Source: Adineta vaga
Lineage: Eukaryota > Animalia > Rotifera
Reading direction: 5' to 3'
Assembly (NCBI GenBank): GCA_021613535.1
Contig: CP075492.1
Span: forward strand, 3,844,001-3,908,000
Length of the DNA stretch: 64,000 nucleotides
Of this stretch, positions 1-64,000 are shown one piece after another (position 1 is the stretch's first letter; every line of letters starts with the position of its first letter). Both the position numbers and the translations under genes were made by a program. The notes beneath the pieces were generated by a model that was not told the origin of the DNA, made no database searches, and worked only from the letters and a program-made list of their open reading frames with translations.

Positions 1-153
1 TCGTTGTTACCGATGACTAAAGCTAGTTTTTGACGTGATGTATTAAGATTTGAAGCTGTCATTTATCTAAAATGTCCAAGATGATCAGAAACATCTTATC
101 GAAAGATCAATATAAAATTTTGAAAGTTATTTCGTTGAAAAAAATTTTCTTCT

Positions 154-757
154 CTATTCTTTATCGTCTTCATCATCATTCACATAATATTCTTCATCTT
201 GTTCTTCCTCTTCATCAAAAATCGATTCATCTACTGCTGCTGGTATGCTTGTACCACCTCGAGTGTAAGAAGCCTAGAACAATCCAATAAAAAATCATGT
301 ACGATAGAAATACGGTTACTTACGTTCTGTTTCACATGAAATACTAAATTTAACATACCAATCACAACTGGTATTTCTTTTTGTAACTTTTGTAATTCGT
401 TTTTAATAGGTGTTGCTGATAAATAATGTCGAATACGGATCATTTTCTTTCCACTTGTACATCTAATCGAAAGAAGATATTCGAATATTCTTAGATTATG
501 AATCTATCAATATACTTATCAAATAAAATATTTGAACGAGTTGTAATTCTGTAAAGTTTATTCATTACACATGAATACTTATATTTATCGGCGGCTAATT
601 TGTCTCTCTCATTAAGACCAGTTAAAATTTCATAAATTATAGATAAATCATCGGCAAGAGTTGCACACGTTTCTTTGTTTGATGTAACTGTTGCAACTAT
701 ATCCATACCATATTTGATCAACTTGATCACTGTTACAATACCTACTGGACTTGACAT
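154..757 (-). CDS. Stand-alone MLKL/HeLo-like N-terminal four-helix-bundle protein with acidic tail (166 aa, 3 exons)
   Basis: Exons 757-516, 462-324 and 273-154 are joined by GT-AG introns of 53 and 50 nt that keep the frame. The protein reads MSSPVGIVTVIKLIKYGMDIVATVTSNKETCATLADDL...LFDKCTSGKKMIRIRHYLSATPIKNELQKLQKEIPVVIGMLNL...DEEEQDEEYYVNDDEDDKE*. The 'V..NKE.C..La' and 'rfl.a..i..eL..l' patterns resemble the MLKL N-terminal domain. Confidence 0.65.
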
Positions 758-1526
758 ATCGTGATGGAGCAGAAAAACTCTTACAGTTTAATAGTTGTAA
801 CTCTTTTTGATATCAACAATATGATGTGAAATAATGGACTTTGTTTTGTTATCAGAAAACAAACGTTTACTACCTACCTGTCACATGATAAGACAATCTT
901 TCCTTTCTACGAATCATATGCACATAAACTTATTGTTGAAAGTTTCGAAAACCTTATCTCATTATTCACATATAATTAAATATGAATTGCACATTATGTT
1001 TGAAACAATTATAGAAGACTTCTTGAAGTACGAACAAAGTATATTATACTTTTAAGAATATTTTGATTCATGTCCAATTTTCTAAAGATGAAACTAGATT
1101 AATTAGCAGAAGATAAAAGTTACATCCTGTCATTAGTACTTACGATTGGCATCAACCCAAGTTTTCTATCTTGTCTTGTACAGTTTAGAAAAGCTTATAA
1201 TTTAGCTGATAGTTCGATGTTATGTCACCATTTATCAAATTGATATTTTCTCTAAAAATGTGTCCTATTAGTATTATTTTTCTTATTGTAATAGTCATCT
1301 TGAATTGTAGAGTGATAAGAAGGAAAATGTTGACAAAGCATAATAGATCAAATTCTTTCAAAAGATTCTAAGTAATGTGTCGATGAATCTCAACGTTGTA
1401 TTTACACGAAAAAGTTAAATTCAAAAGAAATAGATTCATCTATTTCATACATTTGTCTGACTTGAACAGCTTTTCAATTGAATTATATACACTATCGTAC
1501 TGAATTCCTGCTGTTAAAACTCATGA

Positions 1527-4500
1527 CTAAAGACCTTCGAGTTTCGAAATCGTATTTCTATTAATTTTCTGCGCTGTCTTATAGCATTCGTGAGCTCTTG
1601 TGGATAATCCCATCTTTTCATATACTGAGCCAATGTTGTTGTAAGTTGTAGCGAGGGTGGAATGTTCCGAGGGAAGAGATTTTTGTTGAATGCTGAGTGC
1701 TTTATTGAACTTTTCGAGAGCTACGTCGTTCTTTTCCAACTGAAAGTACACTTTACCGATGTTAATCAAAGTAGAGGCTAAGTCTGAATGATCGGGAGGA
1801 AGAGATTTCTCTTGAATTCCGAGTGCCTTTGTGTAGGTTTCATTCGATGTTGAATAGTTTTGCATTTCGAAATATATTAATCCAATGTTGTTGTAAGTAG
1901 TGGCTAAATTTGGATGGTTTGTATAAAGGATTTGTTTTTGAATAGCAAGTGCTTTGTTATAGTATTCAAGTGCTTTTGAATAATTTTTTATCGTTGAATA
2001 TACTGAACCAATATTGTTGTATGTAATACCTATAGCTGGATGATTAGACTGAAATGATTTTTGTTGAATTTCTAATGCTTTGTTGAAGTGAGCAAGTGCT
2101 GTTAAATTCTTTCCTTTTTTGAGCTGTATTTTCCCCATATTGTTGTAAGTTATAGCCAAATCTGGATGAGTGAGAGGAAGAGATTTTTGTTGAATTTCTA
2201 ATGTTTTGTTAAAGTTTTCCAAAGCTTTTGTGTATTCTTCGTATGTAAGATCTAATTCACCGAAATTGTTGTAAGTCGTAGCCAAGTCGATATGATCAGC
2301 AGAAAAAGATTGTTTTTGAATTTGTAATGCCTTATCATAGTTTTCACGAGCTCTTTTATAATCTTCCTTCTTGAGAAACATTGAGCCGACATTGTTGTAA
2401 GTAGCGGCTAAATCGGAATGTCCAAGAGGAAGATGTTTTTCTTGAATTTCTATTGCCTTGTCGAAGTAGTTACGAGATTTTAGGTCTCCTACCTCATCTA
2501 AATCGACTAGATCAATGTGAATGTAGGTAACGGCTAAATTTGGATGATTTGATGCAGGATTCTTTTTTTGAATATTCAGTGCCTTGTTATACTCTTTTCG
2601 AGCTTTTGAGAAGTGTCCGCACTTGAAGTATACTTCACCAATATTGTTATAAATTACAGCTAAATCAGGATGATCGCTAGAAAGATAATTTTGTTGAATT
2701 TTGAGTGCGTCGTGGTACTCGTCAAGGGCTGTTTTATACTGTGCCCTGGCAGAATAATATGTACCGAAGTTATTATGAAGGATGGCTATTGTTTGATTGT
2801 TTATGAGAGGAAATTGTCGTTGAACCCTCAGTGCTTCTATATAACTCTTAAGAGCTGTTGAATGATTTCCTAGTTTGAACTGTACCTCACCAATACCATT
2901 GTAAGTAATTGCTAAAATCGAATGATTTGGAGAACGAGTTTTTTGTTGAATCCCAAACGCTTTGTTAAATTTTGTAAGAGCTCTTGAGTATTCCCCCAGT
3001 TTAAAATATGCTTCACCAAAGTTGTTATAAGTTGTAGCGGAATCTGGATGATTTGAAGAGACATCTTTTTGTTGAATATCTAATGCTTTTTTATAGTTCT
3101 CGAGAGCTCTGTTGTATTCTCCTGTGTAAGAATACATTAAACCCATGTTGTTGTAAGTAGTAGCTAGATCTTGATGATTAGAAGAAGGAGATTTTTGTTG
3201 AATTGACAGCACGCTTTTGTAATCATCAAGAGCTGCTGAATGCTCTCCCATGTAGGAATGTATTAGACCAATTCGATTGTAGATGGTGATTAATTTCGGA
3301 TGATCAGCTGAAAGTTGTTGTTTTTGAGTATCTAGTATTTCCAGTGCTTTTGAGTAGTTTCTCATCTTGAAATATAGTTCAGCAATAATGTTGTAGCTCA
3401 TCGTTTCGTTCAATGGATCGGAAGGAGGTAAGATTTTGTGATTTTGGGAAATCTTATTGTACTTTTGCAAAGATTTTGAATCATATGGTATACTGTCATG
3501 CCCTAAAATAACGTTATTAAAGATAGAGACTAGAGTGTGATGAGTTGAAGAAAATGATCTATCTATCTAAATGAGTATCATAATTAATTTGGACATTCAG
3601 TTACTATAGAAGATTAGAAATAGTGGTCAACTGAATCGATTATATATATATATATATATGAATAGTTAAATTCAATAAAAGTTAAGTTGCATTCTTACCT
3701 GAAATATTTTCGAATTTATATTCGAGTTCACTTATATTTTTACCAATTTGATTCCATCCTATTTGAACTCTCTTGATTTCTATGATAGACTCATTATTTT
3801 CTTTTTTGAATCCATGAAATTCCATAAAACACCAAATAAACACAAGCATTAGTGCTACGGTGGTGACGAACAATGATAAATTGAATAGGAATGAGTATAT
3901 ATTTCGCAATTTCTTTCTTATTGATTTCAATAACAACTTTTTTCTATTATTTTTCATGGTAGCTACGTTACTCTCATACATATCTTTATCATATTCATCC
4001 ATCTGAAAGTCACCGTTATTTTGTTCACGTCGATTAGCTAAATTCAAGTTCAAATCAAATATAAATATCCGCTTATTTTACTTATATAACGTACGCAATT
4101 CGAAAGATAGTTTATCTTTCTCACCGTCTCGTTGTCCAAACATTTGATTGCCAACGGGCGGCATAATTTCCGATAAACTTTGAAATGAATAATTTAGATC
4201 AACATCACGATTTCTATTCAAATTTTCTAGACAGAATCGAAAAACAAACAAATATATTTTGAAAAACAGAATAGATTTACCTCTCAATAGATTTGCAGCA
4301 TCAAAACATTGAATTTCATCGAATGCATTGATGAGATAACTGAAATCTCGATTATTTATTTTATCTCGATCGAAAAGACAATCCATCAGACGTAAAGTCC
4401 CACTTAATGATGGATCATCTCGGATTCTTCGTGGAAGATCTTCATCACCACCAAGATAAAAATGCAGACGTGTTCGATCATCAGCAGTAAGACGATCGTG

Positions 4501-4539
4501 AATATTCAATATGGTAGCACGTAAACGAAAATTATTCAT
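1527..4539 (-). CDS. Type II membrane receptor: DED - TM - coiled coil - ~14 42-aa TPR repeats (901 aa, 4 exons)
   Basis: Exons 4539-4281, 4226-4095, 4037-3699 and 3502-1527 are joined by three phase-1 GT-AG introns (54, 57, 196 nt), total 2706 nt in frame. This unites ORFs 4078-4575, 3682-4053 and 1527-3470. It has a DED-like N-terminus (MNNFRLRATILNIHDRLTADDRTRLHFYL...CFDAANLLR), a basic patch then a TM segment (IYSFLFNLSLFVTTVALMLVFIWCFM), and HPDLAxTYNNIG repeats. Confidence 0.85.
3641..3659. repeat. (TA)n microsatellite in intron 3 of the DED-TPR gene
   Basis: tatatatatatatatatat run. Confidence 0.9.
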
Positions 4540-5140
4540 TAATACTCTTTCTTTATCCTTAAGAAGAAAAAACATATTTTCAAGAAATCACTTGATTTTT
4601 TTTCTCGTTAAAACGAACCATGGTATTCGCCGAAGAGTTATATGTTTAGATCGAATTAATAGTTTGTTATTTTCGTATAGAATATTTCATAAATGAGAAA
4701 GGTTATTCATTCCCCACATCACACTTCGATCTTCCAAGAGGCAATTAACTTTCTCTTGGAAAGATAAAGAAACAAACATATACTGATGAAATATCAAATT
4801 CAATGAGAAAAACATGATTTTCTAGTGAAATGTCAATTAAAATACGTGATATTTCATTATTTGTTTTTTTAGACAAGTTAAAACGAACACAAAACGTTTT
4901 GAAAGTGTATACATTCTTATCTCGTTACTTTTTCTTTCCCATATATTTTTTTATATTTGTATTTTCAGTTAATGACTCATAGAATACGAAAATCTGTTCT
5001 TATGTCATTACATTCATTTGACTCATGTTATTATTTGTACAAACGAGAATGAAAAAGCAACAACAACGACAACGAAGCTATGATTTCTTAACCATACACA
5101 CTTGTTCTCACTCAGACATTTCACAATTGATGATCAAACA

Positions 5141-6346
5141 ATGGGGGTTCGTAAAATCAAAAGAATCATTTCTTCATCGTTTTAATTCTTATTTCTATAG
5201 TCAGGTGCGTCCATATCGAAAATAGAAGACGATTTTTTCAATATTTGCTCAAGTGGAGATATTAAAAATGCTCGTCGCTTGTTGCTCACGATGACATATA
5301 AAAAATTCAATCGTCAACGACGAAATGGAAATACTCCTCTTCATATGGCTTGTCTAAACGATCATAAGGATATTATCATTTTATTACTCAACGAAGAAGA
5401 TGTTTGTGCTAGAACTTTACGTAATAAAGATGGCAAAACTGCTTATGATTGTGTGAAATCACCTGAAATTCGACAATTATTTCGTCGTTCTCGTGAATCA
5501 ACAGTCGATCGATTTAGTGAAAAGAATCCAACATCATCTCTTCAACCAATTCTCTCACCAAATGATGATGAAATAAAGATTTCTCATGAACAAATTCCCG
5601 ATGATTGGGTTCGTGGTTATACAAATGCAAAGCAAAATTTTGATGGACAATTTATGCTTGCTCTACAAAATGCGCCATTACTATTACGAGCATTGATGAA
5701 AACACGAACCATCAATGAAGCTGAAGATACATTCGAAATTTTTCTTGAAAAATGTATCGAACATCAACCAAATAAACGTTATTTAATTCGCGAAGAATAT
5801 AAAAGATATAGACAAACAAAAAATGTCGAACATTTATTAACCATTTATACATTTGAAACAATTGTTTACAAAGCTTTACAACAAGAAATGAATGCTTATA
5901 CTACATTACTTTTTCTTAATTTGAAAAAATTAGTCAAACGATCATATCAAGGAAGAACCTATCGAGGTGCTCAAATGACTCAAATAGATATTGATGCGTA
6001 TACATGGGCACAAAAAAGTAAAGACTTTCTTTTAGAAACACGTCTATTTCAATCAACATCAAAGACAAAAAATGTCGCAGAAGTATTTGGAGAAGCTAAT
6101 CCAAGATCGGACAAGTATGGTGTTGTATTTGCCTATATATTTGATGAACAGTGTCCAACTGCTATTGATCTTCAAGGTATTTCATATTTTGAAGAAGAAG
6201 ACGAAGTTCTGCTGTTTCCGTTTACATTATTCAAAGTGGATAATATAATTTTTGTTGAAGCATTAAGACATTATGATATTTCTCTTCGATATATTCCATC
6301 ATCGAAAAAATCATTTCTTTCATCATGGTGGAATGCAAAAGAATAA
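5141..6346 (+). CDS. N-myristoylated ankyrin + R-S-E clade (arginine-type) ADP-ribosyltransferase
   Basis: A 6-nt coding exon 1 (ATG GGG, 5141-5146) and a 54-nt intron (5147-5200) give the N-terminus MGSGAS. Ankyrin motif GNTPLHMAC...NKDGKTAYD. ART motifs YRG, FQSTS and ISYFEEEDEVLL. Confidence 0.85.
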
Positions 6347-6404
6347 ACATATTATTATTTCAAAATTGATCTTAATAAAAAAAACAATAAAAAAGAAAAT
6401 GTTT

Positions 6405-7377
6405 TTATTCTTGGATTTTCATTGAACTATCAACTGATAGTTTTGTCTCTACAGGAATAGTGTCTTTTTCTGTGGGATTGACATCTTTTAGAGGCGGTAA
6501 AACTTTTGAAGTCGATGTTTCATCAGTTACAGATACTTCAGTAGCATTCGGTAAATCTTGTTGAGTATCAGAAAGTTGTGCGACGGGTACAACAGTAACT
6601 TGAGTATTGCCTTTTTTTCTGCCACAAAAATGTTTCCAAGTTTTATAACCACAATATATACCGTAAATAATTGAACATATGCATAAAACGATATAGACAA
6701 TTTCACCGTATGTTTTTACATAACCCAAACATTCAGACGATCTAGGAGATAAGTAGAACATTGCTTGTGAACCCTGTAGAAAAATTCATTTCATATCAAT
6801 CTAAATATCAGTTGATTACTAATTCATTCTTACCGGTCCTATAGACCAACTTAGAACACCACTACACATGCCAACTGTAAAAATAAATGCACGACGAAAT
6901 GCTTTTTCACTAGTATTATATTTGATGACTGTTGCTACTAAAATCTATAATCAATGAAATGATATGATGAATAGAAAAAAGAAGCATGAAACAAACCAGA
7001 AGAATCAAGGCAGTGACAAGAATTATACTCATAGCGCCTAATACAATCAACCAAATTGGTATTGATGGTTGACGAGGTAGATAACAATGTCGATTGTATG
7101 CAATTACACCGAATATTAATGAAACTATTCCAATAATACCAATAAGAAATAGGAAAATAATGATAAATAATTTCTTCATTAAGAATTTAACATGAATTTT
7201 GATTGAGTCGACACCCACTCTTCCAAGGTTTTCTTGTAACGGCTTTATTTGACGATCACGAAATAGATCGATAATTGGTTGATGAGCTTTTGCATTGAAT
7301 TGAAAGCGTGCTTCCTAGAAGAAGAAAAAAAGATCACAGCTATTCTAAACATTATCTTTCATCTATCTTACTCCCAT
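6405..7377 (-). CDS. Multi-pass membrane protein, TMEM272-like
   Basis: MG micro-exon at 7377, then ORFs 6916-7218 and 6405-6761 joined by short introns. There are several TM segments, the motif HCYLPRQPSIPIWLIVLG, and a low-complexity C-tail. Confidence 0.6.
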
Positions 7378-7904
7378 CGTTTCGTTTTGATATACTTTTC
7401 ACTAACGAATTTTTCGAGTCTCAATAGTGGTTTATATACAGCTGTGCTTGAATAATAACCTGAGTCAACAATAGCCGTGTTGCAATGTAAATAAAGGCAA
7501 AAATCATATTATTTTTGTTTCTAAGGAATATTTGTATTAATCAAATGACGGTAGTTGAAAAATATAAAATCATGCTAAGAAAGAATTAACATATTGACAT
7601 CATTTCGAAATAACTTACACTTGTTCGCCTTTTTCATTCAATACGTCTGCGCAAATAGTAAACCACATTAAAAATAATCAATCAATCTAGTAAATAGATT
7701 GTTTTTTAGCGTAGAATGTATTTATCGTAAAATCGTTTTAATGAAAAGAAGTACAGAATCTCTTCAACAACATAAAATTTCATTTTATTGGAGAAAAGAA
7801 TTGCTTTTACAGAACAAATGGTACATTAAAAATATTTCTATTTAGTCTCTGTAAAGAACAGCGTTTTCTTATCTTTTAATAAACTATCAATTAAAGAAAT
7901 AATC

Positions 7905-8655
7905 ATGCCATTTCATTACAAAAAAGATGTATCATTTGATATATATCAAAAGCCATTACACAAGAATATCTTAAATGGCAAAAGATAACACATCAAAAGA
8001 TTCTTCTCCAAATCAACGTTCAGGTTATTATAATCAAAAACTAGAAGATATGTTCTTTCAAAATCTTGTGGAAAATGCACGTAAAGATCAATTTGATATG
8101 CCATAATATGAAATGTTACCAGTTACAGATGATATTCAACGTCAATTATGTTCTCAACCAAACAAATCTTATTTCAATCAATTCCAGTAATTAATTATAA
8201 AGATTTAAATATTAATTTCAATACTTCATTACGTCAATGTTCATTTGGTATTGTTTATAGAGGTCGATGAAGAAATCAAAGTGTTGCTATTAAATAATTA
8301 CATTTAAATAAATTAACTCGACAAGAATAAAGTTCATTTGTTAAAGAGATAATAATCATGTCAAATTTAGGTAAACATCAAAATTTAGTTGATCTATATG
8401 GTTATACATTAGAACCACTTTGTTTGATTCAAGTACATTCAGTAACTGATTTTGCAAGAACATCATCGTCTATCGCATCATCAAGAACATTCAATGAAAT
8501 TATTCAATCGACCAAGAATCAGTTCGAAAACAAAAAAATTTTTGAAAAATTTTATTGAAAAATGTTGGCATCAAAACCCTCAATATCGACCGGTTATCGA
8601 ACAAATTTTGAAAGATTTGAAAGCATCATGTGTTAAAATCCGTGATTCTTTTTAA
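7905..8655 (+). pseudogene. Decayed TKL-like protein kinase
   Basis: Reads SFGIVYRGR*RNQSVAIK*LHLNKLTRQE*SSFVKEIIIMSNLGKHQNLVDLYGYTLEPLCLI, then jumps to subdomain XI (FIEKCWHQNPQYRP). It has in-frame stops and the HRD/DFG core is deleted. Confidence 0.8.
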
Positions 8656-11498
8656 CTGAAAAGCCTTGGAAATTGTAAATCCCATGTTTTTTTGAAGAAT
8701 TCTTCATTTTGATTTTGAATATTTAATTCATGTTTAACATGAAATACTGTTGATTCAGCATACATCATCGATTTAGTTTGAATATCAACTTGAAATAACG
8801 ATGGATCTGGAAAATAATATTTTATATTTCGTTCAATTTCGATACGCGCTGATTGAGGATCGATTATTTGTATTTCATAAGCACTTTGTACTGTTTCATC
8901 AAATACTAAACCATCGGGATATTCGATACAACCATCGTCTTCCTTTATCTGAATTAGAATATTAAAAGATAATTCTTGTAAAGTAGTTTTCTTATTACTT
9001 TTAATGTCACTATTTGCGTGCTTTCATCAACTATTCGATGGCGTTGACTGGAACCTTCTCGTAATTGTTTTATTGGAATACCTTGTGCAATTTCTGGCAA
9101 AGCAAAATCATTTCGTAATGAACTAAACAATTCTGAAAAATATCTTCAAAAGACATTTCAATCGAATTATCTTACTAGTTTTCCATCAGACGTGGTAATT
9201 TCAAAACACATGGTGATGACTGATCAAAATGTATTCTAATCGAGCACAAAATTCCTTCTCCATTGAATTTAAAATGATCATCTTACGTTAATGTTGTTGA
9301 TGTAGATGAAGGCCATACTAATGGCCAATATGAACTTGATAAACTTAAACGAAGACGACAACCAATTGGAAGACATATACATACACCTGATAAAGTAACA
9401 TCAATACTTTAAAGAGAAAAATTCGAAAAGAAAATCTCATAAGATAATTAATGTGAATACAAACGTGTAAATTTGATCAATATTCAATTCTTCTGGATGT
9501 TCATGTGATTTGTAATGTGTTAAATTAAGTATTCCACGTGCAAGAAGAATTGATGCTGATGTTTTTTCATCGATCATATTTAAACGAACACAAATTAAAC
9601 CATTTGGTTCATTTGAACTTAAATTCAATTGAACACTTGGAAATCCGAATAATTCTGAAACAGAAAAGAAAATTACGACAATTTCATTTCGAAATTACCA
9701 TATTGTTCCGTTAATGGAAGGGAATCAAAGCATAATGAATGTCCATCGTCAAGTCGTTGATCAATTGGATGAGTTGGAAGATGTGCTGCTCCAAATCCTA
9801 AATAATTTCCACCTGCTAAACCAGTTATTTGTGGTGAGAAAAATGATATTTCCTTGGGTAATTCATCTTGTACAATTGGTTTCGTTTGTAATGATTGATA
9901 CGATAAATAATAAACAATTTCGTCTTGTTTGGATGTATAATCTTCTTTATTCATGGATAAAAGATCATTTCTTTGATCATGTTCTATTGGAAATGATGGA
10001 AGTTGATTGAAATGAATCCATTTTCCTTTTCGTTCGATAACTATCGAGCGAAGTTCATCCAAATTTGGACTTAATTGATAAATCGAAAACATTTCCTTCT
10101 TTTCATAACCATTTCGAATACCTAGAATATTCTTCATTTAATAATTGATTGAATATCACACGACAAACCTTTTATATGATAATCTAACCATGCAATAACT
10201 TCTTGTAAAAATCCGATTTGTGGTCCAGGATACGCATCGTCTCTGAAAGATCGAAATATTTCTGAAAGAAATAGGAAAGAAATTTTCAACTCACGGCCAT
10301 TGATGTCCCCAAGGACCAATGATAGCACGTTTCGGACATGTTAATCTTGACATTAAACGAAAAACTGGATCCGTATAGAGATCAGCAAATCCACCAATTA
10401 AAAGAACTGGACAAGATATCTTCGAATAATCTTCACAAATACTTCCATATCGCCAGTAACTATTTCTAAAAATATCCAAGTTTTTTCTCTCAATTTTCTC
10501 ACTCAAACAAACCGAGTTTGATGTTTCATCCAATAGAAATCCAATGGTATCAATTGATTCAATCTTTCTCTCCAAATATCTTCTAAATTACTCTTTTCAT
10601 CAATTCCTCCTTGGTAAATCGGATGTGGTGGAATTGATAACCATATTAACATTTGAGTTGACCATGCCAATGCTAAAGAGAGAGAGAGAGAGTCTTAAGT
10701 GTTTCTTATCGAAATATAGAGTTCTAATACCTTCTTGTGCAGCTAAACATCCTCCATAATAATGAATATCATCACTATAACGATCATCAGTTGAATAAGC
10801 AGAAATAATTCCAACTAAATTCTACAAAACAGCACCAATTACTTATTGATTTAATCGAGTAAATAAGGATATACTTTCGGTTGAAGTGAACCAATTTGTA
10901 ATCCATTAAATCCACCCCATGATTTTCCATACATAACAACCTTAGATGAAACATATGAAATAATCTTGGATCTGTTATATTCCTGTTACTTTTCCATTCG
11001 ACCAAGTTTGTTTTTCTATCCATTCAAGAATTTCTAGAGCATCTGATTGTTCTTGTTGACTATATTCATCATCAAATATTCCTTGAGAATTTCCTGATCC
11101 TCGTATATCAACTCTCAATGAAACATAACCAAATCCGGTGAAATATTTCAATCGAATTTCATCTCGTTTTGATCTAAATTTTTCCAAAGAGAAATAATCT
11201 TCTTTTTCTAAATACAACTCTGATTCAAACTTACGTCCAATCAGCTTTTCTATATGGTAAATATTCTAAAATAGTCGCAAATTTTTCTTTATTTTCTTCT
11301 TTGCCTAAAACAAAAAGAAAAAAAGATAAATACATTCAGCGAATACTCATCAATCTAACTTTTCGGCATCCAGATATTTGCTGCTAATTTAATTCCATTA
11401 TTGAGAACGATTGTGACTGTTGTCCATTTTTCAATTTCATATGGAAATTCTGTACGAATCGAATGATTTGTATCAATAACTTTCAATGTTGATTCCAT
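8652..11498 (-). CDS. CocE/NonD family (peptidase S15/PepX-like) serine hydrolase, bacterial type, ~11 introns
   Basis: Motifs include MESTLKVIDTNHSIRTEFPYEIE, ILEYLPYRK, RVDIRGSGNSQGIFDDEYSQQEQSDALEILEWI, nucleophile GKSWGGFNGLQ, YWRYGSICEDY, IIGPWGHQWP, PGPQIGFLQE and DQRLDDGHSLCFDS. Confidence 0.88.
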
Positions 11499-11885
11499 TG
11501 ATCTATCGAAATATAATATACGTGTGTTTGATATAGTCGACGCAGAAAATATTCACTCTTTCTGAATAAAGAAAACAACATCGACTTACACGTGCGCTAG
11601 ATTTCAACTATTCTTTTTCTCTTATCTTTCTATATTAAAGGTTGCTGCTGTTTCTATATCATCGTTTTACGCACTATAGGATAGAGTCAGTTTTTTTAAA
11701 TAAGCATAAACGAAATTTAAAAATTATGGAAAGAAATATAGTTTATTTAATTGTAATTGTTTTATTCATATTTTCTGCTGATATATAATGATTAGATTTT
11801 TAATTTATTACATTTCTCAAGAAAATATTGAATACATATTGACATATTAATAACATTTGTCAGGAAAAAAACATAGAGAAAACAG

Positions 11886-12145
11886 TTATTTGCCAGGATT
11901 ATAATAACATCGTCCATTTCTCCAGCTTGGATCATTCTTCTGACAATGCATTCCGTCACAACAAGTTGCTTGTGCACCATTGTCACCAAAACATTCAGCA
12001 TCATGACCACCACACTAGTTCAAATACATAAAATAATCAATAATTTCAAATCAAATAATGTTCATCTAGTTACTGCTTGACAAACAACTGCAAAAGCAGC
12101 AAACAACAAGGCAACAAAAAGAATATATGTAACAGCTTTGTTCAT
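11886..12145 (-). CDS. Secreted inhibitor-cystine-knot (knottin) peptide with C-terminal amidation signal (66-aa precursor)
   Basis: Exon 1 (12145-12074) encodes the signal peptide MNKAVTYILFVALLFAAFAVVCQA. After a phase-0 intron, exon 2 (12014-11886) encodes CGGHDAECFGDNGAQATCCDGMHCQKNDPSWRNGRCYYNPGK*. This gene is not in the ORF track. Confidence 0.85.
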
Positions 12146-12923
12146 TGTAGAAGAATTGGTCGAAGGCAAAATGTTGGTAAGAAGTTTTGGTATATGAAGT
12201 TATTCTAACTAGAACGCATCGCTTATATAGATGAACGATCACCCATTCAATAGTCATTGTTTAATTGGTTAACCCTCGAAATAAGAAGATGATTACATGA
12301 TATCATCTCTCTCTTTCATTATTTGTTTTTGTTCTACATAGTACTATTTCGTATGACGATGATGATGATGATATCATATTATCGAGAATAGTTAAAGAAC
12401 TATGAACGAAATGCCATTCGCCTATTTATCAAAATCAATATAAACCAATAGAACGGAGTGACCTTGTTATCTTTAGATTTTAAGTTGAATAAAACATACT
12501 AGGACGATAACGATTTAGTTGAAATTTGTTTCTGTATTCTATAGTATAAACACGTCATTTTCTAATCGAGACTTTTCTCTTCTCTTTCTTTATTCGAATT
12601 CGAGCATGTTCACAGAACGATTCATTATCCAGTCGATAAAATAACTATTTCAAAATTCGTTCTTACGAAATCAATGTTTTTTTTCATCATTTCAAGAATT
12701 TATCTTAGCAGTATATCTATCGATGAGAGGAAATGTATGTTTTCTTTTCTTTTCTGATCTTAAGTCACTTGATATTCTATTGGATAATCACAAATTTTGT
12801 TACAGTAGAAAAATTTCACTTGTGACCTCGTATCTTGTTCACTCTCATATGACATCACTGATAATCCATTCTTTTAAGGAAGAACGGAAAGAGAGAGATA
12901 TTACATTTTATACCAAAACTATG

Positions 12924-12966
12924 TCTTCTACAATGAATAAAGCTGTAACATATATTCTTTTTGTTG
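12924..12966 (+). pseudogene. Truncated inverted copy of the knottin gene's 5' end
   Basis: tcttctacaatgaataaagctgtaacatatattctttttgttg nearly matches the reverse complement of ~12112-12154. It encodes MNKAVTYILFVD*. Confidence 0.75.
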
Positions 12967-13192
12967 ATTAATAATTAAAACAATATCTATATTAGGAATA
13001 AAATAATCTATATATGATTTTCTTTTGCATTGCCATAAGAAATCAAAATTCCATAAAGAAAAGATTCGTGGTGCAAATTTCGAAATAAGAATGAAGAAGA
13101 AGAAGGAGGAAAAAAACTTGGATTTCTTCTACACGTGCCGATAAAAGAGTATAATACATGTGATGTTAAAAACGAGAATTTTCTTCTTCCAA

Positions 13193-14869
13193 ATGAATAA
13201 AATGAAGTTCGAATGTTTACCAAATGAAACTCTCATCGAATTTTTTCATTATTTATCTTCCGTAGATATTTTTTATTCATTCGATCAACTCAATCATCGA
13301 TTTTCGAAACTTATTCGAGCACTTCGATTACATCTCGATTTTCGTCATGTTCCCAAATCAATATTCGATCGATTTTGTCAACAAATACACTCCGATTTAC
13401 ACATCCAAACACAAATTCATGCATTATATCTATCCAATCATCACACACCTGGTCAAATTCAAACATTTTTATGTCAATTTTCACTTCGAATATTTCTCAA
13501 TCTTCAGTTTTTATCTTTAACTGAAGTTCGAATACATAATATAAACAAACTTCAATCAATACCACAACTAACTTTCTTACATCTTGAAAGTACTTCCTAT
13601 GATAATGAAATCATTTCTGCATTACAATTATCTCAATTACGAAAACTCTCATTATCAAATCAAACTTTAGAATTTCGAATAAACAAGTATGTCTTATCAT
13701 TAACACATTTAACTATATCTTCATATTCATTATATGATTTATATCATGTTATTAAATCTCTTCCAAACTTACGATATTTAAATGCTCGAATTTCAACCAC
13801 ATTTTCCAATAGACGATTAACAAACGATTTGGATCATCATTCTTGTATTCATTTAAAGACACTCATTCTAAATCATTCGAACTATGATTTTCATCAATTT
13901 GAAATCTTTTTCCAAATCATACCTAATCTAAGACATTTAACAATCATTCATAATCAGAATTCGATTGATATCGATCAATGCCAACAATTGATTATAAATT
14001 CTTTCAACCAATTGAAAACTTTTCAATTTATATTCATCGTCAAAACTATGAATAACGATTGTACAATACAACATCGTTGGTGTAGTGAATATATTTGTGG
14101 AAGAGATTTTATATATATTTATACAATTCCATATCCATCAAATCAGTTTATATTATCATCCGAATTGATTCGATATCGAAATGAATTAAAAATGGAAACT
14201 GGTCATGTATTCGATCAAGTTACTGAATTAACTTTATATATGAACGTACAACAAAAAACGAATCACTTCTATTTTCGTCATATTCAATCGCTAATTCTAA
14301 AAGGTTCATTTATTCACGGAACAGATGATGAAATATGGATACAAAAACAAGAATTTATTAATTCATTAGAATCTATGATAAATTTCACTTATCTGAAACA
14401 TATTACTTTAGACCAAGTCTCTTCAGATTTATCATTTGTTTTATTAGAAATCTTTCGACGAGCACCACAACTTTCAACATTAAAATTGAATCCACAAATT
14501 TTAATGATGTTAATTAAGGATCAGAAATTATGTCAATATTTCAACGAATATATTAAAGAATTGAATGTATCTATTTGTTTGTATCCCTTATATATTGGAA
14601 CAAAGGAAATGAAACAAATATGTTCGATTTTTTCGAATCTTAACGAATTGAATTGTGCGGCTAAAAATGTGGATGAAATTTTGTTGATTCTCAAATCTTT
14701 ATCAAAATTAACAAAATTAGAAGTACAATTGGAAATTTCAGATATTGGAGAATTTTTATTATCTGAAGTGAAAAAACAAAGTGAAGAAATGAAAATAACA
14801 TTTACAATCGAATATAAAAATGAAGAAAAGGAAGTGATGTGTTTTGGTATTGATAGAAAACTTGCCTGA
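13193..14869 (+). CDS. F-box / LRR-like protein (intronless)
   Basis: N-terminal F-box FECLPNETLIEFFHYLSSVDIFYSFDQLNHRFSKLI, followed by LxxLxL repeats and a YTIPYP motif shared with the paralog at 22633-24345. Confidence 0.8.
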   Translation: MNKMKFECLPNETLIEFFHYLSSVDIFYSFDQLNHRFSKLIRALRLHLDFRHVPKSIFDRFCQQIHSDLHIQTQIHALYLSNHHTPGQIQTFLCQFSLRIFLNLQFLSLTEVRIHNINKLQSIPQLTFLHLESTSYDNEIISALQLSQLRKLSLSNQTLEFRINKYVLSLTHLTISSYSLYDLYHVIKSLPNLRYLNARISTTFSNRRLTNDLDHHSCIHLKTLILNHSNYDFHQFEIFFQIIPNLRHLTIIHNQNSIDIDQCQQLIINSFNQLKTFQFIFIVKTMNNDCTIQHRWCSEYICGRDFIYIYTIPYPSNQFILSSELIRYRNELKMETGHVFDQVTELTLYMNVQQKTNHFYFRHIQSLILKGSFIHGTDDEIWIQKQEFINSLESMINFTYLKHITLDQVSSDLSFVLLEIFRRAPQLSTLKLNPQILMMLIKDQKLCQYFNEYIKELNVSICLYPLYIGTKEMKQICSIFSNLNELNCAAKNVDEILLILKSLSKLTKLEVQLEISDIGEFLLSEVKKQSEEMKITFTIEYKNEEKEVMCFGIDRKLA

Positions 14870-17328
14870 AATTGTTAAATGATAACAAACCAGTCTGAAT
14901 TTCGTATGAATATGTTCAAAGTTTCGGTGTTTTTTCAACAATATATGTTACAATAAATGAATTATAAGCAATGATTTTCAATATGTGAACTGATTAAAAA
15001 CTTGATTTTTCTCTACAGTTGATCGTTTGATATCGAAATAGTTTTTGTTTGGCCTTGTAATCTATATGTAAAATCGAAGTGTTGATTAAATCTCTTAATA
15101 TACTCTTATCTTGTAAATGACAAACACTTTTTCGCAGAATGAAGATTTTTCATTCAGTAGATTAATGGTACTATCACAGCGTACATATAAAATAGATCGC
15201 TTTCGTTGACTTTATCAGTTGTTCTATTCAGAAGGATTGATATCATACTGCTGCAAGCTGCTATTGTTCTGTTTTCCGTTGGTTTTTGTGTTATGAAAGC
15301 ATTCGATCCTGTTACAAGAATCCAATCCCAAAACATCCAGAAGTGACGGCTTGTCGCTTGGCAAACAATCCGAGTGACATTGTGGAATTGGTATCAATCT
15401 GCAGTGTGCAAACAAGTCTGTGACATAGCAGCTGGATGTGCGGGTCAGTGCGGATAGGTGGAAATGTTTAACAAGCCAACCAAAATTATGTGGAAAAGTT
15501 GATGACGGAAGTAGTATGCTTATCATATACAATATTACCAAATCCGTGCTATCGATTGGTTCTCTGATCATAGGTCGTCGACGGATTCGATACAATGACG
15601 GATTGGATTAATGGATAGAAAAATATGCTTCTGTTTTTGAATGTGAATCCTACCTTTCTCCTTTCCATTGACTTTATCTTAGTATTCCGTAATTACTGAT
15701 TCATAAAATTCACTACTGGAAACCAGATTGAAAGTAACAAATGAAATTCGTAGATGTCGTTTGAATAATATTTACAAAAACTAAAATATGACTTTATGAA
15801 ATATGATTCAAAATCTAATGATAATATTTGGAATAGAAGAGATATAATCAATGTAATATATTGAACTAGGACTTTTTTTTGAAGAATTTCTTCAGTGAAA
15901 ATGATCAATTTTAAAAGACTACTAACGGTATCAACAAAAAGTAACATGGGTCCTCCATATTGATAAAGAGATTTTGTGATTAATTTTAATAATATATAAG
16001 TGAATCGATAGATGCAGACATGATGAAGAATCTCTAGTTCTGTATAGTAGAGAAAATTTGTTCTTGATTTACTGACTAATTTTAATGAATTTATCCGAAG
16101 TGAAAAATTAACATTAGATTTTAGAGTACTTAGTTTTTCATGAATGTTTTTGCGATATAAGAAAAGAATTCTTTTGAATTGTTTATAATATTCACTTTGA
16201 TTTATTATTTGTAGCTGTTTTTTTTATTGATAGGCGAAGAACGAGAAAATAATAGTTGTAAAATTTAACATCCCTTTTGAATTCTAAATGAAAAAATTTT
16301 ATATAAAGACTGATGACGACATTCTATTACTTATTTCACTAGAAGTTACATTTCATCATGTTTTTTATATAAGCGAAGTTCCATAATGGAATTAGTTTAT
16401 ACAGAAATATATAGCGTTCGATATCAATCATTAGAAACTGTTTGAATTGTTTGTCCTATGAAGATCGACTGTGATACTGGGTTCGATACTAAATCTTGAA
16501 CTCCAGTTGAATGTAGAAGAGAGCCGATATTCCATGCACAGATTGAATTCAAGCAGCAATTGAATGAGGTATTATATCCAAAGGCTCAAATCTCACAAGC
16601 ATCAAAACTTGTAATAAAGCATATTTAACCACCACATATGCAGCAGCAAACCAACCTGAATAGAACGGTTGATTACGTGCTGTACGACATTGAATAGTTT
16701 TATGTTGAAGAAGTAAATGAATACCGGCTGAAATAGTAAAAGCAATGGTGAAACTACGCTTTCTTTCATTTCCTCGCATATCACAAATTCTATCGTTCCT
16801 ATGCAAAACACTCGCTTATAAACTCAAATAGCAGGGACAATAAAAGAATGTATACGGAACGAATATTAAATAAAAGTCTGCATGTAGTAAACCCTTTTCC
16901 ATAACAGAAGCTCCCGAAGACGTATAAACTATCATTAGCCTGGAATGATTTTAGATGTATAAAAAGATTTTACGAGAGATAATATAAGAAAATGAATCGC
17001 ATTCTTACCGAGAAACGTTGATTTTCGACGGTTTGATGATAAAATCACTGATAAAAATTTTCAAACCAAAAGGGCTTTTAATATATCTTTTCATCTTTTT
17101 TAGTTCCACGGGGGGAACTTCTATCATGAGGAGAAGTTTACGGATAAAAGGAAAATAATATTACAGGATATGAAGAGAAGTAAGAATAGAAAGAGTATCA
17201 TTACATTTTACAGTAAGAAGATTAGCAATTATTATACTCTTTTGTTATCAATTTGTTTCGTCAATAAAATAATTAAAACTAGCATTATAGCTCGTGAAAT
17301 TTTTAATTCTGTTTATTAACAAAAAAAA

Positions 17329-18535
17329 TCAATTATCTGAAATAATAATTGTTTGTTCAGTTTGTTCAACAATTGTACTAATTAATACTTGATATTCTTC
17401 AACAGCATCAACTTCAGCAATACAATTAAGTGAATAAAAGACACATCGTAAAGCTTGACTAAAACGGAAAACTGCATGTTGATGACTATGTTTATAAACC
17501 ATATATCTCCATAATAATTCGATATAAGTATCTTGAATACGCAGAATTGTTTTTCTATTCACAAAATTCTCATCTATACTCACACTAAAATTTGTATAAT
17601 CTGTCGTAGAAAATGATAAAATAGCAATTAATAATTTAACAAATGTCATATCGTCATCAAGTGTATTCTTCATACCAACGAGACCTTTGGTAACACATAA
17701 TCCAAAGATAATTTCATTCATGTGAAGAAATAATGGATCATAAAGTAAATTCGTATAATGTAAGACAACTAATCCAGCAATACTTGACACATTTTTAACT
17801 GTTTTATGTACTAATGTACATTGATCTTGTAAACATAGAGATAAAAAATCCTTATTTTTTCCATGTCTTTGTTGAATCTCTGTATAAATTGATGTATAGA
17901 GTTCAGTAACAGCATCTGATTTATAACGTAATCGAACAGGTAAACTATTTTGTTCAATAACGAATGTTTGAGCAATTGAAAGTGGACCGTTTTCATCATA
18001 ACAATGAATTAAATTCGAAATATGATTCCATTGATCGATAGATAATGTTGATTGATCAGATTGTAAAAGATTTACTGTTGGAATCTAAAATAAATTCGAA
18101 ACAATTGATCGTCATTTATCGATATTTTTTCGTACTAAAATATTTGATATGACTATTGGTGTTGATGGAATGATTTTCATCTTGTTTTGTTTCGATAATG
18201 AACATCGAATTAATTCAATTTGCATTCCATTAACAAAACATTTTCTCAATCGACATGCCGAACATAAATGACGAGTTTGAATATTTATATGACAATTATT
18301 ATTAAAATCACATTTGAAAAGTTCCTTACAAAAGAAAATAATCTATGAATTATCTTTGAAAGAATAATTCACGTTTATTTACTTGTCCTTTCTTTCCATT
18401 CCGTCGGAAAAACATTTTACATGCAGAACATGTCATCGTGCCATAGTTGGAATGTTCAGCATAGTCTCCACAAATTCGACATTCGTGTAGAAAAGTTGTC
18501 GAATTTAAAGATAAAATATTAGATGTTGTTGTCAT
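17329..18535 (-). CDS. Nuclear hormone receptor (C4 zinc fingers + ligand-binding domain), 3 exons
   Basis: CRICGDYAEHSNYGTMTCSACKMFFRR | CDFNNNCHINIQTRHLCSACRLRKCFVNGM | an LBD-like helical region ending EQTEQTIIISDN*. The third exon is open from ~18085 to 17329. Confidence 0.88.
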
Positions 18536-18611
18536 TGTTAACGTTTACTTGATTTTATAGGAGATAAATCCTACACAAAACGTGGATGTCGATTTATAAA
18601 TAGAAACAGAA

Positions 18612-18758
18612 ATGAAATGTTTTTTTTTCACCGTCTAATGGAGAAGAAATGACAGAATTGAAATGTTTTTTTGCCCTCTTATAGAGAAAAAAATGTTAGC
18701 TATAAAATGTTTTTTCGCCCTCTACCGGAGAAGAAATGATATAGAAAGAAAATGTTTC
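18612..18758. repeat. Degenerate ~45-bp tandem repeat (about 3 copies) upstream of the nuclear receptor
   Basis: Units resemble aaatgttttt(t)cgccctctanyggagaagaaatga, repeated at ~18616, ~18661 and ~18705, with a partial unit at ~18750. Confidence 0.65.
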
Positions 18759-18953
18759 ATTCGAAGCGATGCATTATTCTACTTATGTTATACAGAATAG
18801 AAAGAAAACGTCATGTACTCAGCTATTTGGTCCACTCAGTTTCAATTTATCGTATAGTGACTACATACAATGGACTTGAACAACCTTTATGTTTGAAAAA
18901 AATATTCATTTTAATTTGACAGAAGAAAATGTCAGTATAGAACAATAATATTA

Positions 18954-20302
18954 TTAAGTTCGTCTACGATACCAGATAAATTGTAATTGATCGATGAGTA
19001 TTCCACATTTTCCTTTTACATAACCTATTGTAAATCCATCGAATTCTTCACTAAATTTTTCATCGGAAGGTTCGCCGAATAATGGACTTTGTCGTCCTGT
19101 TGCTGTGGTAAACTGCAATCCTGTTACGACTACAATATTATGTTCCGTCTCATCACTCATCTGGACCATCTGATGAGCCAAATATCCTTCAACTTTGACG
19201 AATCTTTCCCATTCATCTAATATAAATCTTTTTGATTTCTCAAACGATCGTATTTCGTCACCTCGAATCGGACCATAGGTAATGTTTTTATTGTCATTAG
19301 AATATGAGTAAATAAATTGAATAGATGTTAAAATATCATCGCCATCAATTTCTCCATAGATTCCACGAAGATACGAAGAACATGTGAAGTTATTCGATGT
19401 TGAATCATCGAAAGAACCACCACCTGATCCACCGAATTTATTACCAATGAGTCTGATTGTTCTCTCAAAGAAAACAAAAAGCAACAAGTTTTTCAATTGA
19501 AATTTTCATAAACAAGATCTAACGTTTTTCATTATTTAACTCAGATATTTTATTCATTTTCCAGATTAAAAGACTTGCTAATATTCCAATTGCCACCAAC
19601 GATAAAAGTACATAGAATAAAATAAAAATACATACCAATGAAGATTTATTCAATTTTGATCGATTTAATGATGATTTATCGTGATCACTTATCGTATTAT
19701 TTAATAAAGAAATATTTGTTTCGTCATTTATATTACGAGCATTATTGCTACGAGAACTGTTTTCTTGACTAGCAATAGGTGCATTATATATATCTAAAAT
19801 TTCGATCGATTGAGAAGCAAATTAAGAATTAGGTTTACTCACTATTATTTATAATAGTTACATCGTGTTCCTCTTCTTCTGAATCTCGAGGAATATCCGG
19901 TAAAAATCGACCTTGTATCAGTGGCATTATTGATACTAAACTTTGAATCGATTGATGTAAACCATTGGATTCTAGTTGTTCTCTGTATTCTATAGAAATA
20001 TGCTCATATTAAAAAGAAAGTGATATTTCGATGAAGGAAAAGATGAGACCTCTCAACAGTTGAGCAGCATCGATACATTCAATTTCTTCAAATGCTTCGA
20101 TCAGAAAAGTAAAGTCTTTTTCATTAATTTTATCTTGATCAAAAAGAGATTCCATAAGAGTAAGTGTCCCATTAAGTGACTTATCATCTCTTATTCGTCG
20201 AGGAACATTGTTACCCATAAAGAAATGAAAACGTTGTCGATCTGCATCACTTAGACGAGCATCGAGTTTTAGAATGACGCTACGTAATCGATATTGATTC
20301 AT
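18954..20302 (-). CDS. Type II membrane receptor: DED - TM - jacalin-like lectin
   Basis: Exons 20302-20050, 19989-19843 and 19793-~19524 are joined by phase-1 introns (60, 49 nt). The TM segment is LVCIFILFYVLLSLVAIGILASLLIW. The jacalin domain reads GNKFGGSGGGSFDD...TGLQFTT...GKCGILIDQLQFIW. The last splice junction is ambiguous by one nucleotide. Confidence 0.75.
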
Positions 20303-21020
20303 AGATATAAATTTGTCAAAACCGAGATCAGTTTCGATTTTAATTCAAATAAATCTTCGTTACAAGATAAACGCGAGACGAGTAGCGAATGAAAAATCAA
20401 GTATGATTTCGTCTGCCTTCATATTACTATAAACGCATTACGAATTGGAAGAGTTTCCTTATCAGTAATGTTGTGTTCCTCGTGATTCTTCTTTTCGTTA
20501 TTCGTCCAACTTCACAATAATATTCCCTTAAATACCCATCAAGACGGAACGGAAGACAGAACAAGTCTAAACGTGATACAATGTGTAGAATAAAGAGAAA
20601 TACATATTCTTATGGTAGAAGAGATAACGGCTTCCATAACAAGTAACTTTTTCTTTTATCTCATTATATAGTAAAAACAAAATTTAGTTCTAAGATGTTG
20701 ATTAGACCATAACTTGGTAGCGTCGTCGCGAGTGAAGGTGAACGATAAAACAAATCTTATTTACATTAAATCAGTTCCATATGAGTGAAAACAAAACCTC
20801 AACATTACATAGATCATTAACAACTTGATATGTTGGCAGAGAGAACGTCATAGTCATGGCTCTATTGGTATTAAATCAATACACGTAGAAATAGTCAAAT
20901 AAAATACGTCAATGTGTAATCTGATATTCTGTAATGGAAGTTTTCTTATTTTTTCCTATTATAACATTCACTATGTATTAATAACGTGTTTTCTCATCAT
21001 TCTCTTCGGTCAATCGTCAA

Positions 21021-22506
21021 ATGGCAGGTGCTCACAAATCAAATTCTCGTCGACGGCAATCTCAACTGAACATCGTCTATCCGAACCAACAACTTCACCA
21101 CCGAAAAGAGAATGTTCAATGGTTATTCAAATCATTCAACTCATCTCTACTATACTCGTTCCATTAATGATTGGTTCATTTGCCATTGTAACAACGCTTC
21201 AAGAATCAAATAGTGCTCAGTTACAACGGCAAGCCGAGATCATCAAAATGGAACGACAAGCACAACTACAAGAAGATGCTGAAAAACGACAAGGAGATAA
21301 AGAAATTATTCAAAGACATGAACAATAATTAATCGATAAATTCAATGCAAAAGAACTTCGAATGCAACATATTTACGACACATTCATGAATGATATATCC
21401 TTCATCGTTATTAATGATAATATCAATTTAATAATGTCAGAAATTCTCTTTGCCCGAGCGAAAACTTCTTTAACATTGGATCAATTAGATGCAAAACGAA
21501 AATGGTATTTGATCAAATTTCTATATGATAGTCAACTTTTATATGATAAAAAGCTCGGTATGAAATATATTGATTTATCTGGAGTTGATCTATCGGATGA
21601 TTATACGAATTGTGATTTGAGTGAATCATATTTTCAAGGTCTACATATAGCAACATCTGTAATATTTCATGGTATTTTAATAATTGTCTTTTGTTTGGTG
21701 TTACAATTGAAAAGAATCGATTTAAAAATGTTGATCTTCAACAATCATATTTTGATGATATGTCTGATTCTAGAACTCTTCAATTGACTCGTATTAACCT
21801 AATTGGTTCAAATTTAAATATAGCAAATGATAAAATCACTCGACTTACTGATTCTTTTTTACCAAATGGAACATTTAAAACATCATTTATACCATTTGGA
21901 ATGATTTTAATTGAAAATGGTGATGCAGAACAAGGTAAATGCTATCATTTTCATTTGAATTTAACAACAAATGTACCATCAGGATGGAAAACACGATCGG
22001 GTGATGTATCACAAATTTTTTATAATAACAGTAAAAGTATTGATGATAAAAATGCATCTGTTTTCTTTGGTGGAATTCTTCCAACGAATTCTAACGAGAA
22101 TAATTTACGTCAAGAAATCAATATTCAATAATTATCTGTTTTAATTAATACACGTCAAGCTAGATGTGAAGCAAGTGTTTATTTAGGTGGATTTGCCGAT
22201 GAACAAAGTTCAACTTCATTGAAAATTAGTTTTAAAAATACAAAAAATAAAATTGAATATATTGTTCTTGGTTCGTAAAATTTTCTTAAAGATTATTTTC
22301 CATTATTCTTTTTCATTTCTATAGGTCCAATAAATAATAATGATCGACACAATCAGACAACTTTACTCTATTGTTCATACAATGCAACAATTCCAAATGA
22401 TAGAATATTGATTGATTTTGAACTGAAATTTCATCGTCAAAAATCTCAAAATGGTTTAAGATTAGGAATGGCTGATAATTTAAAATTTATCATTCAACAA
22501 AAATAA
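21021..22506 (+). pseudogene. Disrupted TM + pentapeptide-repeat protein with C-terminal beta-sandwich domain
   Basis: TM segment IIQLISTILVPLMIGSFAIV, motif ARAKTSLTLDQLDAKRKWYLIKFLYDSQL, and repeats DLSGVDLSD/CDLSES. There are in-frame stops (21326, 22129) and frameshifts. Confidence 0.7.
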
Positions 22507-22632
22507 TCTGATATCCATAAAACTGTAGAAGGATAATAGAATGAATAAATCACAATTGTAAGACATTTATTTTCCGTTCATATAATTAGTAAAAACACGG
22601 GTCTTCAATAAACATGTCTATTTATTATATAT

Positions 22633-24345
22633 TCATTGAATATTTCGATGAATCCAAAAACATAATTGTTTACTTTCATCTGAATATTCAAATGAATATG
22701 ATGTTAGAAGACTTTCATTTATTGCGTTCAATTTTGATAGTAAATAATCGTGATGAATCCTGGATATTTGATATATGTTCAATACTCTCAGTTTTGTTAA
22801 CGAACTAAAAATACTTATTACTTGATGAAAATTTTCAAAGGGACATTCTAGTTCGATAAGATTTGAAAATATTGAACAAAATCGTTCCACATCATCAACC
22901 GTACTATGCGGAGATGCACCTATGAATACTTTTGTAATCATTTGATTTACATATTGACATAATTCATGATTATCGAAGAATGATAATACCATTTGTTGTT
23001 TAATAGTTAATGATGACAGCTGTGGGGATCGTCGAAAGATTTCTAAAAGAATACATAACATGTCGGGATAATCACGAGAAAAGATGTGAAGATGTTTGAG
23101 ATTAGAGAAATTCATCATTGTGTCTAAAGATTCGATGAATTCGTGTATTTGTCTCGATTTATAACCGGAACGAAGCAGTAGCACCATTCATTACTGTTAA
23201 GGTTTCAATGTTATGAAAATAGAACTCATAATCAGTTATTATCGGATAGTTCCATAAAACTAATTGTGTAACTTTATCAAAAACATTAACTTTCTTCTCC
23301 ATTTGATTCGAATATCTAATTAAATGTGGTGATAATGCTAATTTCTTTAATGGATATGGAATTGTATAAATTTTTGTTTGAGTTTGAGTATAAATACATT
23401 CTGTATACCAGTGATGTTCATTTATCCAAAAATCACTCTGAAAATCTTTATACTGATTTATTATATTATCAAAGAAGGATTCATTAGACCAGCCAAATTG
23501 AAATTTGAAAACATGTAGTTGAGTTAATGATGTTGTGATGAATCGTTGCCAACGATTTGCATCAATAAATTCTTGGTTACTAATTGCAACGATCATTAGA
23601 TTTTTAACATTAGGCATGTGTTTGAGAAAGTCTTCTAACTCATCAAATACACATGTAATTTCATTAATAATCAATCTTTTCAAGCGAAGATTGTAGAACT
23701 CATCTTCTTGATTCATTAATGTATCATTATTTACCGAAATATTTTTAACAGCTAAATATTCTAACAATGGATTATATTTTAAAGGTGATATAATGCGCTC
23801 ATTCGACAGTCACAAAGTGTGAGATATCTGAGTGATCGCATTTGATCTTGTGTAGTTAATATCGCAACTGGTGTTCTTAATGTTAGTGTATGTAAAAGAG
23901 ATAATGGCAGTACAGAAATAATTTCATCTATTTCAATATCAGTTTCATTCAGATGAAACGAAGATAGTTTTGATAGGAGTGGTAACATTGATTTCAGTTG
24001 TGAGACATTTCCACTTCGAATTTTAGTCAATGATAATGAACGAAGATTTGGAAATTGTTCAAACGAAAATAAAGATAAAAACAGTTTGATTTGACCAGCA
24101 GTTCGTTCATTGGATAAATGTAATGAAAGAATTTGTGATCTGATTTCGGAATTTGACAACATTATTTGACAAAATCGATCGAATATTGATTTATGAACAT
24201 AATGAAAACTAAGATTTAATGGACAAGTTCGAATAAGTTTCGAAAATCGAAGATTGAGTTGACCGAATGATTGAAAGAGTTCAAGTGCATCGAAATATTG
24301 GAAACATTCGAGAAGAATTTCGTTTGGGAAATATTCGAAGTTCAT
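22633..24345 (-). pseudogene. F-box/LRR-like gene with two frameshifts (pseudogene or assembly errors)
   Basis: Three consecutive ORFs in shifted frames are colinear with the 13193-14869 paralog (FEYFPNEILLECFQY, GQIKLFLSLF, YTIPYP, LLEIFRRSPQLS). The shifts lie near 23780 and 23170. Confidence 0.75.
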
Positions 24346-24556
24346 TTTTATGCTCTATATATTTACGTTGTTTTTATTGCATATTATGTTAGAGAACATG
24401 GTTGTGTAACATGAAATTTAGAATGACTCATGGATATTTTATTTAATTGGACTGTTTTTTTATCGAATAACGTCTTTTAAACAAACATAATATTTTACTG
24501 CTTTTTATTTTCAAGATCATATCATTTATTTTTACATATAGAATAGATTACAGCTG

Positions 24557-25069
24557 TCATAGGAATAACAATCATCAGAATACCAATACCCGAAAAAATT
24601 ATGGGACCTAGTCGATAATCAGCTTTCCATATAACAGATGTTACAAGTGTTTTTTGATACCAGCAGGTATCAACTGAGCCTTTCTAAAGAGAATAGAAAA
24701 CAATTTTCATCGTTCAGACAATGTCCATATCCAATTACATACATGTCTATTATGACTTTGCTTCGATTCATCTTCAGCATAAATCCAACTTGTGATATGT
24801 GAACCATTAAAAATTTTATAGGTAACGTTAAATTGTTCATTATAACATTTCGATAATCTTCCACATCGAGTCGTACAAAATGAATATTGTTTAACATAAC
24901 ATTTAGTCATCTCTGTATGAAGATTCTTTATACGATAATATTTCGCAACCTCCCATATTCCAAGGCATATTAAAAATACACCCATAGTTATGCAAGTAAT
25001 GAACTTAACATAGAAGTGAAAAGCATCGTTCTTTTTCTCAAATAATGAGGAATACTTTGTTGTTCGCAT
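24557..25069 (-). CDS. Two-TM protein with Cys-containing extracellular loop (BK-channel beta-subunit-like topology)
   Basis: TM1 is FITCITMGVFLICLGIW. The loop contains CYVKQYSFCTTRCGRLSKC. After one intron comes CWYQK...GPIIFSGIGILMIVFL*. Confidence 0.5.
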
Positions 25070-26659
25070 TATACTGGAAACAATTGTGTGAAGAGAAAAA
25101 AGTAAGCTGACTCTTTATATAAGATGCGAGATGATTGACGCAAATTTGAAGTCACAAGTATATGCCGCAAGCATCCTTATCATATGTAAATAATTCAAGA
25201 ACCTAAATCACGTATATATGACTCAATATGCATCTTTTGCGTATATAGAAGGATGAGTTATCATGACAGCAAAGATCATGACAAATTAAATCAAAATGAT
25301 GGAACCTACATCACTTCTAAGACTTTAGAGTCAGTCATAACCATGTTCATAAAGCGTTATGTTAAAAACCACGACTTGGCATTTCACCGTTGATTTGTTG
25401 AAGAAAAAGTAGAGCACTTCACTTTAGTCATCGAAATAATAAGTAATACTTACAAGAGAGTGAAATTCAAGAAGACGGGTTCTTTTTTAACCTCCAAATA
25501 GTGAGCACTAACAGGAGATGGATAGGAATGATTTTCAATACTTGGAATGGCATTCTTTCATTTGCAGCTTCTCGTGCACATAATACAGTACAAACAGAAC
25601 TCATATGGAAGATGTCATAAGAAACAGTTTGAACATCAGACTTCGATAAACCCCAACTCCAATTAGAACAATCAAGAATATTTTCATTTGAAAACAAGCA
25701 CTTGTTCTGACTGTTTTGTTTTTTCTTATTTTTCTTGTAATCATTTCAGAATCGTCGTTTATTTTTTCTCGTCAGACAGAAATTGTTATTAATAATTGAT
25801 AATAAACATTCAAGCAAATAAACTGATTGAATTGAGTGATTTTAATCAATTGATACCGAATGTCTCATTTAACAGCCAACATTTAGAAATTCTGGAGAGA
25901 AATATCGTACTACCCCGTTATAAAAAGCAAAAATGTTAAGAGTTGTATGTACAAAAATCAAACTATTGTAGAAATCAATATTGCTTTGATTATATTCCAT
26001 CTAAAAAATATTTGAGCTTCTCAACAACGATCAAGTAACACTGTAATGACACACGACATCATATTAAACGCATAGACCACAAATTCTTGTGCGTTGGTTG
26101 CAAATCGGAAAGATAATGAAATCATCATATTGCACTGGAAGTGTCTGTTCTTCATCTACGATTGTCACAATATTCTCATAGACATATTTTAACACGATCT
26201 AAAACTATAAATATAGGAAAGTTTAAGGATTTATTGTTTGACATGAATTATGAGATGTATTTTATCAGATATAGTCCCAAGACGAAAATTCATGTTGATA
26301 TTTCTACTGGTGACGCTATATGCCAATTGGAAAGTATTTGATCGATAATAGACCCTCAAGTATAAGAAATGAACGCATAATTGCAGTTATCCTTGATATT
26401 TTCTCTTAATTGATTTCTCGTAATCGAGACAGTATTGCAGTAGAATAAGCCTTTCTTATTCCTTCAAATGCAATATGTCGCATTGACTATTGAAAAAAAG
26501 TGTCTTTACAAAAATGCCCATCGGTTATTTCTTTCCTCTCCGTTCAATCCAATCCGACCGAATCTGTCGGATTGTTTAGTTATGGAATTAATAGCATTAC
26601 GAAGGCAATAATCTCTAATCATCTCTCTATGCAAAATGATCATACTTGTTTCTTTTGAT

Positions 26660-26925
26660 TGGTATCAAATCTTTGACATCAGATAGATACAGTTAAATAT
26701 AAAGGACTTTCAATATATGAACTACAGATTGGATTTAGTATACCGATAAACAGGGGTCAAAATGACAAGGCTGAAGAGACGCAGGAAATACTACTTGATC
26801 AAACAACGAAAGAGAACGAAAAGGCATCAATTTATGGTCATAGCTTGGTGAAATCAAACGCAATCGAGGAAAATATCGAGAGGCAATCCGATTGTATCAG
26901 AAAGCAATTGATACTGAAGAAAAAA
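26660..26925 (+). pseudogene. Remnant of a TPR (ART-TPR-type) gene
   Basis: Frameshifted pieces LTSD, YRLDLVYR*, GQNDKAEETQEILLDQTTKENEKASIY and LGEIKRNRGKYREAIRLYQKAIDTEEK resemble the first TPR unit of this family. Confidence 0.55.
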
Positions 26926-27493
26926 TGTTCCTCTCTATATACTTTTAAACTTAGTTAAGTGCATGTAAATGATATATTATTCTTTCAGCTTTATATTCTT
27001 ATTGACAAATATTCATTTAAATGGTAGATTGATAAGATTATAATAATGAAGATATAATTCGATTTGAATGTTCAGTTTTCAAAATCAAATGACTGATGCA
27101 TTGTTCTTTTATTAGACCTTTTTTTCAAAAAGAATAGTTATAGAAATGGTGTCTATGAATATTATTTCCACTTCTATAATGACAAAGTTCAACTCATCGT
27201 ATGTCGGAACTTTGAAAGTATTTGTGATGCAAAAAATACTATATAATAACAATGTATTACGCGATATACGAAACGAGTTGCTACACGACACAAACAAAAC
27301 AATATCCCTGACGACATTCTTACCTTGTCAATTTTTCTTTCTTTTCTTAGAAATAAAATAAAGTCGTTTAACACGTGAGCGAGAACTCATTTCATTTTCC
27401 TTTTCTCTATGATACATTAGCAACCATCTTAAAACATGTCTTCTAAAAATTGTCACAAATAACGAACATTCTCATTCTTTTTTTTTTGCAAAG

Positions 27494-30400
27494 ATGTCTA
27501 CCGAAGAACAAGTACAAAAATCATGGGATGATTTAATCAAAGCTCGTCTTGGACAAAAAGAATATCAATCACGAACATGTAAAATTTACAATAATCAAGC
27601 AACAAATTCTTCCAAAAATCCAGACGCGATATGTGTATGTGGTCGTTTGGTTCGTCGTCATAGTTTTACTGGTGAAAGTCATCAATCAAAAGCAGCAAAG
27701 GATCATAATACTGAATGGACTCCTCCAGATATATTCGGTGATTTAGTTCATAGTATTAAAGTTCCAATAAATGTATTCGGAAAAATACAATCAACTGATT
27801 GTAAATTCGTTCGAATTGATAGTCGAACAAAAATGAAAGATATTTATACTTTACTTGTTGATGATTGTGGAGGATATAAACCAAGTCTTATTTTAAGTGT
27901 TTATGGCGGTGCAAAATATTTCACGATGATTGAACGATTAGAAAAAGAAATTATACGAGGTATTGTCGATGCAGCGAGTGCAACAGGTAAATTACGAAAT
28001 AATATGAATGATAAATTTTCTATTAAGAAATCTTTCGTTTGTCTATAGATACTTGGATTTTAACTGCTGGAGTTAGTAATGGTGTATCGAAATTAATTGG
28101 TGAAGGTATATCACATTATCGTTTGTTAAGAGAATATCCAAGTCGAGTGAAATGTATTGGAATGACAATGTGGGGAACGGTGAATGATAGTAATCGATTC
28201 GAATTAAAACATTCAACAAATGTAAATCTGAATTGTAGAGTATAGTTTATAATAAATAATTTCATTTATTGTAGAGTTATCCAAGAGAATCAATTTATCG
28301 ACAAATTCCAGATAGTATTCAAGAAGATAAAGAGACAATGGAACGAAATCATACACATTGTATTCTTTTCGATGATGCACGATTATATGGCTATCTTGCT
28401 GATGGACATCGTCATTCTTTAGTTACTCATGCTTGTAAAAACGAAGATAATCATACATGTAGGAAACGAAAATTGATATCATTTCTTATTTTAACTAAAA
28501 AATATTCTAAGGTTATGGTGTAACAATCATTGTTGAAGGTGGTATCAATACTCTTGAAGTAATTAAAAATGATATTGAAGAACATCGACCAATTGTTCTC
28601 ATTCAAGTTTGTTGATTTATATTATGAAATTGTATTTATATTTTGTATCTTAATAGAGTAGCGGTCGTATAGCTGATGTTCTTGTAACATTAATTGAACA
28701 AGATTCCAATATTGAAGATAATGAGAAATGGTAAGTTAGATGAAGTTTAGTAAGATTTTTAACTATTCTTTTGCATAGGACTTTAACTGATGAAGATATA
28801 AAAAAAGTAATCGAATATTTTCTTCCAAATTTTCCTGCAAGTGATATGGACTTCACAATCAAACGAATTAAAGAAATTTTACAAAAACAAAATCGTTATT
28901 TACTCAATATTTTCTCGTTGGATCGAGATAATAATGTTACTGAAACGATATTCAAAGCTATTTTCGGTAATGATAGAAAAACAGAATGTTAATTTATTGA
29001 AATATGATTCTTTAGCAAAAATTAAGGGCAATAATACACCTACAGAGAAACAATTGACTCAAAATGATGAAGATCGATTGATCGATCTTGCTTTAGAATG
29101 GAATTATTTTGATGGTATTTTACCAATATTAAAATCACGTGAAAGTGATAAACTTCGAATAGATCGAAAGCCTCTTGAAGTATATCGAAACAAGTAGTAG
29201 TTCACTTCGATTTTCTATTGTTCATTTTAGAATGATTTAAAACGTGAAAAAGACATATTTAAACGATCGATTGAAAAGAATCGTCCAGTATTTATTGAAT
29301 ATTTCTTAGCTGCAAGTGTTGATCCACTAATTCTTATCGAATCAGAAAATATAGCAGAACGTCATAGAATTATTTCAAATTTATATAAAGTTTGTTACAA
29401 TGAAATGGAGAAAGTATGTTTTTCAATCAATTTTTTTGTTTTATAGAAAAAAAAAGAAAACGAATCTTTATTAAGAATCATAAAAAATGTGTAACATCTT
29501 TGTTTGGTGAAACCTCGGCAAATACTGTTGAAAAATTAGATGAACGATTAACAAAATTTCTTGGCTCATTTATTGGACCTATTTATACTGGTGAAAGGGA
29601 TAGTATTCGAAAACGTGTCTCGATTGATATGAAAAGATATCTACGTACTTGTTGTAATCTTCGACAATCTGACGATGGTACTCAACTGTCGAAAGAATAT
29701 CAATCTCGATATACAAAAGATCAATTAATACGTGATCTTTTCTTTCTTTCAATCTTTATGGATATGACTGAAATGGCCAAGACTCTTCTTATTCATATTC
29801 CATCTCGAATTTCGGCGGCATTAATAGCGTCTGCCATATTCAAAAGTTATGCAAAATCATCAACAACTGTTTATCTCAAACATAAATTCGAAGATCAAGC
29901 TTTGGAATTTGAAACTTATGCAGCTTTATTTATCAATAAATGTTATGAATATAATGAACGAATTGCTTGTGAATTACTTTTACGAGAAATTCCACTTTTT
30001 GGTGATGTCTCATGTATGCAGGTGAGTTATTTATATCTAAAGATCACACGAGAAGACGACTTTATTATTTTCAGGTAGCAATTTCAAGTGAAAGTGCAAA
30101 AATACTTGAAACAGCATGTTTTGATCAAACATTGCATGAAGTATGGTATAATAAATTATCGATCATCAATCAGCAAGCATCGAAAAAGCTGTTGCAATTT
30201 GTGGCTTTCCTATCACTTGGTTTTCTAGCACCAATAATCATCACCTATCGAGATCATGAACTAGTAAGAAGATACTTTCTTATATACGGAATAACGAATA
30301 TATTGTATTTTTTTTTCTAGGAAGTACAAGATAGATCGTAAGTACCAAGAATAGGTTTATCATAAAATGAAACTATTTTGTGAATAGTTTATCATCAGAT

Positions 30401-32404
30401 GGTATTAATTATTATACGGAAAAAGAACTATATACAGGTCGAACATGGAATAAATATTGGTTACGTTTTAAATATTTTCATCAGAGTCCAATGATAAAAA
30501 TGTGTTATCATTTTGTAAGTTAATATTCATATCGATTCATCAATAAATTATTTATTATTTAGGCAAGTTATATCTTCTTTCTATTGGTCTTTAGTTATAT
30601 GATGCTTTATCATTTGGATCGTCGTGATACATTTGATATTCCACATTGGACTGAAATTTATGTTATTATTACAGTTTCAACAATGTTCTGTGAAGAAGTT
30701 CGAAGAGTAAGATTGTTTTTCTTTATTTATCTTTTGTTTATTCGTTCTTTTATTTTTAGTTATTTCATGAATATAAGACACGGATGACTGAACGATGGGA
30801 TCCAACAGGATCGATGCTTTTGACGTTATTTTCAATTTTATTCTATATAGCACCTTATTTCTTGTTTTATTTGGGTTTAATATTTCGTTATCGAAGTTAC
30901 GATGAAGGTTTGCTTACTACAGCAAGGTAAGATTTCTAATAGACTTATTCGTTATTTTAAATCGAAGCATTTTAGAATTATATGGGCATTTGATTTGGAA
31001 TTATGGTATCTTCGTTCGTTGAAATTTATCATGGCTTTGAAATCTATTGGACCGAAATTGTTTATGTTGAAAAATATGGTTTGTTTTTCGTTGAAATTTG
31101 TCATCAATTGATTATTTTTGATTTAGCTTAAAGATCTATTTGCATTTGTCTATATGATCTTTATTGCAATAGCTGCGTATGGTGTTGTATCACGTGCAAT
31201 GATTCTTTACAAACAAGTTCCATTTACTTTGCATTCTATTTTTAAAGAAATCTTCTATGAACCATATTGGTTTATCTATGGAGAAGTATCGGATAAAGAA
31301 TTACTTGATAGTAAAGAATAGAATGAGTATAAATTATTTTATATTGATCAATTCATTGTTGTTTAGATAAAATTGCTACTGATGAAAATTCATCGGCAGC
31401 AGAAGCAACTGCTACTCATGTACTCTTAGCATTTCATATGTTATTTATCAATATTCTTATTCTTAATCTATTAATTGCTGTGTTTACGTAAGATTGTATA
31501 TTGTTCATCAAATTGAATAATAACTTTTTCAATAAATTTAAGACGTACAATTGATCAAATTCAAGATAATACAGAATTCTACTGGCGTTATCAACGTTAT
31601 TCATTTGTTCGAGAATATTTTGAACGTCCACCACTTGCATATCCACCGTTGATTGTTTTTACTCATATTATCTTTCTCTGCCGTAGTCTTCGTCGGAAAT
31701 GTTGTCCAAAATTATGTCGTAACGAAGTTGGCAATGAAAATGCCAAATCTAAATTAAATATATTAACATCGATTTTTAGTAATTAGAAAAATTATTTCGA
31801 AAGAAAATGTGAGCATGTATGATTGTCGATTTTTTTAGAAATCATTCCTGTTGAAAAATCTCATTTGAATGAACAATGGAATGTGTTTGAAAATGCAGCA
31901 ACACATAGTTTTGCTCGTTCGATTATTGAAAAGAATAAAAAGAAAGGATATTTATCAGTTGATGATGATCATTCGAAAAGAAACTTAAAAACGAATGGTT
32001 TGAATGGAAATAATCAATCAGTTGCAGATGAACAACAAACAATTGTTAATTTACAAGAAGAAATCACAGTATTAAAATCAGTTCTTGCAAATACTCAGAA
32101 AACGATTGAAGAAGTATGAAATTCTTTGGTCTAGTTTTTAATCGAACTATAAATTCATTTTTTTAGAACAATTCACGAATGGAAAAACAGGCATATGATG
32201 TAAGTCGAGTTCATTTTTCTTTTTGATTTATTGAAAGGAAAATATATCTTAAAGGTGAACAAATCGCTTGATTGGATAATGCAAGCTGTTGCACGAGTGA
32301 AAATGAATGATCCGAATAAACCACCAGTCTTAGTGAATCTTGAACTACCATCGATTCAACGTCGATTTTCTTTAGTTAGTCAATCAGGTACAAATCTTGA
32401 TTAG
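27494..32404 (+). CDS. TRPM: TRPM-like cation channel (MHR/SLOG N-terminus, TM domain, TRP helix, coiled coil; ~20 exons)
   Basis: Motifs include CVCGRLVRRH, PSLILSVYGGAKYF, WILTAGVSNGVSKLIGEG, ERNHTHCILFDD, IVEGG, ALEWN, IGPKLFMLKNM, pore PYWFIYGE, LILNLLIAVF and TRP box FYWRYQRY. The stop TAG is at 32402-32404. Confidence 0.9.
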
Positions 32405-32751
32405 GAATTCTTTTTGTATATATATATATATGAAAATACATTCATTTTATTTTCACGACAATAAACTGGTGACCTCTGTGAAATGATACATTTCCTTGTA
32501 CTGTGGAACGATTTTAACACTTGAGCAAATCGATAGTTCGGATTTCTATACTTTGCTTTTACACAAAAATTCTGTCTGTACGAGTGCTGTTTGATTAACT
32601 CAATTTATTTAGTTACTATCGTTTTAATTGTCATTGGTAGCCGACATATATTCAGTTAAGTATTCTTATTGTCGAAAATAAAAACCGAAAAGAAAAGAAG
32701 AACGCATCAAATAACATATTTTTACTAAGTGGCCTATTTTGTGACCATTAA

Positions 32752-33633
32752 ATGACGAATATAACATTGAGACATTTGAATGATGATACTTCTTGGTTAA
32801 TTGCCTTTAATGATTTTAAAATCTTACTTGATCCATGGTTCATTGGATCTCAAACTGACTATTTTAGTTATTTTTCTACTCAAGAACATGCGACTCCATC
32901 ATCTATTCAAGACATCCAGCGTGATCTCGGCATGAATATTGATGCAATCGTTATTTCTCATGAATTTACCGATCATTGTCATGAACAAACTCTTCGATCT
33001 CTTTCTTCAACTATTCCCATATTTGCTACAAGTAATGCTGCAAAACGTATCCGACGATGGAATCATTTTCAACATGTTTATAACATTCCCACATTGAACG
33101 ATCGACCAGAGAATTTCACAATTCGAACTTTAAGTAATCAACAAGTGCAAACAGATACAATCAGTGTTGGATATATACCAGAAAAGAAAATTTTCTCTTT
33201 ACCATCACTACACGGTGCAACATGCATATCATTTCTTGTCAATAATCAACAATGGCATAGTTTATTGTATATTCCACATGGTTGCGAACAAAGTTCAATT
33301 TGTGAATGGGTAAATAAACAAACAAATGTAAAAATATGCGTACTTTTACAAGGATTTGATCGAGTTTTTAATCCCATATGGCTTGGTGGTTTACTTAACT
33401 ATGGATGTCATCAAGCCGCTCAACTTGCAATAGCGATCAAAGCAAAATATTGGCTTAATACTCATGATGAAAACAAGATAGCTCGTGGATTGGTTTCAAA
33501 ATTTCTCAAACGAGATAATCATACAATTGCAAATGCCAAGATTGAATTAGATAAATATAAAACTCAAACAATAATACCGCAGATTCATTGTGTTGCAAAC
33601 GGAGATTCTTTTGTCATAGATTTAACCGAATAA
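32752..33633 (+). CDS. Metallo-beta-lactamase-fold hydrolase (intronless, microbial type)
   Basis: ILLDPWFIG, ISHEFTDHCHEQTL (variant of HxHxDH), PHG and THDE motifs. Confidence 0.82.
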   Translation: MTNITLRHLNDDTSWLIAFNDFKILLDPWFIGSQTDYFSYFSTQEHATPSSIQDIQRDLGMNIDAIVISHEFTDHCHEQTLRSLSSTIPIFATSNAAKRIRRWNHFQHVYNIPTLNDRPENFTIRTLSNQQVQTDTISVGYIPEKKIFSLPSLHGATCISFLVNNQQWHSLLYIPHGCEQSSICEWVNKQTNVKICVLLQGFDRVFNPIWLGGLLNYGCHQAAQLAIAIKAKYWLNTHDENKIARGLVSKFLKRDNHTIANAKIELDKYKTQTIIPQIHCVANGDSFVIDLTE

Positions 33634-33771
33634 AACAAATACTTAGATTCGTTTTCTTGAGAAAGTTAACAGCACAGAAAAAAACTCAAATCATTGTGTT
33701 CATAATCTGCTTTTTATTAGAAACAAAAAAACATCGTGTTCTTCCTTTTTCAATGATAATTAGAACAATCA

Positions 33772-34614
33772 TCAAGCGCTACTATTATGCATATGACCAA
33801 CAATCCATTCCGATAGAGCTTCTGGATTTCGGGTCTAAATATTTTACAACAAGAAAATTGAATTAAAGCTCAAATTTATTCTCACCTGAATATAAATTAT
33901 TCCAGGGCCAGTAAATCGACAAACAAGACCTTCACCAGAATGCATTCCAGCTGACATACTTCCACCAGCACGTTCAATTGCATACGGACAATTCCAAGCA
34001 ACTAAATGACCATTATCAACAATTAATTGTTCGTTTGCTTTTAATTGACGTTGAAGAATTGCACCAAGTGATGTAACAAAAACTACTCCTCGACCAGTAA
34101 ATTGTTGTACAAATAAACCTTCACCAGAAAATAATGCCTTACTTAAACCTTGAGATTTAGTTTCTTTTGTGACGCCATCAGACATGGCGAGGAATCCTCC
34201 TCGACCAACTGTCCAACGTGTATTTCCATCTAAATGAATTGCCATTATATCACCCCTACATAACGATAAACAGTAGATTAGACAAGAAAACAATACTTTT
34301 CCAGAATTATCAACTTACCAAACCGGTGGTGCTAATAAAATTTCTCCAGGACCCGTGTAAGTTGATTGAGCCATTTCTCCACCAGCAATCATTTTTTTAA
34401 AAGAAAATTTTAATTTTCCTTTTAATTTAATATCTGGAGTCATGGTTACCATTGCACCTGGTTGAGTAAAGACTTGTGAATTTGGTAATAAAGTCATGGA
34501 AAGAATTGCATTAGTATCTCGATGACTGATATTAAAAAAACCTCCGGGAAATTCACCAGTTATATCAGCTAAACTACCGAGTGGAGCTTGTTGAGGAGGA
34601 GCAGCAAACGCCAT
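33772..34614 (-). CDS. AIM24: AIM24/TIGR00266 family protein (3 exons)
   Basis: Motifs ISHRDTN, QPGAMV, GPGEILLAP, LFSGEGLFV, GRGVVFVTSLGA, IVDNGHLVAW and SGEGLVCRFTGPG..IQTRNP. Confidence 0.88.
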
Positions 34615-35163
34615 TTATTATCTTGTTTTCGTCAATGTAATAAATGAAACGTCGATTGATACGATTATAAATCATATCTCAAGGTTATTTGATGCATGAA
34701 AGAAGGATTGATGAATAAACAAATGATACACGTTGTATATACCAAAAACGGAGAGAAAAAAACAATCGAATATAAAAAGCAAATATATTTTCCATATTTA
34801 GTTTATTGAAATTAAAAATTTATTGATGACTTTCTAGAGATAAGAGAATCTACTGCATCATTAACACATGCATATCTTTTATGCTCGTCGCATTAGTTAG
34901 ACAATTATGGTTGAATGACTTAATATCTAAATGTTTTGTCTTCCATATTTTTAAGTTAGTCATTTTATAACGTTGTAAAACAAAACTAGATGTGACAGCT
35001 TTCCAGAATTAGTAATGATATCTTAATTGATACTAGGTAATGGACTTTTATACTAGAGACAATTCACATAGAATGAACAGAAGAAAAACATCATAGATAA
35101 TTATTTTGAGAAAGACACACAAAATACGTTTACTTTGCTGGAAATTAAAACAGCGATTAAATA

Positions 35164-35236
35164 ATGGTGGTTTCTACAACAACTTCAGTAATTATCGCTC
35201 GTCAAATTCGTATCTAAGGAGGTTTCATATTGATAC
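35164..35236 (+). pseudogene. 5' fragment paralogous to the GPCR at 37770
   Basis: MVVSTTTSVIIARQIRI*GGFILI aligns with MSISTIDLVIVARQILIYGGLILI. The nucleotide match gctcgtcaaattc.tatcta.ggaggttt is clear. Confidence 0.65.
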
Positions 35237-35749
35237 CAAGAGTTTATCGACTTGGAAGATAACCTGTCGTGGGAGAATTACGACGGTATCGTATAGGAAG
35301 GATCGAGATTTATTTCTACGTTGTCATGCTCTCCTCGCGTAAAAGCAAACGAAAAACATCTGAGGATTTAGCTCAATAGAATGAGAAAACGAAAGTAGCT
35401 GCCTTCCGATTGACACAAACAATTGAATCTGAAGTAAAAAAGGTTGACCTTAATTACATGAATAATATCTACTTTATCAGTGAAATGCATTCAAGAATGT
35501 TCCCTAACTGGTGTCAAATGAAGTTATTCTAGATAAAAGTGTTTGTATTTCTTGAATATACACAAAACGGACAGAAAGAATTGAGCAAAGCCTAGTAGTT
35601 ATGCAAGCGATTTATGTGTATATGTTATAGGAAAACAAATCAAAGAAAATAAAGAAACATCTTTGACAATATTTCTATTATAAAGATATGTGAAACTGAA
35701 TAAAATAGAAATAAATTATATTAAGAGAAGTAAAATCGAAGCAAATGTC

Positions 35750-37200
35750 AATGTTTATTTTGTGTCCGATGATAATACTGCGGAATCGAGTGTTAATGTA
35801 GATGGTATAACTACATTGTTTCGCTTATGCATCAATTGAAATATCATATGAATACAAATCATTCTAATTTTCAACAAATGTTCGAAATGTTACACCTTGT
35901 TCATATTGACTTTTTCTTAGATCCATTTAATTTCTTCACTTGTCCATATAATGTAGAATATTCGATTTGATTATACTAAGACATGTTTCATCATAGAAAC
36001 ATTCTGTTGTTGATAGTACTAAAGAATCAACCATATAACAAATTTCATACAAACCTGATAAGTATGTCCAATCTTCGGTTTCATTAATTAAAAAAATCCT
36101 GATATGAATATACTCGAACATATTTCATGATATATTGGATTAAAATGAATAAATTTTGAATAGAGAATAGAGATTTGTGAACATGGACATTGAGGATCAT
36201 CAATTGTTGTATTTGTTAATTCTTCAAATTGATTTCGAGTTATGGATTAGAAACAAACAAGCATATCAATCATACAATAATATAAACTTTGGTTGATAAG
36301 ATTTCATTTTTTTGATCATGTTCATCAGTAGAATGACTATCGAATGCAATATAGATCGTAATAGCATATTGATATTGATATCTCGCTGTTTCTTTTTCTT
36401 TCGAATCAATGTTCCAATCATTGTAATTATAAACATTAAAACAACTCGAAGACTACCATATAAACTAATTAATTCAATTAAAACATACATAAGACCATTA
36501 TTTATCATACCTGTGTATTAACAATAAAATGGTTGACATATTGATTATAATATTTTTCATAAGATTTACTTTGTTTCCATTGTTGTATTTTGTATCGTTT
36601 GTGATCGATTGAGTGGTAAACATGAATGCATAGAAGTTATTGATGAATAATTTATATAAGATCCAATTAGATCCAGGAAAATCATAAACATTTATAAAAA
36701 TCCATAGATTCCTTCAGGTAAGTGACATATTGCCTCTTCTGTACAATAAAACTCAAAATATTTTCCATTTCTTGATACTTCGTAGTAATAAATATTGTTA
36801 ATATAGAAATTTGCATGACAAATTCTCATGTTGAACGTAAGTCTATAGCAGAAAATAATTCCACGAATACATCAGCTTGAATATCAAATATCATTGTAGA
36901 CATAAGATTCATTTGTAATTATTTTAAATGAATAAAATTCTTCTAAACTATCATTTAATGTTTGTGGAGCTTGTTGACATAATGTTCGATTTGAAATATC
37001 TTGTTTGAAGAATTTGATTTGTAATTCTTTATATTGTGATCAAATGATGGTCGAGATATATAGAGTTATGACATTTGTATGGTATCCAATGATGTATATA
37101 TTTTACTTGTTGACTATAATTCAAAGAGCGTGAAGTAACTTAGAGAAAAGTTTTTCTACTCTTTTATATTTAATTTTCAATCAAACAATTATAAACAATC
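35750..37200 (-). pseudogene. Decayed large Cys-rich membrane protein (CPCSxISI / STxECFY family)
   Basis: Fragments QCPCSQISILYSKFIHFNPIYHEI, CYMVDSLVLSTTECFYDETCL, LCQQAPQTLND and LISLYGSLRVVLMFI occur with many stops, frameshifts and deletions. Confidence 0.6.
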
Positions 37201-37769
37201 TGTTTTTTAGAGAGAAAAACATGTTACTCTATTATACTTTCAAATACAATTTAAATAACTTTTGTAGACTTTGTAATCAGTAAATAGATAGTTCTTTTTT
37301 TTTCAATTATTAACAAGACAATATATTTTTATTTCTTTCAGTAGTTGAAATAAAGGAAAGACGTCATTACAATCGTCTGTCGGACAAAGAAGATAATTTC
37401 AAATGTTTTTAACCATCATGATAACCGGCACGTCAGACTGATAGAATTCATTTGTAAGGAAAAAGTCTGAAACTAAAGTAATTCCTTTTTTTTTGCTTCA
37501 ACGTAATGACTATACTCACAAATTATAAATCAAAAACATAATCCATTTCATTGAAAGACGTTTCGCTTTTAGCAGAAAAGATTATTTTATCATGATTTCT
37601 AAAAGAAACGTTCTTGATGAATATGACAGATTCATAGTATTTTTTATTAATCAAATTTTGAAAAGAAGAATTAAGAACAAAATATTCTTATTTTCTTTCT
37701 ATTTTGGTTGATTCCTAGAACAAAAAAGCTATATAAAGCACTTGCTAAGCAACATTTCTTTACACAAGT

Positions 37770-38771
37770 ATGTCAATTTCAACGATAGATCTAGTGATCG
37801 TTGCTCGTCAAATTCTTATCTACGGAGGTTTGATTCTCATTCTTCTTGGAATGTTCAGTTCATCAATGGTCTTTCTCATTTTCATCCAACGACCATTGAA
37901 TCAAAATCCATGCTCAGTATACATCATCGTCAATGCTGCTCTTTCATTTCTTTTTCTTCCACTCTATTATCTACCAAATATTATGACTTTTGGCTTTCAA
38001 ATTAATTGGCTTGCACTCAACACTCCATTTTGTAAATTTCAAATGAGTTATGGTGCATTCACTGTTGCATCCGTGTTCGTTATGAATTGTTTTATTTCGT
38101 TTGATCGTTATGCAATTTCATCACGTTCAGTTCGAATTCGATCTATGAGTTCAAAGAAAAATGCAAGAATTCTAATTGTTATTGGTCTTCTCTTAACCTG
38201 GTGCTTGATCGGTATGCCAGTAGCGATTCTCTTTGAAAATATTCCACTTGGCCCTTCTGGTCCATATTTTTGTACATCAAAATCTAATCTGTTCTTACTC
38301 TTTGCTGCTCTTGCTTTTTTTCCAATTCTTGAAGGAGTCTTACCAATCGTTTTAGCCATCTATTTCTGGTTTATTACGCGAAAACAAATTCGAACATTGA
38401 ACAATCAAGAATTCGTTCAAAGATTTGATAAACAAATCAGTCGAATGTATCTATTTCAAATCATCACCAATGCTATTGCATCATTTCCATTTGCAGCAAT
38501 AAATCTCTATCGATCATTAACAATACAAGTCATTCGGACGCAAGATGCAGAGAATATTGTTCAATTTCTTCGTCTGATAGCAATTTGGTTATTTTACATT
38601 CAATATTGTACTGATTGTTATATTTATCTAATTACATCAAATGAATTTCGTGGACAATTCACAAAAATATTCGTTTCTTTACTTAGAAATCGTAAGAATC
38701 GTGTTACACCGATTCAAACACATGCATTGACAATACCAAATACGAACAAAATTAATAAAATAACCATATGA
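37770..38771 (+). CDS. Rhodopsin-family (class A) GPCR, intronless
   Basis: Seven hydrophobic segments, C at the TM3 start (PFCKFQ), an SFDRY motif, and YIYLITSNEFR after TM7. Confidence 0.88.
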   Translation: MSISTIDLVIVARQILIYGGLILILLGMFSSSMVFLIFIQRPLNQNPCSVYIIVNAALSFLFLPLYYLPNIMTFGFQINWLALNTPFCKFQMSYGAFTVASVFVMNCFISFDRYAISSRSVRIRSMSSKKNARILIVIGLLLTWCLIGMPVAILFENIPLGPSGPYFCTSKSNLFLLFAALAFFPILEGVLPIVLAIYFWFITRKQIRTLNNQEFVQRFDKQISRMYLFQIITNAIASFPFAAINLYRSLTIQVIRTQDAENIVQFLRLIAIWLFYIQYCTDCYIYLITSNEFRGQFTKIFVSLLRNRKNRVTPIQTHALTIPNTNKINKITI

Positions 38772-39431
38772 GTTTATCAGAAATACATTGATTTTTTGAT
38801 TGAATTTTTGAACGTTTAGTTTTCAAAGAAAGAAATATATGTTTTTTTTCGACATCTAATTAATTTCTAAAGCTTATTCAATCGTTGAAATGAACATAAA
38901 GTCATAATATCAGAGATGCTTTTTATTATAGATGTCGCTAGTTGCGAACATATTTACAGGTAAGAAATATTGTTTATGTTTTCATAAAGGAAAACTTTAC
39001 CTGAGAAAATCATTCATGGAGAACTGAGAATAAATGTTGTGCATGACTATGATTGTGAAAATCGTTCATTTTTGCATATTTTGTAGTTGGCTATATATAT
39101 ATATACAGACACAGTTCCGAGTACTTTCTAATTGTGGTTTCTTTCTGACCAGAATAATTTATCTTTAACTTTGAGAATGATAAAATATATATTAGACATT
39201 AACTCGACAAATGATCATCATTTCTTTTGTTTTTTTTACAAAGAATATCTAATTGTTTTGATATGACCTCTTTTCTTTCAGTATCCTTTCATAGGTGAAA
39301 CAAAGAGAACCAATAAGAAAATATCAAGTTTAAGCTTAGATAAAGATTATAAAAGCTCTACATATAGAAATACACACACACTTGATCTTTGTTATTTCTC
39401 TTATCTTTTATATTTTGAGAAAAGAAAAACG

Positions 39432-40554
39432 ATGTATTCACGTCCAGCAAGTCGTTTAATTGGCACATTTGCACGTCGAACATTTACAAATCAAGCACGT
39501 AATAATGGTCGACAACAGCAATATCAATGGTCACGTGCACGATGGAATTATGCTCGTACAGCTACAACTGGTTTGGCCGCTGTAACATTATCCGGTGGAA
39601 TTGCTTTTGTTTTAAATGCATCAACTGCACCAAGTGATAATAAATTAGCCACACCATCCAAAGTTGATTATAATGAAGTACGAAAATCGATTGCTGCATT
39701 ATTAGATGATAACAATTTCGATGATGGAAGTTATGGACCATTATTTGTTCGATTAGGTTGGCATGCAAGTGGTACTTATTCACATATTGATTCAACAGGA
39801 GGATCCAATGGAGGTTGTATGCGATTCGAACCCGAAAGTAGTTGGGGTGCAAATAAAGGTTTGTTATTTCAATTGAAATAAGTTGTATTTAATTATCTTC
39901 AATTTAGGATTACATTTGGCACGTGAACGTTTAGAAAGTGTTTATCGTGCACATCCTGGTTTGACATATGCAGATTTATATACATTAGCTGCTGTTGTTG
40001 CTATTGAAGAAATGGGTGGTCCAACAATCAAATGGCGTCCAGGTCGAGATGATCATAAAGATGGTAAAAAATCACCTGCTGATGGTCGTTTACCAGATGC
40101 TGCTCAAGGAGCTCAACATATTCGAGATATTTTCTATCGAATGGGTTTTAATGATCAAGAAATTGTGGCTTTACTTGGCGCTCATTCCTTAGGACGTTGT
40201 CATAAAGATCGCAGTGGTTATGATGGACCATGGACATTTTCACCGACAACTTTTTCAAATGAATATTTTCGTCTTTTATTAGAAGAAAAATGGCAACTTC
40301 GTCGTTGGAATGGTCCAAAACAATATGAAGATGTGCAAACTAAAACATTAATGATGTTACCAGCTGATATGGCTATAATTGAAGATCCTGAATTTCGTAA
40401 ATATGTTGTTCAATATACTAAAGATGGTGATAAATTTGCCAAGGATTTCGCCGCAGCTTTTGAAAAATTATTAGAATTAGGTGTTGCTTTTAAAACAACT
40501 GATGGAAGTACTCATGGAAAAAATGAATCATTCTGGAAACGAATTTTCGGTTAA
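39432..40554 (+). CDS. CCP1: Mitochondrial cytochrome c peroxidase (class I heme peroxidase), 2 exons
   Basis: Arg-rich presequence plus hydrophobic sorter. Motifs [37 protein letters not shown] and LMMLPAD. Intron 39859-39907. Confidence 0.93.
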
Positions 40555-41121
40555 ACAACTATGACACTTCTTTTTTCATTCATTGTGATGCTTTTTTTCT
40601 GGTGATTGGGTTTTTTTATAACAAAATTTTTATTCAAAAAATTTGACTTTTTGATTGTAGTTAGGCGAAAATAACGAATAGGTAACGAGCTTTATCTTCA
40701 GTGAATAAAACATGAAATGTCTTTTAAATTCTTAGAAATCTAATTGTATTCAAATGAATTATAGTGCTATGAAAAAATAATGAAATCAAACTATTAAATT
40801 AATATTGGCATCGATTCAAGTATCTATCGTTCTTTGATATTTTAAAATAGAACAGAAAGTTTTTTTTTAATATTTGTTTTTAAATATGTAATTTACTGAT
40901 TTGTCAATATAACTATAATTCATAGAGTAAAGATATGTGTGTAATCAATAGAAAAAGAAATTAACAAGACTATTTGCTTTTTTTTATATAAACCTTCTTT
41001 TAACTTACTCATTTCGTTATTTTATAAAATCATTACGAAACGAAGGTTACTCAAATTTGATACAGTTCGTTTTATTTTACGAAACAAATTGTTCATTCTA
41101 TCGTTCAAAATCTAAATAAAT

Positions 41122-42014
41122 ATGTTGATTTTTACGCTTTTTATTACATATCTTCTTACAACACGTAATATCGTTGCAGCAGCTGATGAAGAAGGAAAAG
41201 GTAAGTTGTTTATTAATGAGCAGTCAATTTATACAAAAGAAGAATTCGATAATATTCTTTGTAGGAGCTTCAGCAAGTTCAACAGATGTGAGTGTTGGAT
41301 GTTTTTCAAGTGATTCATCTGTTGTACTTATGAATGGTGAACAAAAGCAAATTGATTCTCTTCGAACAGGAGATCAAATTCTTGCTATTGATCAGTTCAA
41401 TGTTCGTCCCAGTGAAATGTTCATTATGTTAGATAAAGAAACATCCAAAATCGGTAAATTAATTTCTATTCAAAGATTTAAAAAAAAAAGGAACCTTATC
41501 ATTTCTAGCGACATTCTATACGTTTCTTACTGCTTCAAATCATCAAATTAGTTTGACAGGTCTTCATTTAATTCCAATTGTATCTTCCAATCATAAAATG
41601 AATTATACTGCTGCACGCGATATCAAATTAGGTGATCAATTTTATGTATTCATCAATGATCATCTCGAATCTTCTCCAGTTGTTAATATAACAATTGAAT
41701 TAAAACAAGGATATTTCGCTCCATTAACAATGACAGGTAAATTTGACTTGAAATTCAATTCGATTTATTTTCTTTTCTGAAATTAAGGAACTATATTAGT
41801 AAACAATATCTATGCTAGTTGTTATGCATCTGTAACCAATCATGAATTAGCACAGATGTTTATGTCTCCATTTCGTTGGTATTATCAATTGATGAAGTTA
41901 ATTTCTCGAAGTGAACCATTCGATAATAATCAATCGAATGGAATACATTGGTTGATCAAATTTATCTATGATATTATAAGTATTATTCAGCCTTCAAGTT
42001 TACAACTTTCATAA
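41122..42014 (+). CDS. Secreted Hedgehog-type Hint/Hog autoprocessing protein with minimal N-terminal cargo (4 exons)
   Basis: Signal peptide, then ADEEGKGASASSTDVSVG|CFSSDS, IMLD, LTGLH and GYFAPLTMTGTILVNNIYASCYA. An SRR-like tail follows: HELAQMFMSPFR...GIHWLIKFIY. Confidence 0.88.
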
Positions 42015-42297
42015 AGGATATAAATATCTATTTTTGATCGTAATGCGCACACATGTGTTTTGATTATTCTATATACTAATTCACGCTCTTTTTCTTCTTT
42101 TGCTTTTCAATAAAAAGACATTTCATGATAAAAAAAAACAAATCTATCGACATTGGTATTATTCTCTACGAAGAAAAAAGATGTCTTTTCTTTCATCAAT
42201 GCCATTTGTGTCTGAGATAGGATAAGGAAAGAAGAGAGAAAAAAAAACGTCGAAAAAGATACAATATAGTTATTTGTCAGTTTTTCGGAAGAATACG

Positions 42298-42795
42298 ATG
42301 AATAAAGACATGTCTCGAGAAATTGATATGTCATCAAGTACATTTCGACCACCCGTTGTTCGAACGATGTCGATGCCAAATACGTCAACGTCACCATTAG
42401 CTCATAATCCATGGTATCGACAAAAATTCGAATTTGTATGTATTTAAGATACGTCATTGTTCAGACATGAAATATTTTTTATCTATGGAAATTTAGTATC
42501 GAGATGTTATTGAAGAAAAAGTACGTGACGAATACCCTGATGTACCAACAACATATAAATTAGAACCGAATAATATCGAACAATCAACAACGAAAGGTTA
42601 TGATTTGGATTTTCCAGTAAATGACTTTTATTATCTATTTTTTTTTCTAATCAAATATTTTACTCATAGATTGATCTTCATGATGGTAGAAGTACAATTG
42701 TTTCTGTTGCATATAGTTCAGGTGGTCGACCACCTTATTCAAAGGAAGAACGTAGCAAACTTGTTACCATTCGTCAATATACGACTGAAAATTAA
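42298..42795 (+). CDS. Hypothetical small protein (~127 aa, 3 coding exons), absent from the ORF track
   Basis: MNKDMSREID...NPWYRQKFEF|YRDVIEEKVRDEYPDV...YDLDFP|IDLHDGRSTIVSVAYSSGG...RQYTTEN*. Both introns are phase-0 GT-AG and of typical short length. Confidence 0.65.
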
Positions 42796-43206
42796 ACTAA
42801 GGACAGTTGAAAATAACGTTTATGCATTGAATCTATTTAATCATGATATAGAAAGAAAGCTTTTTGTATGTTGATGAATATGGAGTTTGTCGAGGTGAAA
42901 TCTTGACTTTCATACAATCTATAATTTGATAATATCTTTGTATTATATTCTCATAATATGAAACTTTGTGAAATCAATGTTGACTTCAACGAACATGATA
43001 TGTTTATCGATCTATGTGTACATGATAATCTTTGTCGAACGTGCGGGTTAAGATAAAGAAATTTGATTATAACTATGACAATATTTGTTTTCATTTAATC
43101 AAAAAACTAAAAACTTCGATCTTCTCTGAAATTTTACGAGAATATAAAAAAAGCTTTGTTTCTAAAAGAATATCCTGATAAATCTATTTTCTAAATTAAC
43201 ATATAG

Positions 43207-46200
43207 ATGATGAATGTCATTCTTATCATTTTATTCCTATGTACAACATCATCTGGTCAAGTTTTACTTTATAATACTGAAAATGGTCAAGCGATCAACA
43301 AATTTGATTGTATTTATCATGTATACAATGATGGAGAAGAGATTCCGTATTGTCGACGAACTGAACAAGATGTAGTACTCAATCGAACGACAATAGTATG
43401 TCAGAATGATGGGGAAATTTTCTTTTTTCGACATTTAATCATGCAGAAAGTTCATCCAAGTGATGTTCTGAAGTGGAGTTCAAGTTTGGAAATCGCCGAT
43501 AAGTATGCTCGATTTTTCTATAATGAAACATTCATTGATAACATTGATGATCATTACGTATGCAATTGCACAAAACATGGTACCTTTGGCAAATTTTGTG
43601 AATATCAACTGACACATAATGCAAAATCATTTCAAGATTCTATTCATATTCAATTTCAAGAAAAACAAACTGGTGATTCATGGAATACACAAAGATATGG
43701 ACGTATTCTATGTTATACAACATTGATGTGTGACTCTGGTTTATTGTGTTTGGATTGGCGAGATATTGATGATGGTATACAAAGATGCTCGGGTGGATAT
43801 GATGAAGCAAATGCAGATCTTTTGGAATTTAATGAATGTAAAGAAAATGAATATCGATGTACGAATGGCATGTGTATTCCTGAAGAATTTTGGCTCGATG
43901 GTCAGTTTGTGTTTTCATTAGTTTTGTTTTGTTTTCTGATTGAAATCATCTCTGTATAGGCCACGTTGATTGTATGGACTGGAGTGATGAACTGAGAGAT
44001 GATTTTTCAAAATCATGTTCATTCTCATCGAATGCAATGGAATGTGATGAACATATATGTCCTCGTCAAAGTTTTTCATGTGGTGATGGACAATGCATTG
44101 ACTGGATAACTCGAATGAGTTTTCCGGCAATAATACTACCGGAAAATAATTGTTTCAATAAGCGAAATTTAAATCATATGTGTGAAATCAATCCACATCA
44201 ACCTACTTGGACACTTTCAAATGGATTATGTATACCAGACAAAGACTATGATGATTTTTTGTTTCCATCATGGAATAGAATCAATTCATCGGACTTGAAC
44301 AATGATGAAATCTGTACATATCTATTACGTTGTGCTTTATCTGATGGTTTAGAACGAGATTGTCCATGCAATCGTTCAAGATGTGTATATTTCATGGCAA
44401 ACATCTGTTCAAATAATTCAGTATTTATTTATCCAAAATCGCCATTAATTAATCCGAATGTTTTATTCTATTTTAAATATGATTTTTATAAAAATCTAAT
44501 CATTGATGGTATACTACTAATTGGAACTAAACAATGTCATAAACATCTAGTAACAATAAAAGAATATACAATAGTTCCATACTCGTTGGCGACAATTCAA
44601 TATTCTATCATTAATCATATATTTTGCACTTTGCCAGATCAATATGTAAATAAGAGAAATTCTTCTTCAGATTCTGTATATCAACATCCATGTTACGATA
44701 ACTCCTCCGCTCTTAACGAACATCTATCTGCGATTACTGCGTATATGTGTAAAACTACCGGTCAATGTATTTCACAATATCGAATAAACGATGGAATTGT
44801 AGATTGCTTGACTGCAGATGATGAAAACAAAAATGTGGAACAAAATTTATGTACCGGAAACGTGGGACAACATCGTTTTCAATGTTTTTCTCAAGAATAT
44901 AAATGTCTGCCACTTTCCGAATTAGGTTCAGGACTAGCTCAATGCTTGAACGGTTATGATGAACGAATATATGGTCGTGGTCTATCTATCAGAGAACGTT
45001 TCCAATGTCAACCAGAGAATACTGAAGATTGTAATCATTTGAAAACTTATATTCGTCAATCATCAAATATGAATCCTATTAAACCTGAGCTATCGTTTAA
45101 TCGGACAACGGAAAAGATATCTTTTCGCTCATATTGTGATACTCACTGGGATTTAGATAATCATATTGATGAATCGCCTACTATGTGTCAGCATTGGGTA
45201 TGTGAACCTGATCAGTATCAGTGTCGGACAGGTCAATGTATCAAACTTGAATGGGTATGTGATGGTGAATGGGATTGTTCAGATGCAACTGATGAAGAAG
45301 CTCTACTTAGTATTACACATTGGTCAGTACACAATACTCATTTAGGTAATTTAAAACCTCTCATCGACAAATGTCTGCAACTATACAGAAACGCGCCTTT
45401 TTCTCGTCTATGTGATATATCTTCTGAATTTGCATGTTATCGATCCGATGTATTGAATCCTTTGGACCTTGCAATGAATCGACCATGCATCAAACTCACA
45501 CAAATCGGTGATGGAGTTGAAGATTGTTACAATGCTTATGATGAAAAAAATACATTTCAAAGCATGTCAGATAAGAATCAAATGTGGGGCTTTCATTTAC
45601 GTTGTGGAAATCATTCACAATCTTATTCGCATGCGTGCTTACCCGAAGAAAAAAGTGATTGTACAAAGATTCTTTGTTCGAATCATCGACATGATAATGA
45701 ATCTTGTTCGGGCATCAACGATGCGATATGCCTCGATGGAACTTGTATAAAAAATGGACGATGTAATGGATTGATGGATTGTGAGTTCGGAGAAGATGAA
45801 TATTGGTGTCCAGTAAATGTGTTTACAAACCATGTTGACGAATATCGTGAATATAAAAGAGAAACGCACAAGCCAATTAATCTTAATCTCTTGCCACAAT
45901 TTCCATCAAAGATTCATCGAAAGCAAATATTTAAGTCTAATAAATTGAATATTCGAAATAGAAATTCTTCTCCAATGCTTTCATACATATGCAATCGAGG
46001 CATAGCTGTTCTTGAAATGGATAAAATTGTATGTCTCTGTCCACCTGCATATTATGGTCAATTCTGTGAATATTATAGTGATCGAATTAGTATTATCGCT
46101 CAATTGGATCAACAAACCGTAGTAAAAAGTACATTGAAGATTCGAGCAAAATTTCTTTACTATAGTCAGATCATTGATGAACATGAATTTACAATTATTC

Positions 46201-47644
46201 CAACTATTGAAAAAGAAAAATCGATTAAACATAAATTTTATCTTCTCTATTCCCGTTCAAATCAAATGCTTGCAGAAAAACGTCGTCGTTATTTCAATCG
46301 AACGTGGCTGATTAACGAGCAACCTTATACTGTTCTCTTCGATGTTTTCTCGCTTGAAAATGATCATGGAATCAAAGAATTAGGTTCATGGCATTATCCA
46401 ATCTATCTCGATCATTTGCCAGCTTATCGTCTAGCTGTTATGCTGAAGTTTCCAACATGGATAGCAAACAAAACAGATCATCCCTGTGCTAATAATACTT
46501 GCAATCAAAATTCTACTTGTATGCCAGTATTGAATCAAAAGAATACTTACTACTGTTCATGTAAAAATGGATTTTATGGAGCTAATTGCGAGTTTCATGA
46601 TCAACGTTGTTCAACATACTGCTCGAACAATGCTCTTTGCCATTATCATAATATTAGAGAAAATCCTACGTGTCTTTGTTCAAAAAGTTATTATGGTCCA
46701 CAATGTAATTTAAAACGTGATGAATGTGATACTTATCCATGTTTTAATAATGGAACTTGTCTTCTCACAAATGATTCTAGTGGAGAAATACCTTACATAT
46801 GTCTTTGTTCAAATCATTTCTATGGTAATCAATGTCAATACAAACCGAGGTCTGTTTATATTGATTTACTTATGAAAGATCCAATAAATATTCATGCATC
46901 TATTATTCAATTGTACGACATCGATACATCAGACTATCAACTTCTTCTCCGACATCAACAAGTACATCATGGCCTACCATCGAAAATTATGTATTCCCAT
47001 TCTAAACTTCATGCGCCTGCACTTGGTCTTTTGAAAACCTACGAAAATCTTACACACCCTCAATATTTCATAATGTACGTCTTAGCACAAACAACTATGA
47101 TCAATATAACTTCCTTTCCACAACATTGTCCTCATATATCAGTACTCCTCTCCCCTGGTAAGCTACTTCCATCTCGATCTATTGATTCATTCAATATGTT
47201 TTTTTCTTCTCATCTACAGATATAGTCAACAATGTTGATTCCACTCCATTTCTCTATCATCAACTTTGCCACAGTAATACCTCACTTCTATGTTTCTCTA
47301 CTGACAATTATATCTGTGTATGCCAATCAGATCATTATCGAGTCGAATGCTTCAATTATGATACTCATCTGGATCAATGTAATTATTGCCTTTCAGATGG
47401 AAAATGTTTACAAGGTGATCGAAACGATCCAAATGATTTCATATGTATTTGTCCTTCTTCTCATTACGGATCTCATTGTCAATTCAGTATCAATCAACCA
47501 AACAGCACAACAATTGTGATGAACACATCGACTACAACATTCGAGTCACCATTTAACAATACTTCGAAAACAGCACAGCTTAATTACACATTAATAGTTC
47601 TCTTCATTTATGGCGTTGCTTTGCTTATTTTTAAAAATTTCTAA
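43207..47644 (+). CDS. Large secreted/GPI-type LDLa + EGF repeat protein (3 exons)
   Basis: Signal peptide, multiple LDLa repeats (CRTGQCIKLEWVCDGEWDCSDATDE) and EGF repeats (CLCPPAYYGQFCE). The last exon ends in an S/T-rich stalk and the hydrophobic tail TLIVLFIYGVALLIFKNF*. Confidence 0.85.
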
Positions 47645-48121
47645 CTCCGCACTTTCATACTCATGTTTTTATTCCGCTTCGTAGCATCATTTACCTCTCT
47701 ATAAACGAATATTTTAACAAAAAGACCGTCGACAACGCTTTTTTTAAGTAGCTTTTTCTTTCTTCATCTTATTTAATAAATAACAAAAAAAGATCTTTTC
47801 ATTCTCCAAGTGATAGAACATTTACTGAGTATATATGCTACGTTAACGATCGTTTTGATTCTTGTATCTGATAGTCATCCGATTGCATGCGATATAGATG
47901 ATCAACACATTCGACAAAATATCAGGATTAATGAGAAAATTACCTTAAAAAGTGGAGCAATATTTGAAACGTCTATTGTTTGATATAATGTGATTGATAA
48001 ACTAACATTAAAATCAGATCGATGGTGAGACACGCGACGCTCGTGCAACGTTTCTCCATCACGTTCTATTCATTTCATGTTAAACGTTGAATTTCGTTTA
48101 CCATTTTACGATGGTAACTAA

Positions 48122-48145
48122 CATTTTGAAATGACGTATTGAAAA
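48122..48145 (+). promoter_or_regulatory. Conserved upstream motif with CRE-like TGACGT (copy 1)
   Basis: cattttgaaatgacgtattgaaaa is nearly identical to 52783-52806 upstream of the paralog, within otherwise diverged flanks. Confidence 0.45.
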
Positions 48146-48547
48146 CTAAACAGTGCAAGGCGTCTATCATCTATTGTTACTAAAACAGATTTGCTATTTT
48201 CATCCTCTTGAAATGCAATCGTTCTGAGGTATAGTTTCTCTTTATTTCTACCATAGTAATTCACAAGGTTGAATATAAAGCTATCAACTGTTATTGTGTT
48301 ACTATGTGAAAAGAATTCAATCAGCATCGCTTTCTATATAAGATGAAGTAGACAAATAAATGCAAAAGCATTTTAGTGTGCTGATTTGACTTTCATAAAA
48401 AAATATCAAAATTAGACTTAGTGTTTTGAATTATCCAGTTCATCCAATGATGAATAGACCTCCACTACGACAGGTATAGTTTTACAACGTATGGTTTCGA
48501 TTGAGATTCTTCTAAAAAAAACTCGATGTCATATCATTTAGTTCCGA

Positions 48548-49752
48548 ATGCAATCGCCTTCTATGAAAAATGCAACTACACCACGACAAGTCCAAGTCAA
48601 TATGAATAATGTTCGAGAAGCTCAAGAAGATCTTCACGGGTTTGTAATCGATGATCACCTATGACAAAATGATAGATTTGATCAAATTTTTAGATCGAGA
48701 CGACGTGCGGATTTATTTCTTAAATGTTTTCTCGGCTCACTTGCCGTACTTGCTATACTAGCTGCAATAATTCTTCCAGTCTCTCTCATACTTGTATTAA
48801 AACCAACATATACTAGCGATACAACTTCGACAACTACAGGAACTACAAGTTAGTTATAATCTCGTTACAGTGCAATATTGATCCTAAAATATACGTTTCT
48901 TTTTCAGCAACTGTCACATATGCAGCTGGTTATACTCTAACGTCATCATCTACATGTGTAAATACAATGATAGATTTTAATAACTGTGGAATAGTTGGTT
49001 ATGTTTGTTCTTCAAACTATACAAGTTGCTCAGCTGGTGTCTGTAGTACAAGTCCACCTGTAATGCTTCCTGGTGCTGTTGCTGCTCCTGGATTGAATAG
49101 TTCTGTTAGTAATATTGATGATGCAACTACTGTGATTACACTTCCATTAAATATTACTTTATACAACTATACAACGAATATCATAACTGTAACAACGAAT
49201 GGAGTAAGTTCTTCGTACATTTTAACAGACGACAATATTAATTATACGTTTTTTCTGAAATTTAGATTGTATGTTTGAGTTCTTGCTCCAATGCTTATTC
49301 AAACACTAATTTACCAAGTAGCAGTTTTGGAGGACCTACAGTATTTGGTCATTGGGATGATTTATATATTGCTGCTGGCACTTCTCAAACAATTTATTAT
49401 GCAATTAGTGGAACAGCACCAAATCGAATAACAACATTCGAATTTTACGAAAGTCATTATAGTTCACCAACACAATATTATCATTTTCAAATTATATTCA
49501 ATGAAAATCAACCAAATACTGTCACATATTTCTACTTTGACGTGTTCAGTGGCGTGGTGGTTCAGCAACAATTGGTCTTCAAGGTAGGTTCTTTGTTATT
49601 TGTCAAAAAAACATATGTATTTCTTTTTCATTTTAATCAATGCAGCATCATCAACAGGACCATCGATGACTTATTCATATAATGTAGCCAATGCTGTCTC
49701 TTATAATACTTCATTAACCTTTAATACCATTACTGGCACATTTTCTGGTTAA
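48548..49752 (+). CDS. Type II TM protein: Thr stalk - STIG1-like Cys motif - NIDO-like/bacterial beta-domain (copy 1; 2-nt frameshift near 49555)
   Basis: TM segment FLGSLAVLAILAAIILPVSLILVL. Motifs DFNNCGIVGYVCSSNYTSCSAGVC, DDATTVITLPLNITLY, GHWDDL and SGTAPNRITTFEF. Relative to copy 2 there are 2 extra nt before the ATIGLQ exon end. Confidence 0.72.
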
Positions 49753-50219
49753 GAAACCATACATAAGCAAACTTAACAGTTTCTCTCTTTTTTTTTATTC
49801 ATAAAAACGAATAAAATTTGAAAATGTCAGATGAAAATATCTCTACTATTGATCTATGACTAAAATTCATTGATACTATTTACGTTACTCATCAGATACT
49901 TATTGCAGAGTCCACAGCAATTGTTTTTATATTACGATTATCAAGTGAAGGTTTTCATGGACTTAAAAATTTGTTCTATTTAAAACGAAAAGTACCTATA
50001 TAAAAAGTTGATCTTACCTTTAAATATTTTCTTTCTTCATGTATGTTATCAAATTCCGTTAGTCAACAATAATATTTAAAGAAGGATTTGTTTTATCTAT
50101 TATTCATCATTGACAACATACACATAAGTATAACAAACTTATAGTTTCTATATATATATATTTCTATTAGCGAAAGAACCAGCAAATATTGTATGAAATA
50201 GAATAAAATAAATACTACA

Positions 50220-52220
50220 ATGATGAAGTATATTGTTTTTACATGGTATTTCTTATTTCTATTTTGTATTTTATCACCATATATTGATTGTCAAACGTGT
50301 ATTCCATTCAATTCATGGCCAATAGTAAAAGCAAATTGGTCAAGTTGTTCAGTTCTTTCCGATGGAGTATTTCGATTGATTTTATTCATACATATGACTT
50401 TTTTTTTTAAATAATTTTCTAGACATTAACAGTCAACAATATCAATGCTGAATGTATACGCTTAACTGTTCCTATCAATTGGAGTTCAACAAATCTTACT
50501 AATTGTACTGGAACAATTGAAATCTTTGTTAAACGTTATTTTCTATCTGGATATCAAAATACATCTCATCATTTATGGCGAATTCCAGGTTCGATCCTCT
50601 CCCATTCTTCTGTGAAATATTAATTGAATAGTCTCGCATAGGTGGTGGTGGTATTCCAATTTCTACATTAGAATTCGAAGCAATAAGTGTTGTTGGTGCA
50701 TTGAATGGTTCTGTCTCAATTTATATGACAGATAAACGTGGTGTTGGTCAAAGTAGTTTATTAGAATGTCCAACATCGATTATTAAAAACTTTACAGCTT
50801 GTTTACCATTTATTCAAGCAAATCAATATCGTTTACAACAAAATACATATACAAATACTGCACACGATTTAGAATATGTTCTCAATGTAATTGGAGGTAA
50901 AAATCGTGAAAATATTAAATCAAATCAACGAGTTATTCTAATGGCATCAAGTCAAGGAACGTATCTTGTACAACGATATCTTAGTGTTACACAAGATTCT
51001 GAACAAGTTGATGGAGTTATATTCGATTCTATTTTACCAACTGATATAACTCGATTTATTCATGGTGATAAATATTTAAATTATATATTCTTAGATTTAT
51101 TTACGCGTTGTTCACAAGATCGACAAGGTTGTGCGAAATATTTCGAAAATGAAAATCCTCTACGTTCTTTGTATATTTACAAAATGAATGAAGATTTCTT
51201 TGATCAATCCTCTTGTCTTTATTTATTAAATGCAAATACGGTTGAACTTGCAAATAAAGTAAGAAAAAAAAAGAATTAACCGAAACATCTGATTTGATTT
51301 GTTTAGATGTCATTTATATTCTACCCACAAATGATGCAATTATTACCTGCATTGATCTTTCGAATAAATCGATGTAATAAAGAAGATCAAAAGGTTTTAA
51401 AATATTTTCTAAATGTGACACAACCACCAAACGAAGATGAAGCACCAGGATATTCGATTTTAGTTGAATTAAATAATAATTTAGCAGAATTATGGGGACC
51501 ATTAGATCCTAAAGAAACAAATCCTACTTGTGAATATTTAAAAGGAATCTCAATGAATACATTTGCGTCAACACATGTTATGCCAGATATTTATTGTCCA
51601 ATTCAACAAACTAGACAATTGGGATATCCAACTGATCAATATTATCGAAAGTATCCAACAACAAAGACAAAATTGCCTGTTTTATTACTACACGGTAATC
51701 TTGCACAAATAAATAACCAACGAATCAAATTTCAGAGACATATATTGACATTTGATCTGTTTTTAGGTGATATGGATCAAGCCTTACCTGTTCCAATTTC
51801 TCGACATTTTGTGAAAGAATATTCACTTGTAAATTCTCATCTAACTTATATCGAACTGCCACGAACTGGTCATACTCCTACAGGTAGATATTTTTCTGTA
51901 CAAAAAGCAAGCATCGAATAGAATGTTTTCTAGGTGCATCACCGATGATCGATGCAGAAGGTAGTTGTGGTTGGAATCTAGCTATATCATTTATTTTATC
52001 AGAAACATTCGAACCGGATCGTTCATGTTTAAATAAAATTAGTGAAATAGATTTTGCTGGAACAACAATGAAAACAAAACAAATTGCAATGCAGTATTTT
52101 GGAACTGATAATATGTGGGACGCAGAGAAAACAAATGCAACAGTGATCAATACGGCAACGAGTATAGAATTAACTCATTTCGTTTTGAAATTTGGTATTG
52201 TTTTGATCATTTTTTTATAA
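50220..52220 (+). CDS. Secreted alpha/beta hydrolase, TAP/S33-like, with hydrophobic (GPI-like) tail
   Basis: Signal peptide, AECIRLTVPINW, WRIPGGGG, DKRGVGQS, nucleophile elbow ASSQG, HGDMD and PRTGH, then C-terminal FVLKFGIVLIIFL*. Confidence 0.8.
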
Positions 52221-52782
52221 AATCAAGAAAAATAAACTTTCGGTTACTATAGAATTCGATTAGTAATAACTCTTGTTTATCTTATGCTGAGATTCTCTCG
52301 ATAATGTTAATAAGTAAATAGAAGAAAAAGTAGATGAACTGCAGGCATAAGTTTCCCGTGACTACGATGCAAAAAAATTGATTAAATCTGATGCAATAAG
52401 AAAAAATTCTCGGTTTTAAAATCGATAGTATCCTCTTTGAAAAAAAATATAATAGGATTCATAATATCTGTCGAATGTTTCTTATTCACAAAATGCAGCG
52501 ATCTCCTATCGAACTGAACTATGCGTAGTTAGCATTCAGATGATTTAATCATAAATTATTAGAAATGGATTTCACATATGAATTAATCAGCATAATGATC
52601 ATCGTTCTCTACTGTTCTAGATATGTGAATGTTAATGAACTACGAGAGAGAAAATATGTTTGATGCTTTCACAGAGGCTGATAGATAACTACTTATACGA
52701 AAAAAATGAGCTCTATTCTTTGTTTGTTGTTCGTCATGAATAAAAATCTCTAATGTCATTTTATGCCCTAAAGGTCAGTTTT

Positions 52783-52806
52783 CATTTTAAATGACGTATT
52801 GTAAAA
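52783..52806 (+). promoter_or_regulatory. Conserved upstream motif with CRE-like TGACGT (copy 2)
   Basis: cattttaaatgacgtattgtaaaa matches 48122-48145. Confidence 0.45.
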
Positions 52807-53096
52807 ACAATCGAAATGTAGGATTAAATGCACCAATTTGCTCTCAAAATATTGTTTTTCTACTTATGTTTCAAGTGGAAACTGGCATATCAAAAACGTC
52901 ATGAGAAAAACGCAATACCTCAAGAAAATTTTCTTTGTCATGGTGATTCAAAAATTTTAAAGATAATTGTTAATTGAAATCTTATTCTTACGAAATAACG
53001 TTCTAATTGAAACGATCCCTATAAAATCCGATGTGAAGAAGTAAATGAACAAAGCATTCGTCGTTTCAATTCCAAATTCAAAAATAAATTTATACA

Positions 53097-54322
53097 ATGG
53101 CACTGACTATTCCAAGTCCTGCTGAAAATGTGATTGAGAATGAACCACAAAGTAATCAAGTTGATGCAAAAAATGATACAAATATTCCTGTAGAAAGTGT
53201 CAAGTTTGTATATTTAGTTATCAAATAGAATAAAAACATTCGATTTCTATTCTTATTTAGAACACAAAGACTACGTTTCTTTATCAAATTTCTGCTAGGT
53301 TCATTAATCTTATTGTTTGTTGTGTCAGCGATAGTTCTTCCAGCCGTCCTTGTAACTCTACTAAGATCAACAACAACAACAACAACAACTTCTATCGGCC
53401 TAACAACAACTACAACTACTGCTAGCACAAGTAAGTTTTAATCGTATCAAAATGTTTTGTTTATTAGAAATCTTCCCTTCTAGCTACTGTTACTTGTGCA
53501 ACTGGTTACACGCTCACACCATCATCTACATGTGTAAATACAATGATAGATTTCAATAACTGTGGAACAGTTGGTTATGTTTGTTCTTCAAACTACACAA
53601 GTTGTTCAGCTGGTGTCTGTAGTACACGTCCTGCAGTTGCTCTTGCTGGTGCGATTCCTGTTCCTGGTTTTAATACTACAATCAACAGCATCGATGATGC
53701 AACTACTGTAGTCACTCTTCCATTAAATATTACCTTATACAATTATACAACGAATAGGATAACTGTTTCAAGTAATGGAGTAAGTTTTTATGACATTTAA
53801 CAGATGAAAAACGTTAATTGAATATCTATTGAAATTTAGGTTGTCTGTTTGGGTTCGTGTTCCACTTCATATTCAAACACTAATTTGCCAAGTAGCAGTT
53901 TTGGAGGACCTACAGTATTTGGCTATTGGGATGATTTAATGATTGCTAGGAATACTTCACAAACAATTTACTATGGTGTTAGCGGAACAGCACCGAATCG
54001 AATAACAACATTTGAATTTTACGAAAGTCATTATAGTTCATCAACACAATATTATCATTTTCAAATTATATTCAATGAAAATCAATCAAACGTTGTCAAA
54101 TGTTTCTATTTTGATATGTCAAATGGAGGTGCGACAGGTACCATTGGTATACAAGGTATATGTTACTTTGATTATATATACTCATAAATCAATTTCTTTT
54201 TCTTTTCATTTTTAGCGTCAGCATCTGGATCCAGTATTCTTCATGCATACAATCAACTAAACGCGGTCTCGTATAATACTACGTTGACATTCGATACAAA
54301 TACCGGCATATTAACTGGTTAA
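53097..54322 (+). CDS. Type II TM protein: Thr stalk - STIG1-like Cys motif - NIDO-like/bacterial beta-domain (copy 2, intact)
   Basis: It has the same 5-exon layout as copy 1, a poly-Thr (aca)n stalk, and motifs DFNNCGTVGYVC, GYWDDL and GTAPNR. Confidence 0.8.
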
Positions 54323-54774
54323 TAAATGACACATCAACATATAACTGAATGATATTTTCTTATTTCCTCCGCAATTTAAGTTTTATTGTTAACATCCACA
54401 AGATATTAATAAAGTTTTCTAAAGATCCTTTCATAACTTTTCGAACAAATGTAGAAAACTTTTTATACGATGTAAAAACTCATTCTTCTCTTTCGTGCGC
54501 ACTTTTTGTTCTTAGTATACGTAGATTGTAACAGACTCAGTGACAAATATGTCAGATAATATAACGTTACAGTTGGCATATACGTATACTATATAGAACG
54601 AAAAGGACGATAGCGAATAGTTGTATCTATAGAAACTCGAAATACGTGTCACCTTATTATACGTTCTCTCCTATATCTTTCACTTATTCTTACTTAACTA
54701 TAAATTCACCTTGTTTTTTACTCTTTCTTTACACAAAGCAAAATTATTGTAGTATTCTAATTCACTATACAACA

Positions 54775-55352
54775 ATGTCAACACTTTATTATACGTTGAG
54801 CAACACTGTTTTTCGGAACTTTCTATTCTATGCAGTCGCATCCGTTCTCAAAATGATGGTCATGTCAATACTAACCGCTCGACAACGATTTCGCAAGAAG
54901 GTTAGTAGCCGATTATAATATGCCAAATAGATATTTCATTTGTTTTTTTATCGTTTTGAAAGGCATTTGCTAATCCAGAAGATATTCGTCCAAGTAAAGG
55001 AAAAACAATTCAACCAAATACATCAGATCCTGATGTTGAACGTGTTCGTCGTAATCACTTGAACGATATCGAAAACATTATTCCATTTGTTTTGATTGGC
55101 TTCTGTTATATCGCTTGTAATCCAGATGTAACGACTGCACTTTGGCACTTTCGAATCTTCTTCTTTTCACGACTTTTTCATACATTTGCGTATCAGGTTC
55201 TATCGAATTGAATTCTTATAACTTGGAAATTCAATGTACTTTGTTTTGTTATTTAGATTCCATTACCACAACCAAGTCGTGCCTTGGGTTTTTTTATTGG
55301 ACTGATTGTAACTATATCAATGGCTGTACAAGTTTTACTTCGCGTTTATTAA
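54775..55352 (+). CDS. MGST1: Microsomal glutathione S-transferase 1 (MAPEG), copy 1, 3 exons
   Basis: LKMMVMSILTARQRFRKK|AFANPED...DPDVERVRRNHLNDIENIIPF...WHFRIFFFSRLFHTFAY|PLPQPSRA. Confidence 0.92.
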
Positions 55353-55972
55353 GCAAACATTGATGAACATTTAGCTAGATGTTTTCAACTATTTTGACAA
55401 TTTAGTTTCGATTTGAAAAATTTTAAATGTCTCTTTAAACTCTACTAATCCAAATTATAATTCAATGTTGTTTCAAAGAAGAATCATGGTCGAAATCTAT
55501 TTCTTGTCACGACATGATATTTAGAGAACTAATCTGATAGAATATGAAATTGAAAACTGAAATTAAAATTATTTGCCATTCTAGTATAAACAACTGCACA
55601 CATTTATGAAGTAAAATAATGTTCATACTGAAGGAAAGAATAATTATTCGAAAAGAATATAAAATATCTTTGTTTCTTTAAATAACTGAGCACTATGAAT
55701 TTATATTCACAGTGAAAGAAAACGTTTAGGAGAGAAAACTGATTTGAAAAATTAACTGTGACGTATTACGCTTTCATAGGTAGATACGCGTACTACGAAG
55801 AACGAAAAGAACGATAGCGTACAACTTTGTCTACAAAACATGAAACACGTGTCACACTTTTATCCGTTCTTTCTTATTATGGTTTTTTCTCCATGTATAT
55901 ATAAACTTGTCTTGTTTTTTTCTGTTTCACATTAAGTAAAGTTACTGCAGTATTCTAACTTACTAAACAACA

Positions 55973-56549
55973 ATGTCAACACTTTATTATACGTTGAGCA
56001 ACACTGTTTTTCGGAACTTTCTATTCTATGCAGTCGCATCCGTTCTCAAAATGATGGTCATGTCATTACTAACCAGTCGACAACGATTTCGCAAGAAGGT
56101 TGGTAGCCGATTATAATATGGCAAATGACGTTTCATTTGTTTTTTTATCGTTTTGAAAGGCATTTGCTAATCCAGAAGATATTCGTCCAAGTAAAGGAAA
56201 GACAATTCAACCAAATACATCAGATCCTGATGTTGAACGTGTTCGTCGTAATCATTTGAACGATATTGAAAACATCATTCCATTTGTTTTGATTGGCTTC
56301 TGTTATATCGCTTGTAATCCAGATGTAACGACTGCACTTTGGCACTTTCGAATCTTCTTCTTTTCACGACTTTTTCATACATTTGCGTATCAGGTTCTAT
56401 CGAATTGAATTCTTATAACTTGCAGATTCAATGTATTTTGTTTCGTTATTTAGATTCCATTACCGCAACCAAGTCGTGCTTTGGGTTTTATGTTTGGACT
56501 GATTGTAACTATATCAATGGCTGTACAAGTTTTACTTCGCGTTTATTAA
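55973..56549 (+). CDS. MGST1: Microsomal glutathione S-transferase 1 (MAPEG), copy 2, 3 exons
   Basis: Near-identical tandem duplicate of 54775-55352, including the introns. Confidence 0.92.
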
Positions 56550-56866
56550 ACAAACATTGATGAACATCACATGATTTAGCTAGATACTTTCATTTTTTGC
56601 ATAATAAAGTTTTCATTCGAGAAAAATCAAATTAAAGTTTAGATTCTAACGCATCAATTGCAAACTATGATTGAAAGTTTTTTTTCAGACAAAAACCTCG
56701 CTCGAAACTATATTCAGTGGTATTTTAGATTAAAATCTGACATAGATATTCTCCTCAATTCTTATCAGATAAACTATATTGTTTGAACCATGATCGAAAT
56801 AATTCATTATTTGCAAGTCTAATTTTAAATATTCTCTATATTCAAATTTCTTTATTCAATAAAAGA

Positions 56867-58321
56867 TCAAATGTATAGACTAATTGATTCACATTCCGCT
56901 GCATCACGAAGTCTCGTTTTTGCTTCTATGGAAAATGCACATTCGAAAATGTCGACTCGTTTCAATGTTTGATTATGTTTGAGCAGATCAATAAAAGAAT
57001 AAACACTTTTATCAGTAATTGATTTGTTTGTATGAAGAGATAAAATACGAAGAGTTCTATTTTCTTGAGTAAGAGCATTTATTAATAATTTTGCACCATC
57101 ATCAGTAATATTATTTTTATGTAAACAAAGTATTTCTAATGTTTCATTTACTCGAATCATTTCCACTAAATAGATTACACCTTGCTTTGTTGTTCCTGTT
57201 GAACCGAGATTAAGTTCACGTACAGTTAGATTGAACATAAGTCCTTCAGTTAAATATTGAATACCTCGATCAGATAGATTATTATAAGATAAATCTAATT
57301 TTTTCAATCGAATATTGTTATGTAATATATTGGAAATGATCAAAGCACCTTGATGTGTTATTTGATTTTTTCTTAAATATAAACCTGAACATTGTCGACG
57401 AAGAATCGCTTTGTTCATAATAATTTCAATATCACGATCGGTTACATTTCGATTAGTTAAATCCAATTCTACACCAAATGTACAATGTTCAGCGATATAA
57501 TCTTCTAATTCAATATTTTCATGTGGAATTAGTTCTGAAAAAGATCATCAGACTCTTCTTGCTTTACTTGATAAACTTACTATTTAGTTGATCCCATATT
57601 TGATTAATTTCAGACTTTTGATTTTTCAGTTGATTTTTCATAAGTTGATTATCTTGTCGAAGCTCATCTACGAAATTTCCTTGTACTTCAATGATATGTT
57701 CTAATCGTTTTGTTTCTTCTTGTTGTTTCGTATTTATTTGTTTATATATTTGACTTTCATTTTGTTGTTCAGACAGTTTTTCATTCAATATTTTCATTGT
57801 TCGATTTATTTCAGTCTTTTCACGTTCATGTTGTTGTTTAAGAATATTCAATTGCTCAATATATCGATCAACTGAAATATTATAAAACAGAACAATTTAT
57901 CGGTTAGCTATCAAATTAGTTTCTTACTTGGTACCCGCGCGGGACTCATAATTGGAACATTAATATCAGATCCTTCATTTCTTGAAGAAAATAAAGGTAA
58001 TTCTGCACAAAAGTTACTCATATGTATTTCGAACTGATCACGACGAATATGTGATTGATTACATCTTATACATGTAACTAATAATTGATTGAGTGCATGT
58101 AAAAGAGTTCCATTTGTCTCAGGGAAAATTCTCTCGATTGAACGTCGACATAACGGACATGTTTGACCACGTCGACGCCAACCTTCGATACATTTTTGAC
58201 AAAAACAATGATTACATTGTGTTCGATATGGTTTAATAAATGGGCACATGCATATATTACAGACTAAATTTGCATCGATTTCGTTTTCATTTATATATTG
58301 ATAGTTGAGGGATGATGCCAT
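56867..58321 (-). CDS. RING + TRAF-type zinc finger + coiled coil + ribonuclease-inhibitor-like LRR protein (3 exons)
   Basis: RING CNICMCPF..CNHCFCQKC..CPLCR, then CIRC..HMSNFC, a Q/E/K-rich coiled coil (57564-57851), and LKKLDLSYNNLSDRG-type 28-aa LRRs. Confidence 0.8.
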
Positions 58322-58590
58322 TAAGTTTCTAGAACAGGATTGATAGAAAATAAAATTTTCGTTTTATGTTTTTTCTTCATGAGTAAAGTCTTCTTCCTTT
58401 CTCTTTCGATGACATCAATAAAAAAAACTTCTTTTATTGTTCTTTCGATATAAATAGTCTTTTACAAAAAAGTAAAGTTAATACATGTTTCGGTAAAGAT
58501 TATTTGTCAGAATAAAAGTCGTAAATATATGTCAACAACATTGAAACAGAAAACTCTTACGAACAAACAACAAATAATTCATGAAGTTCA

Positions 58591-59684
58591 TTATTCGGAA
58601 AAGGTTAATTTTCTTTTTCTTTTCTTTGAACTTGCATCTTTTAAATCTTGTAAAGCTTCATCAGATAAACTACAATATTGAATAGAAAGTTCTTTTAATG
58701 TTTGATGTTGTCCAACTATGTCCAAAAGTGCTTCTAATGATTGATCAGTGATGAATCTATTGAATGAAATATCTAATTTTTCCAAAGATAAATTGAATTC
58801 ACAAAGAACATCAGCTAATAATCGAACACCATAATCTGTAATACCCGTTTGTGGTAAAGCAAGAAGAGTTAATGAAGGATTTTTTTGTAAGAGACGAATT
58901 AAATGTTCAATTGCTTTGTCTCCAATGTCACGATTATTTGAAAGACAAAGACATTTCAGATTTGTTTTTGTTAAAAGTAAATCATCAACAAGTATTTTAA
59001 TTCCATTGGATGAAAAGAAATTATTACGAAGAATAAGTCCAGTACAATTATTCTCTTGACGATAGAATATTTCTTGTATGATCAATGGTAAATCATTATC
59101 AATTAAATTCATTGATGATAAATTCAAAATACCAGTCATTTTCAATTCATTATCATTTGCAAGTTTGTCTTTTAAGCGTGTTAGTTTTTGTTCAATGTCT
59201 ACAGGAGAAAGTACGTCTTTGGTGTTATTTGTCTCGTCGAGCTTGAAATAGATTATGTTAAATTGCGATAAAGAAATGAACTATATACATTACCGACATA
59301 TGTGTGAGATGCACTGCCGTTTTGTGAATATTATTTTGACGTTCAACTGAAAGTTGATCTGTTGTAGTTGATTTTGAATGGTATTCATTGACGAATTGAA
59401 GTGCATTAGATACTACGCGAGTTGTTCGTACTAATGGTGGTCGACTTTTTTTTGTTCTATAAAATAATCAATGTTATTCTCTTAGAAAAAGCTACTAAAT
59501 TGTATGTAATATAGAATATCTAGAGAGAGTCGTGAATAGATTCTATATCTTACCTGGTTTTTGTGTTTTTCTTATCACGTAAAGAACCTGTTTTGGAACT
59601 ACGTCTTCGTAATGGTGGACGAGTTTGTCGAAGTGGACTAATCTCTCGATCAGCTTCGGACAAAACGATTGATTTTCTAGGCAT
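58591..59684 (-). CDS. RI-like LRR protein with basic low-complexity N-terminus
   Basis: Starts MPRKSIVLSEADREISPLRQTRPP at 59684. The last exon has LRRs (LNLSSMNLIDND, LCLSNNRDIGD, LDISFNRFITD) similar to the neighbouring gene's LRR module. Confidence 0.72.
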
Positions 59685-60656
59685 TTTATTCAAATATGAA
59701 AGTGTCGTTTGTCTTACTATCGAACAACAATTTACTCATGTGAATGTTATTTTGAAAGTTTTAAGAAAAAAAAGTTGTTAATAATAGCTTTTTGTTCAAT
59801 AATATGACTTTGAGAGTTATCATTGTTGTTAAATGTATTTCCTTCTTTTGAAATTTTTCATATAAACGGAATTGATGTATCGTTAATTGTTCCAGTCACG
59901 TAAAGAAAATCATGAAGAAAACGAGGTAGTTAGAAAGTCATGTCCTGGAAGCTTCATATCAAGATATAAAGAAGAATGAATCAGGCGAAGGACACAGATC
60001 GATCAGTTGTTTGATAATTATTGAACAGATCTTCAAGATAAACGAGATGATATAGTACATAAAGCGAGAGAAATACTTTCTGAATATATGTACAACTTCA
60101 ACGGAATGATAAAGATATTGTTCCGGCTTTGTCTTTTTTTCGTAGAGAAGAGTCTTGCAAGATTGTCTGTTCGCATTTCATGAATCGATGAAAAAACTAT
60201 GTAAAAAATGAAAGGAATAAGTTTTTATGTTTTAAACATATCGTTGATTTTACCGATATTGACATCATCTATTATTATACCCTATATAAGCATTTGTTAT
60301 ATTGCGCAGTTCTTCAATAAACACCTATAATATCAGTAACGATTAGCTACTCATCCAATTTGTTGCTATATGAATCAAATGGTTTCTATCAATATCTTAA
60401 TTAATAAAACAAAAGATTTTTAAAGAAGAAGTACATAAATAATACTTTGAGTGTATTTTAGTATTTTTCAGACAAGAAAGAAGAGTTATCAGTTTTATTT
60501 ATTTATTTATATCAAGAATTATTATGATATCATATTTGCAAACTCGTTTAATTTTTATCTACGAAGACAAATTCAGTTTAAATCATTCTTTTTTTAAGTA
60601 GGAAAAAAGTCCATTCCAGACAAAATTTAACTAAACCCTTATTTTTATTCAAAAAC

Positions 60657-61216
60657 ATGAGACAAAGCATCATTACTGTGTTTCTATTTTTGAGTTACAT
60701 TGGTAAGAATACGTTCGATACTATATTATTGCATTGAAATGTTCGCTGTAGAAATTATAAAAACATCATCTATTCTACGGGATACAACCGAACATATTGC
60801 TGATCGATGTTATTATTGTTCTATTTGTCCTCAACCATTTAGTCCCGATGGAGAACATGTTCAAACGACAACTTCGGCAACTGGTTGGTGTCTTGTAAAT
60901 TTCTTTTTTTTGTACAAAAATCTCATCGATATAATCAACTATATTGATTTAGTCAAAAAGTGTATCAAATGATACAGATAATGACTATGAACTTGGTGTT
61001 GCTCATGATGGTCTCTGTCATGAAGAAGGTTGCTCATGGATTGTTGAAGATACGAAAACCTGGTGGATCTGTTGTTGTAATGAACATCTGTGTAATAAAG
61101 GTGTTCCACACCCACCTACTACAACAACACCTTCAACAAGTCCAGCACCGATAATGAAACTCGTCATTACTTTATTTACTATTGCATTGATAATTTCGAC
61201 AAGTTTTGCATTATAG
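60657..61216 (+). CDS. Ly6/uPAR (three-finger) GPI-anchored protein, 3 exons
   Basis: Signal peptide, RCYYCSICP...GWC|...LC..GC...ICCCNEHLCN, then an S/T/P stalk and a hydrophobic C-terminus. Confidence 0.8.
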
Positions 61217-61438
61217 ATAGCTAAACCTAGAAAAAAAACTTAAAATAGACAACTATTTGTCAATTCTGTATTTTCTCTAGATAACCATCGTGTTGATTGA
61301 AAATAAAAACATAAAACTGTTGACATGATTTGTTAACGTCAATGTGTGTTTTGAGATTGCAATAATACCAACTGAGTTATTGTTTTTTACTTTGGATTGA
61401 TTCAGATAATTTTATTACTATAATATAAAAAATAAATT

Positions 61439-62362
61439 CTAATAAAACATCAAATAACCGAAGCATAAGCAAAGAAAAAGAATAAATAAATAAATATGAA
61501 AGTTTATATGAGAGCAGATCGACAATACATCTGTAATTTGTTGATTTTTCATTTGAATTTTTGTTGCTGCTAATACATCCAATGGTTTCAATTGTTTGTT
61601 ATCATCAATTTCAATCCATCCATAAACTTCCGATGTATCTTGAATATAATAAGAACCATTTTTATAAACAACCGGAATTTCTCGAGAATAATTATGTGTC
61701 CAATAATGAAAATAATAATTTTGCTCAGCAATTCGAATTGCATTTGGTAAAACATCGACAATAATAGCAACATGTCCATAAGGTGCGTATTTATTTATTG
61801 GATAAATTAAAATTGATTCATTCACAGGTGGCGTTGGTGAACCATTTGGATGATGTTTCAATGGAAATTTTTGTTTATCAATAACTCGTTCAACATATTT
61901 CAATTGTGTCCACATATCATTAGCTCCGTTAATACTTTCAAATACGGAACTTTTACGTAAAAATGTCCATCGACGAGCATATTCTACACATTGCCATTTT
62001 AATCCCATATAAACTCCATAGAGATAACTATCTTGATGAGAATAGTACGAATCATTTCCATTTGAATAAGCTGGAACATTGGATGATGCAACACCAAGTT
62101 TAGCATTGTATGGAGCAAGTTTTTTGTCAACGGTCGATCGTTTTTCTATGAAAAGAAATAAAATATTTCAAATGAACATTTTTCAAAATTCAAAATCAAT
62201 GATTCTAATAAAAACAAACGATAATCAACCTTTTAATAATTGAGAATATGGTAATTTCAAAGACTTTTGATTGACATCAATATTCGATACACGTGTTAAG
62301 TCTGTACATTGAGAATATTGATAAATAACAGTTAGGAAGCAGAATAAGAGGATAAGCTTCAT
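61439..62362 (-). CDS. Secreted CHAP-domain amidase (glutathionylspermidine-amidase-like) with hydrophobic tail, 2 exons
   Basis: Signal MKLILLFCFLTV, then APY..KLG...VPAYSN, GLKWQCVEYARRW, YGHVAII and AEQNY. C-terminal IYLFILFLCLCFGYLMFY*. Confidence 0.87.
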
Positions 62363-63150
62363 TATAAGACGTCTTCGATAACTGAGACAAAAAGGAAATC
62401 GTCGAGTCATGGCATCATATCAGAAAAAGAAGAACAAGAATATGTCAAGAAATCCCGTTGGTTAATATCTTTTACGAATGGAAACCATGAAGAAAAAACT
62501 GTCGATAGAAAGCGCTAGATTTCTTTCTGAACAACATAATGCGAATTTTCAAATAAAAGATCGAATAAAACAAAAATAACATACATACCCATCGTAAAAA
62601 CAAATAACTATATTGAAAATATCAGGTGAATAAATCATCATTATCATTAATGAATCGATATAATATACCACCTGTATAGTGTGCTTGTAAGTAAACAAAT
62701 ATACAGCAACGATATAAATAAAAAGTGTATCATCGAAATTATAAATTTTCGCGCGTACACACGTTTCAAATATGAATAACAATATTTCGTATAACTTATT
62801 CAAAAGTTTGACCATTAGCGCCCTCTGTTTTTATTTTGTTCATTCAGTAAATATTCGTCAGGGATTTATTGAAAATTATTGATAGTTCAAGAGAAATTGC
62901 GTGAGATGTATTGCAAATAAAATGTGAACATTAAGAATCATCATAGAAAATGTGCATACTAAATAAGAATGCGTATATAACTTCTTATCGAATACTAACT
63001 CTGACATTATAGTCATGAGTATTATATTTAATATCAAGCATTGAATTACCTTGTATCTCATATAAAAACTTATTGACCTAAGGAATAAGTTGATGCAAAT
63101 ACTTAAATATATATTCTTTGGTTATTCAGTACAAGATATTTCGAAAACAA

Positions 63151-64000
63151 ATGATCGCAACAACCGATTTACGTGAAAAGAAGGGGAAGAGAAAACGATG
63201 GTCAACATTCGCGAAGTGGATTCAATTTATAGGTCAAATTAGTGTGACAATTGCGATTGCTATTTATGCTATATTTGAAAATAATCGTGATAAATCTATA
63301 GCAGAACAAAATCGTCAACAAGAAATGTGGATTGCTAATGAAACACGTTTTAAAGATTATTCTATAGCCGAATCGAATCGTCTTCATGATTTATACATGG
63401 CTGATGAGAAACAAAAAGATGATATTTTCAATGATTATCATCATTTTCTTGGTGAAACAATCATTCAATATGGTTTACAATTAAATCATAGTGCCGTAAG
63501 ATATGCAGTTCGATATAAAACTTTAGCAGCACTTAAATTACTCGATCCTTCACGTCGAACATATCTGATTGAATCATTAATTGAAATGAAATTAGTTTCT
63601 TATATTGATGAATTATCTGAATTTAATTTATCACCAATTATTGATTTAAGGACAGGAAATTTAACTGGCGTTGATTTAAGTGGAAAAGATATTGGAAATA
63701 TCAATCGGATCTGTTTAGCATTCGATCAAACGATATTAAATGATGCATCATTTCATCGAACCTATCTCCATGGATCATCATTCATAGAAACGAAATTGAA
63801 TAATGCCGATTTTTCATACAGTGATAATCAATACGATGAAAGATGTAAAAAACAGGATGATTTTATGTTTTCAACTAGTTTTGCCAAATCTCAAATGGTC
63901 AATGTTAATTTTTCTCATACAGAATTTCGACAGATTGATTTTTCTTTTGCTAATATGTTTCGTGCCGATTTAAGTTATTCGAACTTAATCGATCGAGTCT
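63151..64000 (+). CDS. TM + pentapeptide-repeat protein (runs off the window)
   Basis: Open frame from ATG 63151: basic N-terminus, TM segment WIQFIGQISVTIAIAIYAIF, RYKTLAALKLLDPSRRTYLI, then repeats NLTGV/DLSGK/LNDAS/LNNAD/ADLSY. Confidence 0.82.
   Translation, partial: MIATTDLREKKGKRKRWSTFAKWIQFIGQISVTIAIAIYAIFENNRDKSIAEQNRQQEMWIANETRFKDYSIAESNRLHDLYMADEKQKDDIFNDYHHFLGETIIQYGLQLNHSAVRYAVRYKTLAALKLLDPSRRTYLIESLIEMKLVSYIDELSEFNLSPIIDLRTGNLTGVDLSGKDIGNINRICLAFDQTILNDASFHRTYLHGSSFIETKLNNADFSYSDNQYDERCKKQDDFMFSTSFAKSQMVNVNFSHTEFRQIDFSFANMFRADLSYSNLIDRV

Follow-up and report, generated by a model that had tools for sequence, protein, structure and literature searches.

The window analyzed here, a stretch of 64,000 nucleotides from chromosome 3 of the rotifer Adineta vaga (C3:3844001-3908000), carries near its start the genes and gene remnants listed in Table 1. 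All five genes that a first-pass annotation had grouped into a necroptosis-like neighborhood are present where it had placed them, and the coordinates and strands bear out the head-to-head arrangement of the Ank-ART gene and the gene for the DED-TM-TPR receptor; the distance between their ATGs is 474 to 510 bp instead of the ∼600 bp given earlier. The span of that annotation ended just before the gene for a Peptidase_C14 (C14) protease, which it missed.

Table 1. Genes and gene remnants at the start of the window (positions are those of the window)
Feature	Position	Strand	Model
Paracaspase-like Peptidase_C14 gene, 5' end	1-62	-	ATG at 62; extends beyond the window
Stand-alone MLKL_N-like 4HB gene	154-757	-	Exons 516-757, 323-462, 154-272; 166 aa
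DED-like/single-TM/TPR (receptor) gene	1527-4575	-	4 exons, by-eye model, 903 aa: 4281-4575 (death fold), 4125-4226, 3699-4037 (TM and stalk), 1527-3502 (TPR_12 repeats)
Ank + ART (R-S-EXE type) gene	5049-6346	+	Exons 5049-5150, 5201-6346; model 415 aa
Small multi-TM protein gene	6405-7508	-	ORFs and by-eye splicing, hydropathy
Protein-kinase pseudogene	∼8187-8655	+	Three-frame translation

A divergent member of the MLKL_N superfamily

The small stand-alone gene is a real, spliced, and transcribed member of the MLKL_N four-helix-bundle (4HB) superfamily, albeit a divergent one. Its product is identical in sequence to the annotated protein P0001, and both introns are absent from the contigs of four RNA-type runs, which come from two studies. 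The bundle (residues ∼7 to 129) is followed by a linker with an Arg-Gly pair, a (V/I)DE(S/T)(I/V)F motif, and an acidic EEYYV..DD tail, so that the C terminus lies 37 residues past helix 4; brace helices and a kinase domain are absent from both the protein and the gene, as judged from the sequence, the structural model, and the transcript ends. Searched on its own, P0001 yielded no Pfam match even at an E value of 10 and no PDB match by sequence, and Foldseek found nothing significant in PDB for its model. Nor was its locus picked up in the A. vaga genome scan with Pfam MLKL_N (PF22215; curated cut-off, 27 bits), which detected 11 loci.

The first-pass assignment of this bundle as MLKL-like is borne out by profile comparison, by its relatives, and by structure. 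In hhalign, an alignment of the P0001 family (31 sequences) matched that of eight A. vaga MLKL_N loci with a probability of 92.2% (E = 5.9e-7), and the match spans the whole bundle (110 columns; query 13-128 against template 3-112). Six of the 17 relatives of P0001 match Pfam MLKL_N, three of them above the cut-off (P0011, 36.7 bits; P0014, 28.6 bits; P0031, 28.2 bits), and P0002, the homolog from A. steineri, reaches 17.1 bits across the whole domain. The AF2 model built from the family alignment has four helices and a pLDDT of 75.9, mostly >85 in the core and low in the tail. Among 48,161 solved chains, VIA-align ranked two MLKL structures first and second (4btf_A, Z of 10.1 and rmsd of 2.4 over 99 residues; 6ux8_A, Z of 9.9), a Z of ∼10 being within the range of common arrangements for helical bundles; the next matches were AtMLKL3 (Z of 9.1) and the NRG1.1 CC-R (Z of 8.3). 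Shape matches in the ESM Atlas were plant MCAfunc, DUF7792, and DUF7032 bundles. The F and N residues that are invariant in the eight A. vaga MLKL_N loci (F99 and N103 of AvMLKL-1, where they are required) correspond, in the hhalign register, to L104 and Q108 in P0001.

On sequence evidence, P0001 is the founding member of a small family, mostly bdelloid, of bundle-only proteins, whose conserved C-terminal tail occupies, in the predicted products, the place of the MLKL brace and pseudokinase. Only 22 representatives of this family were found at E ≤ 1e-3 among 1.84 billion sequences, and all those that are named are labeled as bdelloid species. The tail motifs recur in family sequences labeled Adineta, Didymodactylos, and Rotaria, and an Arg followed by a small residue is found 4 to 9 residues past helix 4 in the Adineta and Didymodactylos members and in several of those from Rotaria. 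In one relative, the tail is replaced by a PBZ poly-ADP-ribose-binding zinc finger.

Neighboring genes

The ATG of the C14 gene lies 92 bp past the 4HB stop codon, and its exons (C3:3843193-3844062) are mostly beyond the window. Exon 1 matches Pfam Peptidase_C14 (E = 5.5e-27) and the ORF downstream matches ART (E = 1.1e-6); the C14 part is spliced in frame to the ART-domain exon (L004 7808-9135), a junction seen in spliced contigs. The closest solved relative of exon 1 is MALT1 (E = 4.8e-14; metacaspases reach 2e-3 and CED-3 reaches 4e-3), and their alignment includes the His/Cys dyad (GHG, DxCR) and the equivalents of D365 and D462; the third acidic residue of the S1 pocket is not alignable, and exon 2 has no PDB match. 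The catalytic domain begins at about residue 10, with no prodomain. The downstream neighbor is therefore a predicted paracaspase-type (MALT1-like) Peptidase_C14. Its closest paralogs (66 to 67% identity) have no 4HB neighbor.

The splice junctions of the receptor gene, read by eye, are GT-AG, and the frame closes at 903 aa. Against Pfam DED (PF01335), the receptor scores 22.3 bits (E = 1.6e-4), which is below the curated cut-off of 35.9 bits; an ESM feature search placed its N terminus in DED clusters (0.91, 195 shared features), with all 10 of the best matches in the death-fold clan, and comparison of this region with PDB by sequence gave no match. The TPR_12 repeats are recognized by Pfam at E = 1e-138, hydropathy reveals one hydrophobic segment, and the stalk (exon 3699-4037) contains three N-x-S/T sequons; the basic N-terminal flank of the TM segment predicts a cytosolic DED and TPRs outside the cell. 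The RNA contigs over this gene are partial and of low depth and do not capture its introns.

In the Ank-ART gene, Pfam detects Ank and ART (PF01129) domains, the latter at 21.8 bits versus a cut-off of 22.3, and YRG, STS, and EDE can be read in the ORF as the putative catalytic R, S-T-S, and E-x-E motifs. The earlier description of this ART as membrane targeted did not hold up, as neither exon encodes a hydrophobic segment and no membrane-targeting feature was found. A duplicate of the receptor gene elsewhere in A. vaga, 89% identical, has no adjoining 4HB gene and is accompanied by a fragmentary ART copy; the receptor gene and the Ank-ART gene facing it behave like a single unit of segmental duplication, positioned upstream of the 4HB gene by happenstance. 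The product of the multi-TM gene has at least four hydrophobic segments and gave only subthreshold Pfam hints, to CD20 and MARVEL.

The decay of the kinase gene, reported in the first-pass annotation, is evident: three in-frame stops break the N-lobe motifs, a frameshift precedes the end of the C-lobe, and the three-frame translation contains neither the catalytic nor the activation segment. Its assignment to the TKL group is less secure, coming from weak matches: the last piece matches Pfam PK_Tyr_Ser-Thr at E = 8e-4, and the PDB matches of the remnant are RIPK4 (0.005), AtMLKL3 (0.009), and TAK1 (0.27). No specific relation to MLKL-type kinase domains was detected, and no paralog of the remnant was found in the A. 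vaga genome.

Synteny and possible functions

Several of the families found at this locus are expanded in A. vaga, with at least 52 DED loci, at least 418 ART candidates, and 70 Peptidase_C14 matches at about 50 loci; 101 C14 proteins have been reported for this species (Nowell et al. 2024, PMC11258130). Because DED, C14, and ART genes number from tens to hundreds of copies and cluster in islands, the adjacency of “immune-looking” genes in A. vaga has to be treated with caution, as weak evidence. In the 30 kb examined, the 4HB paralog on chromosome 4 has no other gene in common with the chromosome 3 region, and neither this paralog nor the second A. steineri copy nor the Rotaria homologs have a DED, ART, or C14 neighbor; around the second of the two A. 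steineri copies and around the R. socialis homologs, the genes are unrelated. The other A. steineri copy, whose context is conserved, has upstream of it an uncharacterized gene and an ABC transporter gene, not a DED receptor gene, and the Didymodactylos-labeled contigs are too short for judging 4HB neighbors. What recurs in A. vaga and A. steineri is a 4HB gene followed by a paracaspase-like C14 gene on the same strand, every other flanking gene being different. The C14 gene is the only 4HB neighbor common to a second species, and 4HB copies other than this recurring pair have no C14 partner.

We consider it fairly probable (about 0.6) that the region is an island of lineage-expanded “death/immune-type” families, not a conserved necroptosis-like operon, in which the 4HB gene is real, the receptor-ART unit is incidental, and the kinase is dead. 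The first-pass annotation had allowed that the adjacency might be due to chance. The adjacency itself is real, and chance is a plausible source of the DED, ART, and kinase neighbors because the locus lies in an island of expanded families. Since a uniform-genome estimate makes it improbable for a 4HB gene to lie between a DED gene and a C14 gene, chance is plausible only through local clustering and is not demonstrated.

The leading candidate for a functional partner is the MALT1-like C14-ART protein, because its gene is the only neighbor found next to the 4HB gene in another species as well. By analogy with MLKL N-terminal domains, the 4HB protein may be an executioner that acts on membranes and is restrained by its own tail. 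A tentative and on balance unlikely extension of this view is that the C14(-ART) protease cuts the 4HB protein on the C-terminal side of its conserved Arg (SYTR/GG) and frees the bundle for membranes. Caspases free gasdermin N-domains, and such a cut would follow a gasdermin-like logic on an MLKL fold, with the acidic tail removed and the bundle released. Consistent with this idea are the recurrence of the 4HB-C14 order in both Adineta species amid otherwise different flanks, the similarity of C14 exon 1 to MALT1, with the dyad and two S1 acidic residues aligned, the conservation across genera of the Arg and small residue after helix 4 followed by the tail motifs, and the copresence of 4HB, C14-ART, and receptor transcripts in the same RNA-type runs. 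However, the P4-P2 residues of SYTR/GG do not suit the known preference of MALT1, the third acidic residue of the pocket could not be aligned, and the tail is modeled at low confidence; the tail is retained, without a C14 neighbor, in A. steineri P0035, in the Rotaria homologs, and in the paralog on chromosome 4, and the nearest C14 paralogs lack a 4HB neighbor. In addition, trees leave orthology unsettled, and the 4HB-C14 adjacency, seen in two congeneric species only, could be inherited microsynteny without function. If cleavage does occur, it would mean that an MLKL-type executioner is gated by proteolysis, not by a kinase, in an animal without RIPKs.

It is quite unlikely that the bundle-only protein is a regulator rather than a killer, that is, a decoy or co-oligomerizing inhibitor of A. 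vaga MLKLs or an adaptor that recruits through its tail. Such a role would fit the lack of the pseudokinase switch and brace helices, the three conserved short motifs in the tail, which are typical of docking sites, the replacement of residues that are invariant in the canonical A. vaga MLKL_N, and the PBZ finger in one relative, which suggests a recruitment module. However, MLKL, plant MLKLs, CC-R, and HeLo proteins all have the bundle as their active part, which disrupts membranes when isolated. The same holds for the canonical MLKLs of A. vaga, whose N-terminal domains permeabilize membranes and kill HEK293T cells (Wang et al. 2024, PMC11476962).

Finally, the first-pass model, in which the receptor senses a ligand and its DED signals to the 4HB protein, with the ART and the (former) TKL kinase as parts of one necroptosis-like module, is highly doubtful: although the genes lie within 8.5 kb of one another, the receptor N terminus is tentatively assigned to the death fold, the 4HB is MLKL-like, and both genes are transcribed, their linkage is kept in no paralog, ortholog, or homolog examined, the receptor and ART genes were duplicated without the 4HB gene (the ART copy being fragmentary), the receptor and 4HB transcripts are separate, with a 750-bp gap that lacks coverage, neither a death fold nor another element known to bind DEDs is present in the 4HB protein, the kinase gene has decayed to a pseudogene without a catalytic core or a specific MLKL-kinase relation, and no RIPK has been found in Rotifera (Wang et al. 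2024, PMC11476962). With 4HB homologs elsewhere unlinked to DED/TPR genes, an outcome that the first-pass annotation itself had listed among the refuting ones, the clustered death module is largely refuted by synteny.

MLKL-type bundles were first described in rotifers in 2024, and then only in bundle-plus-kinase-like proteins. The bundle-only family bears on the question of how rotifer MLKLs switch on without RIPKs, and, being expressed and having a conserved tail, it offers a concrete and cheap test of another switch, namely, tail removal or tail binding.

Comparison with known systems

In contrast to the necroptosis pathway (RIPK1/3-RHIM-MLKL), no active RIPK-type kinase is linked to the 4HB gene at this locus. 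Compared with FADD/caspase-8/c-FLIP signaling, the N-terminal exon of the receptor is DED-like but is joined to a TM helix and TPRs; the neighborhood contains no DED-caspase or FADD-like gene, and the adjoining C14 has no prodomain. Unlike MALT1, the C14-ART protein lacks death and Ig domains and has an ART domain joined by splicing.

The 4HB protein belongs to the same fold class as plant MLKLs, the CC-R/RPW8 domains of NRG1/ADR1, and the fungal HeLo and HeLo-like domains of HET-S and HELLP. In fungi, executioner and sensor genes often adjoin. Unlike the fungal HeLo-type systems, the 4HB protein lacks an amyloid-forming (RHIM/PP-like) motif and is not encoded beside an NLR partner, and its adjacency with a sensor-like receptor is not conserved. 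With the MLKL N-terminal domain (PF22215; AvMLKL-1 to -4, PMC11476962), it shares the bundle length, the topology, and an N-K-x-x-C-x-x-L motif between helices 1 and 2. Unlike MLKL, it has no brace or (pseudo)kinase domain, and hence no RIPK-type phospho-switch, but ends in a conserved acidic tail, and its gene has three exons, whereas several A. vaga MLKL_N loci are apparently uninterrupted open frames of 511 to 527 aa. The 4HB fold is unrelated to that of gasdermin, so the likeness to a gasdermin and its protease is an analogy only, one that consists of a putative membrane-active N-domain, a putative inhibitory C-terminal part, a possible protease-type site in the linker between them, and an adjoining protease gene.

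A bundle-only relative of the MLKL N-terminal domain

The A. vaga genome comprises 100.8 Mb in six contigs, of which the AT-rich window (GC 27-36%, with short GT-AG introns) represents C3:3844001-3908000. All five genes listed in the first-pass annotation were recovered from the list of ORFs, by Pfam scanning, and by reading the sequence itself; the receptor, Ank-ART, and C14-ART genes were searched exon by exon, and the 4HB gene alone was searched whole, via an identical database protein (P0001). The observation behind that annotation was essentially right, as was its MLKL-like call for the 4HB gene; the more interesting lead is the pair formed by the 4HB gene and a paracaspase-ART gene.

Features at the left end of the window (window positions unless marked otherwise)
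Feature	Position	Strand	Remarks
4HB gene	154-757	-	exons 516-757, 323-462, 154-272; by-eye model
Receptor	1527-4575	-	four exons, 903 aa total; by-eye reading
Ank-ART	5049-6346	+	head-to-head with the receptor
Multi-TM gene	6405-7508	-	at least 4 hydrophobic segments
Kinase remnant	about 8187-8655		three-stop, frameshifted
C14-ART	L004 7808-9193 + L027 1-962 (retrieved stretches) = C3:3841808-3844062		just left of the window; intron L004 9136-9192

The by-eye model of the 4HB gene equals the 166-aa P0001, whose database name is "hypothetical protein I4U23_011786." The exact spliced form, with both introns (50 and 53 nt) removed, is present in contigs of four RNA-type public runs from two studies, and RNA-contig coverage is absent over the 750 bp upstream; the gene thus has a transcript of its own.

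P0001 alone had no match in Pfam and none among PDB sequences by phmmer. Searched exhaustively with HMMER, 1.84 billion representatives contained no more than 22 relatives (E <= 1e-3), mostly 130-170 aa long, and the named ones are all bdelloid-labelled (Adineta steineri, Didymodactylos carnosus, Rotaria socialis, and R. magnacalcarata). Pfam MLKL_N is matched by 6 of 17 P0001 relatives, with P0011, P0014, and P0031 scoring above the curated cut-off, and a 31-sequence 4HB profile aligns over the whole bundle with a profile built from eight A. vaga MLKL_N loci (probability 92.2%, E 5.9e-7). The single-sequence AF2 model of P0001 (pLDDT 42) became usable only once the family alignment was added, which yielded a four-helix bundle modelled with confidence (pLDDT 75.9; helices 7-23, 28-46, 50-83, and 100-129). 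When 48,161 solved chains were scanned by a method independent of Foldseek, mouse and human MLKL took the first two ranks (Z 10.1 and 9.9, values of ~10 not being decisive for helical bundles), with AtMLKL3 at rank 4 and the NRG1.1 CC-R domain at rank 8. Foldseek comparison of the P0001 model with the PDB gave nothing significant (best E 0.66; MLKL 0.8), and its shape neighbours in the ESM Atlas are plant MCAfunc, DUF7792, and DUF7032 bundles. Since the Foldseek result is not significant and the Z scores are not decisive, the MLKL-like assignment, borne out as a distant relationship, rests on the evidence taken together.

The DED-like receptor, its neighbours, and the kinase remnant

The N-terminal death-fold exon of the receptor matches Pfam DED at E 1.6e-4, below the cut-off, and falls into DED clusters in an ESM feature search (score 0.91); against PDB sequences it gave only a chance GST match. 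The receptor further contains a single hydrophobic helix whose N-flank is strongly basic, then three N-x-S/T sequons, and a long TPR_12 array (Pfam E 1e-138). Because the RNA contigs missed its introns, the exon junctions stay a by-eye reading. The first intron (window 4227-4280), a region without RNA-contig coverage, is 54 nt long, in frame, and stop-free; its retention would add 18 hydrophobic residues behind the DED. A second DED-like exon at window 20051-20302 (minus strand), 59% identical to that of the receptor, belongs to another receptor of the same family.

The head-to-head placement of the Ank-ART gene was confirmed, with 474-510 bp between the ATGs rather than the ~600 bp first given, and the multi-TM gene is as described. 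The ART had also been called membrane-targeted; neither a hydrophobic segment nor any other membrane-targeting feature was found in the Ank-ART gene. In the putative decayed TKL kinase, the stops break up the motifs of the glycine loop, VAIK type, and helix C, nothing is left of the catalytic and activation region, and the end of the C-lobe is reached only past a frameshift. This kinase is dead, as proposed; its TKL label holds only as far as a TKL/TK-like origin, which the weak best matches (RIPK4, AtMLKL3, TAK1, and ITK) would fit, and nothing more specific. No paralog of the remnant was found in its own genome. Descent from an MLKL-type kinase domain was considered and rejected, as tblastn of the remnant's pieces against the eight MLKL_N loci produced no more than a generic match in the C-lobe (E 0.004).

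The first-pass annotation had suggested that the 4HB, DED, ART, and kinase genes may form a necroptosis-like module, which unlinked orthologs elsewhere would speak against. A. vaga has two 4HB copies, the window locus and C4:9253043 (50% identity). A collinear homoeologous block was sought and rejected: 74 kb here and 30 kb around the chromosome 4 paralog share only the 4HB gene in tblastx, and the neighbours in those 30 kb are a 7TM-like gene, a dynamin-like GTPase, and a GH31 enzyme. Of the A. steineri homologs, P0035 is surrounded by 7TM, ankyrin, and NRPS-like genes, and P0002 has upstream of it a 253-aa gene without known identity and an ABC transporter; the R. socialis homologs have unrelated neighbours. 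Searches of the chromosome 4, A. steineri, and R. socialis contexts with the DED, TPR, Ank-ART, and TM exons (tblastn) found none of them, barring a generic 24% ART match. The families concerned are large, with at least 52 DED loci, 70 C14 matches (101 C14 proteins according to Nowell et al. 2024, PMC11258130), and at least 418 ART candidates, and the DED, MLKL_N, C14, and ART families co-localise, e.g., at C3:3.4-4.6 Mb, C1:12-14 Mb, and C4:9.58-9.74 Mb. The last of these islands holds two MLKL_N, several C14, and two ART loci within ~160 kb. Wang et al. 2024 (PMC11476962) detected no RIPK in Rotifera. With the linkage unshared, the families large and co-localised, the kinase dead, and no RIPK detected in that study, such a module does not pass the synteny test and is not supported.

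The closest paralog of the receptor (C3:3651785-3654608, 89% amino acid identity) has a fragmentary Ank-ART remnant head-to-head beside it and neither a 4HB nor a C14 gene, so the duplication took in receptor and ART jointly and was independent of the 4HB gene; this second Ank-ART copy appears decayed. The duplicate block spans C3:3651050-3654608 (stretches L005/L007). Literature searches returned nothing relevant on bdelloid DED proteins, nor on rotifer paracaspases or ART/TPR proteins.

The paracaspase-ART gene downstream of the 4HB gene

Absent from the first-pass annotation is a Peptidase_C14 gene with its ATG at window 62, 92 bp past the 4HB stop and on the same strand. Its exon 1 matches Pfam Peptidase_C14 at E 5.5e-27, and among solved structures the paracaspase MALT1 is its closest relative by a wide margin (4.8e-14, versus 2e-3 for metacaspase-9 and 4e-3 for CED-3). 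The alignment includes the motifs GHG and DxCR as well as residues equivalent to D365 and D462 of MALT1; the third S1 residue was not placed, since exon 2 had no match in the PDB. A 57-nt intron in RNA contigs deletes the apparent C14 stop and joins the gene in frame to a downstream ART ORF (Pfam ART E 1.1e-6), a fusion transcript backed by a 1596-nt contig. The usual catalytic Arg is missing from the fused ART when its sequence is read by eye.

The spacer (window 63-153) holds a TTTTAG acceptor 4 nt ahead of the C14 ATG, and acceptor and spacing together look like an operon-type, trans-spliced arrangement; no contig crosses the 82-nt gap, and the RNA contigs cannot decide whether a bicistronic transcript exists. 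In A. steineri, too, a C14 gene (~60% identical) comes next after P0002 on the same strand, with an Ank-ART gene beyond it, and all else around differs. The 4HB-C14 pair is the only recurring linkage, limited to two congeneric species; neither the nearest paralogs of the C14 gene nor the remaining 4HB copies have such a partner. Orthology was sought in trees of C14 exon 1 and of 4HB exon 1, neither of which resolved.

The conserved tail and its possible role

After helix 4, Adineta-, Didymodactylos-, and Rotaria-labelled members of the 4HB family keep three short elements: an Arg followed by a small residue (SYTR-GG in P0001), a (V/I)DE(S/T)(I/V)F motif, and an acidic EEYY(V/I)xDD end. The tail of P0001 is modelled with low confidence; retention of the three elements across the family argues that it is functional. 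In the metagenomic relatives P0014 and P0031 (5.9-kb contigs), the MLKL_N bundle is accompanied by a PBZ zinc finger that replaces the acidic tail. PBZ zinc fingers bind poly-ADP-ribose, and these architectures hint at a link between MLKL_N-type bundles and ADP-ribosylation. Another relative, the 437-aa P0016, includes a 4HB-family domain (E 5e-10) and is encoded at 8113-9426 of a 13.4-kb Logan contig (L031) that is 18% GC, 93% coding, and intronless and also bears genes for thymidine kinase, Peptidase_C48, a DEAD helicase, and RING and F-box proteins. The contig resembles the genome of a giant virus or something similar, equipped with an MLKL-like bundle.

The locus encodes a bundle-only relative of MLKL_N that is expressed and has a conserved tail; directly downstream, in two species, lies a gene for a MALT1-like protease. 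The N-terminal domains of AvMLKL kill HEK293T cells (PMC11476962). By analogy with these domains and with MLKL, plant MLKL, CC-R, and HeLo, the bundle would act on membranes and the tail would restrain or target it. The neighbouring Arg-specific protease could cut the 4HB protein at Arg-Gly and thereby free the bundle, a reading that we consider unlikely, at roughly one chance in five. Alternatively, the 4HB protein may be a decoy or regulator, or its tail may mediate recruitment. P0001 differs from MLKL in having neither brace helices nor a pseudokinase, which makes it a bundle-only variant rather than an MLKL.

Follow-up and report, generated by a model that had tools for sequence, protein, structure and literature searches.

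Two genes on the minus strand of the 64,000-nucleotide stretch of Adineta vaga DNA analysed here (the window) start with a similar domain and end with different ones, TPRs in gene 1 and a jacalin lectin in gene 2. This raises the question what the common domain is, whether it forms one protein with the C-terminal modules, and how such a protein could work.

The N-terminal domain

The similarity of the two N-terminal domains, noticed in an earlier sequence-only reading, amounts to 61% identity over a length of 84-86 residues. The same reading had assigned them to the death effector domains (DEDs). Both window genes score below the Pfam cut-off for DEDs, which some other family members exceed. 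When the family alignment was compared by hhalign with four DEDs of the same genome that lie above the cut-off, the match covered 82 columns (99.6%, E 1e-24). The AF2 model of the domain is a six-helix bundle (pLDDT 71.5), and its best matches with Foldseek and VIA are all DEDs, from caspase-8, cFLIP, FADD and PEA-15 (TM 0.6-0.67, Z 8.3-9.5, 75-79 residues). Pfam, profile comparison and predicted structure agree with the assignment, and we conclude that the domain is a DED-type death fold, homologous to true DEDs. Its hydrophobic H-F-F/Y-L stretch in helix 2 coincides with what we take to be the F25/L26 patch of FADD.

The six-helix death fold is common to the family and to the DEDs of FADD, caspase-8/10, cFLIP, PEA-15 and the viral FLIPs (PF01335). 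Where canonical DEDs have the Arg of the RxDL motif, however, the rotifer family has an invariant Cys (CxDA), and whereas canonical DEDs belong to a soluble adaptor or protease, the rotifer DED is the N-terminus of a membrane protein.

A bdelloid family with a constant and a variable part

A genome search returned 53 DED-exon matches in A. vaga, which we count as about 50 loci including a few broken ones. The DED is followed by a jacalin domain, an NHL propeller, DM9, TPR_12 or a Cys-rich domain, and in other bdelloids also by GH16 or ricin-B. Scanning for further variants, as the sequence-only reading had proposed, thus yielded many, with at least seven kinds of C-terminal module. A search of 1.84 billion representatives gave only 256 matches; 30 of these were looked up, and the 26 named proteins among them were all from bdelloids. 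The family is specific to bdelloid rotifers, and both window genes are members. What stays constant is the N-terminal DED with a short, conserved linker and a single membrane helix; what varies is the C-terminal module.

That DED, membrane segment and module form one protein is supported by several observations. A TM-like segment lies 400-1000 nt past the DED start in 22-23 of 24 loci, compared with 9-25% of control bins. One intronless locus (L061) encodes DED, TM and NHL in a single ORF of 466 codons, and single ORFs span TM and NHL in L042 and TM and jacalin in L032. The annotated proteins of A. vaga, A. ricciae, A. steineri and Rotaria socialis include the types DED-TM-NHL, -jacalin, -DM9, -GH16 and -TPR. 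At about 25 loci the DED is followed by a module on the same strand.

The phase-1 intron at a common point lies at the same codon in all paralogues compared: a donor of one base and then GT directly follows codon 84 in 26/26. The QSL..IMP linker, read as conserved from the two genes, aligns with annotated relatives. Since phase-1 introns separate the exons, modules are exchangeable in frame. The DED tree contains a 100/98 split, and both NHL and jacalin types occur on each side of it. Introns that are all in phase 1 and module types interleaved on the DED tree fit the exon shuffling that had been proposed. When gene 2 is compared with its A. ricciae orthologue, identity is 83% in the DED and 49% in the module, which shows a much stronger conservation of the DED.

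The two genes in the window

The features of both genes are listed in Table 1.

Table 1. Features of the two DED genes; positions refer to the window
Feature	Position	Strand	Basis
Gene 1 exon 1, DED-like domain	4281..4539	-	Pfam DED E 8.4e-5, profile positions 2-71 of 82
Gene 1 exon 2, linker with QSL..IMP motif, both ends phase 1	4125..4226	-	Sequence reading; aligned to residues right after the DED in annotated bdelloid proteins
Gene 1 exon 3, basic stretch, membrane helix and short stalk with NxS/T sites	3699..4037	-	Sequence reading, translation
Gene 1 predicted membrane helix, 23 hydrophobic residues	3823..3891	-	Hydropathy and flank reading
Gene 1 exon 4, 15 kinesin-light-chain-type TPRs, stop codon included	1527..3502	-	TPR_12 E 1.6e-138
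Gene 2 exon 1, DED-like domain	20050..20302	-	Pfam DED E 4.8e-6; identical to residues 1-84 of NCBI model P0137
Gene 2 exon 2, linker with QSLVSIMP and acidic run, both ends phase 1	19843..19989	-	Alignment to relatives; junctions as in P0137
Gene 2 exon 3 per NCBI, Asn/Ser-rich spacer, ends TTG|GTATGT	19636..19793	-	P0137 mapped onto the window
Gene 2 membrane-helix coding stretch, 26 hydrophobic residues, in frame with exon 3	19561..19638	-	Position homologous to helix of A. ricciae orthologue and paralogues
Gene 2 remnant of ancestral phase-1 donor, C|GTTAGA	19519..19524	-	Compared with A. ricciae L058
Gene 2 last exon, jacalin-like lectin domain, stop codon included	18954..19463	-	Jacalin E 4.1e-13; 100% match to P0137 residues 187-355

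Gene 1 starts with the ATG at 4539; an upstream ATG at 4575 reads ATA in a paralogue. Its three introns are all GT..AG and all in phase 1. Exon 1 ends one base into a split codon at the donor G|GTAAAT, the donor of exon 3 is G|GTAAGA, and the acceptor of exon 4 is TTTTAG|GG. In the paralogue L045 the exon homologous to exon 3 has its own phase-1 donor, the exon 4 acceptor is kept together with the 5' coding extension, and the internal Met is absent. A TPR-type gene of A. ricciae has the same layout of four exons with all introns in phase 1, and gene 1 is a TPR-type member of the family. The NCBI model of a paralogue (P0150) skips both the TM exon and the TPR exon. RNA contigs were confined to the 3' part of the TPR exon (95-99% identity) and contained no splice junction for either window gene. 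The predicted join to the TPR exon is thus based on the splice signals and one A. ricciae model.

The TPRs, earlier counted as about 14, repeat with a strict 42-residue period. Their closest relatives, ~40% identical, are bdelloid ART-TPR_12 proteins, e. g. Adineta steineri models of NAD(P)(+)--arginine ADP-ribosyltransferase, which share the 42-residue unit but, unlike gene 1, have an ART head and no DED. As 115 of 120 such proteins are without an N-terminal hydrophobic segment, they are presumably cytosolic, and gene 1 appears to have borrowed its array from this family. Because the source family is without signal peptides, a TPR ectodomain in gene 1 is doubtful; TPRs outside the cell would be unusual. 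The N-side flank of the predicted helix is strongly basic.

In gene 2, a jacalin-type member, exon 1 ends at the phase-1 donor G|GTCTCA. The NCBI model P0137 splices out 19635-19464, and the membrane stretch falls almost wholly within this intron; the acceptor of the jacalin exon is then CTTTGAG|AGA, phase 0. The A. ricciae orthologue L058 has a 55-nt phase-1 intron (C|GTAAGT ... TTTCAG|AA) where gene 2 has C|GTTAGA and CTTTGAG. This comparison points to decay of the gene 2 junction between membrane helix and lectin. Because of an in-frame TAG at 19521-19519, at the donor remnant, a transcript that keeps the membrane stretch would stop 13 residues past the helix, without the jacalin domain. 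At present gene 2 probably encodes either a soluble DED-jacalin protein or a truncated DED-TM protein, if not both. The proposed joining of a TM exon to different last exons, TPR and jacalin, is supported for gene 1 by splice signals and the A. ricciae model. In gene 2 the jacalin module is present, but the TM-jacalin join is not confirmed, with its junction degraded and the TM dropped in P0137.

Possible working and rival explanations

From their sequences, family members look like one-piece immune receptors in which a DED is paired with interchangeable sugar-binding or repeat domains, a receptor function that we infer. Our best explanation, which we believe somewhat more readily than we doubt it, is a bdelloid-specific DED-linker-TM-module family of clustering type II receptors. 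The proteins lack a signal peptide, and their helix comes only after about 150 folded residues. They should therefore insert as type II, the DED facing the cytosol and the module facing a lumen or the exterior of the cell. Binding of multivalent ligands, for the most part microbial glycans, would draw the C-terminal modules together, and this clustering would gather the DEDs, leading to their assembly and to recruitment of another DED protein. Helix charge flanks across the family do not consistently follow the positive-inside rule, which counts against this explanation. Decay of the gene 2 junction, exon skipping in P0150, RNA contigs that show no junction of the window genes, the failure to find a DED-caspase or a gene with DED and death domain, the oddity of exoplasmic TPRs and the Cys in place of the RxDL Arg were also counted against it.

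By analogy, the family most plausibly works like the type II C-type lectin receptors (Dectin-1, DC-SIGN, CD23). In these receptors a short cytosolic signalling part at the N-terminus is followed by a signal-anchor helix, a stalk and, at the C-terminus, a domain that binds glycans, and they signal when ligands cluster them. They use a CTLD and an ITAM-like or other short cytosolic motif, whereas the rotifer proteins have jacalin, DM9, ricin-B, GH16 or NHL and a whole death-fold domain. The family can also be likened to the TNFR superfamily (Fas, TNFR1, DR4/5), receptors with a cytosolic death-fold domain that assembles after ligand-driven clustering. However, TNFR-type receptors are type I, have Cys-rich ectodomains and end in a death domain, which connects to DED proteins through FADD; in the rotifer family the DED is on the receptor itself, in predicted opposite topology.

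The DED-caspases sought in the A. vaga genome were not found, nor was FADD or any gene that combines a DED with a caspase or death domain. The recruited partner would thus not be of the caspase-8 or FADD type. Together with the published absence of DED-containing caspase-8 from rotifers (PMC12066828), the lack of a gene joining a DED to a caspase or death domain makes a classical DISC-like output unlikely.

The view that animal membrane receptors do not use DEDs has an exception in the oyster Crassostrea virginica, where membrane proteins that carry a DED-TRADD-N module inside the cell have undergone a lineage-specific expansion (Kaur et al. 2021, PMC8195603). Both families are large and lineage-specific, their members cross the membrane once and have a cytosolic DED, and both combine a constant part with a variable one drawn from domains common in immunity. 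In the oyster, however, the extracellular Cys-rich domain, TM and DED-TRADD-N are constant and the variable part is cytosolic, whereas in bdelloids this is reversed, with a constant N-terminal DED and the variable module after the helix. The exon scans gave no TRADD-N match.

Alternatively, the hydrophobic stretch could be spliced out, leaving soluble DED-lectin or DED-TPR sensors in the cytosol, much like an NLR-type protein that has its sensor and adaptor parts but no NTPase. We regard this as unlikely, although NCBI models P0137 (gene 2), P0145, P0140 and P0241 are without all or part of the helix, and bdelloid TPR_12 arrays are otherwise cytosolic. The intron that removes the TM from gene 2 has good signals (GTATGT...polypyrimidine-AG, phase 0) whereas the TM-keeping junction is degraded, and skipping the TM exon of gene 1 preserves the frame, all introns being in phase 1. 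Yet all four TM-less models examined retain an in-frame hydrophobic ORF in the genomic DNA at the expected place, across species, which introns would not conserve, and two of the four cut mid-way through a continuous ORF. The helix is also kept by the intronless L061 ORF and many annotated models. The TM-less models are likely a prediction artefact, since T-rich TM-coding DNA resembles introns in a genome of 30% GC.

Less probable again is an organelle-anchored DED-linker-TM core acting as a MAVS-like adaptor, nucleated by DED helicases of the same genome in an RLR-like manner, with luminal, secondary C-terminal modules. MAVS likewise starts with a death-fold domain, which a low-complexity linker connects to a single membrane helix, but its domain is a CARD and its anchor is C-terminal, whereas most rotifer members have large domains past the helix. 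As MAVS is paired with RIG-I-like receptors, so A. vaga has N-terminal-DED helicases that are possibly upstream: two adjacent genes (L051, L052) encode a DED with a DEAD/ResIII helicase, one with tandem DEDs, and DED-bearing RLRs are known from lophotrochozoans (PMC8998645). Several family members (P0196, P0224, P0231, P0166) end 8-30 residues past the helix, a tail-anchor layout, and the membrane-keeping gene 2 transcript would end similarly. However, the helicase genes yielded no confirmed RIG-I C-terminal domain, and the large, intact and diverse lectin or propeller domains of most members argue that these are the point of the family.

We give still less credence to non-immune membrane proteins (adhesion, development, secretory-pathway lectins) that use the death-fold domain as a cytosolic protein-interaction module. 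NHL propellers, jacalins and TPRs also work outside immunity, and DEDs such as that of PEA-15, which is among the best structural matches, serve non-death signalling. But a family that has expanded in one lineage, contains several pseudogenes, swaps modules and combines a conserved DED with fast-evolving modules follows a pattern typical of immune repertoires, and glycan binders (jacalin, DM9, GH16, ricin-B) dominate the module set.

A gene-model artefact, in which the TPR or jacalin ORFs would be genes of their own next to the DED-TM genes, is very improbable: an internal ATG in the gene 1 TPR ORF could start a stand-alone TPR protein, the TM-exon ORFs of both genes reach stop codons shortly past their putative donors and the RNA contigs showed no junctions, but the jacalin exon has no start codon ahead of its domain, the internal Met of gene 1 is not kept in the paralogue whereas the acceptor and upstream coding sequence are, the order of DED and then module recurs at the ~25 same-strand loci, and the parts are joined in the single-ORF cases and by independent annotations.

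The N-terminal domain and the proteins that carry it

The N-terminal domains of gene 1 and gene 2, which share 61% identity, had been taken for death effector domains (DEDs) in the sequence-only reading. Against the Pfam DED model (PF01335) they scored 23.2 and 27.1 bits, respectively, both below the curated cut-off of 35.9, and the match spanned profile positions 2-71 of 82. Paralogues and orthologues passed this cut-off: the genome scan returned scores of 39.1, 41.1 and 38.7 bits, and the database models P0198 and P0262 reached 36.8 and 38.3 bits. The genome scan with the Pfam model gave 33 matches, all of them within the 53 found by the gene 2 exon. Seven exceeded the cut-off, and three of these (two on loci L055 and L057, one on L056) have a membrane helix or a jacalin exon after them. 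In hhalign, an alignment of 24 family DEDs matched four cut-off-passing A. vaga DEDs with a probability of 99.6% (E 9.7e-25, 82 columns). AlphaFold2 returned six helices for the family alignment (pLDDT 71.5). The best Foldseek matches to this model were the DEDs of caspase-8, cFLIP, FADD and PEA-15 (TM 0.57-0.67), the top seven all being DEDs. The same was true of the top 13 in VIA-align (Z 8.3-9.5, 75-79 residues, rmsd 2.6-3.0), where PYDs and CARDs reached at most 8.2 and DDs at most 7.3. Thus the domain of both genes is a DED-type death fold, as had been proposed. The choice of DED among the death-fold subfamilies is softer, since in these model comparisons the subfamilies are separated by about 1 Z unit. 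Orthologues carry the automatic UniProt name 'DED domain-containing protein', and a PDB sequence search with the DED profile gave weak death-fold matches (Dronc CARD, E 0.11; caspase-8 DED, E 0.88). In the RxDL motif of helix 6 the Arg is replaced by an invariant Cys (C-x-D-A) throughout the family; R-x-D-hydrophobic is retained in the DED-helicase genes and at locus L053 of the same genome.

The sequence-only reading had further assumed that DED, membrane segment and module belong to one protein, and for the family this holds. On L061, a contig from a bioreactor metagenome, one uninterrupted ORF of 466 codons (P0203) encodes the DED, the membrane helix and NHL repeats. A single ORF holds the helix and NHL repeats in L042, and the helix and a jacalin domain in L032. 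Database models from several species combine a DED and a membrane helix with one of five modules, and the linker exons of genes 1 and 2 align straight after the DED in annotated family proteins. Several of these lines do not depend on our own reading of splice sites. The architecture is well supported at the level of the family.

Some database models lack the helix. Four of these were mapped to their DNA (P0137, P0145, P0140 and P0241), and in all four an in-frame hydrophobic ORF was present at the expected site; two of them excise an 'intron' from the middle of a continuous ORF. As T-rich helix-coding DNA resembles an intron in a genome of 30% GC, most of the helix-less models are best read as prediction artefacts. 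They may also reflect real alternative splicing; in gene 1, where all introns are in phase 1, skipping of the helix exon is a possibility that would preserve the frame. There is a lesson for annotation here: bdelloid gene models often splice out T-rich membrane-helix exons, the helix stretch or half of it being dropped as 'intron' (window 19464-19635; L048, L058, L059).

Structure of the two genes

The features described for both genes in the sequence-only reading, i.e. the exons, the phase-1 introns, the related DEDs, the TPR array (about 14 repeats in that reading, 15 here) and the jacalin module, were all found in searches run exon by exon. The observation as a whole is real and goes far beyond chance. 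What could not be confirmed is the junction between membrane helix and lectin in gene 2, which has decayed.

Features in the window and at related loci (bare numbers are window positions; G000 is the chromosome-level A. vaga assembly, in which the window is G000:C3:3844001-3908000)
Feature	Position	Strand	Remarks
Gene 1 exon 1, DED-like	4539-4281	minus	sequence reading; a further ATG lies upstream in frame (4575), where the closest paralogue has ATA
Gene 1 intron 1	between 4281 and 4226	minus	G/GTAAAT...CTAG, phase 1
Gene 1 exon 2, linker with QSL..IMP	4226-4125	minus	sequence reading
Gene 1 intron 2	between 4125 and 4037	minus	G/GTGAGA...TTTAG, phase 1
Gene 1 exon 3	4037-3699	minus	strongly basic stretch, 23-residue hydrophobic helix (3891-3823), short stalk
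Gene 1 intron 3 (proposed)	between 3699 and 3502	minus	G/GTAAGA...TTTTAG, phase 1
(TA)n microsatellite	3632-3670		within gene 1 intron 3
Gene 1 exon 4, 15 TPR units	3502-1527	minus	TPR_12 E 1.6e-138
ORF, ankyrin repeat	5279-6346	plus	head-to-head with gene 1; matches NAD:arginine ADP-ribosyltransferase weakly (E 1.3e-4, slightly below cut-off)
Peptidase_S15 exons	9437-11217	minus	S15-family X-Pro dipeptidyl-peptidase-like, E 2e-14; between both DED genes
ORF	17329-17790		no Pfam match; may be ligand-binding part of zf-C4 gene
zf-C4 exon	18350-18535	minus	nuclear-receptor C4 zinc finger, E 5e-9; directly downstream of gene 2
Gene 2 exon 1, DED	20302-20050	minus	phase-1 intron after
Gene 2 exon 2, linker	19989-19843	minus	phase-1 intron after
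Gene 2 third exon	starts 19793	minus	in-frame 26-residue hydrophobic stretch 19638-19561
Gene 2 jacalin exon	ends 18954	minus	Jacalin E 4e-13
Peptidase_C14 match	G000:C3:3843317-3844029, with window 154-757	minus	just left of window base 1; downstream of gene 1
Gene 1 paralogue L045 (model P0150)	L045:500-5003; G000:C3:3651785 onward
ART domain and further NHL repeats	L034:2836-4584		after NHL-type DED gene
DED-helicase genes	L051:1012-3233, L052:1480-3241 (G000:C5:14943583-14949514)	plus	first has two DEDs

In gene 1, TPR_12 scored 451.6 bits in 11 stretches, above the cut-off, and the repeat motif is spaced by strictly 42 residues. The closest paralogue, L045, lies 195 kb away and has the same exon order (DED 93% identical in DNA, TPRs 89% in protein). 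It shows a consensus phase-1 donor (A/GTAAGT) after the helix, and an acceptor (TTTTAG/GG) with homologous coding sequence as in gene 1. An internal Met of gene 1, from which a TPR-only protein could start, is Thr in L045. In A. ricciae the TPR-type gene, a DED-TM-TPR gene, consists of four exons, all in phase 1, matching the layout of gene 1. These splice signals, the change from Met to Thr and the A. ricciae gene together favour the join of the TPR exon to the helix. The NCBI model of L045, P0150 (I4U23_011712), skips the TM exon and continues from DED and linker into an ORF that lies 3 kb further downstream and is unrelated; as an alternative structure it was rejected as a likely chimera, since it needs a 2.8-kb intron over an intact TPR ORF of 677 codons.

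Assembled reads, presumed to be RNA, covered parts of 1555-3171 (in the 3' part of the TPR exon) and a 37-nt DED fragment within 1500-4700, and no junctions. Being only 95-99% identical to gene 1, with many differences, these contigs stem from a paralogue or from a different strain. A homology search with the TPR exon found ART-TPR bdelloid proteins only (about 40% identity); a database entry that represents gene 1 was not among the matches. No N-terminal hydrophobic segment is present in 115 of 120 bdelloid ART-TPR proteins, which indicates that the TPR array, having these as its nearest relatives, is of cytosolic origin. Of all parts of the receptor model, the placement of this array after a membrane helix is the least comfortable one.

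The last exon of gene 2 scored 50.4 bits against PF01419 (cut-off 22) over profile positions 3-135 of 136 and is a predicted jacalin-like lectin domain; a PDB sequence search with it gave no match at E <=0.01. The NCBI protein of gene 2, P0137 (355 aa), agrees with the sequence-only reading in its first two junctions. Its third intron, from TTG/GTATGT at 19636/19635 to CTTTGAG/AGA at 19464/19463, removes the hydrophobic stretch. By exact look-up, no transcript contig for P0137 is on record in the assemblies.

The A. ricciae orthologue (P0140; DED 83% and jacalin domain 49% identical to gene 2) keeps the full exon in its DNA, with a spacer rich in Asn, a helix of 23 residues and a stalk that resembles a coiled coil. 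This exon ends in ...NEK at a consensus phase-1 donor (C/GTAAGT), followed by a 55-nt intron and TTTCAG/AA. At the same place A. vaga gene 2 has C/GTTAGA, by which a TAG comes to stand in frame (19521-19519); its acceptor now reads CTTTGAG. The sole route that keeps helix and lectin in one product would use a poor GTTAAA donor at 19540. The intact junction of the orthologue and the degraded one of A. vaga indicate that gene 2 descends from a DED-TM-jacalin gene. Judged from these splice sites, gene 2 today most likely encodes a soluble DED-jacalin protein as in the NCBI model, a DED-TM protein that would end 13 residues past the helix, or both.

Genes 1 and 2 are not a tandem pair, as the Peptidase_S15 gene lies between them.

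Family census, module exchange and lineage

In the A. vaga genome (100.8 Mb, six contigs, about 30% GC) the DED exon of gene 2 matched 53 places at E <=1e-3, six of which contain internal stops. At all 26 loci inspected, the first intron ('one base then GT' after codon position 84) has the same place and phase. In 22-23 of 24 loci, an ORF contains a hydrophobic 19-mer 400-1000 nt past the start of the DED; among control bins of 600 nt taken further downstream, the share was 9-25%. Modules were scored downstream on the same strand, with a flank of at most 1.5 kb for about 20 of the 53 loci; the classification covers the loci tabulated below, and the rest of the 53, among them the subgroup L024 and L026-L029, lie outside it. 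As the sequence-only reading would require, more DED-TM variants turned up, with jacalin, NHL, TPR_12, DM9 and Cys-rich types.

Modules that follow the DED in A. vaga loci and in DED-TM-module database models
Module	A. vaga loci	Database models
Jacalin-like	gene 2, L032 (twice), L039, L044 (twice, one weak), L048, L016	P0129, P0153
NHL propeller	L031, L034, L036, L038, L042, L046, L025, L030	P0126, P0133, P0159, P0179
TPR_12	gene 1, L033, L043, L045, L050	P0198/P0305
DM9	L040, L041, L047	P0152
GH16		P0125
Cys-rich tail	L037b / P0136
Short tail or unclear	L037a, L035, L049

For 25 A. vaga DEDs, a maximum likelihood tree built from 84 columns (interior poorly resolved) required nine changes of module type, the minimum being five. 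NHL and jacalin types both occur on either side of one split supported at 100/98, and the nearest DED to that of gene 2 (71%) comes from an NHL-type gene. This pattern fits a repeated in-frame exchange of the last exon, although gene conversion of the DED exon could also have mixed the module types on the tree. With the exchange of the last exon, the family would be a clean natural case of in-frame module swapping via phase-1 introns.

Among 1.84 billion cluster representatives, a profile search retrieved only 256 at E <=1e-3. Thirty were looked up; the 26 with a named source were all bdelloid and the other four were unnamed metagenome proteins. The sources named were Adineta vaga, A. ricciae, A. 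steineri, Rotaria socialis, R. sordida, R. magnacalcarata, Rotaria sp. Silwood1 and Silwood2, and Didymodactylos carnosus. D. carnosus P0244 adds a form with ricin-B plus jacalin. The A. ricciae model P0211 (1565 aa), which combines DED-NHL with ART-TPR, is probably an annotation that fuses neighbour genes.

Orientation, partners and possible role

The family proteins begin directly with the DED and have no signal peptide. A single hydrophobic segment of 19-26 residues follows the N-terminal domain, 120-240 residues in. By the rules for signal anchors, a long folded N-terminal part before a single helix predicts N-in, C-out, and from this domain we infer the same orientation for the family. 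The positive-inside rule does not decide the orientation across the family: the N-side flank is clearly more basic in gene 1 and L045, but over 56 family proteins both flanks are about equally basic (182 vs 178 K+R).

Innate immunity and cell death in animals are wired through death-fold domains, and DEDs are known almost exclusively as the link of FADD to caspase-8-type proteases. Lineage-specific expansions that pair a constant death-fold adaptor with variable domains are established in cnidarians, oysters, amphioxus and others. In oysters, a DED-TRADD-N module forms the intracellular part of about 50 membrane proteins (PMC8195603). In contrast to these, the bdelloid proteins have the DED at the N terminus, before the helix, no TRADD-N in the linker or any other exon (E up to 1), and a variable part beyond the membrane helix that consists mostly of lectin folds. 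TNFR-type death receptors differ as well, for there is no signal peptide, the DED is N-terminal and no exon gave a Death or TNFR match. Functionally, the family resembles type II lectin receptors more closely than it does TNFR-type death receptors. Our literature searches found no description of a bdelloid DED-TM-module family; a survey of rotifer lectins left out membrane proteins by design (PMC8878817).

DED-caspases were sought in the same genome, and none was found. Six-frame scans gave about 70 Peptidase_C14 and 18 Death-domain matches, both lower bounds; in these scans none was located in the same gene as one of the 53 DED matches, so that no gene with a DED plus a death domain was seen either. 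The Death-domain matches are nowhere near DED loci. The nearest caspase match to a DED, downstream of gene 1, is 4.3 kb off, with the TPR exon and another gene between; the next nearest is 12 kb off. Rotifers have also been described as being without a DED-containing caspase-8 (PMC12066828). Together with the lack of a DED-caspase or FADD-type gene in our scans, this makes a DISC-like output unlikely.

The only other DED architecture seen was an adjacent pair of genes (L051/L052) for DED plus DEAD/ResIII helicase, one with tandem DEDs. All three DEDs exceed the Pfam cut-off, and an RxD-type helix 6 is retained in two of them. The genes look like RIG-I-like receptors in which DEDs would replace the CARDs, the RIG-I C-terminal domain not being confirmed. 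DED-bearing RLRs are known from lophotrochozoans (PMC8998645).

A receptor and filament mechanism is plausible, but it lacks its classical partners. Hypothetically, the proteins might nucleate DED filaments, as the sequence-only reading suggested; a complex prediction with four copies of the gene 2 DED scored 0.11 (mark 0.32), which speaks neither for nor against such assembly. It is conceivable, if on balance rather doubtful, that bdelloids, without caspase-8 and FADD, use about 50 one-piece surface receptors with a cytosolic DED and phase-1-shuffled glycan or pattern modules, that these and the cytosolic DED-helicases converge via DED-DED assembly on an effector, and that splicing of the TM exon switches between membrane and soluble forms.

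A DED has been multiplied across an entire animal class on the predicted cytosolic end of membrane proteins, with changing lectins and propellers at the other end, and neither caspase-8 nor FADD was found for it to act through. If the receptor reading is true, receptor and adaptor are combined here in one compact design, comparable to that of type II lectin receptors, and the outputs of DEDs extend past caspase activation. Bdelloids are asexual animals facing strong fungal attack, and essentially no description of their immune receptors is known. On the receptor reading, the family would give a first point of access to the way in which bdelloids sense pathogens. An acidic E-E-D-K/R motif between QSL..IMP and the membrane helix (e.g. 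window 19843-19989) is conserved in many members from several species.
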